In this document: positions 1-64,000 of the stretch, one piece after another
Layout: each line of letters starts with the position of its first letter
Numbering within the stretch: position 1 is the stretch's first letter
From: a bacterium
Lineage (GTDB): Bacteria; Krumholzibacteriota; Krumholzibacteriia; LZORAL124-64-63
Reading direction: 5' to 3'
Assembly (NCBI GenBank): GCA_016706845.1
Contig: JADJIV010000022.1
Coordinates: 412-64,411 of the forward strand
Length of the DNA: 64,000 nt
Notes under the pieces: generated by a model
Seen by the model: only the letters and a program-made list of their open reading frames with translations
Databases searched by the model: none
Told to the model about the DNA's origin: nothing
Program-made: the position numbers and the translations under genes

Positions 1-702
1 GTAGAGGAAGGCGGGGATGTCGAAGACCTGCCGGTTGAGCACCGTGCCCAGCACGTTCACGCCCTGGCTGCGCAGGTTGTTGATGCCGTTGCGCACGACT
101 TCGTGCCGCAGCCGCCGGGCCTCGATCACCACGACGGCGCCGAGCGTCGGGCGCGCCAGGTGCCCCACGTCGATGGAGGCGGAAATGGGAGGCGCGTCCA
201 CGATGCAGAAGGCGAACTGGTCCGCCAGGCGGTCCAGCAGGTCCCGGTAGTAGCCGCCCACGAGGTAGTCCGTCTGCTTGATCGAGCGGCTGCCGTTGGG
301 CAGGACAACGAACTGGCGCCCGCGCATCAGGTTGTCCGCTTCCGCGGGGCTCTCGAGCAGGGTGCGGAAATCCGCGCTCTCGTTGACGGAGCGCACCGCC
401 GGCGACTGGAAGTTGGCATCGATCCAGACCACGCGCTTGATCAGGATCAGCGACAGGTGCCGGGCGACGTTGTAGGACACGTAGCTGCTGCCTTCGCCGC
501 TCATCGTCGCGGCGAAGGTCACGCTGACGCCCTTGTCGCCCTGGTGCAGGTTGATCAAGGCGTTGGCGAGCCGCTCGAACTCGGCCATCTGCTCGGTCGG
601 CGGCGCCGGGAAGTGGCTGCCGCTGTCGATGGTCTCGAGGCTGTAGGCAAAGTCCACCACGTTGCCGGATCGCCTCTGCATCGCCGCCAGGATCTTGCTC
701 AT
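1..702 (-). CDS. CpsD/CapB-like (BY-kinase / ParA-MinD fold) P-loop ATPase domain protein. The C-terminus is cut by the window edge and the Walker A lysine is absent.
   Basis: Not in the ORF track because it runs off the left edge. My reverse-strand translation from ATG 702-700 reads MSKILAAMQRRSGNVVDFAYSLETIDSGSHF...TFAATMSGEGSSYVSYNVARHLS...VVWIDANFQSP...FCIVDAPPISASID...VLGTVLNRQ. These are Walker A-like, A'-like and Walker B-like blocks in the order seen in CpsD/Wzc-type ATPases. A purine-rich SD lies upstream (GGGGAGTAGAGGAC before the ATG). Confidence 0.6.
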   Translation of the reverse strand, partial: MSKILAAMQRRSGNVVDFAYSLETIDSGSHFPAPPTEQMAEFERLANALINLHQGDKGVSVTFAATMSGEGSSYVSYNVARHLSLILIKRVVWIDANFQSPAVRSVNESADFRTLLESPAEADNLMRGRQFVVLPNGSRSIKQTDYLVGGYYRDLLDRLADQFAFCIVDAPPISASIDVGHLARPTLGAVVVIEARRLRHEVVRNGINNLRSQGVNVLGTVLNRQVFDIPAFLY

Positions 703-927
703 GTCCTCTACTCCCCCTGCTGGTCCGACACCGTCACGATCGTGACGGGATCACAAACAGGTCTGCGCGACCAGCGTACGTATTTCTGGGCGATGTCAGA
801 CGGTCGAACGGGATGTGCCCGGTCCAAAGAACAGATCGGCCCTATTGGACGTCACTTTAGCAAGTTCCTCGCCAGACTCCCTGTAGGTGGGGCAAGAGTC
901 GCGTAGTCGGTTTCAATATCTGTTATC

Positions 928-956
928 ATGATAATCGTGTTGACCCGGAGCGTCAA
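928..956 (-). promoter_or_regulatory. Putative sigma-70-type promoter (TTGACG-17 nt-TATCAT) facing the ATPase gene. It overlaps a 12-bp palindrome, TTATCATGATAA (923-934).
   Basis: The reverse complement of 921-960 reads ttgcTTGACGctccgggtcaacacgatTATCATgataaca, with a spacer of exactly 17 nt. It lies in the 390-nt divergent intergenic region 703-1094. Confidence 0.3.
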
Positions 957-1094
957 GCAAGCCGGATCTGCCTGTTCCCGGCCGCGGGGGAATTTTTGGT
1001 CTCCAGGCTTGTAGGAACGGATTGGTTGCCGTTACGCCGGTCTGCCGCTACTGTCGGCCGGAGCCCCGCCCCGCCCCTACGAGGATCGAGGATC

Positions 1095-2066
1095 ATGTTG
1101 CGGTCACTGATCGTCCTGGTGTCCCTGACCGTCGCTACCGCGACGGCCGCCGGCCCCTGGCCCGTCCGGGTCCCCGCGGACGTCACCCGCCCCGACCTAC
1201 CCCCCTCCCCCGCCCTGCGCGGCGGCGACCCCGGCTGCGCCAGCGCGCCCGTCCAGGCCGTCGCCCCGGGCCTCGATACGGTGATCACCGGCGACACCAC
1301 CGGCGGCGTCTCGGCGGTCGACGGTTACGGCTGCGTGGGCTGGGTCGAGAGCGGCCCCGAATCGGTGCTGCTGCTGGACGTGCCCGTTTCGACGACCCTG
1401 CACCTGATCCTGGAGTCGACCGCCGACCTGGACCTGTTCCTGCTCTCGGGCTGCGACAGCGACCTCTGCGTGGCCCACCACACCCGCGAGTTCGTGGTCG
1501 CGGTCGATGGGCGGGCCGAGCCCTGGGTCGTGGTCATCGACGGCTACCAGGGCGCCTCGGGCCCCTGGAGCCTGACGGTGCGGGCCTTCCCTGCGGGCGT
1601 GCCGCCGGAGGTCTGCGCGACCGCCACGCCCCTGCTCTGCCGGACGTCGGCCCACAACGCCGAGGGCAGCCTCTACGGCCTGCCCAACCAGCTCTTCACC
1701 GACGACTGCGCGGGCTACCTCGAGGCGGGCGGCGAGCAGTGGTACGCGGTGAGCCTGGCCGACAGCGCCCGGGCCACGCTCACCCTGAGCGAACAGACCT
1801 TCGACGCCGCGTTGTGGCTCTTCGACGGCTGCGAGGCGACCGCCGACTGCGTCGCCTTCGCCGACCACGGCGTCTCGGGGTCGCAGGAGGTCCTGGTCTA
1901 CCGCAACCTCACCGGCGCGCGGCGGACCTACTACCTCGCCGTGGACGCGGCCCAGCCGCCGTCAGGCGAGTTCGACGGGTACTACTTCCTGGAGTCGGTC
2001 TGCACGGACGGGATCGTCGCCAACGAAACAACGGCCTGGGGCACCATCAAGTCCTTCTACCGTTGA
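1095..2066 (+). CDS. Secreted protein with two pre-peptidase C-terminal (PPC)-like beta-sandwich repeats. It ends in a WGTIKSFYR tail.
   Basis: Internal ATG at 1095 of ORF 996..2066 gives MLRSLIVLVSLTVATATAAG, which looks like a signal peptide. There are two copies of a PPC-like pattern: LHLILESTADLDLFLLSGCDSDLC...VVVIDGYQG and WYAVSLADSARATLTLSEQTFDAALWLFDGCEATADC...YYLAVDAAQ. Confidence 0.55.
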   Translation: MLRSLIVLVSLTVATATAAGPWPVRVPADVTRPDLPPSPALRGGDPGCASAPVQAVAPGLDTVITGDTTGGVSAVDGYGCVGWVESGPESVLLLDVPVSTTLHLILESTADLDLFLLSGCDSDLCVAHHTREFVVAVDGRAEPWVVVIDGYQGASGPWSLTVRAFPAGVPPEVCATATPLLCRTSAHNAEGSLYGLPNQLFTDDCAGYLEAGGEQWYAVSLADSARATLTLSEQTFDAALWLFDGCEATADCVAFADHGVSGSQEVLVYRNLTGARRTYYLAVDAAQPPSGEFDGYYFLESVCTDGIVANETTAWGTIKSFYR

Positions 2067-2182
2067 GGGTTGCACCCCGCAAATTCCCGCCGTCGGTTTG
2101 CATTCTTGATCTCCCGGACTGCTGCCTATAGTCTTGGCGGATCCGACGGACCGCCTCTCTCGGGAGACCAGGAAGGATCCCC

Positions 2183-3871
2183 ATGTCCGCTGCCGCGAAA
2201 CCCTCCCGGCGCCCGCCCCGCGTCGCCGCCACCGCCCAGAGCATGGCCGAGAAACAGCGCGAGATCTCCATCAGCGAGTTCTTCACCAAGAACCGCCACC
2301 TGCTGGGCTTCGATTCGCCCGCCAAGGCGCTGATGACGACCATCAAGGAGGCCGTCGACAACTCCCTGGACGCCTGCGAGGAGGCCGGCATCCTGCCCGA
2401 GGTGCTGGTCGAGATCCAGCCGGTGGGCAACGGCAAGCGCAACGGCGCCGAGGTCGAGACGGTCCTGGAACTCGAGGCCGAGCCGGAGAAGCCGTCGCGC
2501 CGCAAGGGCGCCGTGGCCCCGGTCAAGGAGGAGCGCTACCGGGTCATCGTGGAGGACAACGGGCCGGGCATCGTGCGCCAGCAGGTGCCGCGCATCTTCG
2601 GCAAGCTGTTGTACGGATCGAAGTTCCACAGCCTGCGCCAGAGCCGCGGCCAGCAGGGCATCGGCATCTCGGCCGCCGGCATGTACGGGCAGCTGACCAC
2701 CGGCAAGCCGGTGGTGATCGTCAGCCGCACCGCCCAGCAGGACCGCGGCCACCGCTTCGAACTCATGCTGGACATGAAGAAGAACGAGCCGGTCGTCCAG
2801 AAGGACGAGGAGTGCGACTGGGAGCGCCCCCACGGCACCCGCGTGGAGATCGAGCTGACGGGCTCCTACAAGCGCGGCCAGCACTCCGTCGACGTCTACC
2901 TCCAGCAGACCGCCGTCGCGAACCCGCACGTGCGGCTGATCTACCGCTCGCCGCGCGGCGACGAGATGATCTACCCGCGGGCCGCCGCCGAGCTGCCCGT
3001 CGAGGCGCACGAGATCCAGCCCCACCCCTACGGCGTGGAGCTGGGCATGCTGCTGCGGATGCTCAAGGAGACCAAGCAGCGCAACCTGTCGGGCTTCCTG
3101 CGCCACGAGTTCTGCCGGGTCGGCCCCAAGACCGCCGACCAGATCCTCGAGACCGCCGGCCTGCCTGCGACCAAGTCGCCGCGCCACACCGACCAGGACG
3201 AGGTCCAGCGGCTGATGGACGCCATCGCCGCCACCAAGATCCCCAGCCCGCCCACCGACTGCCTCTCGCCCATCGGCGAGCCGCTGGTGCTGGCCGGGCT
3301 GAAGCAGCGGCTGGACGCCGAGTTCACGACGGCCGTCACCCGCCCGCCGTCGGTCTACCGCGGCAACCCCTTCCAGGTGGAAGTGGGCCTGGCCTACGGC
3401 GGCGGCCTGCCCGCCGACGACCTGGCCCAGGTGCTGCGCTTCGCCAACCGCGTGCCGCTGCTCTACCAGGCCTCGGCCTGCGCCATCCACAAGGCCGTGC
3501 TGACCAACAACTGGCGCAGCTACGGCCTGCAGCAGTCCCGCGGCGCCCTGCCGTCGGGGCCGCTGGTGATCTTCGTGCACATGGCGTCGGTCTGGGTGCC
3601 GTTCACTTCGGAGAGCAAGGAGGCGGTGGCCCACTACCCGGAGATCGTCAAGGAGATCAGGCTGGCGCTGCAGGAGGCCGGCCGCCAGCTGCAGATCCAC
3701 ATCCGCAGGCGCGTGCGCGAGCGCGAGGCGCTGAAGAAGCAGGGCTATATCCAGAAGTACATTCCCCACATCGGCGACGCGCTGCGCGACATGCTGCACC
3801 TGGACGAGGGCGAGCGGACGGAGATCATCGCCACGCTCACCGACACCCTGGAACGCAGCCGCAAGATTTAA
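2183..3871 (+). CDS. top6B: DNA topoisomerase VI subunit B (type IIB topoisomerase ATPase, GHKL/Bergerat fold)
   Basis: 562-aa ORF. It contains [42 protein letters not shown] (N-box) and IVEDNGPGI (G1 box). AGGAAGGA SD about 6 nt before ATG 2183. An alternative in-frame ATG is at 2243. Confidence 0.9.
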
Positions 3872-3915
3872 CGAAGTATCTGACGGCGTCCGCAGCCGCC
3901 GCAACGGGAGCGACC

Positions 3916-5409
3916 ATGAACCAGTCCTACGAATTCTACCGGGAACGGATGGCGGAGATCCAGGCCCTGAACTCGGCCCTGTCCCTGCTGTCCTGGGACC
4001 AGGAGACCCTGATGCCGCCGCGCGGCCTCTCCGCGCGCTCCACGACCCGCGCGGCGCTGGCCGGGCTGGTGCACGACCGCGCCACCGACCCCGCCCTGGG
4101 CGCGCTGCTGGAGGAACTCGCCGGCGCCGGCCTGGACACCACCGCGACGGCCAACGTGCGCGAATCCCTGCGCGACCACCGGCGCGCCGTGCTCGTGCCC
4201 CGCGACCTCGTGACCGAACTGGCGGAGACCACCACCCTGGCGCAGCAGGCCTGGGTCGAGGCGCGCTCCCGCAACGAATGGCCGCTCTTCGCGCCGCTGC
4301 TGGGGCACATCGTCGGCCTGAAGCGCCGCGAAGCCGAGGCCCTGGGCTACCGGGACGAGCCCTACGACGCGCTGCTGGACGAGTTCGAGCCGGGAGCCCG
4401 CGCCGCCGACCTGGCGCGGATCTTCGCCGAGGTGCGCACCGCGCTGGTGCCGCTGGTGGAGGCCGCGCGCCGCGACCCCGCCGACCGCGGCGAGGACCTG
4501 CTGCGCGGCGACCTGCCGGTCGCGGCCCAGGACGCCCTGGGCCGCCACATCCTGAAGGACCTGGGCTTCGACCTCGAAGGCGGGCGTCTGGACGTCTCGG
4601 CCCACCCCTTCTCCACGCAGATCGCGCCGGGCGACGTGCGCCTGACGACCCACTACGACGCCGCCGACCTGCAGAAGTCCCTCTACTCCACGATCCACGA
4701 GGCCGGCCACGGCATGTACGAGCAGGGGCTGCCCGCCGGCCAGATCGGCCTGCCCCTGGGCGAGGCCGTCAGCCTGGGCGTCCACGAGTCCCAGTCGCGG
4801 CTGTGGGAGAACCAGATCGGGCGGTCGCGCGCGTTCATGAGCTACCTGCTGCCGCTGCTGCGCCGGCACTTCCCGGGACGCTTCGACGGCGTCGCGCCCG
4901 AGCAGCTCGACCGCGCCGTGAACGTGGTGCGCCCCTCGGCGATCCGCATCGAAGCCGACGAGGTGACCTACACCCTGCACATCGTGCTGCGCATGGAGCT
5001 GGAGCGGGCGTTGCTGCGCGGCGAGATCGACGTCGCCGACCTGCCCTCGCTCTGGAACGAGCGGATGCGCGCGGACCTGGGCGTGACCCCGGCCGACGAC
5101 GCCGAGGGCGTCCTGCAGGACATCCACTGGTCCTTCGGCCTGTTCGGGTACTTCCCGACCTACGCCCTGGGCAACCTCTACGCGGCCGAACTGCACCTCG
5201 CGGCGAAGCGGGCCCTGCCCGGCCTGGACGACGACGTCGCGCGCGGCGACTTCCTGCCGCTGCTGGCCTGGCTGCGGGAGAACATCCACCGGCGCGGCCG
5301 CGAGTTCGCGCCGCGGGAGCTGGTGCGTGCGGCGACGGGCCGTGAGCCCGGCTCCGGCGCCTACCTCGACTACCTGCGCGCCAAGTTCGGCGCGCTGTAC
5401 GCCGTCTGA
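3916..5409 (+). CDS. M32 family metallocarboxypeptidase (Taq-type carboxypeptidase)
   Basis: C-terminal 497 aa of ORF 2134..5409, starting at ATG 3916 (MNQSYEFYRERMAEIQALNSALSLLSWDQETLMP). Contains HEAGHGMYEQG (HExxH) and GVHESQSRLWEN, both M32 signatures. The upstream part of that ORF is an out-of-frame shadow of top6B. Confidence 0.9.
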   Translation: MNQSYEFYRERMAEIQALNSALSLLSWDQETLMPPRGLSARSTTRAALAGLVHDRATDPALGALLEELAGAGLDTTATANVRESLRDHRRAVLVPRDLVTELAETTTLAQQAWVEARSRNEWPLFAPLLGHIVGLKRREAEALGYRDEPYDALLDEFEPGARAADLARIFAEVRTALVPLVEAARRDPADRGEDLLRGDLPVAAQDALGRHILKDLGFDLEGGRLDVSAHPFSTQIAPGDVRLTTHYDAADLQKSLYSTIHEAGHGMYEQGLPAGQIGLPLGEAVSLGVHESQSRLWENQIGRSRAFMSYLLPLLRRHFPGRFDGVAPEQLDRAVNVVRPSAIRIEADEVTYTLHIVLRMELERALLRGEIDVADLPSLWNERMRADLGVTPADDAEGVLQDIHWSFGLFGYFPTYALGNLYAAELHLAAKRALPGLDDDVARGDFLPLLAWLRENIHRRGREFAPRELVRAATGREPGSGAYLDYLRAKFGALYAV

Positions 5410-5438
5410 CCCGCCCGGCGGGAGACTGGGAGAACGAC

Positions 5439-6667
5439 GTGTCCGAGAAGAAACCCGACCGCGAGCAGCCCGAGCTGGCCTTCGGCTCCGCCCGGCCGCC
5501 GCTGCCGCCGAAGCCGGCCCCGAAACCGGCCGCGAAGAAGGCGGCGCCGGGGCGCACCGCCCGCACGGCCGCCCGGCCGGCCGGCGGCGAAACCCTGCTG
5601 AAGCGCATCGCCAAGGAGGCGGGCGACGTCCGCACGAGCATCCTGAAGGGCCGCAAGCCGACGCTGCGCTTCCCGGTGCGCTCGCTGCAGAACGTGACCT
5701 ACCAGCCCGGCGTGGGCTACTTCGAGCTGAAGGGCCGCGAGAAGGAGCGCACCCTGACCGTCAGCACGGTCAAGACCTTCGCCCAGACGCTCAAGATGAT
5801 GTCCCTCTCGCAGGAGCTGGTCCGCACCGACGACATCGCCACCAAGCGAGAAGCCTACTACGTCAGCAAGAACTGGGCGGAGGCGCGCTTCAAGGAGCAG
5901 CCCGAGTCCGACGCGGTCATGGAGGACGTCGAGGCGTTCTTCGGGGTCAACCGCGAGCAGCTCGGCTTCGTGCCCGAGGAGAAGGGCGGCGACGTGGCGG
6001 GCCGGCTGGTGGTCATCGACCAGGACCGCGACACCGGCGAGACGCTGCGCATCGACTGCACCCGCTTCGGCAGCGGGGCCTACTCGATCCCCATCTCGGT
6101 CGAGACGCTCGGCTTCGAGACCGACGCCGACTTCATCCTCTGCATCGAGACCGCGGGCATGTTCCAGCGCCTGGTGAAGCACAACTACTGGAAGCAGGCC
6201 AACTGCGTCCTGGTCTCGCTGGGGGGGTGCCCACGCGCGCCTGCCGCCGCTTCGTGCGCCGGCTCGCCGACGAGAAGAACATCCCGGTCTACGTCTTCGT
6301 CGACGGGGACCCGTACGGCTTCTCCAACATCTACCGCACGCTCAAGGTCGGCAGCGGCAACGCCGCCCACCTCAACGAGTTCTTCTGCGTGCCGCAGGCC
6401 CGTTTCCTGGGCATCACGCCCCAGGACATCATCGACTACGAGCTGCCCACCCACCCCCTGAAGGACGTGGACATCAAGCGGGCCAAGGACGCCCTGAAGA
6501 ACGACCCCTTCATCCTGCACCACAAACAGTGGCAGCTAGCCATGCATCAAATGATTAAGATGGGGGTGCGCGCCGAGCAGCAGGCCCTGGCCAAGCACGG
6601 CCTCAACTACGTCATCGACGAGTACCTGCCCCGCAAGCTGGGCGACGTGAAGGCGTTCCTACCCTGA
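5439..6667 (+). pseudogene. top6A: DNA topoisomerase VI subunit A (Spo11-like), disrupted as assembled by a 1-nt frameshift in a G7 run at 6221-6227
   Basis: Frame 0 (GTG 5439) gives ...KREAYYVSKNW...ILCIETAGMFQRLVKHNYWKQANCVLVSLGG. Frame 2 continues from 6227 with VPTRACRRFVRRLADEKNIPVYVFVDGDPYGFSNIYRTLK...EQQALAKHGL (Toprim DGDPYG). One extra G would restore SLGGVPTR. GGGAGAA SD upstream of 5439. Confidence 0.85.
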
Positions 6668-6678
6668 GGAGACCGATC

Positions 6679-7491
6679 ATGAGACACCCCCACCGTGACA
6701 CGGCGGCCATGCTGGCGCTGACCCTGGCCCTGCTGGCGGGCTGCGCCACCACCGGCCCGCACGGCGAGCAGAGCCTGATCCTGATCGACACCCCCACCGA
6801 GATCCAGATGGGCATGGAGACCGACGTCGGCATCCGCCAGGAGTACCCGGTCCACACCGGCGCCGCCCTGAACGCCTACGTCGCCGAGGTGGGCGCGCGC
6901 GTGGCCGCGCACAGCGAGCGCAAGGACGTCACGTACACCTTCACGCTGCTCGAGAGCGACATCGTCAACGCCTTCGCCGCCCCCGGGGGGTACATCTACG
7001 TGACCACCGGGCTGTTGAAGGCCGCCCACGACGAGTCCGAGCTGGCCGGCGTGATGGCCCACGAGCTGGGCCACGTCATCGGCCGCCACTCCGTACGCCA
7101 GATCCAGCAGGCGATGGGCATGCAGATGGCCGCCGAGCTGCTGCTCGGCGACACCCAGGGCGCCGCCTGGCAGCAGGTGGCCGGCCTGGGCGCCGGGCTG
7201 TTCACGATGAAGAACAGCCGCGACCACGAATTCCAGGCCGACCAGTTCGGCGTCAAGTACCTCGTCGCCGCGGGCTACGACCCCGAAGGCATCCTGCGCT
7301 TCTTCCAGACGCTGGTCGACATGAGCGGGGAAGGCCAGACCGGCGCCGCCGGCTGGTTCAGCACCCACCCGGCGACCGAGGAGCGGATCACGCGCGCCCG
7401 CGAGGAGATCGCGCTCTACGATCTCGGCAACTCGCCGCGCAACCGTTACCAGGAACGTTTCCGGCAGGCGACCGCGCGGCTGCGCGGCTGA
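6679..7491 (+). CDS. M48 family zinc metalloprotease, lipoprotein
   Basis: 270-aa ORF. LTLALLAGCATT lipobox-like signal. GVMAHELGHVIGRH (HExxH). ...FSTHPATEERI is typical of M48/BepA-like proteases. Confidence 0.8.
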   Translation: MRHPHRDTAAMLALTLALLAGCATTGPHGEQSLILIDTPTEIQMGMETDVGIRQEYPVHTGAALNAYVAEVGARVAAHSERKDVTYTFTLLESDIVNAFAAPGGYIYVTTGLLKAAHDESELAGVMAHELGHVIGRHSVRQIQQAMGMQMAAELLLGDTQGAAWQQVAGLGAGLFTMKNSRDHEFQADQFGVKYLVAAGYDPEGILRFFQTLVDMSGEGQTGAAGWFSTHPATEERITRAREEIALYDLGNSPRNRYQERFRQATARLRG

Positions 7492-7533
7492 CCGCCCCGA
7501 CCGAACCGGACCACCCCGGCGAAAGGCCGACGC

Positions 7534-8178
7534 GTGCGCAGCATCCTGGTCGTCGAACGCAAGCATCTGTTCCCCGGCCTGAGCCCGCAGGGGTTCCTGC
7601 CGCCGGGCAGCGTCGACCTCGACGCCCTGCTGCCGCACCTGTTCTTCGCCGAGCGCGATCACATGGAGCGCAACTCCCACTACAAGCAGATCATCCCCTA
7701 CCTGGTGCTGCACCGCGGCGAGGGGCCGACGGCCCGCGTCCTCTGCTACCAGCGCCGCAGCAAGCACACCGAGCGCCGCCTCGGCGGGCTGTGGTCGGTG
7801 GGCTTCGGCGGGCACGTCGAGCCCCTGGACCGCGACGACCCGGCCATCGCCGCCCACGGCCTGCTGCTCGTGAGCGCGCTGCGGGAACTGGTCGAGGAGA
7901 CCGGCCTGCAGGTGGGCGCGTCCGCCCTGGCGCCCGTCGGGTTCATCAACTCCGACGCGCAGGACGTGTCGAGCGTGCACTTCGGGGTGGTCTTCCGCAT
8001 CGACCTCGACGGCGTCGACGGCTCCGACGAGGACCTGCTGGCGACCGTCAGCGCGCAGGCCGAGCCGGAGCGCGCCCTGTGGCTGCCCGAGGCCGGGCTG
8101 CGCGGCATGGCCGCGCCGGGCGCGGGGCCGGACGGCGGTGACTTCGAGGACTGGTCGAGGATCGTCGTGAACCGCTGA
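7534..8178 (+). CDS. NUDIX-domain hydrolase-like protein
   Basis: 214-aa ORF with GTG start. GGLWSVGFGGHVEP...ALRELVEETGL resembles a NUDIX box (Gx5Ex7REUxEExGU) with an insertion. Confidence 0.5.
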   Translation: MRSILVVERKHLFPGLSPQGFLPPGSVDLDALLPHLFFAERDHMERNSHYKQIIPYLVLHRGEGPTARVLCYQRRSKHTERRLGGLWSVGFGGHVEPLDRDDPAIAAHGLLLVSALRELVEETGLQVGASALAPVGFINSDAQDVSSVHFGVVFRIDLDGVDGSDEDLLATVSAQAEPERALWLPEAGLRGMAAPGAGPDGGDFEDWSRIVVNR

Positions 8179-8444
8179 TAACCGGCGCCGGGAGGAATCG
8201 GGGACACGAACGGACCATCGCTGCTGCTTGCCTGCTCGCCACCGCCGCCGCCGCCTCCGACACCGTCACCATCCCGCCCCTGCAGAGCGGCGACGACGAG
8301 CGCGAGGACGGAGCCGGCGCCTGCCCGCATGAGACCAAATTCACCGCCGGCACCATCTCGGCGGCCCTGCACCTGAAGGTCGGGGGCGAGGCGGCGGGCT
8401 GCGACTCGGAATGGGCCACGAGCCTGGAGTTCGGGCTCGACGCC

Positions 8445-8861
8445 GTGCCGGCGCAGCAGCCGGTGATCTCGGCCGTGCTGACGGTCCGCAAGACCGGCTA
8501 CTCCGACGACTCCGAAGGCTTCCCCTACGTCGGCGTCTTCGCCTACCCCGCGACGGGCGCGCCGGTGACGGTGGACCGCGACGAACTGACCCCCGACACC
8601 GCGCTGGACGTGGTGTTCCCGTCGTCGGCCAACGTCGACCTGAACTTCGACGTCACCGCGGCGGTGCAGACCCTCGTCGACGCCGGCGCGGCGCGGGCGG
8701 GCTTCCTGCTGGCCGGCGCGTACTCCGAGGTGGGCTACGAGGACTGGATTTCCGTGGGGGGCGCGGGCTACGCGGTCCCGCCGCGCCTGGTCGTGGTCTA
8801 CGAGGGCACCGTCCCGACGAGCGCGGGCAGCTGGTCGTCCATCAAGGCCGCCTACCGCTGA
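8445..8861 (+). CDS. Small secreted hypothetical protein ending in a SWSSIKAAYR tail. The true 5' end is probably upstream (about 8200) but has no canonical start codon.
   Basis: The track ORF starts at GTG 8445. The same frame is open from 8163 and reads ...RTIAAACLLATAAAASDTVTIPPLQSGDD..., which looks like a signal peptide, after a GGGAGGA SD at 8189-8195. No ATG, GTG or TTG lies between 8163 and 8445. Confidence 0.45.
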   Translation: MPAQQPVISAVLTVRKTGYSDDSEGFPYVGVFAYPATGAPVTVDRDELTPDTALDVVFPSSANVDLNFDVTAAVQTLVDAGAARAGFLLAGAYSEVGYEDWISVGGAGYAVPPRLVVVYEGTVPTSAGSWSSIKAAYR

Positions 8862-9460
8862 CCGGCGGTCCCCACCAGCAGGTTCACGGACGCCGGCCCG
8901 TCGTGGCCGGGTCCCTCGAGCTGGACGACCTCCAGCCGCTCGGCCCGCTCCCAGACCACGCCCGGGAATTCCCCGCGCACCTCGTCGAGGTCCTGCAGCA
9001 GCGCGAGGTCCTTCGGTCCGCCGGTGCCGCGGCCCAGCTGCTCCTTGGCGAACGAGACCACGACGACCCGCCCGCCCGGCCGCAGCGCCGCGGCGGTCCG
9101 GGCGTGGAAGCCCGCGCGCCCGGCCGGCTCGGCGTGGAAGAAGCAGAGCACGGCCAGGTCGTAGGGGGCGTCGTCCCAGGCCGTCGTCGCGACGTCGCCC
9201 AGGAGGTAGGTCAGCTTCACGCCGCGCTCGGCGGCCAGGGCCAGGGCCTTGCGGCGGCCCTCGGCCGACGAGTCCACCGCCACGACCTCGTGGCCCAGGG
9301 TCGCGGCGTGGACGGCGTTGCGGCCCTCCCCCTCGGCCAGGAACAGGGCCCGGCCGGGCGGCAGGCCGGCGAGCGCGGCCCGCACCAGCTCGTTGGGCTC
9401 GGTGCCGTAGTAGTAGCGATCGGCGGCGTATTTGTCGTCCCAGCTTTTCATGCCGACCAT
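8852..9460 (-). CDS. Class I SAM-dependent methyltransferase (TehB/TPMT-like)
   Basis: C-terminal 202 aa of ORF 8852..9937: MVGMKSWDDKYAADRYYYGTEPNELV...RALFLAEGEGRNAVHAATLGHEVVAVD (motif I). The start is ATG 9460 or 9451. The upstream part of the ORF is low-complexity. Confidence 0.7.
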   Translation of the reverse strand: MVGMKSWDDKYAADRYYYGTEPNELVRAALAGLPPGRALFLAEGEGRNAVHAATLGHEVVAVDSSAEGRRKALALAAERGVKLTYLLGDVATTAWDDAPYDLAVLCFFHAEPAGRAGFHARTAAALRPGGRVVVVSFAKEQLGRGTGGPKDLALLQDLDEVRGEFPGVVWERAERLEVVQLEGPGHDGPASVNLLVGTAGQR

Positions 9461-9587
9461 GGTAGACTGTCCGGTCTCTCCCGGCCAGCCGCATCCTGTG
9501 AGATTTTCACGTTGAAAGCGGGTTCTCGCCCCGTGTAGATTACCGCACTGCAGACCCAACCGTCGTCCGACCCTGAGGAGAATGAGC

Positions 9588-10649
9588 ATGGCCATCAAGA
9601 GGAAACTGGGCATCATCGGCGCCGGCAACATCGGCGGCATCCTGCTGCTGGAGATCGCCGCCCGCAAACTGGCCCGCACGATCGGCATCGTGGACATCAA
9701 GCCGCCCGCGGTCGCGGCCGGCAAGGCCCTGGACGTGGCCGAGGGCACGCCCATCATCAACGCCGACATCAACTTCGTCGCCTCGCGCGACTTCAGCGCG
9801 CTCGAGGGCTGCGAGTGTGTCATCAACACCGCCGGCGTGCCGCGCGCCATGCGCCCCGACGGCACCTTCCCGTCCCGCGAGGAACTGCTGGCCACGAACC
9901 TGCAGATCGCCGACGCGGTCGCCGAGGGCATCAACACCTACTGCCCCGACGCCTGCCTGGTGAACATCGCCAACCCGCTGGACGCCATCGTCTACCGGCT
10001 GCACCAGAAGCTGAAGAAGCCCAAGCACCGCATCTCGGGCATGGCCGGCGTGCTGGACACCGCGCGCTACCGCCTGTTCATCGCCCAGGAGGCGGGCGTG
10101 TCGGTGGAGAACGTCGAGGCGATGGTCCTGGGCGGCCACGGCGACACGATGGTGCCCATCCGCAGCTGCACCCGCATCGCGGGCATGCCCGTCGAGCAGT
10201 TCATCACCAGCAAGAAGCTCGACCAGATCGAGGACCGCGTGCGCAAGGCCGGCGGCGAGGTCGTCAGCCTGCTGGGCTCCGGCTCGGCCTTCGTCAGCCC
10301 CTGCTGGGCGGCCCTGGAGATGCTGGAAGCCCTGGTCCACGACAAGAAGAAGATCCTGCCGGTGGCCACCCTGCTCGAGGGCGAGTACGGCGTCCACGGC
10401 CTGTTCGTCGGCGTGCCGGCGATCATGGGCCGCGGCGGCGTCGAGAAGATCATCGAGGTCAGGATGACCCCCGCCGAGAAGGAACAGTTCAAGGCCTCGG
10501 TCGAAGCCGTGCGCCAGACCGCGCGGGAAGTCGACCGCATGGGCGCGGAGATGGACAAGGCGAAGAAGGCGGCCGGGAAGACGGCGGCGAAGAAGGCGGT
10601 ATCGAAGAAGGCGCCGGTGAAGAAGCCGGCGGGCGGCAAGAAGAAGTAA
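9588..10649 (+). CDS. mdh: Malate dehydrogenase (LDH-like MDH) with a ~35-aa Lys/Ala-rich C-terminal extension
   Basis: MAIKRKLGIIGAGNIGG (Rossmann), NIANPLD, MVLGGHGDTMVP. The tail is GAEMDKAKKAAGKTAAKKAVSKKAPVKKPAGGKKK. ATG 9588 has better spacing to GAGGAG (9575-9580) than the track start at 9582. Confidence 0.88.
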   Translation: MAIKRKLGIIGAGNIGGILLLEIAARKLARTIGIVDIKPPAVAAGKALDVAEGTPIINADINFVASRDFSALEGCECVINTAGVPRAMRPDGTFPSREELLATNLQIADAVAEGINTYCPDACLVNIANPLDAIVYRLHQKLKKPKHRISGMAGVLDTARYRLFIAQEAGVSVENVEAMVLGGHGDTMVPIRSCTRIAGMPVEQFITSKKLDQIEDRVRKAGGEVVSLLGSGSAFVSPCWAALEMLEALVHDKKKILPVATLLEGEYGVHGLFVGVPAIMGRGGVEKIIEVRMTPAEKEQFKASVEAVRQTAREVDRMGAEMDKAKKAAGKTAAKKAVSKKAPVKKPAGGKKK

Positions 10650-10671
10650 TTACAATACAACGATTTACGAG

Positions 10672-10700
10672 AAGGCCCCTGTCTGCGGACAGGGGCTTTT
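10672..10700 (+). terminator. Rho-independent terminator after mdh
   Basis: GGCCCCTGTC-tgcg-GACAGGGGC stem (10674-10696) followed by TTTT (10697-10700). Confidence 0.7.
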
Positions 10701-11130
10701 CCATCCGCTCAAATTCTGCGGGAAGCTAACCTGCAAGCTTGTGTTGCTCCGGTAACTCATATGTTTCAACTTTGCTTGATACCCTGGCGCCCAAGACCTC
10801 AGGCTCGCAGCTCGGCCAACGGGATTCCGTGGTATTCATTCCGTCCTCGAGAAACCTGCCTCAGGATTTAGCCGGCGCGAGGTCGCGTTGCGTTAGCCCT
10901 CTGAAATCCGCAAGAAATCAACAGCCGTCCCTGGAGGTCGGTGAAGTCCGTCTTCCGGAGAGAAGGGCGCGGGCGGCGGGCGCCTCTCTCAGCCTGAGCG
11001 GGAGGCCTTTGTTCTGTGTCGTTCCGTCAGCCACCCCTCAACTGATTCCTTTCTCGGGGGCGCGTCATTGCTTCTCGCGTGCGCAGGGGTCGGTGATTCA
11101 GACCCCTCCGTACGACAAAAAACCGAGATC

Positions 11131-11159
11131 TGGCATCAATCAGCCGGGCATGCTAGAAT
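11131..11159 (+). promoter_or_regulatory. Putative extended -10 sigma-70 promoter upstream of the M14 peptidase gene
   Basis: TGGCAT-17 nt-TAGAAT, with TG one base upstream of the -10 (tgcTAGAAT). It lies 59 nt before ATG 11218. Confidence 0.35.
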
Positions 11160-11217
11160 CGAGTACCCGCCACACTCATCCTTGGCGCTCGCGACCCTCA
11201 CGAGGCTGGAGGCCCCG

Positions 11218-13836
11218 ATGTCCATTCGCCTGCATCTCCCGAGCCGCGCCCTGATCGCGGCAGCCCTGCTGCTCGTCCTGTGCCTGGCGTCCGCCGCCTC
11301 GGCCGAGAATCCCAAGTACGCGCTGGTGCGCGTCGCGCTGGACGCCCAGGGCGTCGAGACGACCCTGAGCGCCAATCCCGGCCTGGACATCGTGGCCCGC
11401 AAGCCCGGCCACCACGTCGAGATCGTGGCCCTGCCCAAGGACCTGGCCTGGCTCGACCAGGCCGGCGTGCGCTACGAGGTCGTGGAGCCCGACATGGAGG
11501 CCATGTACGCCTCGCGCAACCGGGGCCTGAACTTCGGCCTCTTCCACACCTACTCCGAGACCGTCACCTGGCTCGACCAGTTGCACGCCCTGTACCCCGA
11601 GGTCGTCAGCGCCAAGTGGAGCCTCGGCAACTCGCACCTGGGCAACCCGATCTGGTGCGTCCGCGTCTCGGACAATCCCGATGTCGACGAGGCCGGCGAG
11701 CCCGAGATCCTGTTCGACGCCATGCACCACGCCCGCGAGATCATGGCCTCGGAGACCGCCACGATGCTCGTCGAGTACTTCGGTTCGAACTACGGCGTCG
11801 ACCCCGAGATCACCTGGCTGCTGGACAACCGCGAGATCTACATCGTGCCGATCGTGAACCCGGACGGCGTCCTCTACAACGAGTCGACCAACCCGACCGG
11901 CGGCGGCATGTGGCGCAAGAACCGCCGCAACAACGGCGACGGCTCGTACGGCGTCGATCCCAACCGCAACTACCCCTACCAGTGGGTCGGCGGCGGCAGC
12001 AGCACCTACCCGAGCGACGACACCTACCGCGGGCCCTCGGCCGGCAGCGAGCCCGAGGTCCAGGCGATGATGAACCTCGTCAACTCGCACCACTTCATCA
12101 CCTCGCAGAGCTTCCATTCCTATGCCGGCCTGACGCTGTATCCCTGGGGATACACCGCGGCCAACTCGCCCGACGAGGCGGTCTTCCAGCACATGAGCGC
12201 GATCATGTGCCAGTACAACGGCTACGAACCCGGCCAGGCCCCCGACCTGCTCTACGAGGTCAACGGCGGCTCCTTCGACTGGGTCTACGGCGCCACCGCG
12301 GAACACCCCGAGTGCCTCGCCTTCTCGAACGAGATCGGCGGCAGCGGCGACGGGTTCTGGCCCGACGAGTCGCGCATCGACGCGCTCTTCCAGGAAAACC
12401 TCTGGCCCTCGCTCTACCAGGTCAAGGCGGCCGGGCTCTACGTCCAGGCCCGCACCCCGACGGTCGTCGGCGGCGACGGCGACGCCATCCTGGATCCCGG
12501 CGAGACGGCCGGCCTCGCCTTCACGCTGGAGAACTTCGGGGCCATCACCGGCGCCTCGTCGGTGTCGGTGACCCTGTCCTGCGACGACCCCTACCTCCAG
12601 CTGCACGAGGCCCAGCGCACCGTGGGCGCGATCGCCGCCCGCTCGTCGCTGTCCCTGGCGGCGGTTCCCTTCTCCGTGACCCTGGACGCCGCGGTCCCGC
12701 CGGCCTACAGCGTGCCCGTGCACGTGACCGTCGTCGCCGACGGCCAGACCAGCGAGTTCACGCTGAACTTCCCCGCGGGCCTGCCCGTCTCGGTCTACAG
12801 CAACACCTTCGAGAGCGGCTTCGCCGGCTGGACGACCACGGGCACCTGGGCCCTGGTCACCAGCTCCAGCCACTCGGCCACCCACTCGCTGCATGACTCG
12901 CCCGCGGGCAACTACGTCGACAACAGCGCCACCTACGCCTCGCTGAACACGCCCATCGCGATGCCCGCCGGCGCCAAGCTGACGTTCTGGCACAAGTACA
13001 CGCTCGAGTCGGGCTACGACTACGCCTACGTGCAGGTCTCCACCAACAACTCCACCTGGACGACGGTGGCGACGTACAACGGGACGATCTCGGCCTGGAG
13101 CCAGGCCCAGGTCGACCTGGGAGCGTACGCGGGCCAGTCCCTCTACCTGCGTTTCCGGCTGGAGACCGACGTCTCGGTCGTCTACGACGGCTGGTACATC
13201 GACGACCTGGTCGTGACCGGCCTGGGCTCGCAGAACCAGACCCCGGCCGCGCCGGCGCTCGTCTCGCCGTACGACGGCGGCTCCCTGGGGCCGGTCACCG
13301 AGCTCGTCGCCGCCACGTCGACCGATCCCGACGGCCCCGGCCCGGTCACCTACGGCTTCCGCGTCTACCGCGACGCCCTGGGCACCGACCTGGCCGCACG
13401 CGCCGACGACCTGGCCTCGCCGTCCTTCTTCCCCGGCCTCACCGTGGACGGCACCTACTGGTGGCGCGCCTACGCCGCCGATGCCACGGCCCGTGGATCG
13501 CTCGGGGCGACCTGGAGCTTCCTCTACGAGTCGTACCTCGTCGGCGCCGGCGACGCGCTGCGCAGCCTCGGGCTGTCGGTGCTCGGCGGGGTGACCGGCG
13601 ACCGGGCCGGCATCCGGCTGGACCTGCCGCGGGCCGGTGCGCTGTCCGTGGACGTCTACAACACCCGCGGCCAGGTCGTGCGCCGGTTGCATGCCGGCGA
13701 CAGCGCGGCCGGCACCGTCCTGCTGACCTGGGACGGCCGCGACGAGGGCGGCCGCACGTCGCCCTCGGGCGTGTACTTCGTCCGGGCCCGCGCCGGCGGC
13801 GAGACGCAGGTCGGCCGCATCGTGATGGTGCGTTAA
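11218..13836 (+). CDS. Secreted M14 zinc carboxypeptidase with additional beta-sandwich domains and a T9SS/FlgD-type C-terminal sorting domain
   Basis: ATG 11218 within ORF 11068..13836 (MSIRLHLPSRALIAAALLLVLCLASAASA). M14 motifs are FDAMHHAREIMASE (HxxE), VNPDG, WRKNRRNN, VDPNRNY and FHSYAGLTLYPWGY. The C-terminus, ...VDVYNTRGQVVRRLHAG...LLTWDGRDEGGRTSPSGVYFVRARAGGETQVGRIVMVR, is typical of T9SS CTDs. Confidence 0.85.
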   Translation: MSIRLHLPSRALIAAALLLVLCLASAASAENPKYALVRVALDAQGVETTLSANPGLDIVARKPGHHVEIVALPKDLAWLDQAGVRYEVVEPDMEAMYASRNRGLNFGLFHTYSETVTWLDQLHALYPEVVSAKWSLGNSHLGNPIWCVRVSDNPDVDEAGEPEILFDAMHHAREIMASETATMLVEYFGSNYGVDPEITWLLDNREIYIVPIVNPDGVLYNESTNPTGGGMWRKNRRNNGDGSYGVDPNRNYPYQWVGGGSSTYPSDDTYRGPSAGSEPEVQAMMNLVNSHHFITSQSFHSYAGLTLYPWGYTAANSPDEAVFQHMSAIMCQYNGYEPGQAPDLLYEVNGGSFDWVYGATAEHPECLAFSNEIGGSGDGFWPDESRIDALFQENLWPSLYQVKAAGLYVQARTPTVVGGDGDAILDPGETAGLAFTLENFGAITGASSVSVTLSCDDPYLQLHEAQRTVGAIAARSSLSLAAVPFSVTLDAAVPPAYSVPVHVTVVADGQTSEFTLNFPAGLPVSVYSNTFESGFAGWTTTGTWALVTSSSHSATHSLHDSPAGNYVDNSATYASLNTPIAMPAGAKLTFWHKYTLESGYDYAYVQVSTNNSTWTTVATYNGTISAWSQAQVDLGAYAGQSLYLRFRLETDVSVVYDGWYIDDLVVTGLGSQNQTPAAPALVSPYDGGSLGPVTELVAATSTDPDGPGPVTYGFRVYRDALGTDLAARADDLASPSFFPGLTVDGTYWWRAYAADATARGSLGATWSFLYESYLVGAGDALRSLGLSVLGGVTGDRAGIRLDLPRAGALSVDVYNTRGQVVRRLHAGDSAAGTVLLTWDGRDEGGRTSPSGVYFVRARAGGETQVGRIVMVR

Positions 13837-13862
13837 CCTGCCTCCACATCCACTCACGAGAA

Positions 13863-13896
13863 AGGGGCGGCCCATCCGGGCCGCCCCTCTTCTTTG
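13863..13896. terminator. Bidirectional GC-rich hairpin terminator between convergent genes
   Basis: 11-bp stem AGGGGCGGCCC-atcc-GGGCCGCCCCT (13863-13888), followed by CTTCTTTGC on the plus strand and TTTCTC on the minus strand. Confidence 0.7.
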
Positions 13897-13910
13897 CTGA
13901 TTGCCGACGC

Positions 13911-14501
13911 CTACTTATTGGCGATGGCTTCGATCTCCAGCATCAGCTCGACCTCGTTGCTCACCGCGACCCCGCCCTTGTCCAGCACGGTGTTGTAGGT
14001 GATCCCGAAGTCGCGGCGATCCAGGACACCCTTGGCCGAGAAGCCGACGCGGTCGTTGCCCCAGGGATCGGTGATGGCGCCGTTGAACTCCAGCTCCAGC
14101 TCGACCGGCTTGGTCACGCCGTGCATGGTCAGGTCGCCGGTCAGCACCCAGCCGCCGCCCTTCTGGCTCACGCCCTTGGAGGCGAAGGTGATCTCGGGGT
14201 ACTTCTCGGCGTCGAAGAAGTCGGCGTTGCGCAGGTGGCCGTCGCGCTTGGCGTCGTTGGTGTTGACCGAGGCGGTCTTGATCGTCGCGGCGGCGGACCA
14301 CTGGTCGGGCTGGCCCTCGACGTAGTCGAAGGTGCCGGAGAACTCCCCGAACGACCCGGTCACCTTGCTGACCATCATGTGGCGCACCTTGAAACCCACC
14401 GACGAGTGCGTCGCATCGATGGTGTAGGTGGCGGCGGTGGCGGCGGCGGCCGTCAGGAGGCTCGCGGCCAGCAGGGCCGTCATCATCTTGCGGAACGTCA
14501 T
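13911..14501 (-). CDS. YceI family periplasmic polyisoprenoid-binding-like protein
   Basis: C-terminal 196 aa of ORF 13911..14993: MTFRKMMTALLAASLLTAAAATAATYTIDATHSSVGFKVRHMMVSKVTGSFGEFSG...NDAKRDGHLRNADFFDAEKYPEITF...LTMHGVTKPV. GGAGAG SD upstream. Confidence 0.88.
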   Translation of the reverse strand: MTFRKMMTALLAASLLTAAAATAATYTIDATHSSVGFKVRHMMVSKVTGSFGEFSGTFDYVEGQPDQWSAAATIKTASVNTNDAKRDGHLRNADFFDAEKYPEITFASKGVSQKGGGWVLTGDLTMHGVTKPVELELEFNGAITDPWGNDRVGFSAKGVLDRRDFGITYNTVLDKGGVAVSNEVELMLEIEAIANK

Positions 14502-14752
14502 CGTGACTCTCCTTGCGTGTAGAGTTTGTGGCTGCCGTCGCAATGCGGCTCCTCGCGGGAGCGCTTGCACTGGCAGAGGGCGGCCCGGGTGGTCTCGGCG
14601 ATCTCGAACTTCAGCGGCGCGAAAGCCGTGCCGGTGTGCGAGCCGTCGCAGAAGGGCTGGCTCCGCGATTCGCCGCAGGCGCAGTAGTAGTAGGTGCCGG
14701 GCTGCAGTTCGAGCACCTTGGGACGGGTTTCGGCGATCCTGGGCTTGTCCAC
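14498..14752 (-). CDS. CDGSH iron-sulfur domain protein (two CDGSH motifs)
   Basis: CACGESRSQPFCDGSH and CQCKRSREEPHCDGSH. The likely start is GTG 14752, preceded by GGAGGG. The track ORF extends to TTG 14779. The stop overlaps the yceI ATG (ATGA at 14498-14501). Confidence 0.85.
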   Translation of the reverse strand: MDKPRIAETRPKVLELQPGTYYYCACGESRSQPFCDGSHTGTAFAPLKFEIAETTRAALCQCKRSREEPHCDGSHKLYTQGESR

Positions 14753-15039
14753 GCGTTCCCTCCATATTATTTGTTGCAACAGACATCACAGGGATAAGCA
14801 GGATTTCCGCGCACGGCAACCCCTTCCGGAACGCCGGCCGTGAACCGTTCACGCCACGCCGGTCGCCGGCACCTGTTTTTCTTTGGACGACTTGGGCCCG
14901 GAGCCTAGATTTGGACTGCGGCGGCGGCGCAACCGCTCCCGCGACGCGCTCCCGAGCCATCCCGGCCCGGGAGGCCGGTGCCGGGCCCCGCACCGAACCA
15001 AGCGCGGATCAGAGACGTTTCTCATCGAGGAGCGAGGAC

Positions 15040-16326
15040 ATGGCCGACAAGTCGTTCAATGCTTTCGCGATGGCCCAGCAGCAGTTCGACCGCGTGGCCG
15101 AAATGCTGGGTCTCGACCAGGCGACGCGGGATCTGCTGCGCAACCCCGACCGCGAATTCCAGTTCAGCGTCCCGGTCCGCATGGACGACGGGAGCATGAA
15201 GATCTTCCGCGGCTTCCGCGTGCAGCACAACGACGCCCGCGGCCCCTGCAAGGGCGGCATCCGCTTCCACCCCCAGGAGACCGTCGACACGGTGCGCGCC
15301 CTGGCCACCTGGATGACCTGGAAGTGCGCCGTGGTCAACATCCCGCTGGGCGGCGGCAAGGGCGGCGTCATCTGCGATCCGCACCACCTGTCCCAGCGCG
15401 AGCAGGAAGCGCTGTGCCGCGGCTGGGTGCAGCAGGTCGCCAGCAACATCGGCCCGGTCCAGGACGTGCCCGCTCCCGACGTGATGACCAACGGCCAGCA
15501 CATGCTGTGGATGATGGACGAGTACGAGAAGATCCACCGCGGCCACTTCCCCGGCATGATCACCGGCAAGCCCCTGGGCATGGGCGGCAGCGAGGGCCGC
15601 ACCGAGGCGACCGGCTACGGCGTCGTCTACACGCTGCGCGAGGCGCTGAAGCGCAAGGGCGTCGACATCGCCAAGACCACGGCCTCCTTCCAGGGCTTCG
15701 GCAACGTCTCCCAGTACGGCGTCGAGCTGTACACGAAGCTGGGCGGCCGCGCGATCTGCGTCTCGAGCTGGGACCAGGCCGACCAGACCAGCTACACCTT
15801 CAAGAAGACGTCCGGGATCAACCTGCACGAGCTGCAGGGCATGGCGGACCGCTTCGGCGGCATCGACAAGGCCAAGGCCAAGGCCGCCGGCTACGAGGTG
15901 CTGCCGGGCGACGCCTGGATCGAGCAGGACGTGGACATCCTGCTGCCCTGCGCCCTGGAGAACCAGGTCAACGCCACGACGGTCAAGAAGATCGGCAAGC
16001 GCGTGAAGTTCATGGCCGAGGGCGCCAACGGCCCGACCACGCCCGAGGCGGACGAGATCCTGTTCGCCAACGGCGTCTACACGATCCCCGACTTCCTGTG
16101 CAACGCCGGCGGCGTGACCTGCTCGTACTTCGAACAGGTCCAGTGCAACATGAACTACTTCTGGCCCAAGGACGAGGTCCTGGAGCGTCTCGACGCCATC
16201 ATGACCAAGGCCTTCCACGGCGTGGCCGACCTGGCCGAGACGCAGAACGTGCCCATGCGCGACGCGGCGTACATGATCGCCATCCAGCGCGTGGCCGAGG
16301 CCTGCCGCCTGCGCGGCCGGGTCTAG
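15040..16326 (+). CDS. gdhA: Glutamate dehydrogenase (Glu/Leu/Phe/Val dehydrogenase family)
   Basis: ATG 15040 within ORF 14428..16326. MADKSFNAFAMAQQQFDRVAEML...CKGGIRFHP...IPLGGGKGGV...GFGNVSQYG...PDFLCNAGGV. Confidence 0.92.
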   Translation: MADKSFNAFAMAQQQFDRVAEMLGLDQATRDLLRNPDREFQFSVPVRMDDGSMKIFRGFRVQHNDARGPCKGGIRFHPQETVDTVRALATWMTWKCAVVNIPLGGGKGGVICDPHHLSQREQEALCRGWVQQVASNIGPVQDVPAPDVMTNGQHMLWMMDEYEKIHRGHFPGMITGKPLGMGGSEGRTEATGYGVVYTLREALKRKGVDIAKTTASFQGFGNVSQYGVELYTKLGGRAICVSSWDQADQTSYTFKKTSGINLHELQGMADRFGGIDKAKAKAAGYEVLPGDAWIEQDVDILLPCALENQVNATTVKKIGKRVKFMAEGANGPTTPEADEILFANGVYTIPDFLCNAGGVTCSYFEQVQCNMNYFWPKDEVLERLDAIMTKAFHGVADLAETQNVPMRDAAYMIAIQRVAEACRLRGRV

Positions 16327-16341
16327 TCCGCGATCCCGACG

Positions 16342-16380
16342 ACGAAGCGGCGGCGGCCCCGGAAGGGGCCGCCGCTTCGT
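16342..16380 (+). terminator. GC-rich hairpin after gdhA (weak U-tract)
   Basis: ACGAAGCGGCGGCGGCCCC-ggaa-GGGGCCGCCGCTTCGT: an 11-bp stem plus 5 bp after a 3-nt bulge. Only one or two T follow. Confidence 0.45.
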
Positions 16381-16438
16381 TATCCGGGCTTGACGAGCCC
16401 ACCCTCCGGCCGCTTTCTCATGAAAAGCCCCTCCCCGT

Positions 16439-16465
16439 GTAAACGGATCGCCCGCCACGGACGTC
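16439..16465 (+). promoter_or_regulatory. Possible ECF-type autoregulated promoter (AAC-17 nt-CGTC)
   Basis: gtAAAC-ggatcgcccgccacgga-CGTCc, about 20 nt upstream of GTG 16483. It only loosely resembles the GAAC-N16/17-CGT(C) pattern of many ECF promoters. Confidence 0.25.
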
Positions 16466-16482
16466 CTGGTGGGTGAACGGAG

Positions 16483-17082
16483 GTGGACACCATGAACGCG
16501 GAACCCTCAGGACGACACGCCTTGACCGTCGAGCGCGACACGGCACGGGACCACGAGAAGACCTGGCGGACCCTCTACGAGGAGACCTGCCGGCCGCTCT
16601 TCAACTTCCTGTGCTACCAGACCGGTGATCGCGACACCGCGCTGGACCTGCTGCAGGAGACCTACGTCACGGCCATGCACGGTATGCCGACGTACCGGGG
16701 CGAGGCTCCGGTGCTCGGCTGGCTGCGCGCCATCGCCCTGCGCAAGACCCTGGACTGGCGGCGCGGGCTGCGCCGCCGGCTCGGGCACCTGCGCGCGTTC
16801 GCCCTCGACACCGCCTCCGACATGAAGGTCACGCCCCCCGAACCCGTGGACACCGTCGTGGATCCCGCCTTCCGGGCGGCCCTGATGCGGCTGTCCGCGC
16901 AGCAGCGGGCGGCCCTGCTGCTGCGCGAACTCGAGGAACTCCCGTTCCGCGAGGTCGCCGCGTGCCTCGGCTGCGCCGAGGCCACCGCGCGGGTCCACCA
17001 CCACCGGGCGTGCCAGAGCATGCGGGCATCGCTCCAGGCCGCGAACAGCGACCTGGACGTCATCCGGGGAGGCCGGTCATGA
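16483..17082 (+). CDS. ECF-type RNA polymerase sigma factor (sigma-70 family, regions 2 and 4)
   Basis: 199-aa ORF. Region 2: LFNFLCYQTGDRDTALDLLQETYV...WLRAIALRKTLDWRR. Region 4: LSAQQRAALLLRELEELPFREVAACLGCAEATARVHHHRA. Alternative ATG at 16492. Confidence 0.85.
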   Translation: MDTMNAEPSGRHALTVERDTARDHEKTWRTLYEETCRPLFNFLCYQTGDRDTALDLLQETYVTAMHGMPTYRGEAPVLGWLRAIALRKTLDWRRGLRRRLGHLRAFALDTASDMKVTPPEPVDTVVDPAFRAALMRLSAQQRAALLLRELEELPFREVAACLGCAEATARVHHHRACQSMRASLQAANSDLDVIRGGRS

Positions 17083-19219
17083 AGAGCCATCTCGATAAGA
17101 ACGCGCACCAGCTCACCGATCTCGAGCGCGAGGAACTGTGGCGGCGGATCGCCGACGCCGCCCCCTCCCAGCGCCGACGCCGCCCCCTGCTGTTGCCGGC
17201 GACCGGAGCGGTGGGGACCCTGGCCGTCGCGGCGCTGGTGCTGCTCGTGGTGCGGAACGATCCGCCGGCGCCGATGAGAAGCTACACCCCGGACGCGACG
17301 ACGCCGGTCGTGCGGGAGGTCGTGCCGACGCCCGCCCACCGCGAGATCGCGGCGGTCCCCGCGCCGGCGACTGGCGATGCTCACACGAACGAGCGCAAGC
17401 CGGCGGACGCGGCTTCCGTGCTCCCCGCGAGCCGCGACAAGGACACTTCCGGGAAGGTCGCCGCGGCGACCGGCCCGTCCGCGCCCTCCGGAGCCGTCGA
17501 TGTCCTGCAAGTCGGCGACGAAGCGCCGCCGGCCAACGAGCTGGTCGTACACGGACGGGAGATCGTGGTCGAAGCGGAGCCCTACAATTTCGAGGTCCGG
17601 GAACGCCGCATCGACGCAGTCCTTCTCGGGCGGCACGCTCCACGACTACGCCATCGACTCGGTGGAGCAGGCCCGCGGCGGCCGCTCCGGCGACCCCAGG
17701 ATGCGCATCGCTCCACAGGTCGAGGCCGCCCGCTCCGGCTCGGTCACCGGCGGCACCACCCCTCCCAACGGCGAGTCCTACGAGCTGATGTACTTCGAGC
17801 ACGCGGGCGTGAACCCCTTCATCGCGGTGGAGGACGACCGGCTGTCGACCTTCGCGGTGGACGTGGACGAGGCGTCGTGGACCGTCACGCGCAACTACCT
17901 GTCCCGCAATCAGTTGCCGCCCGCGGCGGCGGTGCGGGTCGAGGAGTTCGTCAACGCCTTCGACGCCGGTTTCGCGCCTCAGCGCGACGACGTCTTCGCG
18001 ATCCACGCCGACGGCTCGCCGGCCCCGTTCCGCGACGGCTACCACCTGCTGCGGCTGACCGTGCAGGGCCGCGACGTGAGCCCGCAGCGGCGGCGCCCCT
18101 CGCAGCTGGTGTTCGTGATCGACGTGTCCGGCTCGATGGACCAGGAGAACCGCCTGGAGCTGGTGAAGCGCTCCCTGCGCATCCTCGTGGACGAACTGGG
18201 CGAGGGCGACCGGGTGGGCATCGTGGTCTACGGTTCGGACGCGCGCACGGTCCTCGAACCGGTGGACGCGTCGCGCCGCGGCACGATCCTCGACGCCGTC
18301 GAGCGCCTGCGGCCCGAGGGCAGCACCAACGCGGCCGCCGGCCTCGACGCAGGCCTACGACATGGCGCGCCGCCACTACGACGACCGCGCCAACAACCGG
18401 CTGATCCTCTGCTCGGACGGCGTGGCCAACGTGGGGCAGACCGCGGCCGACGACATCCTGGCGCGCGTGCGCCGCGAGTCCGACCGCGGCATCTACCTGT
18501 CGACGGTGGGCTTCGGCATGGGCAACTACAACGACGTGCTGATGGAGCGGCTGGCCGACACCGGCGACGGCAACTACGCCTACGTGGACCGCCTCGAGGA
18601 GGCCGAGCGCGTCTTCCGCGAGAACCTGACCGCCACCCTGCAGGTCATCGCGCGCGACGCGAAGATCCAGGTGGAGTTCGACCCCGCGACGGTCGACCGC
18701 TACCGCCTGCTGGGCTACGAGAACCGCGACGTCGCCGACCGCGACTTTCGCAACGACGACGTGGACGCGGGCGAAGTCGGCGCCGGCCACACCGTGACCG
18801 CGCTCTACGAGCTGAAGCTCGTGCGCGACGACGACCGGCCCGACCCGCTGGCGCGGCGCCGCGCCCCCCGCCTCGCGACGGTGCGCGTCCGCTACGAGGA
18901 GCCCGACGGCCGCGACCGCGGCGAGGTCCGCGAGATCGAGCAGCGGGTCGGCCTGGAAGACCTCTCGCGGAGCTTCGCCGCCGCGCCGGAGCGGTTCCGC
19001 CTGCAGGCCGCCGTGGCGGAGTTCGCCGAGATCCTGCGGCACAGCTTCTGGGCGAAGGAGCACCGCGTCGCCGACCTGGTCCCCCTGGCCGACGACCTGG
19101 CCCGGGACCTGCGCGGCGACGAGCGCGTGCGCGACTTCCGCGACGCCGTGCGGCGGGCCGCGGCCCTGGAAGGGGACGGCGCAAGGGACGACGATCAGCC
19201 CCGCGACCGTCGCGAGTGA
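17079..19219 (+). pseudogene. Anti-sigma-like N-terminus + transmembrane helix + YfbK-like von Willebrand factor A (vWA) protein. Two frameshifts as assembled.
   Basis: ATG 17079 overlaps the sigma factor stop (ATGA). Frame 1: MKSHLDKNAHQLTDLEREELWRRI...LLLPATGAVGTLAVAALVLLVV (TM). Frame 2, from about 17600: ...ELMYFEHAGVNPFIAVEDDRLSTFAVDVDEASW...LVFVIDVSGSMDQENRLELVKRSL...EGSTNAAAGL. Frame 3, from about 18348: QAYDMARRHYDDRANNRLILCSDGVANVG...YLSTVGFGMGNYNDVLME...RLLGYENR. This is the YfbK-type architecture. Confidence 0.75.
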
Positions 19220-19242
19220 CCCCCTCGTCTCCCTCAAAACGA

Positions 19243-19280
19243 GCGGCCCCTGCTCCGGCGAGCAGGGGCCGCTTCGATAT
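19243..19280. terminator. Bidirectional hairpin terminator between convergent vWA and pepD genes
   Basis: Perfect 12-bp stem GCGGCCCCTGCT-ccggcg-AGCAGGGGCCGC (19243-19272) followed by TTCGATATCTTC. Confidence 0.7.
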
Positions 19281-19298
19281 CTTCGAGAGCTGCCAAGG

Positions 19299-20753
19299 TT
19301 AGAGTTCGCTCATCACCCCGGTGAACAGCTGCCAGACCTTCGCGACCGAGGCCACGCTCACCTTCTCGTCGGGCGAGTGGGCGCCGTGGATGTCCGGCCC
19401 GAAGGAGACGATGTCCAGGTCCGGGTACTTCTCGGTCAGCAGGCCGCACTCGAGCCCGGCGTGGATCGCCTTGAGCTCCGGCACGACCCCGAAGATCCGC
19501 TCGTAGGAGCGCGCCGTGGCCTGCACCAGGGGCGAGGTCGGGTTCGGCTGCCAGCCGGGGTAGCCCTCGGGCTGCTCGATCGCGGCGCGGTCGTCCAGCA
19601 GGCCGACCAGGGACCGGTGCCGCTGCACGAGGCCGTCCAGGGCCGACATGTTCGAGGAGCGGCTGCAGCAGACGATCTCCACCGTGCCGCCCTTGGTCCT
19701 CACGACGCCCACGTTGGAGCTGGTCTCGACCAGGCCGGGGATCGCGCGGCTCATGGCCAGCACGCCGTTGGGCAGGGCTTCGAGCAGGCGCAGGACGCGC
19801 AGGGTGCAGTTGCCGCCCAGGTTGTGGTCCACCTTGCACTTGGCGACCTTCACGGCCGCCTGGTCGTCGATGCCGGCGAGCTCCTCGGCCACGATGCGCG
19901 CCGCCGCCTTGTCGATGAGCTTCTTGAAGGCGCCGGTCTGCGCCTCGGGCACCGCCACGCGGGCGGTGGCCTCGCGCGGGATGGCGTTGCGCATGCTGCC
20001 GCCCTCGATGTCCACGAGCTTGAAGGGCACCGTCTCGCGCGCGGCCAGCAGCAGGCGCGCGAGGATCACGATCGCGTTGCCGCGGTTCTTGTCGATGTCC
20101 AGGCCGGAGTGACCGCCCTTGAGACCGGAAACCGACACCTTGTACCCGACGAGCCCCTTGCCCAGGGCGCTCTTCTTGTTCTTCACGGTGATGACCGAGT
20201 CGCGGCCGCCGGCGCAGCCGATGAACAGGGAGCGGTCCTCCTCCGAATCGAGGTTGATCATGCGGCGGGCGCTGAAGAAGCCGGGCTCGACGCCGGCCGC
20301 GCCGGTCAGGCCGCGCTCCTCGTCGACGGTCAGCAGCACCTCCACCGGCGGGTGCGACAGGCCCTTCTCCTCGGCCAGGGCCAGACCCATGGCCACGCCG
20401 ATGCCGTTGTCCGCGCCCAGGGTCGTGCCGTCGGCCGTGACCCAGCCGTCCTGGACCAGCAGCTTGATCGGGTCCTTGGTGAAGTCGTGCTTCGTGGCGC
20501 CGTTCTTCTCGCAGACCATGTCGACGTGGCCCTGCACGAGCACCGGCGCCGCCTTCTCGCGGCCGTGCGTGGCCGGGATGCGCACCAGGAGGTTGCCCAC
20601 CTTGTCCTGGCTCCACTTCAGGCCGCGGGCGTCGGCCCAGGCCTTGAGCATGTCCAGGACCGCGGTCTCGTTGCCGGAGCCGCGGGGGATGCGGGACAGT
20701 TCGGCAAAGATGCTCCAGACGGACCTGGGCTGCAGGCTCTCGTACGTGTTCAC
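19299..20753 (-). CDS. pepD: Aminoacyl-histidine dipeptidase (Xaa-His dipeptidase, M20C)
   Basis: 484-aa ORF. MNTYESLQPRSVWSIFAELSRIPRGSGNE...VLVQGHVDMVCEKN...LGADNGIGVAMGLAL...LLTVDEERGLTGA. Confidence 0.9.
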   Translation of the reverse strand: MNTYESLQPRSVWSIFAELSRIPRGSGNETAVLDMLKAWADARGLKWSQDKVGNLLVRIPATHGREKAAPVLVQGHVDMVCEKNGATKHDFTKDPIKLLVQDGWVTADGTTLGADNGIGVAMGLALAEEKGLSHPPVEVLLTVDEERGLTGAAGVEPGFFSARRMINLDSEEDRSLFIGCAGGRDSVITVKNKKSALGKGLVGYKVSVSGLKGGHSGLDIDKNRGNAIVILARLLLAARETVPFKLVDIEGGSMRNAIPREATARVAVPEAQTGAFKKLIDKAAARIVAEELAGIDDQAAVKVAKCKVDHNLGGNCTLRVLRLLEALPNGVLAMSRAIPGLVETSSNVGVVRTKGGTVEIVCCSRSSNMSALDGLVQRHRSLVGLLDDRAAIEQPEGYPGWQPNPTSPLVQATARSYERIFGVVPELKAIHAGLECGLLTEKYPDLDIVSFGPDIHGAHSPDEKVSVASVAKVWQLFTGVMSEL

Positions 20754-20828
20754 GATTCGCTCCCTGGTTGTGCGGTCGGGGGTGGCGGCGGGCGGCGTCG
20801 ACGCCGCCCGCCTCGTATCGATTGCGGA

Positions 20829-21482
20829 TCAGCCCTGGTCGGTGGCGCGCTGGCGGAATTCCTCGTTGACCTGGACGTTCAACTCCACGCGGCGGTTCTG
20901 AGCCCGTCCGGACTCGGAGCCGTTGTCGGCGACCGGAGCGGTCTCGCCGTAGCCGCGGGCGGTGATGCGGCTCGAGGCCACGCCGGCGCCCATCAGGAAA
21001 CCGCGGACCGCGGAAGCGCGGCGTTCGCTGAGCGACTGGTTGTAGTCGTCGGAGCCCGTGCTGTCGGTGTGGCCGAGCACCAGGATGTCGGTGTCCGGGT
21101 AGCGCGAGAGCACGTCGGCGACTTCGGTCAACTGGTCCTGGGACGCGGTCTTCAGGGCCGAAGAGTCGTAGTCGAACAGGATCGCGTTGTCGAAGGTGAC
21201 CCTCAGCTCGTCGCCCTGGCGCTGCACCTCGGCGCCCTCGATCTCCTCCATCTCGCGCGCCTGCTTGTCGAGGTAGGAGCCGATGAGGCCGCCCACGACG
21301 GCGCCCGCCGCGCCGCCGATCACGGCGCCCTTGGTGTTGTCCTTGCCGATCAGCACGCCGGCGCCGGCGCCCGCCGCGCCGCCGATCACGGCGCCCTTCT
21401 GGGTGCGGCTCATGCCGCAGCCGCCCAGGACCATGGCCAGGACCGCCGTCGCCAGCAACACGAACATCATCTTCTTAGGCAT
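20829..21482 (-). CDS. OmpA-family lipoprotein with an N-terminal glycine-zipper segment
   Basis: ATG 21482 within ORF 20829..21536. MPKKMMFVLLATAVLAMVLGGCG lipobox. GAVIGGAAGAGAGVLIG...GAVIGGAAGAVVGGLIG. OmpA-like domain: VTFDNAILFDYDSSAL...VLGHTDSTGSDDYNQSLSERRA...NRRVEL. AAAGGAGA SD. Confidence 0.85.
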   Translation of the reverse strand: MPKKMMFVLLATAVLAMVLGGCGMSRTQKGAVIGGAAGAGAGVLIGKDNTKGAVIGGAAGAVVGGLIGSYLDKQAREMEEIEGAEVQRQGDELRVTFDNAILFDYDSSALKTASQDQLTEVADVLSRYPDTDILVLGHTDSTGSDDYNQSLSERRASAVRGFLMGAGVASSRITARGYGETAPVADNGSESGRAQNRRVELNVQVNEEFRQRATDQG

Positions 21483-21605
21483 GTCATCTCTCCTTTGACT
21501 TGCCGGGCAGGTCCGCGCGCAGGGGCGAGGCCGCAACCTCCCAGTTACCCTTGAGCGCAGCTCCCCGGACGGGGAACACGAGGTGCGAATACTTGCCGTA
21601 ATGGC

Positions 21606-23594
21606 TCAGTCGTCCGGCCAGCGCCGCCAGGCGATCGCCCGAGCGGCAGAAGACCAGCAGGTCGGCGGCTCCCGGTCGGCCGGGGCCGGCACGGCCAGGA
21701 CCGCGTCGTTGGTCGCGAGATCGAGGCGCTGCCCGTTCAGGAACAGCAGCCCGCCCGCGAGTTGCGCCGCCGGCGGCAGCAGCGGCTGCGCCGTGGCGAG
21801 GTCCGGGTTCACCAGGATCCGGCTGTGACCCTCGGGGTCCGCGGCGGCGTCCACGATGACGGCCTCGCCCGCTTCGACCCAATCCGCGGCGAACGCGGCC
21901 GCCGCTTCGGCCAGCGGACCGGCCGGCAGGACGAAGCGGGGCGCGGGGTCGCCGAGGATCTGGCTGAGGGTCGGTTCGATCTCCTCGGGATGCAAACGCC
22001 TGAACACATGATAATCGGGGTCCACCTGGACCGCCGTCGCGCCGGGCGCCGTCCAGGTCACCACGGCGCGCGGGCCGTCCATCTCGACCACCGTGGCGAC
22101 GGGGCCCGCCGGGGTCACGGCCGTGACGGGCACCCGCAGCGGCCAGGCGGTTCCGTCCGGCGCCGCATCCTGGGTCAGCGTCACCGTGACGCGGTCGCCG
22201 TCGCGGGCGGCTGCTTCCAGGCGCAGCAGCGGCGCGCCGGGGCGGCCCAGCCAGGATTCGCCGAAGGCCGTCAGGTCGCGGGCGCCGTGCGACGCGAAGG
22301 CCGCCAGGAAGTCGTCCCAGGACGCCTCGCGGAACAGGTGCGTGCGGGCGACCTCGCGCAGCGCGGCCAGGAAGGCGTCGCGGCCGATCGCCTCGTCGAT
22401 CATGTGGAAGACCATCATCGACTTGCCGTAGCCCACGGCCCGCGTGGCGCCGCTGTGGCGCTCGCGGAAGTCCCGCAGCGGCAGGTCGCGCCCGTCGCGG
22501 ACGTAGGCGGCGTAGTCCTTCAGCAGCGTGCGGCGGTACTCGCGCGCCGCCGCGGGCGACTCCAGCTCCTTGTAGTGGTAGTCGGCGCAGTAGACGGTCA
22601 GCCCCTCGCACCAGTTGCCGCGCGCGGCGTCGACGAAGACCGAGTTGCCCCACCAGTTGTGGGCGATCTCGTGGCCGAAGCTCGTGGTGGGGATGAACGG
22701 CAGGCGCAGCACCTGGCCGCCGAGCAGGGTCCAGCCGGGCATGCCGTAGCCGGTGGGGAACCAGTTCTCGACCGTGGTGAAGCGGGTGAACGGGTACGGG
22801 CCGATCATCGCGCGGTACATCTCGAGGTAGGCGCCGGTGCGCTCCAGGTAGGTCTCGACCAGCGCCGGTTCGTCCGCGAGGAAGTAGGTGGCGCCCAGGA
22901 CGCCGCCGAAGTCGCGCTCGGTCACCAGGTAGCGGTTGGCGATCAGGGTGAGGCCGTCGCTGGGGGCGTCGGACTCCCAGACGGTGGTCAGCAGGCCGTC
23001 CTTCTCCTGACGCTGCGTGCGCTCGCCCTGGGTCAGCGGCTCCCAGCCCGCCGGCGTGACGACCTTCAGGCGGTAGGTGTGCAGCGCCTTGTCGGCCAGC
23101 GGCAGCCAGTAGCTGGACGCGGCCAGGTAGATGCCCTCGTCGGCGATCGTGGCCTGGATCTCGCGGCCGACGTTCTCGCGGGAGAAGGCGACGTCGGCGG
23201 TGGACTCGGCCCAGCGGGCGGCGTACACGAGCGTCAGCTGCATCTCTTCGCCCGCCGTGAGCGGGTTGCCGCCGGGGTTGACCGGCAGGCGGATGGTCGC
23301 CGTGTCGGGCGGCGCGGTCTCCCCGATGCCGGCGGCGGGCTCCTGCTGCTCGCCCGAGCCGTCGGGATGGCGGCGCGACAGGCTCTGCAGCGCCACGCCC
23401 GCGTTCAGCAGCAGCGTGTCGACGCCGGCGGGCACGGTCAGGTGGTCCGTCACGTCGACGCGGTGGCTCGGCAGGTCGAAGCGCACCAGCACGTCGTGGC
23501 GGATGACCGGCAGGTCGCCTGCCGCAGCGGCGGCCGCGGCCAGCAGGCTCACGCCGAGGATCGTCGCTCTGCGGATCATGGTCCTCCCCGTCAT
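21606..23594 (-). CDS. M1 family aminopeptidase (secreted)
   Basis: 662-aa ORF. FGHEIAHNWWGNSV (HExxH) plus NWCEGLTVY (downstream Glu). Signal peptide MIRRATILGVSLLAAAAAAAG. Confidence 0.88.
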   Translation of the reverse strand: MTGRTMIRRATILGVSLLAAAAAAAGDLPVIRHDVLVRFDLPSHRVDVTDHLTVPAGVDTLLLNAGVALQSLSRRHPDGSGEQQEPAAGIGETAPPDTATIRLPVNPGGNPLTAGEEMQLTLVYAARWAESTADVAFSRENVGREIQATIADEGIYLAASSYWLPLADKALHTYRLKVVTPAGWEPLTQGERTQRQEKDGLLTTVWESDAPSDGLTLIANRYLVTERDFGGVLGATYFLADEPALVETYLERTGAYLEMYRAMIGPYPFTRFTTVENWFPTGYGMPGWTLLGGQVLRLPFIPTTSFGHEIAHNWWGNSVFVDAARGNWCEGLTVYCADYHYKELESPAAAREYRRTLLKDYAAYVRDGRDLPLRDFRERHSGATRAVGYGKSMMVFHMIDEAIGRDAFLAALREVARTHLFREASWDDFLAAFASHGARDLTAFGESWLGRPGAPLLRLEAAARDGDRVTVTLTQDAAPDGTAWPLRVPVTAVTPAGPVATVVEMDGPRAVVTWTAPGATAVQVDPDYHVFRRLHPEEIEPTLSQILGDPAPRFVLPAGPLAEAAAAFAADWVEAGEAVIVDAAADPEGHSRILVNPDLATAQPLLPPAAQLAGGLLFLNGQRLDLATNDAVLAVPAPADREPPTCWSSAARAIAWRRWPDD

Positions 23595-23598
23595 CGGA

Positions 23599-26208
23599 TC
23601 AGTTCGCGACCGCGGTCACCAGCGGCCGGTTCTTCAGGTACTTCCCGCCGACGCGCACGAGGTCGTCCAGCGTGACGCTGTCGTGTTCCGCGAGCGACGT
23701 CAGGTAGCCCTCGACACGGCCGTCGAGCTCCGCCGTCGCCAGGTAGTAGGCCTGGCTGATGCTCGCCAGGCGCCTCATCATCAGGCGGCCGGAGCGCGCG
23801 CCGCGGGTCTTGTCCAGTTCCGCCTGCGTGACCGTTGCGGCGTCGAAGCCGCGCACCGCCTCCAGCAGGGCCTGCTCGCCCTCGTCCAGACGCGCCGCCG
23901 GCGGATTGAGCCAGGCCTCCAGGGCCGCCTCGGCGCCGTGGATCTCCACGCCGGCTCCGGTGCTGTAGCTCAGGCCGCGCGTCTCGCGCAGGTCCATCGC
24001 GATGCGGTCCGACAGCACGTCCACCAGCATCTGCAGGGCCGGGGCGTCGGCGGGATCGACGGCGAACAGCGAGCCCGTGCGGATGGCGGCCATGGGTCCG
24101 CCGGCCGTCGCGGTCACGCGGGCGTCCTGCGCCGTGACCGGCAGGGCCGGCGGGGCGGGGCTCGGCCCGCCGCGGGCGGGCAGGTGCGCCTCCACCAGCG
24201 CGGCGACCTGCGCGTGGGGCAGCGGCGACACCACGGTCACCACCAGGTTCGCCGGCGCGAAGGCGCGGCGGTGGAGGTCCTTCAGCGTGGCGAGGTCGAG
24301 GCCGTCCAGGGAGCCGGGCACGCCTTCGGGCGCGCGGGACAGCGGGTGGTTCCCGTAGAGGGCGTCGGCGAACAGCCGGCGCGCGCGCTGGCCGGCGCTG
24401 CCCGCCTGGCGCTGCAGGATCTCCTGCTGGGCCGCCTGCTCGGCCGCGACGTCGGCCGCCGAGAAGGCCGGTTCGCGCAGCAGGCCGAGCAGCAGGGTCA
24501 GGGCTTCGGGCCCGACGTCGGCGCCGGTCTCCAGGCGGACCCAGGAGAAGCGGCCGCCGGTGTAGTAGTCGTCCATCGGGATGTTCGGGTCGTCGACGAG
24601 CTTCAGCTCGGCGCCCAGCGCGCCGAGGCGGTGGGCGAGGCACTCCGCATCGCAGTCCCGCGTGCCCCTGCGCAGCAGCCGGTGCAGGAGGTTCAGGGCG
24701 CCGGGCCGGTCCCCGTCCAGCCCGGCGCGGTTGCGCACCGCGACGTGAGCGGCGAACAGCGGCGAGACGGGATTGCGCAGCGTGACCAGCACCGTCCCGT
24801 TGGCCAGGACCGAACGCTCCAACGCCACGGCCTCCCCGGCCGCTCCGGCGTCGGCCGCCGTCGCGGGCAGCACGTGCACCGCGAGGTGCGGGCGTCCGAC
24901 GAGGTGGCGCTCGAGGGCCCCGACGATCTGGGCCGGCGTGACGGCGGCGAGCCGGTCCAGGTAGCCCAGGAAGTGGTCCGGACCGCCCAGGACCAGGGGT
25001 TCGGCGGCCGTGATCGCCAGCATCCGCAGCTGCTCGCGTTCGAGCAGCGTCGAGGTGGCGCGCCCGCGCACGATCTCGGTGACGTCGCCCGCCGCGAAGC
25101 CCTTCTTCGCGGCCGCGGCCAGGGCTTCCCCGGTCAGCCGGCGGTAGAGGGCCGGGTCGGCGTCGGCCGGCAGGTCCAGGCGCAGCGTGAGGCGCGCGAA
25201 GCCGTCGGCCCGGTCCCACCACGTCGACACGCCGGGGCGGCGGTCCTCGGGCAGCTTCGCGTAGGCCTGCGCCAGCACGCCGGTCGCGGGCGCGTCCAGC
25301 AGACCGGTCAGGGCCTCGAAGGCGAAGTAGTCGTGGGCGCCGTAACCGGGCGCCTCGTAGACCAGCGCCAGCACGTGGGCGTCCCCGGCCCGCCGGGTGA
25401 CCACGCTGCCGTCGCCCACCGGCGGCGCGGCGGCCAGCGGCGGCCGCTGCACGGTGCCGGGCGGCACGGCGCCGAAGTGCTCCTCCAGCAGGGCCAGGAC
25501 GGCGTCGCGGTCGAAGCCGCCGGCCACCGTGGTGATCATGTTGTTGGGCACGTAGTGGTTGTGATAGAAGGCGTCGACGTCGTCGCGGTTCAGGTGCTCG
25601 ATGGTGCTCAGGGTGCCGAGGGTCGGCAGCGCGAGGCTGCTGCCCGCGAAGGCGGCCTCGCGGATGATCCCGCCCGCAGGGTCGTCATCGCGGTCGCGCG
25701 CCTGGACGAGCTCGCCCACGACGATGCCCCGCTCCTTCTCGAACTTGTCGGCCGGCAGCGTGGAGTGGAACAGCATCCCGGCCTGCAGGGCCACGCCCTC
25801 GGCCAGCTGCGCCGACGGGACGATCATGATGAAGTTCGTGAAGAAGTCGCTCGTGTGGGCGTTGTTCCAGGCGCCGACGCGATCGGCGGCGGCGTAGAGC
25901 TCCTCCTGGGTCATCGTCGTGGTGCCGTTGAACAGCAGGTGCTCGAGCATGTGGCTCATGCCGCTGGTGCGGAAGTCCTCGTACGCCGAGCCGACCCGCA
26001 CCTGGGTCAGCACCGCCGCCATGGGCTGCGCCGGGTTGGGCAGCAGCACCACCTGCAAGCCGTTCTCGAGGCGCAGGACCTCGGCGCCGGGCGGCAGGTC
26101 GGGGAAAGCGGGATCGTTGCCGGCGGCGGCGAGCGCCGCCGCGGTCACGATCGCGATCAGCAACGCGCACGCCGCGACGGCGGCCGGGCGCTGGAGGCGT
26201 CGGTACAT
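23599..26208 (-). CDS. M16 (pitrilysin/insulinase) family peptidase, double-length (two M16 halves fused)
   Basis: ATG 26208 within the composite ORF 23599..27732. MYRRLQRPAAVAACALLIAIVTAAALA signal. GMSHMLEHLLFNGT (HxxEH). A second inactive-type half lacks the motif. Confidence 0.88.
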   Translation of the reverse strand: MYRRLQRPAAVAACALLIAIVTAAALAAAGNDPAFPDLPPGAEVLRLENGLQVVLLPNPAQPMAAVLTQVRVGSAYEDFRTSGMSHMLEHLLFNGTTTMTQEELYAAADRVGAWNNAHTSDFFTNFIMIVPSAQLAEGVALQAGMLFHSTLPADKFEKERGIVVGELVQARDRDDDPAGGIIREAAFAGSSLALPTLGTLSTIEHLNRDDVDAFYHNHYVPNNMITTVAGGFDRDAVLALLEEHFGAVPPGTVQRPPLAAAPPVGDGSVVTRRAGDAHVLALVYEAPGYGAHDYFAFEALTGLLDAPATGVLAQAYAKLPEDRRPGVSTWWDRADGFARLTLRLDLPADADPALYRRLTGEALAAAAKKGFAAGDVTEIVRGRATSTLLEREQLRMLAITAAEPLVLGGPDHFLGYLDRLAAVTPAQIVGALERHLVGRPHLAVHVLPATAADAGAAGEAVALERSVLANGTVLVTLRNPVSPLFAAHVAVRNRAGLDGDRPGALNLLHRLLRRGTRDCDAECLAHRLGALGAELKLVDDPNIPMDDYYTGGRFSWVRLETGADVGPEALTLLLGLLREPAFSAADVAAEQAAQQEILQRQAGSAGQRARRLFADALYGNHPLSRAPEGVPGSLDGLDLATLKDLHRRAFAPANLVVTVVSPLPHAQVAALVEAHLPARGGPSPAPPALPVTAQDARVTATAGGPMAAIRTGSLFAVDPADAPALQMLVDVLSDRIAMDLRETRGLSYSTGAGVEIHGAEAALEAWLNPPAARLDEGEQALLEAVRGFDAATVTQAELDKTRGARSGRLMMRRLASISQAYYLATAELDGRVEGYLTSLAEHDSVTLDDLVRVGGKYLKNRPLVTAVAN

Positions 26209-26231
26209 GTTCGTCTCCCGTGCTAAGGACT

Positions 26232-26990
26232 TCAGAGGGCGCCGCGCACGATCGCCAGGAAATCGTCGGCCTTCAGGCTGGCGCCGCCGATCAGGCCACC
26301 GTCGATGTCGGGCTGTCGCATCAGTTCGACCGCGTTGTCGGGCTTCATGCTGCCGCCGTAGAGGATCCGCATCCGGGCGGCCGCGTCGTTGCCCAGCAGC
26401 TCGGCCACGATGCCGCGCGAGAAGGCGTGGATCTCCTGGGCCTGCTGCGGGGTCGCCGTCTCGCCGGTGCCGATGGCCCAGACGGGCTCGTAGGCGAGCA
26501 CCAGGTTCACGGGCGTGGGCGCCGCGAGGCGCGGCAGCACGCCCGCGAGCTGGGCGCGGACCACGTCGCGCTCGCGGCCGACGCGGCGCTCCTCGATGCG
26601 CTCGCCGTAGCAGAAGATGGCCGTGAGGCCGGCCGCGTGGGCGCGGTCGATCTTGTGCACGAACTCGTCGTCGGTCTCGTGCTGGCGGGTCCGCCGCTCG
26701 GAGTGGGCGACGATGACGTGGGTGGCGCCGGCCTCGGCCAGCATCGGGGCGGCGACCTCGCCGGTGTGGGCGCCCGCGTCCTGCTCGGCGCAGTTCTGGG
26801 CGCCGAGCAGCACGGCGCCGCCCTTCAGGACGGCGGCCACGGCGGGGATCGAGACGAAGGGCGGGCAGACCAGCACCTCGGGCGGCCCGTCCAGGCCGGG
26901 CACGCCGAGGGCCACCTGGCGCGCCAGCTTCGTCGCGGCGGCGGGTCCGAGGTTCATCTTCCAGTTGCCGGCGACGAGCTTGCGGCGCAT
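26232..26990 (-). CDS. tpiA: Triosephosphate isomerase
   Basis: 252-aa ORF. MRRKLVAGNWKMN...VAHSERR...LAYEPVWAIGTG...ILYGGS. Confidence 0.93.
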   Translation of the reverse strand: MRRKLVAGNWKMNLGPAAATKLARQVALGVPGLDGPPEVLVCPPFVSIPAVAAVLKGGAVLLGAQNCAEQDAGAHTGEVAAPMLAEAGATHVIVAHSERRTRQHETDDEFVHKIDRAHAAGLTAIFCYGERIEERRVGRERDVVRAQLAGVLPRLAAPTPVNLVLAYEPVWAIGTGETATPQQAQEIHAFSRGIVAELLGNDAAARMRILYGGSMKPDNAVELMRQPDIDGGLIGGASLKADDFLAIVRGAL

Positions 26991-27059
26991 GCGGTCCTCC
27001 AGATCGGGTCGCCGCGGGCGACCCGGTTCGCGGTTCGGGCTTCGGGTTGTGGCCGCCGG

Positions 27060-27732
27060 TCAGCGGCGCCCGCGCAGCAGCAGCAGCCGGATCAGCTGGG
27101 TCACGGCCATCAGGGCCGGCGGCGACGTAGGTCAGCGCGGCGGCGTTGAGCACCGCGCTCACCTGCCCGCGCTCTTCCGTCGAGACGATGCCGTGGGTCG
27201 TCAGCAGCTGCACGGCGCGGTGGCTGGCGTCGAATTCGACCGGCAGGGTCACCAGCGTGAACACCGCCGCCACGGCGTAGACCAGGATGCCCACGTCCAT
27301 GAGCCCCGGCAAGTGGAACAGGAACCCGATGAAGAACAGGGGCATGGCCAGGGTGCTGCCGAAGCCGGCCACCGGCCAGATGGCCTGGCGGATCTGCAGC
27401 GGCGCGTAGCCGCGAGCGTGCTGCAGGGCGTGGCCCGCCTCGTGGCAGGCGACGACCAGCGCGGCGACGCTGCGGCCCTCGAAGTTGGACGCGCTCAGGC
27501 GCAGCACGCGCTTGCGGGGGTCGTAGTGGTCGGTCAGCTCGCCGTCGATGCGCTCGATGCCCACCGACGAGAGGCCGCCGGCGTCCAGCAGGCGGCGGGC
27601 CGCCTCCTGGCCGGTCAGACCCCGCGCGGCGGGCACGCGCAGGTATTTGGCATAGGTGGACTTGACCCGGTACTGCGCCCAGAGCGCGAAGACGACCACC
27701 GGGATCAGCAGCATGAACGTGACGTCGAACAT
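27060..27732 (-). pseudogene. YugP-like putative neutral zinc metallopeptidase (membrane). Frameshifted near its 3' end as assembled.
   Basis: MFDVTFMLLIPVVVFALWAQYRVKSTYAKY...VVACHEAGHALQHA (HExxH)...NAAALTYVAA. One extra G/C at about 27115-27120 hides the natural ending ALMAVTQLIRLLLLRGRR-TGA (stop 27060-27062). The frame then runs on into tpiA and the M16 gene, giving the 1377-aa track ORF. Confidence 0.75.
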
Positions 27733-27763
27733 GGTCGCAGCCTCCTCGAAGAACGCGCCCGGG

Positions 27764-28639
27764 TCACCCCAGGCGCGGCAGGAAGTCCAACAGCAGGCGG
27801 GCCATGCGGTCCCGCACCATCGCGCCCGCTTCTACGACATCCTGGTGCGACAGTTCCGGCTGCCCCACCTCCCGGGCGGGGTTGGTGATGCAGGACAGCC
27901 CGACCACGCGCACGCCCAGGGCCGCCAGCAGGGACGTCTCCGGGGCCGTCGACATGCCCACGGCGTCGCAGCCGGCCCGGCGCAGCATGCCGATCTCCGC
28001 CTTGGTCTCGTAGGCGGGGCCCCACATGCTGCCGTAGACGCCGGCGTGCAGGGGCACGCCCGTGGCGGCGCCGGCCGCGAGCAGGGCGCGGCCCAGGTCC
28101 TCGTCGTAGACGGCGTGCGGGCGCGCGCCGCGGCCCGGCGCCGCGGCCGGGGGGGCGGGATCGGCCAGCAGGCCGCGCAGCGGGTCCTGCAGGTGCAGGT
28201 CGAGGTGGTCGCGGATCACCATGAGGTCGCCGGGCCGGTAGAAGCGGTTCAGGCCGCCGGCGGCGTTGGTCACCACGACGGTGTCCACGTCCAGGCAGGC
28301 CAGCACCGCCGTGGGCAGCAGCAGCGCGTCCCAGGGCAGGCCCTCGTAGGGGTGCAGGCGGCCCTGCATGACGACCACGTCCCGGCCGCCGGCCCGGCCG
28401 GCCACCAGGCGCCCGCGGTGCTCGGCCACGGTGGTCGTCGCCCAGCCGGGGATCGCGGCGTAGTCGATCGCGCGCGGATCGCTCACCGCGTCGACGAAGT
28501 TGCCCAGTCCGCTGCCCAGGATCAGCCCGGTGCCGCCGGTGAAGCCGCGTCCGCGCAGCCACGCGGCGGCCTCCTGCACGCGGTCGCGCCACAGATCGCT
28601 GAGCAGGGCGGCGCGCCCGGTCGGGCGGTCCCCGCTCAT
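27764..28639 (-). CDS. Purine nucleoside phosphorylase (PNP/MTAP family, trimeric type)
   Basis: ATG 28639 within ORF 27764..28954. MSGDRPTG...GLILGSGLGNF...GRLHPYEG...VVTNAAGGLN...GPAYETKAE...GCDAVGMSTAPE. Confidence 0.85.
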   Translation of the reverse strand: MSGDRPTGRAALLSDLWRDRVQEAAAWLRGRGFTGGTGLILGSGLGNFVDAVSDPRAIDYAAIPGWATTTVAEHRGRLVAGRAGGRDVVVMQGRLHPYEGLPWDALLLPTAVLACLDVDTVVVTNAAGGLNRFYRPGDLMVIRDHLDLHLQDPLRGLLADPAPPAAAPGRGARPHAVYDEDLGRALLAAGAATGVPLHAGVYGSMWGPAYETKAEIGMLRRAGCDAVGMSTAPETSLLAALGVRVVGLSCITNPAREVGQPELSHQDVVEAGAMVRDRMARLLLDFLPRLG

Positions 28640-29733
28640 ACGACCTCCAGCTCGTCGAGGCCGAACTTGTCGCGCAGGGACAGGAAGGCGCCGGCGGCCT
28701 CGCGGATCAGGTCGGCCTTGACCGCCTGCGGCAAAAACGCGCTCTTGAAGCCGTTGAGCAGCAAGGTCTCGGTCTCCAGCAGGTTCAGGTCGAAGGCGTC
28801 CACGGCGCGGCGCAGCTCCGACAGCAGCGACGTGCGGGCGAACAGCGTGTTGTCCGTGTTGAGCGTCACGCGCAGGCCCAGTTCCAGGTACCGGCGCAGC
28901 GGGTGCTCCCCGACCGACGGGACCACGCCCGTCAGCACGTTGCTGGTCAGGCACAGCTCCAGCGGGATCCGCAGATCGTTCACATAGGCTAACAGATCCT
29001 CGTCCTCGTGCAACCTGGTGCCGTGCCCGATGCGGTTGGCGCCGCAGTAGTGCAGGGCCTGGTGGATGGACTCGGGGCCGAACCCCTCCCCGGCGTGGAT
29101 GGTCGCGGCGAGGTTGTGGTTCATGATGTGGTAGAACGCCTCGCGGTGGTCCTTGGCGGGGAAATCACGCTCCGTGCCGGCCAGGTCGAAGCCGACCACG
29201 CCCCGGCCCTTCCAGCGCACGGCCACTTCGGCCAGCTGCATCGACGCATCGGGGCTGATGGTGCGGATGCCCGTGACGATGATCCCGGCCTGCACGCCCG
29301 TGGTGGCGGTCGCCTCGTCCAGGCCGCGGCGCACGGCGGTCACGACCTCGTCCGGAGTGAGGCCCTCGTTCACGTGGCGCAGGGGGCAGAAGCGGACTTC
29401 CAGGTACCAGCAGCCGTCGGCGGCGGCGTCCTCGACCGTCTCGCGGGCGACGCGCGCCAGGTCGTCGGCCCGCTGCAGGACCTCGGTCGTGCGGTCGAAG
29501 AAGTTCACGAAGTGCTGCTGGCAGCTCTCGGGATCCACCGGGAAGTAGCGGGCGAGCAGGGCGCGGTCCCCGTCCGGCACCTCCCAGCCCCGGGCGCGGG
29601 CCAGCTCGCGGAAGGTGCCCGGCCGCAGGCTGCCGTCCAGGTGGCGCAGCAGGTCGGTCTTGGGCAACTCGCGCAGCACGTCGTCGGGGATGTGGGGCCC
29701 CCGCAGCAGGTCGCTCCGCCGTCCGACGCTCAT
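28636..29733 (-). CDS. add: Adenosine deaminase
   Basis: ATG 29733 within ORF 28636..30447. LPKTDLLRHLDGSL...GVVGFDLAGTE...ATIHAGEGFG...RIGHGTRL...LELCLTSN...VTLNTDN. The stop overlaps the PNP start (ATGA 28636-28639). Confidence 0.9.
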   Translation of the reverse strand: MSVGRRSDLLRGPHIPDDVLRELPKTDLLRHLDGSLRPGTFRELARARGWEVPDGDRALLARYFPVDPESCQQHFVNFFDRTTEVLQRADDLARVARETVEDAAADGCWYLEVRFCPLRHVNEGLTPDEVVTAVRRGLDEATATTGVQAGIIVTGIRTISPDASMQLAEVAVRWKGRGVVGFDLAGTERDFPAKDHREAFYHIMNHNLAATIHAGEGFGPESIHQALHYCGANRIGHGTRLHEDEDLLAYVNDLRIPLELCLTSNVLTGVVPSVGEHPLRRYLELGLRVTLNTDNTLFARTSLLSELRRAVDAFDLNLLETETLLLNGFKSAFLPQAVKADLIREAAGAFLSLRDKFGLDELEVV

Positions 29734-30419
29734 CGTGTCGCCTCCCGGTCGGCGCGGCCGCGCTTGGCCGCGTGCAGGGCGCGGATGTCGTCCAGCAGCG
29801 CGCGCTGGGCGTCGCGGTCGTCGCGCAGGTTGACCCGCTCGGTATCGATGACCCGCACCGGGCAGATCCCGCGGGCGCGGGGCACCCAGTCCTCGTAGGC
29901 CTCGTGCAGCTCGACGATGAAGTCGCGGGGGATCGTCTTCTCGCAGTCGCGGCCGCGGTCGCCGATGCGGGCCATGGCCACGTCCGGCCTGCAGCGCAGG
30001 TAGAGCACCAGGTCCGGCGGCCGCAGGAAGGAGATCATGTTCTGGAAGACCTCGCGGTAGTTCTCGTAGTCGCGGGTGTCCATGGCGCCGCGCCGGTGCA
30101 GCACCGGCGCGAAGATCTCGACGTCCTCGTAGATGGTGCGGTCCTGCACCGCGGAGGTGCCCCGCTCGATGATGTCCTTCTGGACCTCGAAGCGCTTGCT
30201 CAGGAAGTAGATCTGCAGGTGGAAGGCCCAGCGGGGCATGTCCCGGTAGTAGTCCTCGAGGTAGGGATTGTCGGCCACCGGCTCGTAGTAGGCGGGCCAG
30301 CCCAGCGCCTCGCCCATCATGGAGCAGACGGTCGACTTGCCCACGCCGATGTTGCCCGAGATGGAGAGGTAGAACGGCACGTCGTCGCGGCCGCCGGCGT
30401 TTTCTTGCTGTCCGGCCAT
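29730..30419 (-). CDS. Deoxynucleoside kinase (dAK/dGK/dCK family)
   Basis: 229-aa ORF. FYLSISGNIGVGKST (P-loop), YYEPVADNPYLEDYY, FHLQIYFL, QDRTIYED, LRCRPDVAMARIGDRGRDCE. The stop overlaps the add start (ATGA 29730-29733). Confidence 0.85.
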   Translation of the reverse strand: MAGQQENAGGRDDVPFYLSISGNIGVGKSTVCSMMGEALGWPAYYEPVADNPYLEDYYRDMPRWAFHLQIYFLSKRFEVQKDIIERGTSAVQDRTIYEDVEIFAPVLHRRGAMDTRDYENYREVFQNMISFLRPPDLVLYLRCRPDVAMARIGDRGRDCEKTIPRDFIVELHEAYEDWVPRARGICPVRVIDTERVNLRDDRDAQRALLDDIRALHAAKRGRADREATR

Positions 30420-30461
30420 GCGTCGTCCCCCCCGGGAGCCGCGTCACGGGCCGCGGCCGGC

Positions 30462-31623
30462 CTAGTTCGGCGGCGGCGGCGGCTCGTCGTTCAGCGACAT
30501 GTAGTGGTCGTAGGAGATGAAGCGGCGCACCGTGCCGTCGGCGCCCGAGAGCGTGAACACGTAGGCGCCGTAGTTGACGCCGCCGCCGGCGATCCGCACG
30601 TCGACCACGCCGATGGCGACCGGGTCGGAGGTCGGGCTGACGTCCCGGAAGGTCATCTCGTAGACGCCGGTGTCCGAGAAGATCTGCACGCGGTCGTTGC
30701 CGGTGTCCGCCACGAAGATCTTGCCTTGGCCGTCGCTCGCCAGGGCCGTGGGCGTGTCGAACTCCCCCGCCGCGTCGCTGGGGCCGCCCACCCAGGTGTC
30801 GTCCTCGCAGTCCTGCGCGTCGCCGAGGGTGTAGGCGGACTGCGGCTGGGGTTCGCAGTCCTCCAGGTCGAAGACGACGGCCAGGCCGCGCCAGGGGTGC
30901 GGCCCCTCGGGAGTAGCTGCGTTATCCGTCAGGACCGGCGTCGGGTCGAAGCGGGTGACCCAGTTGCGCGCGGTGTCGGCGTCGCAGATCAGCAGCATGC
31001 CCGACTCGTCGCTCAGCATGCCGGCGGGCACGTGGACGGCGCGCGTCGACGGGCCCTCGTCGCGGCAGAGGATGCCCATCGGGGCCATGTCGCCGCCCGC
31101 GTACCAGGCGAAGCGGTGGACCACGCCCGAATCGGGGTCGGCGAGGTAGAGGAACGTCTCGGCGGTCCGCAGCCAGCTCCGCCAGGCCGGTCCGGCTGGC
31201 GTAGAGGTGGGTGACCCGCTGCACGTCCGTCAGCGTCGCGGACCCGACCGGCGACAGGTCGGAGGTCTGGAACGCGCTGAGCCGGTTCGCGCCCGCCTCC
31301 CAGACGAAGACCAGGCGGGCGTCCTCGTCGGTGCAGACGGCGACCGGGTCGGCGAAACCGTCCACGCGCGAGAACTCCTCGTAGTCGAGGGTGCGCTTGA
31401 CGAGACTGCCGTCGGCGCCCACGACGAAGAGGCGGCCGATGGCCGCGACCATCTGCCGCGCGCCGGGGTCGACGAACAGCGTATCGACCGTGTAGGCGTT
31501 GGTCGAGAACAGGCCCACGGCCCGCGGCGCGGTGATCTTGACGCCGCAGCCGATGGCCGCGGCCGCCAGCAGCGCCGCCAGCAGCAGGCAGGCCGCGCGG
31601 CCGTCCGGGCGCGGGCGGATCAT
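30462..31623 (-). pseudogene. NHL-repeat lipoprotein, one frameshift as assembled
   Basis: ATG 31623 (MIRPRPDGRAACLLLAALLAAAAIGCG lipobox) reads in frame to ...VTHLYASRTGLAELAA. After about 31165-31170 the sequence continues in the frame of ORF 30462..31124: TAETFLYLADPDSGVVHRFAWYAGG...GKIFVADTGNDRVQIFSDTGVY (NHL repeat). Confidence 0.65.
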
Positions 31624-32657
31624 CGCCGCCTCCTTCCGTCGGGCAGCGGCGACAGGTCGATGGACAGGTAGTGGATCGTGCCGAAGGCGCCCATGTCGCT
31701 GATGGCGTAGTCGAGCCGGATCCGCCACTGGTCGCGCGCCAGGTTCACGCCGAAGCCGGCCGCGAGGCCGCCCTCGGCGCGGTTGGTCTCGTAGCCGCCG
31801 CGCAGCAGCAGGCGCTCGGCCAGGCCCAGCTCGGCGCCGCCGCGGAAGCTCTCGGAGGCGTCGGTGGGGTGGTGGAAGTCGGACGTCGTCAGCAGGGTCG
31901 TCCCGCTGCCCAGGCGCCAGGTGTAGGCCAGCCCGAAGCTGCCGGAGGTCGGCGCCTGGAAGCTCTGGAATTCCAGCGGCGTGGCGTAGCCGGGGCCCAG
32001 CGGCGGCGGCCTGCCGCCCGGCCGCAGGTCGGGGCCGAAATTGCGCACGGCGAAGCCGACGCGCATGTCCCCCAGGCCCGTGTAGTAGAGCGCGCCGAGG
32101 TCCATCAGCAGGCCGCGCACCTCGTAGTCGTCCAGGTTCTCCTGGTAGACCTTCGCGGTGCCGCCCAGCGAGAAGCGGTCGGTCATCGCCTTGGCGACGC
32201 TCGCCGCCAGCACGAACTGGTTGGCGTTGAAGGTGTCGCCGGTCCCCTCCTGGTGGAACTCGTCGGTGCGCGGGATCTCGCCCGAGCGCAGCATCGACCC
32301 CGACAGCGCGAAGCCGTAGTTCTGGCGGCGCCAGCTGCAGGAGGCGTACTCCAGGTCGATGTCGGCGGCGTAGGCCACGTGGGAGAAGAACAGGTTGGTC
32401 AGGCCGGGCGTGCGCATGAGCCCCGCGGGGTTCCAGTAGGCGGCCGGGCCGTCGACGGCGCAGGCGACGTAGGCGCGGCCGAGGCCGATCGCGCGCGCGC
32501 CGACCGGCAGGCGCAGGAACTGGGCGCCGGCGGTGCCCACGTTCTCGTCGCCGTAGAATTCGAGCACGTCCCCCGCATGCGCGGCGCCGGACAGGGCCAG
32601 CAGCAGCAGCGCCGCCGCCAGTGTCCGCGCTCCGGTCCTCTTCGCACGGGTCACCAT
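31620..32657 (-). CDS. PorV/PorQ-family outer-membrane beta-barrel protein (T9SS-associated family)
   Basis: C-terminal 345 aa of ORF 31620..35495. MVTRAKRTGARTLAAALLLLALSGAAHA signal. GTAGAQFLRLPVGARAIGLGRAYVACAVDGPAAYWNPAGL is the hallmark N-terminal block of PorV/UPF0164-type barrels. Alternating beta-strand pattern to the C-terminus. Confidence 0.72.
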   Translation of the reverse strand: MVTRAKRTGARTLAAALLLLALSGAAHAGDVLEFYGDENVGTAGAQFLRLPVGARAIGLGRAYVACAVDGPAAYWNPAGLMRTPGLTNLFFSHVAYAADIDLEYASCSWRRQNYGFALSGSMLRSGEIPRTDEFHQEGTGDTFNANQFVLAASVAKAMTDRFSLGGTAKVYQENLDDYEVRGLLMDLGALYYTGLGDMRVGFAVRNFGPDLRPGGRPPPLGPGYATPLEFQSFQAPTSGSFGLAYTWRLGSGTTLLTTSDFHHPTDASESFRGGAELGLAERLLLRGGYETNRAEGGLAAGFGVNLARDQWRIRLDYAISDMGAFGTIHYLSIDLSPLPDGRRRR

Positions 32658-35551
32658 GAGAAGCTCACCCCCAGCAGGAGCATGCGGGGATCCTCGATGT
32701 AGCTGGGGTCGATCTGACTCTTGACGTACTCGCGCGAGTAGGTGTTCAGGACCGGCCCCTCCTCGCCGTACCAGTCGGCGTAGTTGTCGACCCAGCCCGG
32801 GTTGAGGTCCCCGACCTGGTAGCCCGTGCCCGTCCAGGGGTTGATCCGCCGGTAGTTCTTGTGGTCCAGGACGTTGCGGCCCTCGAAGAAGAGGGTCAGC
32901 CGCTGCCGGCGCGACAGGTCCCAGGTCTTGTTGAAGCGCAGGTTGAGCGACTGCTTCGTCGGCCCCAGTCCCGAGTAGGGGTCGCCGTAGACGTACTCGC
33001 CGAACACGGGGTTCTCCGGGTCGGCGAAGGCGCGCGGCGTGTAGCGCTGGCCGGCCTCGGCCTGGAAGAGCAGGTTGAGGCTCCAGTCGGCGGGCACGGT
33101 CCATCCGAAGATGCGGGGGCGGTCCTTCCGCTCGACGGTGAAGTCGAGGTTGAAGGAGACCTTCCAGGGCTTGTCCCAGAGCAGGGGGTTGCGCTTCAGC
33201 CCGCCGATGCTGGCGGTGGGCGTGTAGGCCTCGTCGTAGACGGCCAGGAGGTAGGCCTCGTCGGCGTCGCTGTTGGTGCCGGTGCTGCGCGAGAGCTCGA
33301 GGCTCGCCGAGCCGCTGAGCCACCGCGTGGTGCGCTTGATGACGCTGAGCTCCACGCCCAGGCTGCGCGCCGAGTCCCCGTTGAAGTAGCGCACGGGCTC
33401 GATGGTGACCGTGCCGGTGTCGTTCGGGTCCGGGGTCTCGTCGGCGCCGATGTTCACCGGCTTCATCTGGACCGACTTGGCGTAGCCGTAGATGTCGCGG
33501 TTGAAGAAGGTCACGCCCAGGCTCCACAGCCCGGAGAACTCGTGCTGGACGCCGGTCTCGTACTCCACGGTGATCTTGGGGTCGAGGTTCGGGTTGCCCA
33601 GCAGCTGGATCTTGGTCGCCGTCTGCGACTGCAGCTGCGGGTAGACGTACGCGTAACGCGGCCACTGCGAGAAGTGGCCGTAGTTGAAGAAGAACTTGTC
33701 CTTCTCCGTCACCGGGAAGCTGACCCCCAGGCGCGGCGAGACGCGCATCTTCCAGCTGCGCAGGAAGAACTCGACGGTGTTGTCGTAGAACTCGTCGGCC
33801 ATGTCGTCGAAGATGAACAGGTAGTCCTCGGAGTGGTCCATGACGTACTCGACTTCGCGGCCCGGCGCCCAGGCGTCGAGGCGGATGCCGGCGTTCACGA
33901 TCATGCCCTTGTAGTTGACCGTATCCTGGAAGTAGGCGGCGCCCACGATGGGGTGCACCTTGAAGATGTCCTCCTTGATGCCCAGCTTGCCGGGCGGCGG
34001 CGAGCCCAGCGAGGACTGCAGGTCCACCAGTTGCATCTCGGTGAAGTTCAGCTCCAGGCCCGTCTTGAACTGGTTGGTCTCGTTGGCCACCCAGGCGTAG
34101 GTCGTCTTCAGGTTCCACGACTCGGAGTAGTGGTCGTGCCAGCGGTCGGCCGAGCCGAAGGCGAGACCCGCGGGCGACGGCGGGGAGTTGATGAGCGGGT
34201 AGGTCGTGAAGTCGTCGTTGCCGTTGATGTTGGCGTGCTGGCGCGAGAAGTTGCGGCCGAGGTTGACCTCGAAGTAGTCCTTCTCCCCCATCACCCAGCG
34301 GTAGTAGAGCTGGCTCAGGATGCTCTCGTTGGTGAAGACGAGGTAGCGGTCCAGGTTGTCCTGGAAGGGCCGCGGGTAGCCCTCGCCCGCCAGCTCGAAG
34401 CCCTGGCTGATCTCGAACTGCCGGTTCACCGTGAAGTTGAGCTTGTGCCGGGGATTGATGGCCCAGGTCCACTTCGCCATGCCGTTCCACTCGTTCTGCT
34501 GGCGCGGGGCGACCCAGTTGAAGTCGTACAGGGGCGAGGTGAGCCGCCGCGTGCGGGAGTAGATCGGCAGGGGGCCGTCGCGCACGTCCATCGAGCCGGA
34601 CAGCAGCAGGTAGGTCTTGCCGGGCACGTCCAGCCCCAGCGCGCCGAGGGCGCCGCTCAGGGGGTCCGGGCCCGAGAGGGAGGCCTTGACCACGTCGATG
34701 TTCTGGGAGCGGTCCAGCTCGTAGGGCTGCCGCCAGTCCGGCGCGGCGGAGGCGTCGACGCCGCCCCAGTGGTCGCGCTTCCAGCTGGCCTTGCCGCTCC
34801 AGCGCTCGCTGCCCTCCTTGGTGGACACGTTCACCACGCCCGAGACGGCCTGCCCGTACTCCGCGTTGAAGCCGCCGGTGAGCACCTCGATCTCGTTGAT
34901 GATCGAGGGGTCGATGGCGTAGCCGTAGCCGCCGCCGGCCAGGGGGTCGTTGACGCTGACGCCGTCGATGATGAACTGCGTGTCGTCGGCGCGGCCGCCG
35001 CGGATGTGGATCTCGTTGTCCTGCAGCGTCACGCCGGGCTTCTGCGCGATCATCTCGACCAGGTTGTCCAGCGGCAGGGCGTCCATCTGCTCCGACGTCA
35101 GCATGTGCGAGGAGCCGGTGCGCTCGATCTCGATGAGCCGGCGCTCCGCCGTGACCTCGATGGCGTCGGTGTAGATCGCCTCCACCGCCAGGCGGAACTC
35201 GATCTCGGCCACCTCGCCCGGGGCCACCGTCACGGTCTCGGAGCCCAGGGCGTAGGAGATGTAGGACGCGCGCACGGTGTAGGTGCCCGGGCGCAGCCCG
35301 GTCAGGTAGAACTGGCCGTCCTGCAGCGCGATCGTGCCGATGCTCGAGCTGGCGATGTAGACGTTCGTGTAGGCCAGCGGCTGCCCGTCCTCCGCGTCGC
35401 GGACGAAGCCCTTGATCATGGCCGGCCGCTGCGTATCGGAGCCGGGGCGCAGGCCCTGCGCCGCGGCCGGGACCACGACGGCGAGCAGCGCGCACGCCAG
35501 CGCGAACGACAGGAGCGGCGCCGCGCGCCGCGGCTGCAGCAGGGCGCTCAC
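32651..35551 (-). CDS. TonB-dependent-receptor-like outer-membrane protein (CarboxypepD_reg domain + plug + large barrel)
   Basis: GTG 35551 within ORF 32651..36274 (VSALLQPRRAAPLLSFALACALLAVVVPAAAQG). IKGFVRDAEDGQPLAYTNVYI...LTGLRPGTYTVRASYISY (CarboxypepD_reg). DALPLDNLVEMIAQKPGVTLQDNEIHIRGGRADDTQFIIDGVSVNDP (plug). The C-terminus LLLGVSFSW ends in an aromatic residue. Confidence 0.85.
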   Translation of the reverse strand: MSALLQPRRAAPLLSFALACALLAVVVPAAAQGLRPGSDTQRPAMIKGFVRDAEDGQPLAYTNVYIASSSIGTIALQDGQFYLTGLRPGTYTVRASYISYALGSETVTVAPGEVAEIEFRLAVEAIYTDAIEVTAERRLIEIERTGSSHMLTSEQMDALPLDNLVEMIAQKPGVTLQDNEIHIRGGRADDTQFIIDGVSVNDPLAGGGYGYAIDPSIINEIEVLTGGFNAEYGQAVSGVVNVSTKEGSERWSGKASWKRDHWGGVDASAAPDWRQPYELDRSQNIDVVKASLSGPDPLSGALGALGLDVPGKTYLLLSGSMDVRDGPLPIYSRTRRLTSPLYDFNWVAPRQQNEWNGMAKWTWAINPRHKLNFTVNRQFEISQGFELAGEGYPRPFQDNLDRYLVFTNESILSQLYYRWVMGEKDYFEVNLGRNFSRQHANINGNDDFTTYPLINSPPSPAGLAFGSADRWHDHYSESWNLKTTYAWVANETNQFKTGLELNFTEMQLVDLQSSLGSPPPGKLGIKEDIFKVHPIVGAAYFQDTVNYKGMIVNAGIRLDAWAPGREVEYVMDHSEDYLFIFDDMADEFYDNTVEFFLRSWKMRVSPRLGVSFPVTEKDKFFFNYGHFSQWPRYAYVYPQLQSQTATKIQLLGNPNLDPKITVEYETGVQHEFSGLWSLGVTFFNRDIYGYAKSVQMKPVNIGADETPDPNDTGTVTIEPVRYFNGDSARSLGVELSVIKRTTRWLSGSASLELSRSTGTNSDADEAYLLAVYDEAYTPTASIGGLKRNPLLWDKPWKVSFNLDFTVERKDRPRIFGWTVPADWSLNLLFQAEAGQRYTPRAFADPENPVFGEYVYGDPYSGLGPTKQSLNLRFNKTWDLSRRQRLTLFFEGRNVLDHKNYRRINPWTGTGYQVGDLNPGWVDNYADWYGEEGPVLNTYSREYVKSQIDPSYIEDPRMLLLGVSFSW

Positions 35552-37020
35552 GGCAGGACCACCCCCAGTTCCTGCGAGAGCAGGGCTCGCACGACCGCCA
35601 GCCCGCTGGCCGGCACGCAGTAGTCCATCTGCACCGTCACGGTCACCGTGTTGGCGAAGGTCCCGGACGACGTGGGCGGGTTGCGCACCGCCACGAAGGG
35701 ACGGCTGGAGGGGCGGCCATTGATGTACCGGTGGTACTCCATCCGGTAGAGGTACTTCGTCGTGCTGGAGTCCGCGCCGGCCATGCCGACCCCGGCGGAG
35801 ATGTTGCCGGTGAAGAACATCTCCGGCAGTCCAGCCTTCAGCGGCATGCCCTTCTTGGTGGACGGGATGTAGAAGGTGGGCTGGTCCGGGGTGGCCCGGA
35901 AGCCCAGCGTGTTGGTGACGAAGCTGGGCGGCGGCGCGCCCGTCACGCCGATCAGGGCCGGCGAGACCAGCAGCAGCTTGCCCGGCTCGTAACCGGCGGG
36001 GGGCTGTACGTACTGGGCCACCAGCTCCGCCACGGCGGCCAGGCGCGGCGAGGCGCTGGCGCCGGTGTACCAGAACACCGCCGGGAACTGGCGCAGGGTC
36101 TCGAGCAGGACCCACGTCCGGTCGGGCAGCCCGTCGGAGATCTCGTAGAGGGACCAGCCGCCCGGCCCGTAGATCGAGTCCATGACCGCGTGGTAGAACG
36201 CGCGGTCGAAGTTGCCGACGCTGTCGTCCACCAGCAGCACGTCGCTGAGCACGGGCCGGGCCTCCCAGGTCCACGCGAAGCGCGTCGTGGCGTCGGCCTC
36301 GTCGCTGACCCGGATGGTCAGCGTGCGTTCGCCCGGCGGGATCTGGCCGTGCAGGTCGATCTCGAACGTGCCGAGGGCGGGGTCGTTGAGGCGCTTGATC
36401 ACCGGGCGCAGGGCGGGGTCCGCGCCGGGCTCGCCCTCCGGCAGGGGCGCCAGCAGGGTGTCCGCCGTGTCCAGGTGGTAGACGACCGAGTCGTCCATCG
36501 TCACGTTGCCGTCGAGGTCCAGGGCGAAGAGGCGGAAGTCGGCCGAGCTGTAGCTCCAGAAGAACGTGTCGTAATCGCTGACGAAGTTGATCACCGGCGG
36601 GAAGTTCCGCAGCGGGATGTACTGGCTGACCGTGTCGCTGGAGGCGCCGCGGTCGTCGCGGCAGGCCACGTGGATCATGGCCTGCGCCCGGCCGGTGTCG
36701 TCGGTCTCGAAGGTCATGGTCGTGTCGGTGGCGGTGGTCGTGATCCAGGGGGCGACGATGCCCTCCTCGGTCTCGATCGACACGTAGTACGCCTCGACGA
36801 AGCCGTCCTCGTCGGTGCCCGACCAGTGGAAGGTGCGGCTGAAGTAGCTCGTGGGGTTCAGCACGCCCCCCTCGGGCGGGGTCACGAAGATGCGCGCGAC
36901 CGGGCGCCGGTTGGGCAGCGAGTCGGGATCGAAGGCCTCGTTGCCGCAGCCGGCCGCCAGCGCGCAGAACAGCGCGGCGAGGGACAGGGCCAGCGTCACG
37001 GCGAGCGGCGGCGACCTCAT
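35548..37020 (-). CDS. Hypothetical lipoprotein (490 aa), no family recognised
   Basis: MRSPPLAVTLALSLAALFCALAAGCGNE lipobox. Contains FHWSGTDEDGFVEAYYVSIE-type Ig-like segments. Its start overlaps the upstream stop (ATGA 37017-37020) and its stop overlaps the TBDR-like GTG (GTGA 35548-35551). Confidence 0.6.
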   Translation of the reverse strand: MRSPPLAVTLALSLAALFCALAAGCGNEAFDPDSLPNRRPVARIFVTPPEGGVLNPTSYFSRTFHWSGTDEDGFVEAYYVSIETEEGIVAPWITTTATDTTMTFETDDTGRAQAMIHVACRDDRGASSDTVSQYIPLRNFPPVINFVSDYDTFFWSYSSADFRLFALDLDGNVTMDDSVVYHLDTADTLLAPLPEGEPGADPALRPVIKRLNDPALGTFEIDLHGQIPPGERTLTIRVSDEADATTRFAWTWEARPVLSDVLLVDDSVGNFDRAFYHAVMDSIYGPGGWSLYEISDGLPDRTWVLLETLRQFPAVFWYTGASASPRLAAVAELVAQYVQPPAGYEPGKLLLVSPALIGVTGAPPPSFVTNTLGFRATPDQPTFYIPSTKKGMPLKAGLPEMFFTGNISAGVGMAGADSSTTKYLYRMEYHRYINGRPSSRPFVAVRNPPTSSGTFANTVTVTVQMDYCVPASGLAVVRALLSQELGVVLP

Positions 37021-38969
37021 TTGATGATCACCAGCTTTCCGCGTTCCACCCTGCCGGTGGCCAGATCCTCCACGGCGAAGATGTAGAGGCCCGAGGCGAT
37101 GGCGCGCACCGGTTCGCTCAGGATGTCCCAGGGTTCGAGGCCCGAGGCCGGATCGTCGTGGTGCAGGGTCTTGACCAGGTCGCCGTTCAGGGTGAAGACC
37201 TTGATGACGCAGCGCGCCGGCAGGCCGGTGAACCAGAGCTTGCGGCCCAGCTCCAGCTCGCCCTGCTGGTCGTCGAAGCGCGAGGCGACCCGGTAGGGGT
37301 TCGGGAAGACGCCCGGGCCCCGGCCCTCGCCCAGCGGCCGCGGCGCCGGGCCCGGGTAGACCAGCTCGGCGTTCTCGTAGTAGCCGCTCTGGAATTCCGG
37401 CAGGCTGGAGACCACGTCGGGGGCGGAGAAGGACACCACGGAATACCAGTAGCCGAAGCCGTCGAGCAGCGAGGTGTCGCGGAAGCGCCGCAGGCCGTCG
37501 GTGCCCAGCGGCGGCAGCCCGGTGTCGAAGCCGATGCCGTCGATCTTGTCGAACTGGGCCACCATGGTCGACTGCTCGTAGGGGTCGCCGCCGAAGGACT
37601 CGCCCTGGAAGCGGAAGATGCGGTAACCCTGGAAATCGGGCCGCAGGGTGATGATGCTGACGTGGTGCTCGGGGAGCGGCGCGGGTCGTCCGGCAGCAGG
37701 GGCACGGGCTCGCCCTGGTCGTCCAGGGCGACGGAGTCGCCGGGAGCCCAGGCCAGCACGACCGTGTTGTCCTCGTACTCCAGCGACAGCCGCGGCGAGG
37801 GCGGGCCGGTCGGGATCGCGAAGCCCGAGTCGTAGGCCACCTGCGCCACCTTGGCGTTGGCCAGCAGGTTCAGGGAGTCGGCGCCGCAGACCACGGCGTA
37901 GGTCACCTGCAGGGTGTCGCCGGGCGCGAGGTTGGGGAACGGGCCGGTGGCGAGCAGGCCGTTCCAGTTGCCCGCATAGGCGAAGTCGCCGCCGGCGTCG
38001 AAGTCGCCGTTGGAGAGCATCTGGTACTTGCCGGGCAGCGGCTGGCCGTCGACCTCGTAGGCGTCGTCCTGGGCAGGCACGGAGCGGAAGCGCCAGCTGT
38101 TGTAGGTGACCGGCGGCAGGCCCGGGGCCGGCGACGGGGCCGGGTCGGAACCCAGCAGGCGCGCCCCGATCCAGGAGGTGGCCATCTCGTCCTCGCCGTC
38201 GTCGTCGTGCTCGTACATCATCCAGAGGTCCGGGGTCGTCGGCGACGTCGCCCGGGCGCAAGGCGCCGTTGACGTCGTCGTAGAACTGCCAGGTGCGCGG
38301 CGCGCCGCTGCCGTAGCCGGAGGGCACGGTGATGGTCGTGTTGCCGACGGTGGTGTCGTTCCAGTAGCCGACGTACACGTCGCGCAGCTCGCTGCCCGAA
38401 TCGTTGATGATGCGGTAGTCGAGGATGACGAAGTCGTCGGCGTACGAGCTGCTCCAGGACAGCGCCCGCAGGATCACGTTGACGAACAGCGGCGTGTGGT
38501 TGCCGGTCTCGTCGTACTTGTCGTCGGTGAAGTAGCACTCGATGTGCTCGGTGGCCAGGGCGGCGGGGTTGTAGTCGTCGCTGTTCTGGGTGTTGGACCA
38601 GATCTGCACGTCTTCGGTCAGGGAATCGGTGAACTCGCGGATGTCCTCGCCGTCGGTCAGGCTCGAGGCGTCCTGCGCCCCGGTCGAGACGCGCCGCAGC
38701 CCCTCCGGGGTCATGGCGCCGACCCAGAGGCCGCCGATGAACAGGTGCTCGACGTGGCTGTTGCTGGGGTACTCGCACGAGGGCTGGTAGGGGCTGGAGA
38801 GCCCGTTGCCGACGTAGCCGAGGTTCGTGATCGTCAGGCGGACCAGGCCGGCGCCGGTCACCAGTTCCGTGCGCGGCACGGCGCGGGCCGGCGGCGCCGA
38901 GCCGAGACACAGGGCGCCGCCGAGGGCGACGGCCAAGGCGGTGCGGGTGATGCAGCCGGGGCGGAGCAA
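37017..38969 (-). pseudogene. Secreted protein of unknown function with a T9SS/FlgD-type C-terminal domain. Two compensating frameshifts as assembled.
   Basis: TTG 38969 after a GGAGG SD. MLRPGCITRTALAVALGGALCLGSAPPARA signal. LTITNLGYVGNG...EYPSNSHVEHLFIGGLWVGA. The sensible sequence leaves this frame at about 38229-38236, continues in the frame of ORF 37187..38221 (DLWMMYEHDDDGEDEMATSWIGARLLG...YAVVCGADSLNLL...), and returns at about 37682-37690 (PLPEHHVSIITLRPDFQGYRIFRF...). C-terminus: KVFTLNGDLVKTLHH...ASGLYIFAVEDLATGRVERGKLVIIK. Confidence 0.65.
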
Positions 38970-39126
38970 AGGGGGGGCCTCCGGGAGAAGGGGTGCGGTC
39001 CCCGTGCAGGGGATGCGATCCCCGGGGCGGCGGCCGTCGGGCCCGGCCGGTGCACGGTGGATCCGTGACGGACGAAACTAGCCCCCGGAGGCCATTCGTG
39101 TCAATGATTTGCGGGTTTTTCGCACT

Positions 39127-39156
39127 TTGACGCCGCGCCCGGGCCGGCTCTATACT
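39127..39156 (+). promoter_or_regulatory. Putative sigma-70 promoter (TTGACG-18 nt-TATACT) for the SGNH hydrolase gene
   Basis: cactTTGACGccgcgcccgggccggctcTATACTgcc, 35 nt upstream of GTG 39191, which is preceded by AAGGA. Confidence 0.4.
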
Positions 39157-39190
39157 GCCACCGCGACCCGGAACCCCACGAAGGACGGCC

Positions 39191-40437
39191 GTGAGAAGAC
39201 GCCTGCGCCCCCTCGCCCTCGCCTGCGCCGCCCTGCTCGCCACCCTGGTGGCCTGCGAGCTGGCGGTGCGCTACCTGCAGGACACGATCCCTCCCCCCGA
39301 CGGCACGCCCTACCGCAACGACCCCGACTGCGGCTACGTCCTGAATCCCGGCGATCCGGACCTCTTCCCGCCGGACGACGACCGCCACGTCAACGCCCTG
39401 GGCTTCCGCGACCGCGAGCGCGCCGTCCCGAAGCCGCCCGGGCTGTGGCGGCTGGTCGGCATCGGGGATTCGTTCGTCTACGGGGACGTGCCGATCGCCT
39501 GCAATTTCCTGCGGGTTTTAGACGACTCGCTGCGGGCGCTGCCCGCCGCCGAGGCCATGATCGCCGGCCTGCCCGGCTGGGACGTGCGCAACGCCGTGGG
39601 CCTGATGCGGGGCAAGGGGGCGGACTGGCGCCCCGACGTGGCCCTGCTCTGCTTCTCGATCGACAGCGACGTGACGGGCATCCCCATCCCCGGCGCCGTC
39701 TTCCAGGGCAACCTGCACTTCACGGGCTCGCGGGAGCCGCTGCTGAACCTGCTGCGCAAGAGCCGCCTGTTCGTGCTCGCCGAGCAGCTCTACGGCGTCC
39801 GCACGGTCAACGCCCTGCGCCGCTGGCGGGCCGCGGCCCGCTTCGGCGGCGCGGCGGCCGCCCCCCGCACGCCTCGCCGGCCGCCCGACGTCCCGGTCGC
39901 CGCCGCGGACGCGCCCGAGGGCGCGGTCCATCCCGGCGCGCCGGTTTTCCCGGGATGTGGGGCGACCCGGCGGACCCCGCGCGGCGCCTTCCCCTGAAAC
40001 CGGAGTTCCTGCGCCGGCGGGTGGAGAACCTGCCCCTCTACCAGGCGCAGACGCCGCCCGAGGTGGACCGCTGGTGGGAGCAGGCCGAACGGCAGGTGCT
40101 GGAATTCGACGCCGCCTGCCGTGGGTCCGGCGCGCGCTGCGTGCTGCTGATCGCCCCCTCGGAGATCCAGGTCGACCCGGTCGTGCAGGAGTTGACCCTG
40201 AAGCGGGCGCCCCTGCCGGCGGAGGCCTACGACTTCGCGGCGCCGTCGCGCCGGCTGCGCGCCTTCGCCGAGGCCCGCGGCATCGCCTGCATCGAACCTC
40301 TCGACGCCCTGCGCGCGGCGCAGCAGAGCAGCGGCCTGCGGCAGTACATCCCCAACAACGGCCACTGGAGCGTGCCCGGCAACGCGGTCGTCGCCCGCGA
40401 GGTCGCGGCGTCGCTGGCGCCGCTAGGCGGATCCTGA
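39191..40437 (+). pseudogene. SGNH/GDSL-family hydrolase (membrane-anchored), one frameshift as assembled
   Basis: ORF 39191..39997: MRRRLRPLALACAALLATLVAC...WRLVGIGDSFVYGD (GDS block I). The C-terminal part lies in the frame of ORF 39109..40437: ...ARCVLLIAPSEIQVD...QYIPNNGHWSVPGNAVVA (block V-like). The frames must switch somewhere in the low-complexity stretch at about 39800-39960. Confidence 0.6.
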
Positions 40438-41717
40438 GGTCCTTCCCGCGGAATCCCCCGCCAGCCGCGGCAGCCACGGCAGCAGAGCCAAGCCCGGCAA
40501 CCCACACACCAGCACCAGCAGGAAGAAGGCGCGGTAGCCCACCGCCGTCTGGATCGCCCCGCTGGCCATGCCCGGCAGCATCATGCCCAGCGCCATCAGG
40601 CCCGTCGCGATCGCGAAGTGGGAGGTGCGGTGCTCGCCGCGCGAGACGCGCATCAGCACGACCATGAACGCGGTGGTGCCCAGGCCGTAGCCCAGCTGCT
40701 CCAGGGCGACCAGCGGGTAGGCCACCGCCGGGCCGGGCTGCGCCCAGGCCAGGTAGAGGTACGCGACGTGCGGCACGTTGAGCGCCAGCGCCAGCGGCCA
40801 CAGCAGGCGGCGCAGCCCGTAGCGCCCGATGAGCCAGCCCCCGACCACGCCGCCCACGACCAGGCAGCCCAGGCCGATGGTCCCGTAGGCGAACCCGACC
40901 TGCTCCGTCGTCAGACCCAGGCCGCCCTTTTCCCTGCCGTCCAGCAGGAAGGGCGCGGCCAGCTTCAGCAGCAGGGCCTCGCCCAGGCGGTACAGCAGGA
41001 TGAAGGCGACGATCACGCCCGCCCGGGGCTGGCGCAGCCACGCCTCCGCGATCTGCAGCCAGCCCGCGGCGGCGGCCGGCCGGCCGGTCCCGGCGACGGC
41101 CGCGCCCGCCGGCCGGTCGCTGGGGGCCGCGGCAGCGCGGCGCGGTGGTAGAGCCACATCACCCCGTAGAAGGCCGCCGCGCCGGCGAACACGGTCGACC
41201 AGGCGCCCGCGGCGCCGCGCGGCCCGCCCTCGAGCCGCCCGGCCACGCTCACCAGCAGCCCCGAGCCGAAGATCATCGCCCCGCGGTAGAACAGCGTGCG
41301 CACGCCAACGAAGTACGCCTGCGCGCGCTCGTCCAGCGCGTGGAGGTAGAACCCGTCGGCCGCGATGTCGTGGGTGGCCGAGACCAGCGCCGCCAGCGTG
41401 AAGGCGGCCAGCGACCAGGCGAAGTAGCCCGGCGCGACGATCGCCGCCGCCACGGCCGCGAGGCACGCCGCCTGGGCGGCCTGCGTGCCGAGGATCCAGG
41501 CGCGCTTGGTCGCGCGCGTGTCCACCAGCGGTCCCCAGAGCATCTTCAGGACCCAGGGCAGGTAGAGCAGGCTGGTCCACAGCGCGATGCTGGCGTTGTC
41601 CACGCCCAGCTTCTTGTAGAGGATCACCGAGACCGTGTTGACCAGGATGTAGGGCACGCCCTCGGCGAAGTAGAGCGAGGGCACGAAGATCCAGGGCGAG
41701 CGCTGCGTTCCCGGCAC
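40423..41717 (-). pseudogene. ampG: AmpG-family muropeptide MFS permease, one frameshift as assembled
   Basis: GTG 41717 after GGGAGG. MPGTQRSPWIFVPSLYFAEGVPYILVN...LLYLPWVLKMLWGPLVD...GVMWLYHRAAL. After about 41135-41145 it continues in the frame of ORF 40423..42030: AAAPSDRP...WLRQPRAGVIVAFILLYRLGEALL...FAIATGLMALGMMLPG. Confidence 0.75.
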
Positions 41718-41896
41718 GATGCCTCCCGGGCGGTGGACGGTGCGGGCCGATCTGCTGAGCGCTCAGGGCGGGCGACTTGGCGGGAACTGGCAACCGCGAT
41801 CTGCGCCACTCCCCGCTTGCCAAACCCGGCCGCCCCGTTTCCAATGGGCCCACGACGCGCGGGCCGTTCCGTCCGCCGGCGATCCGGAGGTGAGGC

Positions 41897-43435
41897 ATGC
41901 ACGAAGGCAAGGCGCCGGCCGCGGCGGCGGACGCGCCCGGGTTCAAGCGGGGCATCCGCCTCTTCGACGCGGTGATGATCGTCGTGGGGGTGATGATCGG
42001 CTCGGGCATCTTCATCGTCAGCGCCGACATCGCCCGCAGCGTGGGCGCGACGGGCTGGCTGCTGGCGGTCTGGCTGTTCAGCGGCCTGGTGACGCTGCTG
42101 GGCGCGGCCTGCTACGGCGAGCTGGCGGCGCTGATGCCGCAGGCCGGCGGGCAGTACGTCTACCTGCGCGAGTCCTTCGGCCGGCTGACCGGCTTCCTCT
42201 ACGGCTGGACGCTGTTCATGGTGATCCAGACCGGCTCGATCGCGGCCGTCGGCATGGCCTTCGCCAAGCACCTCGCGCTGCTGGTCCCGTCGCTGGGCGA
42301 GCAGCAGGTGGTGCTGTCGGTCGGCGTGGTGGACGTCAGCGCGGCGCAGCTGGTCGCCATCGCCAGCATCGCGCTCTTGACCTGGCTCAACACGCTCGGC
42401 CTGCGCGAGGGCAAGCTCGTCCAGGACAGCTTCACCGTGGCCAAGGTGGCCGCCCTGCTGGTGCTGGTGGTCTGCGGCCTCGCGCTGGCGCGGCACTCCG
42501 GGGCGATCGCCGCGAACTTCCACGACATGTGGTCGGCGAACCGGGTCGTGGTGGGCGCCGACGGGTCGGTCACGCGCGAGGCGCTGACCGGGATCGGCCT
42601 GCTCATGGCCCTGGGCGCGGCGTCGGTCGGCTCGCTCTTCGCCTGCGACGCCTGGAACAACGTCACCTTCACCAGCGGCGAGACCGTGAACCCGCAGCGC
42701 ACCATCACCCGCGCCCTGGTCATGGGCGTCGCCGTGGTGGTCGTCATCTACATGCTGACCAACCTGGTGTACGTGCTGGCCCTGCCGGTGGCCGGCCTGC
42801 CCGACGCCGCCGACGTCGCCGGCCGCGGCCTGCAGTTCGCGACCGCCGACCGCGTCGGCACCGCGGCCGCGTCGACGATCCTCGGCCCGGTCGCCGCCGC
42901 GATCATGGCGGTGCTGGTGATGATCAGCACCTTCGGCTGCAACAACGGCATGATCCTCACCGGCGCCCGCGTCTACTACGCGATGGCGCACGACGGCCTC
43001 TTCTTCCGCCGCACCGGCACGCTCAACCGCCGCCGCGTGCCCGCCGCCGCGCTGGTCATGCAGGGCGTCTGGGCCTGCCTGCTCTGCCTGACGGGCCGCT
43101 ACGGCGACCTGCTCGACTACGTCATCTTCGCGGTGCTGATCTTCTACGCGCTGTCGGTGGTGGGGATCTTCGTGATGAGGCGCAGGCGTCCGACGGCCGA
43201 GCGGAGCTGGCGCGCGCCGGGCTACCCGGTGCTGCCGGCCCTGTACGTGCTGGCCGCGGTGGCGATCTGCGTGGACCTGCTGATCGTCAAGCCCCGCTAC
43301 TCGTGGCCGGGGCTGCTGATCGTGGGGCTGGGCGTGCCGGTGTTCTGGCTCTGGGGCCGCTCCTCGCCGCCGCGGGGTCGGCGTCCGACCCGTCCGACGA
43401 CCAGGGCATCTGACCGTCCTGGTAGAGGACCGTGA
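41897..43435 (+). CDS. APC-superfamily amino acid permease
   Basis: 512-aa ORF. GIRLFDAVMIVVGVMIGSGIFIVSADIA...ACYGELAALMPQAGGQYVYLRESFG...YGWTLF, with about 12 hydrophobic segments. GGAGGTGAGG SD. The last ~50 codons overlap the motB ORF on the other strand. Confidence 0.82.
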   Translation: MHEGKAPAAAADAPGFKRGIRLFDAVMIVVGVMIGSGIFIVSADIARSVGATGWLLAVWLFSGLVTLLGAACYGELAALMPQAGGQYVYLRESFGRLTGFLYGWTLFMVIQTGSIAAVGMAFAKHLALLVPSLGEQQVVLSVGVVDVSAAQLVAIASIALLTWLNTLGLREGKLVQDSFTVAKVAALLVLVVCGLALARHSGAIAANFHDMWSANRVVVGADGSVTREALTGIGLLMALGAASVGSLFACDAWNNVTFTSGETVNPQRTITRALVMGVAVVVVIYMLTNLVYVLALPVAGLPDAADVAGRGLQFATADRVGTAAASTILGPVAAAIMAVLVMISTFGCNNGMILTGARVYYAMAHDGLFFRRTGTLNRRRVPAAALVMQGVWACLLCLTGRYGDLLDYVIFAVLIFYALSVVGIFVMRRRRPTAERSWRAPGYPVLPALYVLAAVAICVDLLIVKPRYSWPGLLIVGLGVPVFWLWGRSSPPRGRRPTRPTTRASDRPGRGP

Positions 43436-44192
43436 TGCTGATGCGGCGGTTGCCGACGTCGGCCGGGTTCTCGGGGTGGCGCAGGCGCGTGTCGGCGTAG
43501 CCGCTGACCTCGGCCACCTGCTCGCCGGGCAGGCCGTGGTTGATCATGTAGCGGCGGGCGCAGTTGGCGCGCTCGGTCGACAGCTCCCAGTTGCTGTAGC
43601 CGGCGCCGGCGGGATAGGGGCGGCTGTCGGTGTGCCCCTCGATCACCAGCTTGTTGGGCAGCTTGCTGAGCTGCCGCGCCAGGACCTGGAGCACCTCCTC
43701 GGCGGCCGCGCTGAGGTTGGCGCTGCCCACGTCGAAGAACAGCGAGTTCGACATCTCGACCATCTGGATGTTGAGCCCGGAATCGGTCATCTTGATCTCG
43801 ACCTGCTTCATGATCTGCTCGAAGTGCTCCATGCCGGACAGCTGCTCGCGCAGCTCGGTGGCCGCCTCCTCCAGCAGGCGCTTCGCCTCCGCCTGCATCC
43901 CCTCCATGATCCCCTGGCCGGTCTCGGGCAGGATCGACTGGCCGCCGAGCGGGCCGCCGGCGCCCGAGGCCCGGAACGCGCCGGGGTCGCGGAAGTAGCC
44001 CGCCACCGCTTCCTTCACCGCCTGGTCCTGGTTGACGATCCACAGCACGATGAACAGCGACATCATCGAGGTGACGAAGTCGGCGTAGGCCACCTTCCAG
44101 GCGCCGCCGTGGTGCCCGTGGCCGACGACCTTCTTGACGATGATGATGGGCTGCAGCGGCTGGTCGCCGCTCTTGCCCTTCTGCTCGGCCAT
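43287..44192 (-). CDS. motB: Flagellar motor stator protein MotB (OmpA-like C-terminal domain). The 3' end is uncertain.
   Basis: 301-aa ORF. GGAWKVAYADFVTSMMSLFIVLW (plug/TM with the conserved Asp). LVIEGHTDSRPY...YSNWELSTERAN...NRRISITV. The ~45 aa after ...ITVLYQ are low-complexity and antisense to the permease. Confidence 0.85.
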   Translation of the reverse strand: MAEQKGKSGDQPLQPIIIVKKVVGHGHHGGAWKVAYADFVTSMMSLFIVLWIVNQDQAVKEAVAGYFRDPGAFRASGAGGPLGGQSILPETGQGIMEGMQAEAKRLLEEAATELREQLSGMEHFEQIMKQVEIKMTDSGLNIQMVEMSNSLFFDVGSANLSAAAEEVLQVLARQLSKLPNKLVIEGHTDSRPYPAGAGYSNWELSTERANCARRYMINHGLPGEQVAEVSGYADTRLRHPENPADVGNRRISITVLYQDGQMPWSSDGSDADPAAARSGPRARTPARPAPRSAAPATSSGA

Positions 44193-44207
44193 GCCCTGGA
44201 TCCCTTC

Positions 44208-45065
44208 CTAGCCGCGGGACGCGCGGCACGCCTCTTCGAGTTCGCTGAACGAGGGGCGGACGTCGGTCTCGATGGTGCGCCGCGCGAACTCCACCGCGAC
44301 CGACGCGGGCAGCATCTTCCAGAAGGCGACCAGCGCCGTCTTCATCACGAAGTAGTAGCGCGACTCGTTCTGGGCCAGCAGCTCCATGTTGGTGGCGATC
44401 GGCTGGAACACGCCGTAGGAGAGCAGGATGCCCAGGAACGTGCCGGTGAGGGCCGCGGCCACCTTGTGGCCGATCTCCGCCGCGGGGCCGTCGATGTGCG
44501 CCATCGTGATCACGATGCCCAGCACGGCCGCCACGATGCCCAGGCCGGGCAGCGCATCGCTGACCTTGGTCAGCACGCCGATCGGCTGGTGCTCCTCGGC
44601 GTGGCGCGTCTCGATGTCCGCGTCCATGAGCGCCTCGAGGTCGTGCGCGGGCAGGTTCGAGGAGATGATCAGCCGGATCGTGTCGCAGAGGAAGGCCATC
44701 GCGTGGTGGTCGGCCACGAACGCCGGGTACTTCGAGAAGATCTCGCTCTTGGCGGGGTCCTCCACGTGGGACTCGAGGCCCAGCAGGCCGTCCTTGCGCG
44801 TCACCTGGAACAGGTCGTAGAGCATCGTGAGCAGTTCGGTGTACTTCTTCTTGGAACTGCGGTCGCCCTTGAGCATGGTGCCGAACGCGGCGCCGAGGCG
44901 CTTCATGACGCGCGGGGTCGACATCGCGACCAGGGTGCCCAGCGAGCAGCCCAGGATGATCACGTACTCGGCGAGGATGAACAGGGCGGCGGGGTTGCCG
45001 CCTTCCATGATGAAGCCGCCGACGACGCAACCGAGGGCGAACAGGATGCCGATCAGGGTAATCAT
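44208..45065 (-). CDS. motA: Flagellar motor stator protein MotA
   Basis: ATG 45065 within ORF 44208..45263. MITLIGILFALGCVVGGFIMEGGNPAALF...DALPGLGIVAAVLGIVITM...ALTGTFLGILLSYG. GAGGAA SD. 15 nt upstream of motB. Confidence 0.88.
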   Translation of the reverse strand: MITLIGILFALGCVVGGFIMEGGNPAALFILAEYVIILGCSLGTLVAMSTPRVMKRLGAAFGTMLKGDRSSKKKYTELLTMLYDLFQVTRKDGLLGLESHVEDPAKSEIFSKYPAFVADHHAMAFLCDTIRLIISSNLPAHDLEALMDADIETRHAEEHQPIGVLTKVSDALPGLGIVAAVLGIVITMAHIDGPAAEIGHKVAAALTGTFLGILLSYGVFQPIATNMELLAQNESRYYFVMKTALVAFWKMLPASVAVEFARRTIETDVRPSFSELEEACRASRG

Positions 45066-45138
45066 GAACCGTTCCTCTGGGAGGTGGACTCCGGCCGGGC
45101 CGTTCCGGCTCTGCCGCCGTTCGTGGCGGTCGTGAGTG

Positions 45139-45165
45139 TTATCGTCGGGCGGGGGGCGCACTTTA
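45139..45165 (-). promoter_or_regulatory. Sigma-28 (FliA)-type promoter upstream of motA
   Basis: The minus strand reads TAAA-gtgcgccccccgccc-GACGATAA. This is TAAA-N15-GCCGATAA with a single mismatch. The -10 element is about 74 nt upstream of ATG 45065. Confidence 0.55.
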
Positions 45166-45302
45166 ACCCGGAATGCCTTGCCGTGCCGGATGTTGCCGCG
45201 TCGCGCCCGCGGCGGGCCGGATTCCGGACCGGGCGCAGGCCGCCGGGGCGCCGTGCGGCGCAATTCGTTGCTATGAATACGGATAGAAGACTCGCGGCCC
45301 GG

Positions 45303-46802
45303 TCAGGCCGCCGGCGGGCGCCCGCGCAGGCGGCTGTGGCGGCGGCCGTAGGCCAGGTAGATCACCAGGCCGATGGCCAGCCAGACGAGCAGCCGCCACC
45401 AGTTGGCCACCGGCAGCGAGAACATCAGCATCAGGCAGGAGGCGATCCCCAGCAGCGGCACCACCGGGACCCAGGGGCAGCGGAAGGGGCGCGCGGCCCG
45501 CGGTTCGATGCGGCGCATGACCGGCACCGCGGCGCAGACGATCACGAAGGCGAACAGCGTCCCGATGTTGGTCATGTGCAGCAGGGAATCGATGGGCAGG
45601 AAACCGGCGAGCAGCACGACGAAGCCGCCGACGGCCAGCGTGCTCTTCCAGGGCGTGCGGAAGCGCGGGTGCACGGCCCCGAAGAACCGCGGCGAGATGA
45701 GCCCGTCGCGGGCCATGGCCAGCATCACGCGCGGCGCGCTGAGCAGCATCACCAGCAGCACCGACGTGATGCCGGCGACGCCGGCCGCGGCGATCAGGAA
45801 GCGCGCGTGGCCGAGCCCGCGCTGCGCGAAGGCCTGCGAAACGCCGGCGTTGGCGTCGATGGTGTCGTAGGGCACCATCCCGGTCAGCACGACCACCACC
45901 CCGACGTAGAGCACCGTGCAGACCAGCAGCGAGACGATGATCCCCAGCGGCACGTCGCGCTGCGGCCGGCGCGCCTCCTCCGCGTGCGTGGACACCGAGT
46001 CGAAGCCCAAAAACGCGAAGAAGATGATCGCCGCGCCGGCGAGCATGCCCACGGGCGTGCCCGCGGCCGAGGTCTGCCCGAACAAGGGCGTGCCGAAGAA
46101 GCCGACGCCCGTCCAGCCGTAGGGGGCGAAGTCGCGCGTCCAGTTGGCGGGGTCGACGTAGAAGGCGCCGACGATGATCACGAAGAGCACCGCCGACACC
46201 TTGACCCCCACCATCGCGAGGTTGAAGCGGGCGCTCTCGCGGATGCCCTTGACCAGCACCGCGGTGACGGCCGCGACGACCAGCACCGCCGGCAGGTTGA
46301 CGTACGAGCCGGTCCGCACGAATTCCCCGGCGGCGCCGTCGTAGCGCAGCGCCGCGCCCCCCAGGGCCGCCGGCACCCGCCAGCCGATGCCGGCGATCAC
46401 CTCCTGGAAGTAGCTGGACCAGCCGTTGGCCACCGTGGCCGCGCCGACGGCGTACTCGAGGATCAGGTCCCAGCCGATGATCCAGGCGAACAGCTCGCCC
46501 AGGGTGGCGTAGGCGTAGGTGTAGGCGCTGCCGGCCACCGGCGCCAGCGAGGCGAACTCGGCGTAGCAGAGGGCGGCGAAGACGCAGGTGATCCCGGCCA
46601 CGACGTAGGAGAGCATCAGCGCCGGCCCGGCCACGTGGCGCGCCGCCTCGCCCGTGGCCACGAAGATGCCCGCCCCGATGACGGCCCCGATCCCCAGGCT
46701 GGTCAGCGTGGCGGGTCCCAGGCAGCGGCGCAGGCGGTTGTCGCCGGCCATGTCGTCGAGCAGGTCCTGCAGGGGCTTGCGGGCGAAGATCTGCCGGGGC
46801 AC
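45303..46802 (-). CDS. APC-superfamily amino acid permease (cationic amino acid transporter-like)
   Basis: 499-aa ORF. LGPATLTSLGIGAVIGAGIFVATGEAA...LCYAEFASLAPVAGSAYTYAYATLGE...WDLILEY. Confidence 0.85.
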   Translation of the reverse strand: MPRQIFARKPLQDLLDDMAGDNRLRRCLGPATLTSLGIGAVIGAGIFVATGEAARHVAGPALMLSYVVAGITCVFAALCYAEFASLAPVAGSAYTYAYATLGELFAWIIGWDLILEYAVGAATVANGWSSYFQEVIAGIGWRVPAALGGAALRYDGAAGEFVRTGSYVNLPAVLVVAAVTAVLVKGIRESARFNLAMVGVKVSAVLFVIIVGAFYVDPANWTRDFAPYGWTGVGFFGTPLFGQTSAAGTPVGMLAGAAIIFFAFLGFDSVSTHAEEARRPQRDVPLGIIVSLLVCTVLYVGVVVVLTGMVPYDTIDANAGVSQAFAQRGLGHARFLIAAAGVAGITSVLLVMLLSAPRVMLAMARDGLISPRFFGAVHPRFRTPWKSTLAVGGFVVLLAGFLPIDSLLHMTNIGTLFAFVIVCAAVPVMRRIEPRAARPFRCPWVPVVPLLGIASCLMLMFSLPVANWWRLLVWLAIGLVIYLAYGRRHSRLRGRPPAA

Positions 46803-46983
46803 GCGGTCTCCTTCGCGGTCGGGGCGCCGGACCGGCGGAGTCTAGAGGGTCGGCGCGGCCGCGGCAACCGCCGATCGCGGGAGCGCCGATCACGGGCGTG
46901 TCTTGCCGGACCGGGCGAAAGCGCCTAGTCTACGGGATCGCCGCTTCGACGCGGCCCAAACCTCACCCGCGGAGAGACGACGC

Positions 46984-47621
46984 ATGGGCATCACCGGGAA
47001 TTCGTCGCCGAGCACGCCACCGCGTTCATCGACGCCACGGGCTACGCCAGCGTCTTCTGGCTGATGGTGCTGGAGAGCATGGTCTTCCCCATCCCGAGCG
47101 AGGCGGTCATGCCCTTCGCCGGCTTCCTGATCACCACCGGGCGCTTCACGCTCTTCGGGGTCATCGTCGCCAGCACCCTGGGCAGCATCGTGGGCTCGCT
47201 GCTCTCCTACGCCATGGGCGCCTTCGGCGGCGAGCCCTTCTTCCGCCGCTTCGGCAAGTACTTCCTGCTGGACATGCACGAACTCGAGGCGACCCAGCGC
47301 TACTTCCGCAAGCACGGCCAGATCACGATCCTCACCTGCCGCTTCATCCCCGTGGTGCGGCACCTGATCTCGATCCCGGCCGGCGTCGGCCGCATGCGCC
47401 TGCTGCCGTTCCTGATCTTCACGACGATCGGCGCCGGCCTCTGGAACACCGCCCTGGCCCTGGCCGGCGCGGCGCTGAAGCAGAACTGGGAAGCGGTGAT
47501 GGAGCACAGCCACGCCATCGACGTGGCCGTGCTGATCATCCTGGCCGCGCTGGCGGCGGTGTTCTTCGTGCGGCACTGGCGGCGCTGGAAGAAGCGGCAG
47601 GCCGCCGAGGTGCAACGATGA
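46984..47621 (+). pseudogene. DedA/VTT-domain family membrane protein, frameshifted a few codons after the start as assembled
   Basis: GGAGAG SD (46971-46976) and ATG 46984 give MGITG..., then a stop. Shifting by one base at the GGG run (46996-46998) gives MGITGEFVAEHATAFIDATGYASVFWLMVLESMVFPIPSE..., continuous with ORF 47064..47621 (...CRFIPVVRHLISIPAGVGRM...). Confidence 0.75.
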
Positions 47622-49138
47622 CGATCACGACCCCCGACTGGGTCCAGGACGCCGTGTTCTACCAGATCTTCCCCGACCGCTTCGCCCGCAGCGGCCGCGC
47701 CGGCGCCGACGGGCTGCGCCTGGAGCCGTGGGACGCGCCGCCGACCTACCACGGGTTCAAGGGCGGCGACCTCTTCGGCGTCGCCGACCGCCTGGACTAC
47801 CTGCAGGACCTGGGCGTCACGGCGCTCTACCTCAACCCGATCTTCGCCTCGGCGGCCAACCACCGCTACCACACCTACGACTACCACCACGTCGATCCCG
47901 TCCTGGGCGGCGACGCGGCCCTGCGCGAGCTGATCGACCGCGCCCACGCGCGCGGCATGCGCGTGGTGCCGGACGGGGTCTTCAACCACACCGGCCGCGG
48001 CTTCTGGCAGTTCCACCACACCCTGGAGAACGGCGCCGCCTCCCCGTACCTCGACTGGTTCCACTTCGACCCCGATCGCCTGCGCGACCGGCGGCAGATC
48101 GTGGCCTATCCCGATCCGGGCTCCGAGCAGGCGCTCGCCAACGGCGCGGGCAGCCTGCGGGCGCTGGGCTACCAGGCGTGGTGGGACCTGCCCGCCCTGC
48201 CCAAGCTCGACACGCGCACGCCGGCGGTGCGCGAGTTCATCTGGGACGTGGCGCGGCGCTGGATCGAGTTCGGCTGCGACGGCTGGCGGCTGGACGTGCC
48301 GCAGGAGATCGACGACGACGGGTTCTGGCGCGAGTTCCGCCGCCGCGTCAAGGACGCCGATCCGGACGCCTACATCGTCGGGGAGATCTGGCACGAGGCC
48401 GGGCGCTGGCTGCGGGGCGACCAGTTCGACGCCGTGATGAACTATCCGGTCGCGCAGGCCTGCCTCGGCTTCTTCGGCGGCGACCGCCTCGACCTGGCCG
48501 AGACCCGCCGCGCCGGCGGCTACCGCGACCTGCAACCGCTGGACGCGGAAGGGTTCGCGGCGCGCATCGACGCGGAGCTGGGCCGCTACGACCCCCGGGT
48601 CACGCAGTCCCAGCTCAACCTGCTGGGCAGCCACGACACGCCACGCTTCGTCACCAGCGTCGGCGGCGACCGCGCCGCGCTGCGGCTGGCCACCCTGTTC
48701 CTGTTCGCCTACCCGGGCGCGCCGTGCATCTACTACGGGGACGAGATCGGCCTGGCGGGCGGCCACGACCCCCACTGCCGCGGCGCCTTCCCCTGGGATG
48801 AGGCGGCGTGGGACCACGAGCTGCACGCCCACGTGCGGCGCTGCGCCGCCTTGCGTCGCGACCATCCGGCGCTGCGTCGCGGCACCTACCACCGGCTGTA
48901 CGCGCAGGACGGCGTGTACGGTTTCGCGCGCCGCCTGGGCGACGAGACGCTGCTGGTCGCCCTGAACGCCGCGACCACCGCGCGCACGATCGACCTGCCG
49001 CTGCCGGCCGGCGTCCGGCCCGACGCCGTCCTGGCGGATGTGCTGGACGGAGGGGCGCCGACGGTCGCCGTCGCCGGCGTCGCGACGGGGTTGAGGCTGG
49101 CGCCGCGCAGCGGCGTCGTGCTCAAGGTCGCGGGCTGA
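47618..49138 (+). CDS. GH13 alpha-amylase-family glycoside hydrolase (cytoplasmic, neopullulanase/maltodextrin-glucosidase-like)
   Basis: ATG 47618 overlaps the dedA stop (ATGA). MTITTPDWVQDAVFYQIFPDRF. Regions I-IV: DGVFNHTG, GWRLDVPQE, VGEIWH, LLGSHDTPR. Confidence 0.88.
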   Translation: MTITTPDWVQDAVFYQIFPDRFARSGRAGADGLRLEPWDAPPTYHGFKGGDLFGVADRLDYLQDLGVTALYLNPIFASAANHRYHTYDYHHVDPVLGGDAALRELIDRAHARGMRVVPDGVFNHTGRGFWQFHHTLENGAASPYLDWFHFDPDRLRDRRQIVAYPDPGSEQALANGAGSLRALGYQAWWDLPALPKLDTRTPAVREFIWDVARRWIEFGCDGWRLDVPQEIDDDGFWREFRRRVKDADPDAYIVGEIWHEAGRWLRGDQFDAVMNYPVAQACLGFFGGDRLDLAETRRAGGYRDLQPLDAEGFAARIDAELGRYDPRVTQSQLNLLGSHDTPRFVTSVGGDRAALRLATLFLFAYPGAPCIYYGDEIGLAGGHDPHCRGAFPWDEAAWDHELHAHVRRCAALRRDHPALRRGTYHRLYAQDGVYGFARRLGDETLLVALNAATTARTIDLPLPAGVRPDAVLADVLDGGAPTVAVAGVATGLRLAPRSGVVLKVAG

Positions 49139-49172
49139 AGCGGGATCGTTCCTGCACCCATTGTGAGGAACC

Positions 49173-50909
49173 ATGAAACATCGCGAAGCGGTCCTGGTCG
49201 CGCTCGCACTGACGCTGCTGCCCGGCCTGTCCGGCGCCGCGTCGGCGGATCTGCGCGTCGTCTACGGCATCATCGTCAACGGGCAGGCGGCGCCCGAGGA
49301 GGGGCGCCCCGTCGTCGAGACGGCGGGCGGCGTCGTGCGCGTGAGCAACGAGCCGGCGGCGGGCTGGCGCGACGGCGCGCCGCGCGAGACGTCCTACCTC
49401 GACTACGGCACCGGCCGCACCTGGCAGACGGCGCTGCTGAAGGACGGCACGCGCTGCACGGTGGAGACGGCCTTCGCCTCGCTGACGCCGCTGACGCCGA
49501 CCGACGAGACGGCGACCATCCTGGGCCGTGTCTGCCGCAAGTCGACCTGCGAGATCCGGTCGAACCGGATCGAGGTCTGGCACACCGAAGGCGACGGCGG
49601 GCGGGGCACGCCCACGACGAACCTCGTGGCGCCGCAGGGACTGGTGCTGCGGATCGTGCGCAACGGGAACTACGAGATCGTCGCGCAGTCGATCGAGCCG
49701 GCGACGGGCGAACCGGTCCGGCTGCCGGCCGCGTGGGGCGATGCGGTCGACCTGCCCGCCTACCGTGCGCGGGTGGCCGGGAGCTGGGTCACCGCGGTGC
49801 CGGTCTTCGAGGGCGAGACCATCAACTTCGGCCAGGAGCTCGCGCCGCCCGCCGCGGATGACCCCGCAGCCCCGCGCAGCCCCGTCTACCGCCACGCCGG
49901 CGGCACCGTGATCCTGCGCCGCGTGCGCCTGCCGCAGGACCTCGACGACGCGACGATCATCGCCGAGCTCGTGCAGTACAGCCGCGGCGACGCCTACGAC
50001 CGCACGGGCTCGGTGTTCGTCGTGCCCGCCGCGCGCGACGGCGACCGCACGACCTTCCTGGACGCGCTGCACCGCGGCGTCGCGGTCCTGCCGACCGTCG
50101 CCGGGCGGGACGGCCGGACCTACCAGGGCATCGTCGCCACCGGCGACTACCAGCCGCCGGTCGAGCTGCTGCGCTTCATCACGCCCTTCGGCGTGCGCCA
50201 CTTCAACGACCAGGTCACGGTGCGCGGCATCGCCTGGGAGGACTCCGCCGTCTACCGCGCGGACGTGACCGAGCTGGCCCCGCTGCTGCGCGGCGACGCC
50301 TGGATCGGCGTCTTCATCGGCAACTACGACCAAGGCGGGCACGCCGTCAGCCTGACCCTGCGCTACCACCCCAACCGGCGCGAGGCCGGCGGCGGGGATG
50401 CGCCACGGCGCTTCGCCCTGCCGCTGTTCAACACCTGCAACGTCCTGGAGATGGCCGGCCAGGAGTACGGCCGGATCTTCGCCGCCGACTCGCTCACCGT
50501 CGACTTCGAGGTGCCCGACGGCGCCCGCGACTGCGTGCTGCGGTTCATCACCACCGGCCACGGCGGCTGGGAGAACGGCGACGAGTTCGTGCCGAAGGTG
50601 AACGAGATCCTCATCGACGGGCGCACCGCGGCGCGCCTGGTTCCCTGGCGCAGCGACTGCGGCGCCTACCGCCGCCTCAACCCCGCCTCGGGCAACTTCT
50701 GGAACGGGATGAGCTCGTCCGACTTCAGCCGCTCGGGCTGGTGCCCGGGGGCAGCCGTGAGCGCGGTGCCGGTGCCGCTGCCGGGGCTGACGCCCGGCCG
50801 CCACACGGTGCGCGTCGCGATCCCGCTGGGCGAGCCTGAGGGCGACAGCTTCAGCGCCTGGAACGTGTCGGGGGTGCTGGTGGGCGAGCGGCAGGCGGCG
50901 GGGCGGTGA
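49173..50909 (+). CDS. Secreted protein with a PNGase-F-like (peptide-N-glycosidase F C-terminal type) domain
   Basis: 578-aa ORF. MKHREAVLVALALTLLPGLSGAASA signal. C-terminal half: ...RFITTGHGGWENGDEFVPKVNEILIDG...WRSDCG...NPASGNFWNG...DFSRSGWCPGAAV, which I recognise as the PNGase-F-type pattern. This is from memory and is not verified. Confidence 0.5.
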   Translation: MKHREAVLVALALTLLPGLSGAASADLRVVYGIIVNGQAAPEEGRPVVETAGGVVRVSNEPAAGWRDGAPRETSYLDYGTGRTWQTALLKDGTRCTVETAFASLTPLTPTDETATILGRVCRKSTCEIRSNRIEVWHTEGDGGRGTPTTNLVAPQGLVLRIVRNGNYEIVAQSIEPATGEPVRLPAAWGDAVDLPAYRARVAGSWVTAVPVFEGETINFGQELAPPAADDPAAPRSPVYRHAGGTVILRRVRLPQDLDDATIIAELVQYSRGDAYDRTGSVFVVPAARDGDRTTFLDALHRGVAVLPTVAGRDGRTYQGIVATGDYQPPVELLRFITPFGVRHFNDQVTVRGIAWEDSAVYRADVTELAPLLRGDAWIGVFIGNYDQGGHAVSLTLRYHPNRREAGGGDAPRRFALPLFNTCNVLEMAGQEYGRIFAADSLTVDFEVPDGARDCVLRFITTGHGGWENGDEFVPKVNEILIDGRTAARLVPWRSDCGAYRRLNPASGNFWNGMSSSDFSRSGWCPGAAVSAVPVPLPGLTPGRHTVRVAIPLGEPEGDSFSAWNVSGVLVGERQAAGR

Positions 50910-50919
50910 CCGCCGTGCA

Positions 50920-50949
50920 TTGACGCGGCGGGCGGGGTCGGCGTATGAT
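50920..50949 (+). promoter_or_regulatory. Putative sigma-70 promoter (TTGACG-18 nt-TATGAT)
   Basis: caTTGACGcggcgggcggggtcggcgTATGATgacgccatcat, 60 nt upstream of ATG 51009. It overlaps the palindrome ATGATG-acgc-CATCAT. Confidence 0.4.
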
Positions 50950-51008
50950 GACGCCATCATATTGATAACGGGTATCGCAGCACCATCACTGCAGCCGGGG
51001 AGGCGACC

Positions 51009-53798
51009 ATGTCGCACCGCTCCTTCGCGCGTAGTTTCTTCCGCATGCCCGTTGTCGCTGTCGCGTTCGTTCTGATCGCCGTGGCAGTCTCCCCGATGGC
51101 CGCCGGCGCGACCGGCAACGAGAACTGGTCGAGGGAATTCGGCCGCCAGTACGATCTCGACGGGGGCGTCCTCGCATCGACGATGTTCGAAGGCCAGCTG
51201 ATCGTGGGTGGCTATTTCACCTCCAACGGCAGCACGGCGCTCCATGGCGTCGCGCGCTGGAGCGGCACGGGCTGGCGCCCAATGGGCGCCGGCATCCCCA
51301 GCGGCACCGTCAGGTCCCTGGCCGTCTACCAGGGCGCCCTCTACGCGAACGGATGGCGCTGGGATGGCGAGGTTTGGACCAACACCCTGGTGGTCGACGG
51401 GCAGGTGGACTGCCTGGCGGTGCACGATGGTTCGCTTCGTGGCCGGCGGCCTGTTCACGTCAACCCGCGGCGTGCCCGCGGACAACCTGCTCGCCTGGGA
51501 CGGCGTCGATGTCGCCGAGCTCGGTGGAGGCTGCAACAACAGGGTCCAGGCCCTGGCCTCCGACGGCGCACGACTCTACGCAGGCGGGTCCTTCACGCAG
51601 GCGGGCGACGTCGCGGCCCAGCGCATCGCCGGCTGGGATGGGACCTCGTGGTCCGACCTCGCCGGGGGCATCAGCGGGGACCTGTTCTGGTGCTGTGTCG
51701 ATTATCAAGAGTCGTATACCTACCGGGCGAGCGTCGATGCGCTTCGCTGCCGCCGCCGACGATGGTCTGTACGTCGGCGGCCAGTTCCAACTGGCCGGCG
51801 GGGACTCCATCTCCGCACTGGCCCGCTGGGACGGCACGACCTGGCACGAACCGGAAGGTCTGGCGCTCGGGGGAGTCTGGGTATGGTACGGTGGGAACGC
51901 CTACCAGTATTATCCGCCCAATGTCCACGCCCTGGCGACGGACCCTTCCGGCGGGCTCATCGCGGGCGGCAGCTTCAAGGCGCAGAACCAGCAACATTAC
52001 GGTCTTGTCCGACACGACGAAGCCGGCTGGAGCGTGGTGGGTGGCGGCACCGGTCCCTACCGGGACGACTCCGCGCCCAGCATCCACACGCTGCCGCCTA
52101 CGCAAACCGGGCTGATCGTGGGCGGCTGGTTCCCGCAGATCGGCGACATCGACGCCGTCAACGCCGCGCGGTGGGATGGATCCGGCTGGTCGCCGCTCGT
52201 CAACGAACACGGGCTGGGCACCGACGGCTACGTCTTCACCAGCCTGGAGTACCAGGGCGACCTGGTCTTCGCCGGCGGCTTCGGGAACGCGGGCGGGTTG
52301 CCGGCCGGTTGCCTCGCCGCATTTCACGATGACCACTGGGAGAACATCGGCGTGCACGGGGTCGCAGGATCCTGGCCGCGGATCCGCGATGCATGGTGGA
52401 GTTCGAACAGGATCTCGTGGTCGCCGGCAAGCTCACTGCGGCGGACGGCGTTCCTGGTCTCAACATCGCCTCGCTGGGACGGCGTCTCCCGGCAGGCGAT
52501 GGGTGCCGGCCTGCCCTGCACCGAAGTGGCCGCGCCTGCGTGCACCAGGGTTGGCTTTACGCGGCCGGCGGGGATCTGCTCTTATCCCCTCCCACCGCAG
52601 GAAGGCGAAGCGACCGCCCAATCAGGGTTTCGTCTATCGCTGGGACGGCGCGACCTGGGAGCAGATCATCGTCACCGACGAGTACCTCGAAGGGGCGGTG
52701 AGCGACCTCGTCTCGTACAACGGGGAACTGATCGTCGCCGGTTCGTTCACGACGGCCAACGAGCAACCCATGCGCGGGTTGCTGGCCTGGGATGGCACGG
52801 CGTGCCGGGAGTTCGGCGGCGGCGTCCTGTACTGGGCCCGCTGCCTGCTGGCGGTCGACGACGACCTCTACGTCGGCGGCAGGCTCATCGAAACCGGCGA
52901 TCTGCTCGTGAACAACCTCGCGCGCTGGGACGGCGCGGCCTGGCACGACGTCGCCGGCGGCCTCCGCGGCTTCATGTCCAATTACGGCGTCTTCACCCTG
53001 GCCGAGACGGGAGGCCGCCTCTGCGTCGGCGGACGGGTCTACATGGCCGACGACGTCCCGGCCGACAACGTGGCCATCCTGGATCACGGTACCTGGAGCG
53101 CCCTGGGCAGCGGGGCCGGCCCGACCGTGATCACGCTGGCCTGGCGGCACGGCGACCTGTATGTCGGCGGCGCGATCGATATGGCCGGCAGCCAGATCGT
53201 CGGCGGCATCTCCTGCTGGGACGGACTCGCGGTGCCGGTGGCGGTGTCGGAGTTCAGCGGCCGGCGCGACGGCTTCATGGTGGAACTGCGGTGGACCGCC
53301 TCCCAGGATCTTTCGGGCGGCGGCTTCATCGTCTGGCGTGACGACACCGCAGGCGTACCACAACCGCTGGATGTCGGACCGGTCGTCGACGGCGAAGCTT
53401 ACCTCTGCCGCGATGACGCCGCGCCGGCCGCTGCGACGCTGTACCGTCTGCAGTGGCAGCGCGACGACGGCGCGACCGAGTGGCTGGCGGAGGCGACCAT
53501 CGGCGCGGCCGAACTGCCGCGCGCGGTCCGCTTCGCCGGCGTCCATCCCAATCCCTTCAACCCCCGCGTCACGGCCGCCTTCGTCGTCGGCGCGCCGCAA
53601 AGGGTGCGCATCGCCGTCGCGGACGCGCGGGGCCGCGAGGTGGCCGTGCTGGCCGACCGGCAATGCGAAGCCGGCCGGCACGAGGTCGTCTGGGAGGGAC
53701 GCGACGGCGACGGCCGCGCGCTGCCGGCGGGCGTCTATTTCCTGAGCCTGAGGGGAGACGACGGGCGGGATACGGTCAAGGTGGTGCTCGTGCAGTGA
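51009..53798 (+). pseudogene. Large beta-propeller-like repeat protein (A-x-W-D-G-x-x-W ... L-Y-x-G-G-x-F repeats) with a T9SS/FlgD-type CTD. At least six frameshifts as assembled.
   Basis: The sensible sequence hops frames: 0 (51009 to ~51431, MSHRSFARSFFRMPVVAVAFVLIAVAVSP...ARWSGTGWRPMG), 1 (RFVAGGLFTSTRGVPADNLLAWDG...), 2 from ~51720 (...DDGLYVGGQFQLAGGDSISALARWDGTTW...), 1 from ~52392 (MVEFEQDLVVAGKL...), 2 from ~52467 (WDGVSRQAMGAGL), 1 from ~52520 (ACVHQGWLYAAGG), and 0 from ~52560-52620 (NQGFVYRWDGATWEQ... to the end). The end reads VHPNPFNPRV...LPAGVYFLSLRGDDGRDTVKVVLVQ. Confidence 0.7.
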
Positions 53799-53826
53799 GA
53801 ATCCCGGGAAAGTCGGAGGGTGAATC

Positions 53827-54444
53827 TTGATCAACTACCGGATACCGGTCGGCGCCGTTGCGGTGTGCGTGATGTGGTGGTCGTCCGCGGCATGCCAGCC
53901 TCTTCCGCCCGAGGTCGATAGCTACTTCGAGGCGGATCACGAGGGATGGATCGCTACGGGAGGCCAGATCGCCCATCACGACGACGGCGGGTACGAGAAC
54001 GGCTACCTCGAATTCGAAGACACCACCGCCGACGACGGCTACCTCACGGCGCCGGTGCAGTACCTGGGAGATCTCAGGGGTTACGTATCAGGCATCTTCC
54101 GCTTCCACCTCAAGACCACCCACGACAACGGCGGGGCGATGCAATCGCTATGGGGCCGCGTGGAAATCCGTTCGGGCCCGTCGATCGCGACGATGGACAT
54201 CGTCCCTCAGGAGCAGCTGGCGGGCTGGACGACATTCATCATGGAACTCTACCCATCACTCTGGGGCTGCGAACCCCTGCAGTGGATATCGCTGCTGTCG
54301 AACGTAACCGAGATCCGCATCTACGTGGACGCCCAGGAGGGCGTTCTCGATCGCGTCGGCCTCGATCACGTCAGGATGTATCCCGCCGAGATTCCGACAG
54401 AATCCTGGAGCTGGGGCGCGGTCAAGGGGTTGTACGGGCGCTGA
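53827..54444 (+). CDS. Small secreted or lipoprotein-like hypothetical protein ending in a SWGAVKGLYGR tail
   Basis: 205-aa ORF with TTG start. MINYRIPVGAVAVCVMWWSSAAC is signal- or lipobox-like. No family recognised. Confidence 0.5.
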   Translation: MINYRIPVGAVAVCVMWWSSAACQPLPPEVDSYFEADHEGWIATGGQIAHHDDGGYENGYLEFEDTTADDGYLTAPVQYLGDLRGYVSGIFRFHLKTTHDNGGAMQSLWGRVEIRSGPSIATMDIVPQEQLAGWTTFIMELYPSLWGCEPLQWISLLSNVTEIRIYVDAQEGVLDRVGLDHVRMYPAEIPTESWSWGAVKGLYGR

Positions 54445-54614
54445 TTCTTCAAGAGACCAGTCGATCGCGTATACGGCGGATTGGGTAACCGCGCACAAAT
54501 AACGTGACCGGCCACACCCGATACCAACGACACGATCAGGATGCCGAGGCGATGGCGCGGTGGCCGGATGCCGGCCGACGTGACGGCGATGAGAACGCCG
54601 CGAACGCCGCCCGC

Positions 54615-57311
54615 CTACTGGACCAACCCCCGCTTCCAGTCCGTCACCAGGTGCAGATACGAGACCTCGGAGCGGAAGGAGGGGTCGGCCCCCGTCTGGA
54701 GGATCCGCTTCCCGTCCGGGTGCAGGTCGTAATAGCTGCCGCCGGCATCGGGGGAGGCGACCTTCTGCGTCCGGCGGAACTTGCCCACGCGGAAGGTCTG
54801 GCCGGCGCCGTCGACGTCGTAGGCGTGGAGATCGCCGCTGAACCGGACGACCCACAGCTCGGTGCCGTCGCGGCTCCACTTCGGGTAGACGGCGCCGTCG
54901 CTGGTGACCTGCCACTTGCGCGCGCCGCCGGTCGCGGGGATCACGAAGATGTCCCAGCCGGCGGCGCTCTCGGTGTGGTAGGCGATCCAGCGGTTGTCGG
55001 GCGAGTACACGCCGCCGCCCAGGTTGGTCCCGGCCGCCGTCGCCAGGGTCGTCATCGCGCCGCCGGCGTCCAGGGACAGCCGCCGCAGCTCGAACTTCCC
55101 GTCCTCGCGCTCGAAGTCCAGCAGGACGGCGCGGTCCCCCGCCGCCACGCCGGTGACCGCGATCTCGCGCGCCGCCTCCAGCAGGACGGCGGCGCCGCCC
55201 TGCCCCTCCACGGGCTGCTGCATGATGCGGAAGCTCCCGCCCTCCTTGGACTCGTAGAACACGGACTCCCCCGTCGGCGACCAGCAGGCCCGGATCTCGT
55301 CGCCGGGCGCGAACGTGAACCGCGTCCGCAGGCCCGTCTCCAGGTCGACGAGCCACAGGTCGGTGCCCTCGTTCGAGGCGTTGCGCACCTCGACGACCGC
55401 GCGCTTCCCGTCCGGGGCGATCGCCGGGTGGTAGATCTGGCCGAGATCGCCCAGGGGCTGCGAGCTGCCGTCCTCGATGTCCGTCCACGACAGCACCTGG
55501 CTGGCCTCGGCCGAGGCCCCCGTCTGGAAGGCCAGCATGCCCATCGGCGAGGGGCTGAACAGCCCGACCACCGCCCCCTGCAGGGTCAGGATGTTGTCCA
55601 CCAGCGGCGCGCCGCCCGCGGTCGCGCTCTTCTGGTCGGGCGTGAAGGGCGTCGCCATCAGCACGTTCTCGCGCACCGTCAGCAGGTAGCCGTCGACGTA
55701 GTCCGCGTGGGCCTGCGACGTCGCGATGATCCGCGGGACGACGGTCGTGTCCAGGTTCGCCAGGAACACGGTGTTGTCCTGATCGCTGCTGGTCGAGCGT
55801 CCGATGAAGAGGAACTCCCGGCCACCGGGCAGGAACCGGGGATGCCGGTGGGAGTTGTGGTCAGGGCCGACGGCGGTGATCCGGACCGGCTCGCCGCCGA
55901 TCTCCGGCACCCTGAAGATGCCGGTGTCGGCCCCGCGGGCGAAGATGATGTCGCCGCGATCGTTCCAGGAGCCGCCCTTGACGTTGTCCGCCGTGCAGAG
56001 GGTGACCGGCGGCCCGCCGGCCACGGCGATCTTCTTGAGCTTCTTGCCGTCCGCGTCGAAGAAGCCGATGAACCTGTCGTCGGGGGACCAGAACGGGTAC
56101 GCGGCGCTCTCGGTCCCGGACAGGGCGACGGACTCGCCCTGGTCGAGGTGCCGCAGGTACAGACGGGTCACGCCGTCGGCGTCGGTGGCGGTGAACGCCA
56201 GCATCGTGCCGTCGGGAGACAGGGCCGCCGGACCCGGGTTCGTGGAGTTGAGTTCGTAGTCGGTGATCCCCGGCGGGGGGATCATGGCGTGCAGGACCGG
56301 CGCCGGCGCCGGCCGGGCCAGCACCTTCCAGCCCACCAGCGTGCCCGCCAGCAGGCCCGCGACCGCCAGGCCCGCCAGCAGGAGCGCCGGCGTCCGGGCG
56401 CGGGCGGGCTCGCCGGACGAGGCCGTCAGCCCCAGGTGCGAGAAGCTCAGGTGCGAGCCGCTGGCGTCGCCGTCCTGCAGGAAGATGCGGGCCTCACCGA
56501 TGTCGCGCAGCCGCTGCTTGGGATTGCGCTCCAGGCAGCGCTCGATCAGCCGGCACAGGGCCGGCGCCTCGGCGACCGGCAGGGTATCCCACTCCGGTTC
56601 GGCGCGCAGCACCGCGGCCAGCGTGTCGCTGGTGGTCTCGCCGAGGAAGAGCCGCTTGCCCGTCAGCATCTCGAACAGGATCACCCCGAACGCCCAGATG
56701 TCGGCGCGCCGGTCCACGCTGCCGCCGCGGGCCTGCTCCGGGCTCATGTAGGCGGCCGTGCCCAGGATGGCGCCCGCCTGACTCAGAGCGGCGGTGATGG
56801 TGGGCGTCATCGACGACTCGCTCTGACGGGCGCCGTCGCCGAACCAGGCCTGGGCCAGGCCGAAGTCCAGGATCTTGATCTCGCCCTCGGTGGTCTCCAT
56901 GATGTTGGCCGGCTTGAGGTCGCGGTGCACGATGCCGTTCTCGTGAGCCGCTTCCAGGCCCGCGGCGATCTGGCGGGCGATGTTCAGGGCCTCGGCGATC
57001 GGCACGGGACCCGCGCTCATCCGCTCGGTCAGCTCGGAGCCCGACACCAGTTCCATCACCAGGAAGCGCAACCCATCCGCCTCCTCGAAGCCGTAGACCG
57101 AGGCCACGTTGGGGTGCTGCAGGCTGGCCAGGGCGCGCGCCTCGCGCTGGAAGCGGGCTTCGCGCTCCGGATCGCCGTTCAGCTCGACCGGGAGGATCTT
57201 GATGGCCACGTCGCGGCCCAGCTTGGTGTCCCGGGCGCAGAAGACCTCGCCCATGCCGCCCTTGCCGAGCAGGCTCTTGATCTCATAGTGCAGCAATGAC
57301 TTGCCGATCAT
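54615..57311 (-). CDS. Ser/Thr protein kinase fused through a transmembrane segment to a TolB-like (PD40 repeat) beta-propeller
   Basis: 898-aa ORF. LGKGGMGEVF, AIKIL, HRDLKPANIM, DFGLA, SPEQ. TM segment LLLAGLAVAGLLAGTLVGW. Repeated SPDG/APDG PD40-type motifs follow. AGAGGGA SD. Confidence 0.88.
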   Translation of the reverse strand: MIGKSLLHYEIKSLLGKGGMGEVFCARDTKLGRDVAIKILPVELNGDPEREARFQREARALASLQHPNVASVYGFEEADGLRFLVMELVSGSELTERMSAGPVPIAEALNIARQIAAGLEAAHENGIVHRDLKPANIMETTEGEIKILDFGLAQAWFGDGARQSESSMTPTITAALSQAGAILGTAAYMSPEQARGGSVDRRADIWAFGVILFEMLTGKRLFLGETTSDTLAAVLRAEPEWDTLPVAEAPALCRLIERCLERNPKQRLRDIGEARIFLQDGDASGSHLSFSHLGLTASSGEPARARTPALLLAGLAVAGLLAGTLVGWKVLARPAPAPVLHAMIPPPGITDYELNSTNPGPAALSPDGTMLAFTATDADGVTRLYLRHLDQGESVALSGTESAAYPFWSPDDRFIGFFDADGKKLKKIAVAGGPPVTLCTADNVKGGSWNDRGDIIFARGADTGIFRVPEIGGEPVRITAVGPDHNSHRHPRFLPGGREFLFIGRSTSSDQDNTVFLANLDTTVVPRIIATSQAHADYVDGYLLTVRENVLMATPFTPDQKSATAGGAPLVDNILTLQGAVVGLFSPSPMGMLAFQTGASAEASQVLSWTDIEDGSSQPLGDLGQIYHPAIAPDGKRAVVEVRNASNEGTDLWLVDLETGLRTRFTFAPGDEIRACWSPTGESVFYESKEGGSFRIMQQPVEGQGGAAVLLEAAREIAVTGVAAGDRAVLLDFEREDGKFELRRLSLDAGGAMTTLATAAGTNLGGGVYSPDNRWIAYHTESAAGWDIFVIPATGGARKWQVTSDGAVYPKWSRDGTELWVVRFSGDLHAYDVDGAGQTFRVGKFRRTQKVASPDAGGSYYDLHPDGKRILQTGADPSFRSEVSYLHLVTDWKRGLVQ

Positions 57312-57415
57312 GTCGTCCCTCTTGGTTCGGGATCCCGCAGCATATCACCGTGATTGGGTTATTTAGGATATATTCAATCCTGTATATCCGCTCTCATTGG
57401 CGGTCGGTGACCGTG

Positions 57416-57450
<35 letters not shown>

Positions 57451-57519
57451 ATGGCCATGCAGCAAAATCAAAACTGCGACTTTCAATTTTTCACACAGCG
57501 CCGGGCGCCCCCTCTGCTG

Positions 57520-58743
57520 TCAGGCGGAGCGCGTCGCCGCGCGCAACACGAAGTAGCCGGCCACTCCGGACACCAGCGACCCGACCAGGATGCCGAGGCG
57601 CTCGAGCCCCCGGAACGACGCACCGTCCTGCTCGAAGGCCAGCGAGGCGATGAACAGGCTCATCGTGAAGCCGATGCCGCACAGCAGGGCGATGCCGAAC
57701 ATCTGCCGCCAGCCGGCGCCGTCGGGCAGCGAGGCGAGACCGGCGCGCGTCGCCAGCCAGCTGAACGACAGCACGCCGGCCAGCTTCCCGAACAGCAGGC
57801 CGGCCGCGATCCCCAGCGGCACGGGGTGGACCATGTCGGCGGGCGCGAGGCCCGCGAGCGGGACGCCGGCGTTGGCGAAGGCGAACACGGGCAGGACGCC
57901 GTAGGCCACCCAGGGGTGCAGCGCGTGCTCGAGATGGCGCAGGGGCGGCTCGGCGCCCGGCGTCCGTCCGGGCCGCGACGATGCGCGCAGCGGGATGGCC
58001 ATCGCCAGCACGACCCCCGCCAGCGTCGCGTGCACGCCGGACTTCAGGACCGCCACCCACAGCGGGATGCCGACCAGGATGTAGGCGGCGGGCCTCATCA
58101 CGCCCAGCCGGTTCAGCGCGACCAGGACGAGGATCAGACCGCCCGCGACGCCCAGCGACAGCGCGGACAGTTCGGCCGTGTAGAACAGGGCGATCACGAT
58201 GATGGCCCCGAGATCGTCGAAGATCGCGACGCTCAGCAGGAAGGCCTTCAGCGCGACCGGCACCCGCCGGCCCAGCAGCGACAGGACGCCCAGCGCAAAC
58301 GCGATGTCCGTCGCGGTCGGGATGGCCCACCCCTTCATCGCCGCGGGATCGCTCCGGTTCAGCGCCATGTAGATGAGCGCCGGCATCAGCATGCCGCCCG
58401 CCGCGGCGAAGGCCGGCAGGCTCGCGCGCCGCGGGCTCGACAGGTGCCCCTCCAGCACCTCGCGCTTCAGCTCCAGGCCGACGAGGAAGAAGAACACCGC
58501 CATCAGGCCGTCGTTGATCCACAGCAGCAGCGGCTTGGCGATCTTGAAGGTGCCGGCGCTGACCGCCAGCGGGAGGTCCAGCAGCGCGGCGTAGCGGCCG
58601 GCGAGCGGCGAATTGCCGACCACGAGCGCCAGCAGGGTCGCCGCCATGAGGATCAGGCCGCCGGCGGACTCCAACTGCAGGAAGTCCTGGAGCGGCTGCA
58701 GGAGGCCGTCGCGAAGCGGCGGTGTTCCGGGCTTCCGGGACAT
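57520..58743 (-). CDS. nhaA: Na+/H+ antiporter NhaA
   Basis: 407-aa [25 protein letters not shown]...[21 protein letters not shown]...[21 protein letters not shown]...AIFDDLGAI. Confidence 0.92.
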
Positions 58744-58851
58744 GGGCTGGTCCTTCCGATGGCGATCGTTCCAGGCCCGGATACATTAACCCCGGACCGG
58801 ACATCATCGCCACGATCGCGGCGCGTCCACGGCCCGAACGGGACAGGCCGC

Positions 58852-59973
58852 CTACCCCCTCGCCCCCTCCCGCCGGAACGCCAGCACCGCCCCCCCGAAC
58901 GCCGCCGCCCCCATCCCCAGCAGCGTCAGCAGCTCGCCGCGCAGGTCCGCGAGGCCCGCGCCGCGCAGCAGCACGCCCCGCACGATGTCCATGAAGTACC
59001 GCATCGGATTCACGCGCGTCATCCACTGCGCCCACTGCGGCATGTTGTCGACGGGGAAGAAGAACCCGCTGAGCATGATGGCGAACACCAGGAAGAACCA
59101 GACCGTGAACATCGCCTGCTGCTGCGTGTTCGAGGCCGCCGAGGCCAGCAGGCCCAGGCCCAGGGTCACCAGCAGGTAGGCCAGCACGCCCAGCAGCAGC
59201 ACCCACGGCGAGCCCAGCATCGGCACGTGGAACCACAGGCGCGCGAACGTCGTGGCCAGCGCCAGGTCCACCAGCGCGATCAGCCCGAACGGCAGCGTCT
59301 TGCCCACCACGTACTGCAGCGGCGTCAGCGGCGTGACCAGGACCTGGTCGAGGGTGCCCAGCTCCTTCTCCCGCACCACGGCCATGCCGGTGGCCAGGGC
59401 GGAGATGATCGTCACCAGCATGACGATCACCCCGGGCACCATGAACAGGCGGCTCTCCAGCTCGGGATTGTAGAGGAACCTCACGACGGCCTCGACCCGG
59501 GGCGCCGGGGCGCCCGCGCCCGCCTGCGCCGCCGCGTAGCGCGTCGCCTCCTGCATCACGACGGTCCCGGCGTAGCCGGCGCCGCGGCCGGCGAGGCTGC
59601 TGTTGGTCCCGTCGACGTCGATGCCCAGCGAGGGCGCGCGCCCGGCCAGGGCGTCGCGCTCGAAGCCCGCCGGCACGCGCACCGCCAGGTCGCAGGCCCC
59701 GGCCCGCAGCAGGGAATCCAGCTCGTCGCCGTCGCGGGCCGCGGGCCCCGGCACGAAGACGTCCGAGGCAGGGAAGGCGTCCATGACGGCGCGGCTCAGC
59801 GCGGTGCGGTCCTCGTCCAGCGTGGCGACGCGCACGTTGCGCAGGTCGTTGTTCAGCGCGTACGAGAGCACCAGCAGCTGGAAGATCGGCAGCGCGAACA
59901 CGACCCGCAGCAGGGCGGTGTCGCGCCGCAGCTGCAGGAACTCCTTGCGCACCAGGCATCGCAGCGCTCTCAC
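58852..59973 (-). CDS. ABC-2 type transporter permease (YbhS/YbhR-like)
   Basis: 373-aa ORF. MRALRCLVRKEFLQLRRDTALL..., a large periplasmic loop, then REKELGTLDQVLVTPLTPLQYVVGK and five further TM segments. Confidence 0.82.
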   Translation of the reverse strand: MRALRCLVRKEFLQLRRDTALLRVVFALPIFQLLVLSYALNNDLRNVRVATLDEDRTALSRAVMDAFPASDVFVPGPAARDGDELDSLLRAGACDLAVRVPAGFERDALAGRAPSLGIDVDGTNSSLAGRGAGYAGTVVMQEATRYAAAQAGAGAPAPRVEAVVRFLYNPELESRLFMVPGVIVMLVTIISALATGMAVVREKELGTLDQVLVTPLTPLQYVVGKTLPFGLIALVDLALATTFARLWFHVPMLGSPWVLLLGVLAYLLVTLGLGLLASAASNTQQQAMFTVWFFLVFAIMLSGFFFPVDNMPQWAQWMTRVNPMRYFMDIVRGVLLRGAGLADLRGELLTLLGMGAAAFGGAVLAFRREGARG

Positions 59974-59977
59974 GCGT

Positions 59978-61074
59978 TCACTCCAGTCTGAGGCGGAAGC
60001 TGCGGACCGCGAGGGTCAGCAGCACCGCCGCCATGACGACCAGCGCCGCGGTCTGCAGCGGGAACCAGCTCTGGCCCTTCAGCATGATGCCGCGCAGCAC
60101 CACCAGGAAGTGCGTGGCCGGCAGCAGGCGGCAGACGACCTGCAACGGCCCCGGCATGCTGGCGATCGGGAACACGAAGCCCGACAGGATCATCGTCGGC
60201 AGCATGGTGACCATCAGCGCGGCCATCATCGCCACGCGCAGGCTCGGCGAGCGGGCCGAGATCAGCAGCCCCAGCGACAGCGCGATGACGATGAACAGCA
60301 GGCAGTAGGCGGCCAGCAGCCACCAGGAGCCGGCCATCGGCACGCCGAAGACCCACTTGCCGGCCAGCAGCACCATCGTGCAGACCAGCGCGCCCAGCGC
60401 CACGTAGGGCAGCACCTTGCCCGCGATCACCTGCGCCGGCGTCACCGGCGTCGTCAGGATCTGCTCGAGGGTGCCGGTCTCCTTCTCGCGCGTGATGGCG
60501 ATGCTGGTCAAGAGCGCGCAGATCATCATCAGCACCAGCGCCACCAGGCCCGGCACCACGAAGCGCGCGCTGACCAGTTCGGGGTTGAACCAGACCCGCG
60601 TGCGGGCGTCGAAGGGGGCCGCGAGGCCCGCCTCGCGCAGCAGGTCCCGGTTGACCAGCGCGACCACGGCCTGCAGGTAGTTGGCGACCGTGGCCGCGGT
60701 CGAGGCGTCGGCGCCGTCGACCAGGACCTGGACCCGCGCCTCGCCGCGCGCGAGGTCCCCGCCGTAGCCGCGCGGCACCACCAGCGCGGCCTGCAGGCGC
60801 CCCTGTCGGAAGCCGGCCTCGATCGCCTCGCGCCGTCCAGGCGCTCCGCCGCGACGATGAAGCCGCTGGAGGTCATCGCGCGCACCAGCTCGCGGCTGCG
60901 GTCGCTGCGGTCGAGATCGAGCACGCCCACCTTCAGGTCGCGCAGCTCCATGTCGATGACCGCGCCGTAGAGCAGCACCATCGTCAGGGGCATCAGCAGC
61001 GCCACGGCCAGGCTGCGCCGGTCGCGCAGGATGTGCAGGAACTCCTTGCCGGCCATCGCCAGGATCCGGTTCAT
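59978..61074 (-). pseudogene. ABC-2 type transporter permease (second copy), one frameshift as assembled
   Basis: ORF 60529..61074 begins MNRILAMAGKEFLHILRDRRSLAV...SSGFIVAAERLDG. After about 60829-60836 the sequence continues in the frame of ORF 59978..60781: REAIEAGFRQGRLQAALVVPRGYGG...REKETGTLEQILTTPVTPAQVIAGK... Confidence 0.75.
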
Positions 61075-61799
61075 GCGTCCACCAGCCTCAGGAAGACATC
61101 CTGCATGTCGGCGCCTCCGGTGCGGGCCTTCAGGCCCGACGGGGTGTCCAGGGCCACGATCCCGCCCTGGACCATGATCGAGACGCGGCCGCAGTACTCG
61201 GCCTCGTCCATGTAGTGCGTGGTGACGAAGACCGTGACCCCGGCCGCGGCCTGCTCGTAGATCAGGTCCCAGAAGCCGCGCCGCGCGACGGGGTCCACGC
61301 CGCCGGTGGGCTCGTCCAGGAACAGCACCCGCGGGCGGTGGGCCAGGGCGCAGCCCAGCGACAGCCGCTGCTTGTAGCCCAGGGGCAGCGAGCCGGTCAG
61401 CCGGCCGCGCTCGGCGTCGAGGCCCAGCCGCGGCAGCAGCTCGTCGGCCCGCGCCGCCAGTTCCGCGCGCCCGAGCCCGTACACGCCGCCGAAGAATTGC
61501 AGGTTCTCCAGCACCGTCAGGTCCTCGTAGAGGCTGAAGCGCTGGCTCATGTAGCCGATGCGCCGCTTGAGCGCCGCGGTGTCGCGCCCCACGCGGCAGC
61601 CGGCGACGCGGGCCTCGCCCCCGCTGGGCGGCAGCAGCCCGCAGAGCATGCGGATCGCCGTGGTCTTGCCGGCGCCGTTGGCGCCCAGGAAGCCGAAGAT
61701 CTCGCCGGGCATGACGTCCAGATCGAGCGACGCGACGGCCGTGAAGTCGCCGAAGCGCCGCGTCAGCCCGCGGGCGAACACCGCCGCCTCCCCGCTCAC
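61071..61799 (-). CDS. ABC transporter ATP-binding protein
   Basis: 242-aa ORF. FLGANGAGKTT (Walker A), LFLDEPTGGVD (Walker B). The stop overlaps the permease start (ATGA). Confidence 0.88.
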   Translation of the reverse strand: MSGEAAVFARGLTRRFGDFTAVASLDLDVMPGEIFGFLGANGAGKTTAIRMLCGLLPPSGGEARVAGCRVGRDTAALKRRIGYMSQRFSLYEDLTVLENLQFFGGVYGLGRAELAARADELLPRLGLDAERGRLTGSLPLGYKQRLSLGCALAHRPRVLFLDEPTGGVDPVARRGFWDLIYEQAAAGVTVFVTTHYMDEAEYCGRVSIMVQGGIVALDTPSGLKARTGGADMQDVFLRLVDA

Positions 61800-62749
61800 G
61801 GCGTCGCCTCCCCGCCGGCGGGCGCCGCCATCAGCTCCACGAACGCGTCCTCGATGCCCGGCGCGACCGGGTGCAGCCCGACGTCGAGGCCCTCCAGCAG
61901 CCGCGCGACCGCCTCGGCCTGCGCCGCGTCGTCGTGCACCACGTGCAGCCGGTCGCCGTAGCGGTGGACCTTCACGCCCGGCCGGGGCGCGGCCGCCAGG
62001 CGCGCCAGGGCTTCGGGCAGACCCGCGCCGCGCACCTCCAGCAGGCGGCGAGGGAAGGCCGCCGCCACTTCGTCCGGGGTCCCGCGGGCGATGGCCCGGC
62101 CCTCGTGCATCAGCACGACGTCGTCGCAGAGGCCGGCCTCGTCCATGTACGGGGTGCTGACCAGCAGGGCGAGGCCGCGGCCGGCCAGCTCGCGCAGGAT
62201 GCGCCAGAACTCGCGCCGGCTGACCGGGTCGACGCCGGTGGTGGGCTCGTCGAGCACCAGCACCTCGGGGGTGTGGATCAGCGTGCAGCTGAGGGCCAGC
62301 TTCTGCTTCATGCCGCCCGACAGCTGGCCCGCGCGGCGCCCGCGGAACGGGCCGAGCCGGCTGAACTCCATCAGCTCGGCCTCGCGGCGCACCCGCTCGG
62401 CCGCCGGCACGCCGTAGAGGTCGGCGAAGAAGCGCAGGTTCTCCGCGACGGTCAGGTCCGGGTAGAGGCTGAAGCGCTGGGGCATGTAGCCGAGCCGCTC
62501 GCGCACGGCGCGGGGCTCGCGCGCGCTGTCGCGACCGAGCACGCGCACGAAGCCGGCGTCGGGCCGCAGCAGGCCGCAGATGATGCGCATGGTCGTGGTC
62601 TTGCCGGCGCCGTCGGGGCCGATCAGACCGCAGATGCGCCCGGACGCCACGGCGAGGTCCAGGCCGCGGACCGCGGACCGCGCCCCGTAACCCTTGTGCA
62701 GGCCCTCGACCAGGATGGCGGGGGCGCTCTTGCCGGCCGGTCCCGTCAC
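61796..62749 (-). CDS. ABC transporter ATP-binding protein (second ATPase of the same system)
   Basis: 317-aa ORF. LIGPDGAGKTT, LSGGMKQKL, LVLDEPTTGVD. 4-nt overlaps at both ends. Confidence 0.88.
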   Translation of the reverse strand: MTGPAGKSAPAILVEGLHKGYGARSAVRGLDLAVASGRICGLIGPDGAGKTTTMRIICGLLRPDAGFVRVLGRDSAREPRAVRERLGYMPQRFSLYPDLTVAENLRFFADLYGVPAAERVRREAELMEFSRLGPFRGRRAGQLSGGMKQKLALSCTLIHTPEVLVLDEPTTGVDPVSRREFWRILRELAGRGLALLVSTPYMDEAGLCDDVVLMHEGRAIARGTPDEVAAAFPRRLLEVRGAGLPEALARLAAAPRPGVKVHRYGDRLHVVHDDAAQAEAVARLLEGLDVGLHPVAPGIEDAFVELMAAPAGGEATP

Positions 62750-63630
62750 GGCAGGCGCGCTTCCGCCGGCATGCCGACGTGCAGCCGGCCGTCGGGATTG
62801 GCGACGCTCAGCTTGACGGCGTGCACGAGCTGGGCGCGGGCGTTGCGGGTCTGCGCGTTCTTGGGCGTGAACTCCGCCTCCTCGCTGATCCAGGCGACGC
62901 GGCCGGCGAAGGCCTCGCCGGGCAGCGCGTCCACGCTGACCGGCAGCTCCTGCCCCAGGCGCACGCGGGCCAGGTCCGGCGCCTCGAGGAAGACCCGCAG
63001 TTCGAGGCGCGTGAGGTCGGCTAGCCGCAGCGCCGTGCGGCCGGCGGCGGCCACCTCGCCGGGCTCCAGGCTGCGCGTCAGCACCGTGCCTTCCAGCGGG
63101 GACAGCAGCACGCCCTCGCGCAGCTGGCGGTCCAGGACCGCCAGGCCCGCCTCGAGGCGCACCGTCTCGGCGTCCAGGGCGGCGATGCGTGCGCGGGCCC
63201 CCTCGATGCGGTCGTCGGCCACGTCGCGCTGGGCGGCGAGGTCGTCGACGCGCTGGCGCGTGGCGCTGCCCTGCGCCAGCAGCGCCTCGGCGCGCTCGAG
63301 CGTGGTCGCCGCGAGCGCGCGCTGGCGGCGGGTCTGCTCCAGGTCGGCCGTCGCGGCGCGCCGCTCGGCCTGCAGGCTCTCGCGGCGGGCGGCGGTCTCG
63401 GCGCGCTGCAGGGCGATCAGCTCGGTGTCCAGGACCACCAGCGTGTCGCCGCGCGCGACGAGCTGCCCCTCCGTGCAGTTGACGGCCAGCGCGCGCCCGG
63501 CGATCACCGGCGCGACGTCGACGACCGTGGCTTCGAAGGTGCCGGACGGATCGGGCAGCGGCTTGCCGCCGCAGCCGGCCAGCGCGGCGAGGCAGGCGAG
63601 CGCGATCGTGGGGGTGGCGGTGCGGTTCAT
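62746..63630 (-). CDS. HlyD/YbhG-like periplasmic adaptor (membrane fusion protein), lipoprotein
   Basis: 294-aa ORF. IALACLAALAGCGG lipobox, coiled-coil-rich middle (LQRAETAARRESLQAERRAATADLEQ...), C-terminal beta-barrel block ...FTPKNAQTRNARAQLVHAVKLSV. Confidence 0.82.
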   Translation of the reverse strand: MNRTATPTIALACLAALAGCGGKPLPDPSGTFEATVVDVAPVIAGRALAVNCTEGQLVARGDTLVVLDTELIALQRAETAARRESLQAERRAATADLEQTRRQRALAATTLERAEALLAQGSATRQRVDDLAAQRDVADDRIEGARARIAALDAETVRLEAGLAVLDRQLREGVLLSPLEGTVLTRSLEPGEVAAAGRTALRLADLTRLELRVFLEAPDLARVRLGQELPVSVDALPGEAFAGRVAWISEEAEFTPKNAQTRNARAQLVHAVKLSVANPDGRLHVGMPAEARLP

Positions 63631-63646
63631 GATCTCTCCCGTGCGG

Positions 63647-64000
63647 TTAGCGGCCGAGGGTCCAGAGCAGCGTCGCCTCGGCGAGGCGCTGCCGCGTGCG
63701 GACCAGGGACAGTTCGAATTCGGCGGCGGTCACGTCGTCCAGGGCGTCGAGGTACTCGCTCTCGCTGGCGTCCGCGCGCTCGTAGCGCGCGCCGACCAGC
63801 TCGCCGATGTTCCGGGCCAGGTCGACGCGTTCGGACGCCCGCGCCAGTTCCTCGCGGGCGAGCGCCAGGTCCCGCGACGCCGTCGCCTGCGCGGCGGTGA
63901 CGGCCTCCTGCAGGTCGCGGCTTCGGGCCTCCGCCTGGCGGGAGCGCGCTTCGGCCTGCGCCGCCCGCTGCCGGCGGGCGCCGCCGTCCCACAGGGGCCA
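63647..64000 (-). CDS. TolC-family outer-membrane efflux protein, C-terminal fragment (5' end outside the window)
   Basis: Not in the track in this frame. My reverse translation of 64000-63647 gives WPLWDGGARRQRAAQAEARSRQAEARSRDLQEAVTAAQ...ESEYLDALDDVTAAEFELSLVRTRQRLAEATLLWTLGR, then TAA (63647-63649). This is a typical TolC repeat ending. The track ORF 63627..63992 is in a different frame and is Arg/Pro-rich. Confidence 0.7.
   Translation of the reverse strand, partial: WPLWDGGARRQRAAQAEARSRQAEARSRDLQEAVTAAQATASRDLALAREELARASERVDLARNIGELVGARYERADASESEYLDALDDVTAAEFELSLVRTRQRLAEATLLWTLGR

Follow-up and report, generated by a model that had tools for sequence, protein, structure and literature searches.

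Three open reading frames (ORFs) in the window, by which we mean the whole 64,000-nucleotide stretch of DNA that was analyzed, end immediately before the stop codon in a similar short tail, here called the tag. The host is an uncultured member of the Krumholzibacteriota with a genome of 3.4 Mb that is 84% complete. The genes and features of the locus are as follows:

1095-2066, plus strand: carrier of tag copy 1, a 323-aa signal-peptide protein with two PPC/collagen-binding-like beta-sandwiches.
2013-2063, plus strand: tag copy 1, IVANETTAWGTIKSFYR, stop codon at 2064-2066; HMM match C22:2418-2474, 30.2 bits.
8142-8861, plus strand: ORF that carries tag copy 2.
8805-8858, plus strand: tag copy 2, GTVPTSAGSWSSIKAAYR, stop codon at 8859-8861; HMM match C22:9216-9269, 25.4 bits.
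31620-32693, minus strand: PorV-like outer-membrane barrel (C22:32541-32975, 36.9 bits to NF033710), adjoining a TonB-dependent-receptor-like gene.
52176-53798, plus strand: FlgD-Ig-like T9SS CTD protein, with the CTD at about 53541-53798; it ends 29 nt upstream of the copy 3 gene.
53827-54444, plus strand: carrier of tag copy 3, a 205-aa signal-peptide protein with a weak Laminin_B-like match.
54388-54441, plus strand: tag copy 3, EIPTESWSWGAVKGLYGR, stop codon at 54442-54444; HMM match C22:54796-54852, 27.6 bits.

All three tails lie where the sequence-only reading had located them. Copy 1 ends in TAWGTIKSFYR (2031-2063), and its conserved part begins earlier, at about position 2013. Copy 2 ends in GSWSSIKAAYR at position 8858, and the core tail of copy 3, SWSWGAVKGLYGR, ends at position 54441 and has an extra Gly just ahead of the terminal Arg. 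Fold comparison indicated ColG s3a-s3b (5iku) as the closest fold to the passenger of copy 1, and an exact sequence look-up of the 205-aa carrier of copy 3 gave no match. The three passengers had no mutual similarity, in agreement with the earlier description of the carriers as otherwise dissimilar. Signal-peptide-like N termini had been ascribed to all three proteins, which held for copies 1 and 3 but only in part for the ORF ending at 8861. There, a signal-peptide-like stretch, TIAAACLLATAAAAS, is in frame but is not preceded by ATG, GTG, or TTG, and the earliest canonical start is a GTG at 8445, which gives 138 aa that do not include a signal peptide.

The consensus of the tag is [VT]-[AP]-N-E-x-x-[ST]-W-[GS]-x-[VIL]-K-x-[LM]-[YF]-[RK]-stop, with a length of 16 to 19 residues. 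When six-frame ORFs of the whole host genome were searched, the core W[GS].[IV]K..Y was found 45 times, in every case (45/45) within 6 residues of the stop codon and never internally, and a slightly looser pattern was found in 67 ORFs. An HMM of 19 tail positions, used with a cutoff of 21 bits, gave 69 matches of at least that score, and the next match scored 11 bits; these counts argue against a chance frequency of the motif. Hardly any variation occurs within the genome at W, G/S, V/I/L, K, and Y/F. Lys stands at position +4 of 67/67 tails in a genome where Arg outnumbers Lys 4.5-fold, and 75% of tails end in R or K. The core lies 0 to 4 residues from the carboxylate in the host genome and up to 22 residues from it in some homologues. 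Codons vary at every position of the tail, both synonymously and nonsynonymously and including disjoint Ser codon families, the tail genes use all three stop codons, and the DNA downstream is unrelated. Moreover, contig ends are nowhere closer than 200 nt to a tail stop, and no CTD-like domain was found 3′ of the tail stops in any frame, which speaks against a longer domain truncated at these sites. Because synonymous codons vary, we conclude that selection acts on the protein.

The tail is carried by Sec-signal proteins of many unrelated folds, including PPC/ColG-like, CBM-like, LTD, cohesin, and DUF642, and one cargo protein matches "choice-of-anchor C." Tail ORFs were enriched for signal peptides, as 76% of them passed a crude signal-peptide score compared with 31% of background ORFs, and their N termini mostly consisted of M-[KR], a hydrophobic stretch, and AxA. 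The folds named above are those of typical surface binding modules, and cargo of the CBM-, PPC-, LTD-, and cohesin-like kinds is expected to be located outside the cell. The tail proteins are small, with a median of 225 aa versus 540 aa for CTD proteins. Of 62 homologues of the window PPC protein that were checked, 60 carried a tail variant, and the form SLGSV[KR]ALFR was present among the homologues. Arg replaced Lys in 10/60, one of them being an orthologue whose synteny with topoisomerase VI B is conserved. A protein search limited to the last 40 residues retrieved orthologues only and not tails in general, and neighborhood clustering found no recurrent gene family beside the tail genes.

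The tail is conserved across whole phyla. The tail HMM matched 208 of 208 Krumholzibacteriota species genomes, and in every one tested the tail was present on about 2% of genes, amounting to dozens per relative. Matches were also obtained in 79 of 101 Eisenbacteria genomes, where the W form was seen, and in 20 of 101 genomes of the Gemmatimonadetes-labelled phylum, where real tails were seen. Two T9SS-free phyla were used as negative controls, and neither the Planctomycetota (0/101) nor the Acidobacteriota (0/121) gave a match (0/222). Every tag-bearing lineage found has a T9SS. In the Gemmatimonadetes-labelled phylum, however, SprA is present in 96/101 genomes and tails in only 20, and we conclude that a T9SS is insufficient for the tag. 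Presence of SprA or of a T9SS was rejected as a predictor of the tag, as it did not separate tag-positive from tag-negative genomes, and tag-negative Eisenbacteria still encode CTD proteins.

The same passenger domain can carry the tail, a T9SS CTD, or a PEP-CTERM, exchanged at one junction, both among paralogues and among orthologues. Within the host genome, C3_74143 carries the tail and its paralogues C3_81407 and C42_419, with 53 to 61% identity, carry a CTD; an exchange between tail and CTD was likewise found for C15_89494 versus C10_2348 and C6_35124. In Krumholzibacteriota and Eisenbacteria, members of one passenger family have either the tail or a CTD at their end, and in Planctomycetota and Proteobacteria they have a PEP-CTERM. 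Tail and CTD exclude each other, as none of 144 ORFs with a CTD match carries a tail, and a codirectional CTD gene ends at most 150 nt upstream of 5/51 tail genes compared with 37/2752 other genes. Because the tail stands at the exact position of the surface-sorting signals of sister proteins, we conclude that it very probably serves as a so far undescribed address label for proteins.

Models of Pfam and NCBIfam gave no match to the tail. NCBIfam was scanned with ten full proteins at E values up to 1 and with ten tails at E values up to 10, and in this set neither WGxxGxxG-CTERM (NF038039) nor any other NCBIfam C-terminal sorting domain matched the tails. A description of the tag was not found in the literature on the C termini or T9SS of Eisenbacteria and Krumholzibacteriota, on choice-of-anchor proteins, or on new sorting signals. 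The tail resembles the T9SS type A CTD (Por_Secre_tail TIGR04183/PF18962; here the FlgD_ig-like form, PF13860) in that it lies at the extreme C terminus of Sec-exported proteins, shares its genomes with the CTD (the host has about 128 CTD ORFs), and exchanges with the CTD on paralogous passengers at the same junction. A terminal [LMIV]-hydrophobic-[RK]-COOH, considered as a possible counterpart of the basic-ended motif E of the CTD, was found in 31/67 tails and 106/128 CTDs, compared with 38/2645 background genes (1.4%). The CTD, however, is a folded, seven-stranded Ig-like beta-sandwich of about 70 to 100 residues, whereas the tail, as had been pointed out from the sequence, is far shorter at 16 to 19 residues and is predicted to be flexible. 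Most T9SS-bearing genomes of the Gemmatimonadetes-labelled phylum also lack the tail. None of the CTD family HMMs (TIGR04183, PF18962, or FlgD_ig-like) matched the tails, and profile-profile comparison by hhalign gave no relation between tail and CTD and no alignment to the last CTD strand. As there is no profile-profile relation, the terminal tripeptide common to tail and CTD may be due to convergence or coincidence. Published work on the CTD states that its final 13 residues and the Lys residues in motif E are needed and that the final 22 residues of the HBP35 CTD are enough for secretion of GFP (PMC10202324), which places the essential information in the last 13 to 22 CTD residues.

Like PEP-CTERM/exosortase (TIGR02595, PF07589), LPXTG, GlyGly-CTERM, MYXO-CTERM, and PGF-CTERM signals, the tail is short, lies at the C terminus, and labels many mutually unrelated exported proteins within a single organism, and it shares with the small tripartite signals the order of a conserved signature, a more hydrophobic stretch, and a basic end. 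Orthologues of one passenger carry PEP-CTERM where the proteins of Krumholzibacteriota and Eisenbacteria carry the tail, and "choice-of-anchor" cargo is present in the host. A transmembrane helix and a cluster of Arg residues mark the small tripartite signals (Haft preprint), whereas the tail offers just an amphipathic stretch of 9 residues and a single basic residue. The absence of a hydrophobic helix, already noted in the sequence-only reading, was borne out, as a membrane-spanning hydrophobic run was present in the comparison proteins P0025 and P0026 and in none of the tails. Exosortase (PF09721) had no match in the 84%-complete host genome. An outer-membrane-protein beta-signal was rejected, as the passengers are soluble beta-sandwiches, the last residue is mostly R or K, and the hydrophobic spacing of 0, 3, 6, and 7 is not alternating. 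Eukaryotic KDEL and KKXX signals are similar in concept only, in that a few C-terminal residues read by a receptor fix localization; they have no sequence or evolutionary relation to the tail and belong to another compartment and machinery.

SprA, four PorV-like genes, and two PorU-like (C25) genes are present in the host genome, and the PorV-like barrels are a candidate class of reader or shuttle. Co-occurrence with PorU-like candidates, a check proposed in the sequence-only reading, gave no phyletic support for either C25 paralogue. For the PorU-like neighbor on C15 and for the second C25 paralogue, homologues were found in tag-positive and tag-negative Eisenbacteria alike. The host secretins are of the type IV pilus type and sit in type IV pilus clusters; thus, no T2SS is evident as an alternative route.

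Structure prediction with AlphaFold2 (AF2) gave a tail in coil conformation with a pLDDT below 50 in model 1. In model 2, that of the copy 1 protein, the passenger had a pLDDT above 90, the linker at residues 305 to 314 was a coil, and W315-F321 formed a short helix with a pLDDT of 53 to 60, such that the helix appeared in one of two models and at low confidence. Hydrophobic residues of the tail are spaced with helical periodicity (W0, V3, L6, and Y7, with K4 and R8). The models predict that the tail is a flexible linker with at most a short helix and is detached from the passenger.

The idea that the tail is a sorting, anchoring, or recognition tag of no named system gained support from the Sec-signal cargo of many folds, the selection at the protein level, the phylum-wide conservation, the lack of a Pfam or NCBIfam match, and the position shared with CTD and PEP-CTERM signals; its function and its reader are what we infer from here on. 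The proteins, judged by the crude score, would be exported by Sec to the periplasm via their N-terminal signal peptides, and the passenger domain would then fold. The last 16 to 19 residues are predicted to remain clear of the passenger as a flexible acidic linker, [VT]-[AP]-N-E-x-x-[ST], followed by the 9-residue amphipathic W-G-x-V-K-x-L-Y-R with its basic end. An envelope receptor, such as a PorV-like shuttle or the translocon of the T9SS, would bind this peptide and set the destination of the protein. The tail may thereby be a minimal alternative to the roughly 85-residue T9SS CTD for small, single-domain binding proteins bound for the cell surface or the medium. We consider it probable that the tail is a sorting or anchoring tag read by a receptor, and we assign the receptor to the type IX secretion route tentatively. 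Hints of a T9SS link come from the T9SS in every tag-bearing lineage found, the terminal tripeptide common to tail and CTD, the published data on the CTD end, the enrichment of tail genes right after CTD genes, the lack of an evident T2SS, and the surface-type cargo folds. For the explanation as a whole, a linear C-terminal sorting signal with an envelope receptor most likely on the T9SS route, we estimate a probability of about 0.5.

One way in which the tail could act independently of the T9SS is retention or anchoring, in which the amphipathic, basic-ended segment binds the envelope noncovalently, either at the outer membrane's inner or outer leaflet, LPS, or peptidoglycan or at a dedicated non-T9SS receptor. 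The tail would then keep a protein in or at the envelope, and the CTD of paralogues would have the protein exported and attached or released. The hydrophobic spacing and the predicted helix at W315-F321 suit an amphipathic helix, and the free state of the peptide in the AF2 models, the failure of T9SS presence to predict the tag, the lack of homology to the CTD, and the small size of the tail proteins are all consistent with such anchoring. Nine residues, however, are few for stable membrane binding, and the near-invariance of G/S, W, and K within the genome suggests a protein, rather than a lipid, as the recognizing partner. Moreover, the signals on orthologous passengers elsewhere (PEP-CTERM and T9SS CTD) are ones that direct proteins to the cell surface, and the CBM-, PPC-, LTD-, and cohesin-like cargo is expected outside the cell. 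We consider noncovalent anchoring rather unlikely.

Braun lipoprotein (Lpp) ends in YRK-COOH and is joined to peptidoglycan by L,D-transpeptidases, and sortases use a pilin-motif Lys. Covalent anchoring of the tail through the epsilon-amine of its conserved Lys, either to peptidoglycan as in Lpp or to another protein or glycan as with the pilin-motif Lys, would account for an invariant Lys in a genome rich in Arg, and K-x-L-Y-R loosely resembles the Lpp ending K-Y-R-K, which we take as a lead only. The tail Lys is nonetheless 4 to 5 residues from the end rather than terminal, and it is not indispensable, as Arg stands in its place in 10/60 homologues, including the syntenic orthologue; attachment of the Braun lipoprotein type was rejected. 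Because K-to-R orthologues exist, the idea of Lys chemistry was largely dropped, and we regard it as very improbable. Alternatively, a PDZ-type or tail-specific protease (DegP/Prc-like) could read the tail as a handle by which it controls how small secreted proteins fold or turn over. A strictly C-terminal tag would suit readers of free C termini, and a DegP-like protease that has two PDZ domains is encoded in the host genome, but the variable distance from core to carboxylate is a poor fit to fixed-register PDZ reading. Furthermore, a degron is not expected to exchange with CTD and PEP-CTERM at the same junction, and a degron on about 2% of genes in every species genome tested of a phylum is hard to rationalize, such that a protease or chaperone handle also seems improbable. 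Finally, no supporting evidence was found for the possibility that the ending is no protein feature at all but a DNA repeat at gene ends, an assembly artifact, or a longer domain cut by error. That possibility is refuted by the varied codons, the three stop codons, and the unrelated downstream DNA, by the same ending in hundreds of independent assemblies, and by the lack of nearby contig ends or a downstream domain.

Which proteins a bacterium places on its surface is decided by C-terminal sorting signals, among them LPXTG, PEP-CTERM, and the T9SS CTD, and to our knowledge, a new processing enzyme or secretion route was found in the wake of every newly recognized signal of this kind. The tag lacks both the transmembrane helix that the small signals possess and a folded domain like that on T9SS cargo. 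It is possible that the tail is a natural linear-peptide signal that takes folded proteins to or across the outer membrane, either as a minimal T9SS signal with a lineage-specific shuttle or as an address for an undescribed envelope sorting machine common to Krumholzibacteriota, Eisenbacteria, and part of the Gemmatimonadetes-labelled phylum. The tag bears on the minimum sequence needed for cargo recognition by a T9SS-type system, and the contrast between tag-positive and tag-negative genomes in the Eisenbacteria and the Gemmatimonadetes-labelled phylum puts its reader within reach of phylogenetic profiling. With a known reader, the tag would be a very short portable label. Annotators could also use it to pick out the surface or secreted proteins of several uncultured phyla from soil and sediment.

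The sequence-only reading had proposed that three secreted proteins share a C-terminal sorting, anchoring or recognition tag. All three tails, of 16 to 19 residues around the core W[GS].[IV]K..Y, are present in the sequence:

ORF ending at 2066: tail copy 1, ending ...CTDGIVANETTAWGTIKSFYR-TGA
ORF ending at 8861: tail copy 2, ending ...EGTVPTSAGSWSSIKAAYR-TGA
ORF ending at 54444: tail copy 3, ending ...PAEIPTESWSWGAVKGLYGR-TGA

The signal-peptide-like N terminus claimed for the ORF ending at 8861 held in part: an in-frame signal-like segment (TIAAACLLATAAAAS) lies within 8142-8861, with GGAGG ~20 nt upstream of it, but ATG, GTG and TTG are absent before the segment and the only candidate starts are CTG (8151) and ATC (8217). 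The gene may use a non-canonical start, be decaying or contain a sequence error. Tail copy 1 ends a PPC-domain protein, and the next gene downstream encodes a bacterial topoisomerase VI subunit B (2183-3871), both genes lying within 996-3871 of the window. The gene order is retained in two distant relatives (loci L103 and L104), and the two PPC-protein homologues are therefore orthologues.

The whole host genome (3.37 Mb, 71% GC, 51 contigs, 84% complete) was scanned in six frames. The strict pattern W[GS].[IV]K..Y.{0,1}R$ ends 28 ORFs, a slightly relaxed pattern recovers 67 ORFs, and the bare core occurs 45 times, with no copy further than 6 residues from a stop. An HMM of 19 positions, made from the tail sequences, gave 69 matches at 21 to 40 bits, with the next match at 11 bits. 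With 67 to 69 copies and a core always near the stop, a chance origin of the motif is excluded. The consensus is [VT]-[AP]-N-E-[DE]-x-[ST]-W-[GS]-x-[VIL]-K-x-[LMI]-[YF]-[RK]-COOH, and relaxing its conserved positions one by one gained almost no extra copies. Codons for the conserved residues vary (four each for Gly and Leu; AGC/AGT and TCC/TCG for Ser), the copies end at any of the three stop codons, and the DNA beyond is unrelated from one copy to the next. Moreover, no contig end lies within 200 nt of any tail in the host genome and no CTD-like domain (T9SS C-terminal domain) is encoded on the same strand in the 600 nt that follow a tail stop, indicating a complete ending rather than a longer domain truncated by assembly errors. 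The varied codons and stops and the lack of nearby contig ends exclude an origin at the DNA level or as an artefact. We conclude that the tail is under selection at the protein level and is neither a DNA repeat nor an artefact. About a third of tails genome-wide have a Cys 2 to 6 residues before the V-A-N-E linker (e.g., ESVC at 2001-2012 of the window), which may be the last disulfide of the passenger, the domain preceding the tail, or part of the signal.

In most carriers, the N terminus is a plain Sec signal peptide, and the tail is enriched among signal-peptide proteins: a crude hydrophobicity score was passed by 76% of tail ORFs versus 31% of others of comparable size. The carriers are small, with a median length of 225 amino acids versus 540 for T9SS CTD proteins, and their varied passengers, matching choice-of-anchor C/DUF642, lamin-tail, cohesin, PPC, CBM4_9-like, Laminin_B-like and SGNH-like domains in Pfam and NCBIfam, look like binding modules. 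AF2 modeled the PPC protein of the window as two PPC sandwiches, with the tandem collagen-binding domains of ColG as the top fold match, and a second carrier family as a CBM-like jelly roll.

In a model from a 39-sequence alignment, pLDDT exceeded 90 in the passenger and fell below 50 in tail residues 224-238, which had no secondary structure. In the PPC protein (59 sequences), the linker at 305-314 was coil and W315-F321 a short helix with pLDDT of 53 to 60. The hydrophobic spacing (0, 3, 6, 7), the basic residues at 4 and 8 and a capping-box-like S-x-x-E start fit a short amphipathic helix, which the tail core may tentatively form. Helix or not, the tail is predicted to be a free peptide outside the passenger fold.

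A FlgD-Ig-like T9SS CTD ends about 128 ORFs of the host genome, and no ORF there carries both CTD and tail. For fifteen tail proteins, the host genome also encodes a paralogue with a CTD; in the clearest pairs, homology extends to the last strand of the passenger, followed by the tail in one and a linker and CTD in the other (for example, ...GVFYDNVNFHTETVANEDLSWGGVKSLYK / ...GTFYDNLDFHLDTTSAVPSGTVAAGAMLHQNYPNPFNPS...). A search of 185,579 species genomes placed the same passenger family at 80 loci, where endings sort by lineage: MAGs labelled Krumholzibacteriota or Eisenbacteria have the tail or a T9SS CTD; Planctomycetota, Rhodoferax and Gammaproteobacteria have PEP-CTERM (VPEPSS...RRRR); and Acidobacteriota have a longer unrelated extension. 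Database proteins P0025 and P0026 likewise have PEP-CTERM in place of the tail. Such a "choice of anchor" pattern has been a past route to recognizing new sorting signals. Judged from these sequences, the tail is interchangeable with the T9SS CTD and PEP-CTERM, both by position and in evolution.

The tail HMM was also run on genomes of the host phylum and of other groups, at E up to 1e-3 per genome.

Genomes with a tail match, by group:
Phylum of the host genome (81 genera, 9 families): 208/208
Eisenbacteria sample: 79/101
Phylum of a MAG labelled Gemmatimonadetes: 20/101
Planctomycetota sample: 0/101
Acidobacteriota sample: 0/121
Five single genomes of other groups: 0/5

The tail is thus present across one phylum, in Eisenbacteria and in part of the Gemmatimonadetes-labelled phylum. 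The host phylum is Krumholzibacteriota and contains the Krumholzibacteriia MAGs of loci L016 and L027; a same-genus MAG labelled Latescibacterota (L029) also falls within it, and its genomes often have at least 43 matches. Eisenbacteria MAGs, RBG_16_71_46 included, belong to another phylum, with tails near-identical to those of the host (e.g., PVPVETSSWGAIKALYR). About 12 of the 20 matches in the Gemmatimonadetes-labelled phylum are convincing and include genuine tails, for instance TAVESSSWGEVKVLFR.

The host genome encodes SprA, four PorV-like barrels (one in the window) and two C25/PorU-like proteins. Its secretins lie in type IV pilus clusters, and T9SS is therefore the sole evident outer-membrane route for folded proteins; no exosortase was found in this 84% complete genome. 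Consistent with a T9SS link, T9SS is present in every tag-bearing lineage found, and an ending of [LMIV]-hydrophobic-[RK] occurs in 46% of tails and 83% of CTDs versus 1.4% of other genes. A review reports that CTDs require their last 13 residues and the motif E lysines, and that GFP is secreted when it carries the final 22 residues of the HBP35 CTD (PMC10202324). Tail genes follow the end of a co-directional CTD gene by no more than 150 nt in 5/51 cases, versus 37/2752 for other genes; three of the pairs are a single module repeated in tandem on contig C9, and the adjacency could reflect functional pairing or mere clustering of secretome genes. In the window, a T9SS-CTD gene (52176-53798) precedes a tail gene (53827-54444) by 29 nt.

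The main rival is that the tail is a T9SS-independent retention or anchoring tag. Against a T9SS link, SprA occurs in 96/101 genomes of the Gemmatimonadetes-labelled phylum and tails in just 20, CTD proteins occur in tag-negative Eisenbacteria, and hhalign detected no relation between tail and CTD. The suggested PorU-like partner enzymes gained no phyletic support, since homologues of each C25 paralogue also occur in genomes lacking the tag, and no recurrent partner gene was found beside tail genes. Because none of these tracks the tail, a lineage-specific reader is needed; none was found among the host-genome candidates examined. Covalent attachment through the tail lysine looked attractive, as K is invariant in host-genome tails despite a 4.5-fold Arg excess, but orthologues with R at this position argue against it; among PPC-protein homologues, R replaces K in 10/60. 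Further drift of the tag in these homologues includes F, L or A in place of W in 38/60, and the form SLGSV[KR]ALFR. A protease or chaperone handle fits poorly, as the distance from core to carboxylate varies and the tail swaps with true sorting signals. One sub-lineage of PPC homologues (P0060-P0062, P0064) has the core SWGAIKGLYG followed by 15 to 22 further Gly-rich residues with a basic end (...GTTGKIRR), which shows that the core need not be strictly terminal.

Several further features of the window and the host genome were noted:

C14:58-2253 and C15:36880-41058: divergent pair of C25 (PorU-like) peptidases sharing about 26% identity, with homologues in 92/101 and 99/101 Eisenbacteria sampled; the C15 enzyme itself bears a CTD, and three tail genes flank it
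Window 31620-37020, minus strand: in a row, genes for a lipoprotein-like protein, a CarboxypepD_reg and TonB-dependent-receptor-like barrel and a PorV-like barrel
C2:43625-44557: PorV-like barrel adjoining genes for a similar receptor, a GWxTD-like protein and ExbB/ExbD
C16:9-13 kb: seems to repeat the type IV pilus region at C8:38-47 kb (PilT, prepilin peptidase, secretin) in degraded or strain-variant form

TonB-type receptors, and not T9SS alone, may be partners of the PorV-like barrels in this genome, and the resemblance of C16 to C8 hints at strain heterogeneity in the bin.

The sequence-only reading could not assign the tail to a named system, and the catalogues searched agree. NCBIfam and Pfam scans of ten full tail proteins gave no match on the tail, ten isolated tails gave none in NCBIfam at E up to 10, and no description was found in the literature searched, Haft's sorting-signal preprint included. 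That preprint describes known small sorting signals as tripartite, with a signature motif, a transmembrane helix and an Arg cluster; in contrast, the tail has no transmembrane helix. Having no folded domain either, it departs from both known designs. We conclude that this C-terminal tag of exported proteins is real, strongly conserved and spread over several phyla. Interchangeable with CTD and PEP-CTERM, it is very probably a sorting signal, as first proposed, with an inferred mechanism and a putative reader. Missing from family libraries and the searched literature, the tail probably represents a further variety of C-terminal sorting signal.

Follow-up and report, generated by a model that had tools for sequence, protein, structure and literature searches.

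A conserved, translationally coupled five-gene outer-membrane module in Krumholzibacteriota and its possible role in TonB-dependent uptake

Organization of the module

Do five envelope proteins encoded back to back in a bacterium of the phylum Krumholzibacteriota form a single machine and, if so, what does this machine handle? The question is raised by a 64,000-nucleotide stretch of DNA (hereafter, the window), in which an earlier note recognized five coupled genes (g1 to g5) and suggested a cell-surface machine for cargo tethering or uptake. These genes and the salvage block that follows them are listed below (T9SS, type IX secretion system; CTD, C-terminal domain).

37017..38969, minus strand: g1, secreted protein of about 650 aa with a T9SS-type CTD; frame broken
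37020..37313, minus strand: CTD of g1 (GVFPNPYR...GKLVIIK; last 98 residues), a homologue of T9SS sorting domains
35548..37020, minus strand: g2, 490-aa lipoprotein without a named family
32651..35551, minus strand: g3, 966-aa TonB-dependent transporter (TBDT) with CarboxypepD_reg, TonB box, plug, and barrel
31620..32657, minus strand: g4, 345-aa outer-membrane barrel of the PorV/PorQ family (FadL-like)
30462..31623, minus strand: g5, lipoprotein of about 386 aa with an NHL-repeat beta-propeller; frame broken
29730-30419, minus strand: deoxynucleoside kinase (dNK), first gene of the salvage block (whole block, 27764..30419), 42 nt after g5
28636-29733, minus strand: adenosine deaminase (ADA), salvage block
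27764-28639, minus strand: purine nucleoside phosphorylase (PNP), salvage block

The four start/stop overlaps reported earlier were all read from the minus strand where they had been placed, namely, ATGA at 37017-37020 (g1/g2), GTGA at 35548-35551 (g2/g3), ATGGTGA at 32651-32657 (g3/g4), and ATGA at 31620-31623 (g4/g5). A second, independent gene caller returned identical overlaps of 4, 4, 7, and 4 nt, and initiation at the overlapping start codon yields a proper signal peptide for each gene. Computation shows that the genes form a conserved operon, that their products carry envelope-targeting signals, to which family and fold each part belongs, and that g1-, g3-, and g4-type genes co-occur across phyla. 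The five protein identities proposed previously are borne out by the family tests described below.

In the window, two single-base indels, +1 near 38231 and -1 at 37674 (C4, against a run of C5 in relatives), interrupt the frame of g1, and a third single-base indel, +1 near 31165, interrupts that of g5. Three frame-breaking indels inside 8.5 kb might signify that the locus is decaying in this genome and that the module is non-functional, and the 650-aa product of the public record reads straight through the shifted frame. Such decay is, however, very improbable, given that each indel is one base within a short run of C or G, that all three are missing from three relatives with 91.5-95% DNA identity (L001, L002, and L004), that the shifted stretches retain the high third-codon-position GC typical of genuine coding sequence, and that four more single-base indels hit other, unrelated genes inside the same 19 kb. 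Because similar indels strike other genes of the window, the three frameshifts are probably assembly or sequencing errors. To judge from the locus-tag style of the source record, this record and the 'tig'-named assemblies L002 and L048 presumably belong to one project.

Conservation across phyla

Among 78 species-level Krumholzibacteriota genomes, the order and strand of g1-g5 are kept in every sufficiently long locus except for six loci of one clade, in which g2-g5 are present with no g1-like gene within 10 kb. In the same genomes, the start codon overlaps the upstream stop at 68 of 71, 71 of 73, 58 of 65, and 55 of 62 junctions, that is, at about 93% of the 271 junctions. Both the gene order and the overlaps are more than a product of chance.

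Genes of the g1, g3, and g4 types were also found together in 80 metagenome loci and in 8 further sampled loci, the named relatives belonging to Marinimicrobia, Calditrichota, Coatesbacteria, Stahlbacteria, and Krumholzibacteria. The arrangement varies among these loci, from TBDT-exbB-exbD-exbD-tonB-g1like-PorVlike in Coatesbacteria and TBDT-g1like-PorVlike-GWxTD-exbB-exbD-exbD-tonB in another lineage to the permuted orders g1-g3-g4-g5-g1-g2-X (L160; X is described below) and g3-g4-g5...g1 (L167). Because the three types co-occur across phyla, even when permuted, they appear to form a functional unit rather than a case of inherited synteny. The synteny on which the earlier proposal depended extends throughout Krumholzibacteriota, with the core of the quintet found again in other phyla.

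Cargo of the T9SS is present in this genome as well as in related lineages. The window protein encoded at 10945-13836 scores 25.5 bits against Por_Secre_tail (cut-off 23), T9SS cargo genes often flank the module, and an SprA_N-domain gene is located 10 kb from the module in one locus (L165).

The transporter and the lipoproteins

The most conserved of the five genes, with a median identity of 64.5%, is g3, which matches the Pfam families CarboxypepD_reg (56 bits), Plug (52.9 bits), and OMP_b-brl_3 (47.5 bits) and carries a TonB box, DAIEVTAER, starting at 35167. The position of this box is conserved throughout the g3 family, with the classical Q-E-I-V-V-V-G-E in other phyla. Since the TonB box is conserved and tonB-exbBD genes are adjacent elsewhere, g3 is likely to mediate active import.

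Both lipoproteins have a lipobox, AAGC in g2 (Cys codon at 36948) and AIGC in g5 (Cys codon at 31548). In g2, two Ig/FN3-like domains are followed by a C-terminal alpha/beta domain; Cys25 is invariant, and the lipidated Cys is immediately followed by the conserved motif C-x-N-D-P-F-D-P. HMM searches with g2 returned no Pfam or NCBIfam match, all 126 of its homologues are annotated as hypothetical, and a sequence search found no solved relative of the C-terminal domain. The AlphaFold2 model of g2 (pLDDT 83.8) retrieved only FN3/Ig tandems in Foldseek. In g5, a domain search identified NHL repeats, with NHL propellers being the closest PDB entries (E = 1.4e-24), and the lipobox is kept in 51 of 58 orthologues.

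The secreted protein and its presumed anchor

Following the signal peptide, g1 consists of an N-terminal beta-supersandwich (approximately residues 35-380), two FN3-like domains, and the T9SS-type CTD. No Pfam or NCBIfam family was assigned to g1 by HMM searches; its own family is large, with 8,524 representatives at E <= 1e-3. In Foldseek, the N-terminal domain matches the N-terminal domains of GH116, GH94, and GH65 enzymes at E ~1e-6, with TM scores of 0.25-0.29 when normalised to the whole query; the AlphaFold2 model of an orthologue 95% identical to g1 (P0121) has a pLDDT of 78.

Taken alone, the CTD of the window's g1 falls below all HMM thresholds, with weak matches to the CTD ends of PorZ (E = 0.0086; 14.5 bits versus an equivalog cut-off of 260) and PorU, confined to the CTD part of these models. 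The orthologues give a clearer picture: among 39 CTDs, 35 match the PorZ model (best E = 2.7e-7), 19 match PorU, and 13 match TIGR04183. Profile-profile comparison with hhalign aligned the g1 CTD with canonical Por_Secre_tail domains at 96.8% probability (E = 2e-10). Together, the orthologue matches and this comparison corroborate the assignment of a T9SS-type CTD. Within g1, conservation is highest in the C-terminal 220 residues, CTD included, with 63-72% identity where g2 has about 40%, and it is because of this conservation that the CTD does not appear to be a disposable signal. The best matches, the CTDs of PorZ and PorU, are the two known uncleaved CTDs, and PorQ anchors PorZ (PMC10947112).

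The PorV-like call for g4 passes the curated NCBIfam cut-off, with 159.8 bits against the PorV/PorQ family NF033709 (cut-off 90). PorQ is the best equivalog match (90.5 bits, cut-off 220), followed by PorV (39.7 bits, cut-off 250), and g4 also matches the Flavobacterium johnsoniae PorV structure (6h3i_F; E = 1.1e-5). We presume that g4 is the anchor of the g1 CTD. Because the PorV/PorQ family has the FadL fold, g4 could instead be a channel of the FadL type through which a hydrophobic or amphipathic substrate passes, with g1 as an ordinary, cleaved T9SS cargo that is simply co-expressed; faint Pfam Toluene_X (FadL family) matches in several g4 homologues and a second FadL-like gene 5' of the transporter in a Calditrichota locus are in line with this possibility. 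We nevertheless consider it highly unlikely, as g4 lies far above the PorV/PorQ family cut-off, the strong conservation of the CTD-containing part of g1 would be unexpected if it were cleaved off, and the g1-like and g4-like genes stay adjacent despite reordering.

A putative uptake complex

On balance, we consider it probable, if only slightly so, that the module encodes a TonB-dependent complex for uptake, in which a PorQ-like barrel tethers a partner exported by the T9SS. In this model, g1-g5 would constitute a single outer-membrane complex for the capture and import of nutrients, with the proportions of its subunits fixed by translational coupling. The import channel would be g3, energised by TonB, and g1 would be a surface protein that binds or processes the substrate after export via the type IX secretion system of the cell. 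The CTD of g1 would be retained, neither cleaved nor lipid-linked, and would dock non-covalently on the dedicated barrel g4, whereas g2, with its Ig-like and alpha/beta domains, and the NHL propeller g5 would serve as accessory binders. Physical assembly, a retained CTD that docks on g4, surface-exposed lipoproteins, and the nature of the substrate are our inferences from the computational observations. The earlier suggestion of a tethering or uptake machine is strengthened by the conserved TonB box, the nearby exbB-exbD-exbD-tonB genes, the permuted gene orders, and the conserved CTD region of g1.

Alternatively, the module could belong to the T9SS machinery itself and act in late-stage attachment, with equivalents of PorF (the TonB-type barrel), PorQ (g4), and PorZ (g1) that anchor cargo or deliver surface glycolipid for many T9SS substrates. 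Porphyromonas gingivalis PorF is a TonB-dependent-receptor-like barrel that T9SS needs, and the porF mutant phenotype resembles those of porQ and porZ mutants (PMC5445135, PMC12704123). In Cytophaga hutchinsonii, the PorF homologue CHU_1606 was co-purified with PorV (PMC8564354, PMC12704123). With this partial precedent, an association of a PorV-family barrel with a TonB-type barrel is less unheard-of than the earlier note supposed; of the five-gene module, no description was found in the literature searched. The kinship of the g1 CTD with that of PorZ and of g4 with PorQ, the spread of the module through the phylum, the housekeeping-level conservation of g1, g3, and g4 (median identity, 59-65%), and the frequent presence of T9SS cargo genes alongside all fit this alternative. 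It is, nonetheless, rather unlikely: the module contains no sortase, the body of g1 is unlike PorZ, whose equivalog cut-off is far from reached, and both the conservation of the TonB box and the presence of neighbouring tonB-exbBD genes favour active import. Furthermore, the g1 family is large, and in the sampled genomes and contigs, its paralogues occur in differing contexts, one of them a glycan locus, which argues for substrate-specific systems rather than a single machine part; several divergent copies of the trio per genome, beside differing catabolic genes, are already seen in part.

Genomic neighborhood and possible substrates

Downstream of g5, dNK, ADA, and PNP are mutually joined by ATGA overlaps, the Pfam calls for dNK and A_deaminase coming from an orthologous locus. 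From g1 to PNP, the minus strand contains no terminator-like site. In 49 of the 57 Krumholzibacteriota loci that offer enough sequence, a same-strand dNK gene follows downstream of the module. The block is probably functionally linked to the module. However, there are at least 13 loci in which unrelated genes, such as those for a chemoreceptor or a CPBP protease, intervene between g5 and dNK, and the salvage genes could simply be neighbours of long standing. In L160, genes for RpiB and adenosine deaminase are directly upstream of the permuted module.

In other lineages, 64 loci have a T9SS cargo gene, X, between g1 and g2, the product of which matches the model for ExeM/NucH extracellular endonucleases over its N-terminal part (E = 5e-13 to 4e-6). 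Another T9SS cargo gene, U, is located directly upstream in 23 loci; its product shows motifs typical of the endonuclease/exonuclease/phosphatase (EEP) fold, which, with a weak, sub-threshold match to the MnuA nuclease, hint that U may be nuclease-like. LTD-domain and OB plus PLD-type proteins are encoded downstream in other loci. The window's own module contains no nuclease gene, and among the Krumholzibacteriota loci, X is absent from all but L077 and U from all. For the subfamily containing g2 and g5, we tentatively propose, as the leading candidate though short of probable, that the substrate is extracellular nucleic-acid-derived material (oligonucleotides, nucleotides, or nucleosides), which, once imported, would feed the adjacent dNK-ADA-PNP salvage enzymes.

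The same architecture might instead take up a polysaccharide or glycoconjugate, as a non-Bacteroidota analogue of polysaccharide utilisation loci with the salvage genes as mere neighbours. Consistent with this, the N-terminal fold of g1 resembles carbohydrate-associated beta-supersandwich domains, including those of GH116, GH94, GH65, and a polysaccharide lyase, rather than a nucleic-acid binder (Foldseek); two g2 homologues have weak SusE matches, some g2 homologues contain a BNR/Ycf48-type propeller, and X carries a CBM_56-like segment. One g1 relative (L164) has LacI, GH65, GH63, and M60/NPCBM genes as neighbours, so that different family members have different substrates, and the one taken up here could be a glycan. 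We regard a glycan substrate as improbable, however, because the Krumholzibacteriota loci examined have no glycoside hydrolase, lyase, or sugar-catabolism gene within 10 kb, the genes that recur as neighbours, in several independent arrangements, relate to nucleic acids, and the low TM scores concern a non-catalytic fold.

Comparison with known systems

The locus does not belong to a known type. Assignment of g3 to SusC/RagA was rejected (47 bits versus a cut-off of 368), there is no SusD, and there is no PorU-type sortase. Nor is it a PorU/V/Q/Z attachment locus, since g4 reaches neither the PorQ nor the PorV equivalog cut-off and the PorZ model matches through the CTD only. The body of PorZ comprises two beta-propellers (PDB 5M11), whereas that of g1 is a supersandwich with FN3 domains. 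In the proposed uptake complex, g1 would be held on g4 in the way PorZ is held on PorQ, and the two proteins together would occupy the place that the SusD lipoprotein has in the SusC/D systems of Bacteroidota.

Overlapping gene junctions and repair of the frame

The module consists of five consecutive genes on the minus strand, g1 to g5 in the order of transcription, spanning positions 30462-38969:

g1, minus strand: secreted protein with a putative type IX secretion system (T9SS) C-terminal domain (CTD)
g2, minus strand: lipoprotein
g3, minus strand: TonB-dependent transporter (TBDT), 966 aa
g4, minus strand: PorV/PorQ-family barrel, 345 aa
g5, minus strand: NHL-propeller lipoprotein

All start/stop overlaps described in the earlier note are present, namely ATGA at 37017-37020, GTGA at 35548-35551, ATGGTGA at 32651-32657 and ATGA at 31620-31623, and use of the overlapping start codon gives each downstream protein a plausible signal peptide. 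In the window, the frame changes twice in g1 and once in g5. Over 8.6 kb aligned with L001, a locus from another genome with 94.8% DNA identity, the only unpaired indels are +1 near 38231, -1 at 37674 (a C4 run in the window, C5 in L001) and +1 near 31165; the same three indels appear at the same sites when the window is compared with L002 and L004, and g1 and g5 are single open frames in all relatives. Alignment of the region 26000-45000 to L001 and L002 (94-95% identity) revealed about seven window-private, single-base, frame-changing indels in 19 kb (at about 43378, 41124, 39952, 38231, 37674, 31165 and 27118), which strike unrelated genes, including those for an SGNH hydrolase (39191-40437) and an MFS transporter (40423-41717), g1, g5, and others. 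Judged from these alignments, the pattern looks like long-read assembly error, so frameshift repair is needed before any ORF-based reading of the contig. A reading of g1 and g5 as real pseudogenes was rejected because the indels are window-specific and scattered over unrelated genes. Having taken the frameshifts as assembly errors, we analyzed the repaired g1 and g5 proteins. The public protein record P0122 annotates a 650-aa g1 product translated straight across the shifted frames; from its locus-tag style, it presumably stems from the same project as L002 and L048, which are contigs with 'tig' names.

Conservation of the module within and beyond Krumholzibacteriota

Homologs of g2 were found in at least 78 species-level genomes, the informative labels of which are mostly Krumholzibacteriota; many others read Fibrobacteraceae, Latescibacterota or Gemmatimonas and are taken to be mislabels. 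The quintet pointed out in the earlier note proved to be syntenic, with g1-g2-g3-g4-g5 on one strand in every sufficiently long locus, one clade without g1 aside. The start codon overlaps the upstream stop at 68 of 71, 71 of 73, 58 of 65 and 55 of 62 junctions, and independent gene calls in a 4.7-Mb genome yielded identical overlaps of 4, 4, 7 and 4 nt. Median identity to the window is 59% for g1, 41% for g2, 64.5% for g3, 62% for g4 and 45% for g5. The divergent clade comprises six loci (L055, L056, L058, L068, L070 and L071; 10001-16700 in each) that keep g2-g5, with no g1-like gene within 10 kb, and that, except for L071, also keep the downstream deoxynucleoside kinase (dNK) gene; g1 of this clade may be encoded elsewhere or replaced. 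Divergent second g1-family paralogs lie a few kilobases from the main module in L024 (9-2813, plus strand) and L027 (4-1356, minus strand).

A g1 profile search recovered 8,524 representative clusters with E <= 1e-3, of which 471 had E <= 1e-30. The named members belong to Marinimicrobia, Calditrichota, Coatesbacteria, Stahlbacteria and Krumholzibacteria, and the sampled members contain no Pfam domain beyond occasional CTD matches. In 80 metagenome loci taken around distant g1 members (31-42% identical to one such member), HMMs placed g2-g5 downstream of g1, with their order unchanged, in almost all loci of sufficient length, with an extra gene, X, between g1 and g2 in 64 of these loci and a gene designated U upstream of g1 in 23. 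Insertions that leave the order undisturbed were also observed: L108 carries two foreign-looking genes between X and g2 (14010-16236), one being a DNA methyltransferase by sequence appearance, and L131 encodes a long tandem-repeat, coiled-coil-like protein between the g1-like gene and X (11953-13467). In eight further loci from other branches, a g3-type transporter adjoins a g1-like gene in all eight, and seven have a g4-type barrel.

Gene orders in loci from other genomes and metagenomes
L161 (Coatesbacteria): TBDT-exbB-exbD-exbD-tonB-g1like-PorVlike
L163: TBDT-g1like-PorVlike-GWxTD-exbB-exbD-exbD-tonB
L160, permuted: g1-g3-g4-g5-g1-g2-X
L167: g3-g4-g5...g1

Genes for TonB and ExbBD thus adjoin the transporter set in two lineages. 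That the gene set outlasts rearrangement indicates a functional unit rather than an inherited neighborhood; chance adjacency of g1-g5 is refuted by the synteny together with the permuted orders. In L165, a 2108-aa SprA_N-containing protein (T9SS translocon; 1-192) is encoded 10 kb upstream of the module.

The transporter and the PorV/PorQ-family barrel

The g3 protein contains a CarboxypepD_reg domain and matches Plug with 52.9 bits (cut-off 23.9) and OMP_b-brl_3 with 47.5 bits (cut-off 27). A TonB-box motif is located between its N-terminal domain and the plug, at a position conserved in all relatives, and this combination of a plug-in-barrel with a preceding TonB box substantiates the TonB-dependent assignment made previously from the sequence. 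The match of g3 to the SusC/RagA model TIGR04056 (47.1 bits; cut-off 368) covers the N-terminal domains only, and none of its NCBIfam matches carries the name PorF.

The assignment of g4 to the PorV/PorQ family passed the HMM test, with 159.8 bits on NF033709 (cut-off 90) over profile positions 1-323 of 326; homologs from other phyla score 167 and 223 bits on the same model. The protein falls below the equivalog cut-offs for both PorQ (NF033711, 90.5 bits; cut-off 220) and PorV (NF033710, 39.7 bits; cut-off 250) and matches the F. johnsoniae PorV structure at E = 1e-5. By these scores, g4 is placed inside the PorV/PorQ family, yet as an ortholog of neither named component.

g1 and its divergent C-terminal domain

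Direct scans assign g1 to no Pfam or NCBIfam family. The AlphaFold2 model of a 95%-identical ortholog (pLDDT 78) displays an N-terminal beta-supersandwich, two FN3-like domains and a C-terminal beta-sandwich, with the N-terminal domain resembling the non-catalytic N-domains of GH116, GH94 and GH65 enzymes. The g1 family profile has no PDB relative by sequence, and PorZ and PorU were not recovered with it.

Type A sorting domains are C-terminal beta-sandwiches of about 70-100 residues recognized by TIGR04183 or PF18962. The CTD of g1 in the window itself has no match to either model even at E <= 10 and is below every HMM threshold. Among 39 g1 orthologs, 35 match the PorZ model, 19 the PorU model and 13 TIGR04183, the best scores being E = 2.7e-7 for PorZ and E = 4.3e-5 for TIGR04183. 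The matches of the window CTD to the PorZ and PorU models are confined to the CTD part of these models (for PorZ, profile positions about 690-743 of 757, with 14.5 bits against a cut-off of 260). Profile-profile comparison with hhalign aligned the g1 CTD with canonical sorting domains with 96.8% probability (E = 2e-10). Residues 553-648 consist of beta strands throughout in the AlphaFold2 model of the ortholog, and the C-terminal 220 residues, CTD included, are the best-conserved stretch of g1. From the ortholog model matches and the hhalign result, we infer that the g1 CTD is homologous to T9SS-type CTDs but divergent, with two insertions. For the CTD claimed for g1 in the earlier note, support comes from the 39 orthologs and hhalign, the window copy itself missing the thresholds.

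Additional features recorded in the window include two proteins with CTD-type termini, a subunit of a DNA topoisomerase uncommon in bacteria, and a protein kinase:

10945-13836, plus strand: 963-aa M36-like metallopeptidase with a choice-of-anchor J domain and Por_Secre_tail (25.5 bits; cut-off 23), a canonical T9SS cargo
52116-53795, plus strand: 560-aa protein with a FlgD-Ig-like CTD below threshold, probably a T9SS cargo
2132-3871, plus strand: DNA topoisomerase VI subunit B, a clear assignment (702 bits, equivalog model)
54615-57344, minus strand: 909-aa Ser/Thr protein kinase fused to a TolB-like beta-propeller region

The lipoproteins g2 and g5

Both g2 and g5 have a signal peptide that ends in a lipobox (AAGC in g2, Cys codon at 36948; AIGC in g5, Cys codon at 31548); such a peptide with an invariant lipobox Cys was the hallmark applied here for lipoproteins. 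Cys25 of g2 is invariant across 25 homologs, and lipobox-like motifs are present in 63 of 72 g2 orthologs and 51 of 58 g5 orthologs. The earlier description of g2 as a lipoprotein of no nameable family holds, with no Pfam or NCBIfam match for the protein itself and two weak matches to SusE as the sole result of scanning the 25 homologs. Its AlphaFold2 model (pLDDT 83.8) consists of two Ig/FN3-like domains followed by a C-terminal alpha/beta domain. A Foldseek search with the whole model returned generic FN3/Ig tandems only, leaving the alpha/beta domain unaddressed; searching with a profile of the latter turned up no solved relative. The NHL repeats attributed to g5 were recognized by PF01436 (28.1 bits; cut-off 20) and by comparison with the TRIM71 NHL domain (E = 1.4e-24, four matched stretches). 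Neither g2 nor g5 matches SusD. Enlarged g2 homologs of about 890 aa are encoded in L158 (8777-11446) and L127 (11946-14639); the enlargement in L158 corresponds to an inserted Ycf48/BNR-type beta-propeller (PSII_BNR, 108 bits).

Genomic neighborhood and candidate substrate

The downstream block begins 42 nt after g5:

27764-30419, minus strand: deoxynucleoside kinase, adenosine deaminase and purine nucleoside phosphorylase (dNK-ADA-PNP), mutually joined by ATGA start/stop overlaps

No terminator-like site was found on that strand from g1 through to the PNP gene. Among the 57 Krumholzibacteriota loci that extend far enough, 49 encode dNK downstream on the module's own strand, with other, unrelated genes intervening in some; the salvage block thus neighbors the module over most of the phylum. 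In L160, RpiB and adenosine deaminase genes precede the permuted module.

The extra genes of other loci provide further clues. Gene X, absent from the window, encodes a bona fide T9SS cargo (Por_Secre_tail above cut-off), the body of which matches the ExeM/NucH model NF033681 over positions about 1-215 of 546 (25-49 bits, E = 5e-13 to 4e-6). This match covers the non-catalytic N-terminal part only, and X fails ExeM/NucH membership, for which the cut-off is 300 bits over the full length including the catalytic domain. Gene U encodes a T9SS cargo with motifs of the endonuclease/exonuclease/phosphatase (EEP) fold and a weak match to the MnuA nuclease. Since Pfam does not recognize the EEP fold in U and a PDB profile search reached EEP enzymes only at E = 0.22 to 0.98, its assignment as an EEP-fold protein is tentative. 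Further along in some loci is a gene for an LTD protein or for an OB plus PLD-type protein with an X-like N-terminus. The gene directly downstream of the module in L165 (21446-22214) encodes a 1035-aa protein that may be a secreted nuclease or phosphodiesterase: it matches the gene X profile at its N-terminus and also matches OB-fold, PLDc_2 and purple-acid-phosphatase-N domains. As counter-clues, the fold of g1 is carbohydrate-associated, and one g1 relative is found amid LacI, GH65, GH63 and M60/NPCBM genes. Within the g1 family, the substrate probably varies from locus to locus, and for the subfamily containing g2 and g5, nucleic-acid-derived material is the leading candidate cargo.

Proposed function and significance

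The best-supported interpretation is that the translationally coupled genes g1-g5 encode a TonB-dependent surface uptake complex. In it, g1 would be the main binding protein, exported through the T9SS and retained on g4, its dedicated barrel, through an uncleaved CTD, with g2 and g5 as accessory parts. The tethering of g1 on g4 is an idea suggested by analogy with PorQ-PorZ and by the pattern of conservation and similarity of the g1 CTD.

The chief competing explanation would place the module within the T9SS machinery, in the manner of PorF, PorQ and PorZ. PorF (PG0534) is a TonB-receptor-like barrel that is needed for secretion, its partners being unknown (PMC5445135, PMC12704123); porF mutants are like porQ and porZ mutants (PMC12704123), and the PorF homolog CHU_1606 of C. 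hutchinsonii was co-purified with PorV (PMC8564354). Import is nevertheless favored over such a machinery role by the conserved TonB box and the adjacent tonB-exbBD genes, as well as by the large size of the g1 family and its varied catabolic neighbors. A broader proposal, which we regard as speculative and, with all its parts taken jointly, unlikely, would make the g1 family the counterpart of SusD, that is, substrate-capturing TBDT lids, in the non-Bacteroidota FCB phyla, and the g2/g5 subfamily the first TonB-dependent importer of extracellular nucleic-acid fragments, with PorF-PorQ-PorZ of the T9SS descending from, or still acting as, an uptake unit of this kind.

In our literature search, covering Krumholzibacteriota, Marinimicrobia and Calditrichaeota along with T9SS, PorV, TonB and extracellular DNA, we came upon no account of the locus or of either the g1 or the g2 family, and the database names of the homologs are all 'hypothetical protein'. 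The only T9SS paper that we found mentioning PorV2 reportedly concerns the F. johnsoniae translocon. The parts (TBDT, PorV-family barrel, T9SS CTD and NHL propeller) are all of known kinds; as far as our search shows, the novelty lies in their obligatory combination. Two outer-membrane systems are the signature of the FCB (Fibrobacteres-Chlorobi-Bacteroidetes) superphylum, TonB-dependent transport and the T9SS, and to our knowledge research has so far treated them as separate machines. The module unites both at the gene level, with a transporter, a T9SS-type cargo and a PorQ-like anchor encoded in overlapping frames, and does so across several uncultured, environmentally abundant phyla of wastewater, sediments and the ocean. 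If the uptake model is true, the module would represent a second, SusD-free design for equipping a TBDT with a surface 'lid and capture' apparatus, and would provide a role for the huge unannotated g1 family, with its thousands of clusters and no Pfam model, and for the orphan g2 family. It also offers a testable hypothesis for why PorF-type barrels are linked to PorQ and PorZ in Porphyromonas. Much phosphorus, nitrogen and carbon resides in extracellular DNA and RNA, a major environmental pool, and the nucleic-acid link, if true, would reveal a route for scavenging them in lineages known from genomes only.

Comparison with known systems

The PorF architecture is probably of the CarboxypepD_reg/OMP_b-brl_3 type, like that of g3. 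A further resemblance to the module is that PorF and CHU_1606 are TonB-type barrels (about 90 kDa) with functional or physical ties to PorV-family proteins; unlike for the module, no conserved operon of porF with porQ or porZ is described in the PorF literature examined.

In the PorQ-PorZ system of P. gingivalis, the CTDs of PorZ and PorU remain uncleaved and PorQ anchors PorZ (PMC10947112). This system, like the module, pairs a PorV/PorQ-family barrel with a CTD-bearing surface protein, the retained CTD being the anchor in PorZ (PMC10947112), the g1 CTD is closest to that of PorZ, and the best equivalog match of g4 is PorQ. The two nevertheless differ in that neither g4 nor g1 reaches the equivalog cut-off of its counterpart (PorQ and PorZ, respectively), the g1 body is folded differently, and the g1/g4 pair is translationally coupled to a TBDT and two lipoproteins. 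A PorU/V/Q/Z attachment complex comprises PorU (C25-type peptidase plus CTD) and PorZ (two beta-propellers plus CTD) alongside PorV and PorQ. The module encodes neither a PorU sortase nor a PorV partner and has no match to the bodies of PorU or PorZ, and with the equivalog cut-offs failed as well, this candidate was rejected.

Cargo with type B CTDs is anchored by a cognate, neighbor-encoded PorP/SprF barrel, as in SprB-SprF and PG1035-PorP (cited in PMC10947112, PMC12704123). Common to these pairs and the module is a T9SS cargo with an adjacent, dedicated outer-membrane barrel as anchor, the role predicted for g4. By contrast, the barrel of the module is of the PorV/PorQ rather than the PorP/SprF family, its CTD appears to be of a divergent type A, PorZ-like kind rather than type B, and the SprB-SprF and PG1035-PorP pairs involve no transporter.

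With ExeM/NucH nucleases and nucleoside-scavenging loci, an example of which is the ribose/nucleoside 'rus' polysaccharide utilization locus (PUL) of B. thetaiotaomicron, the module shares neighbors with ExeM/NucH N-terminal, LTD, EEP- or PLD-type folds and adjoining salvage enzymes, whereas, unlike ExeM/NucH, the five genes in the window contain no nuclease domain. We know of no described TonB-dependent importer for nucleic-acid fragments of such build.

The SusC/SusD utilisomes of Bacteroidota PULs are similar in that a CarboxypepD_reg TBDT is co-encoded with surface binding proteins, that Ig-like domains occur in the accessory lipoproteins, as in SusE/F, and that catabolic genes for the imported substrate lie nearby. 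A canonical SusC/SusD PUL was rejected, SusD being missing and g3 scoring 47 bits against the SusC/RagA cut-off of 368. In further contrast to SusC/SusD, the module includes a PorV/PorQ-family barrel, its main partner protein, g1, is a T9SS-CTD protein rather than a lipoprotein, its implied substrate is nucleic-acid derived, and it is found in Krumholzibacteriota and further uncultured phyla instead of Bacteroidota.
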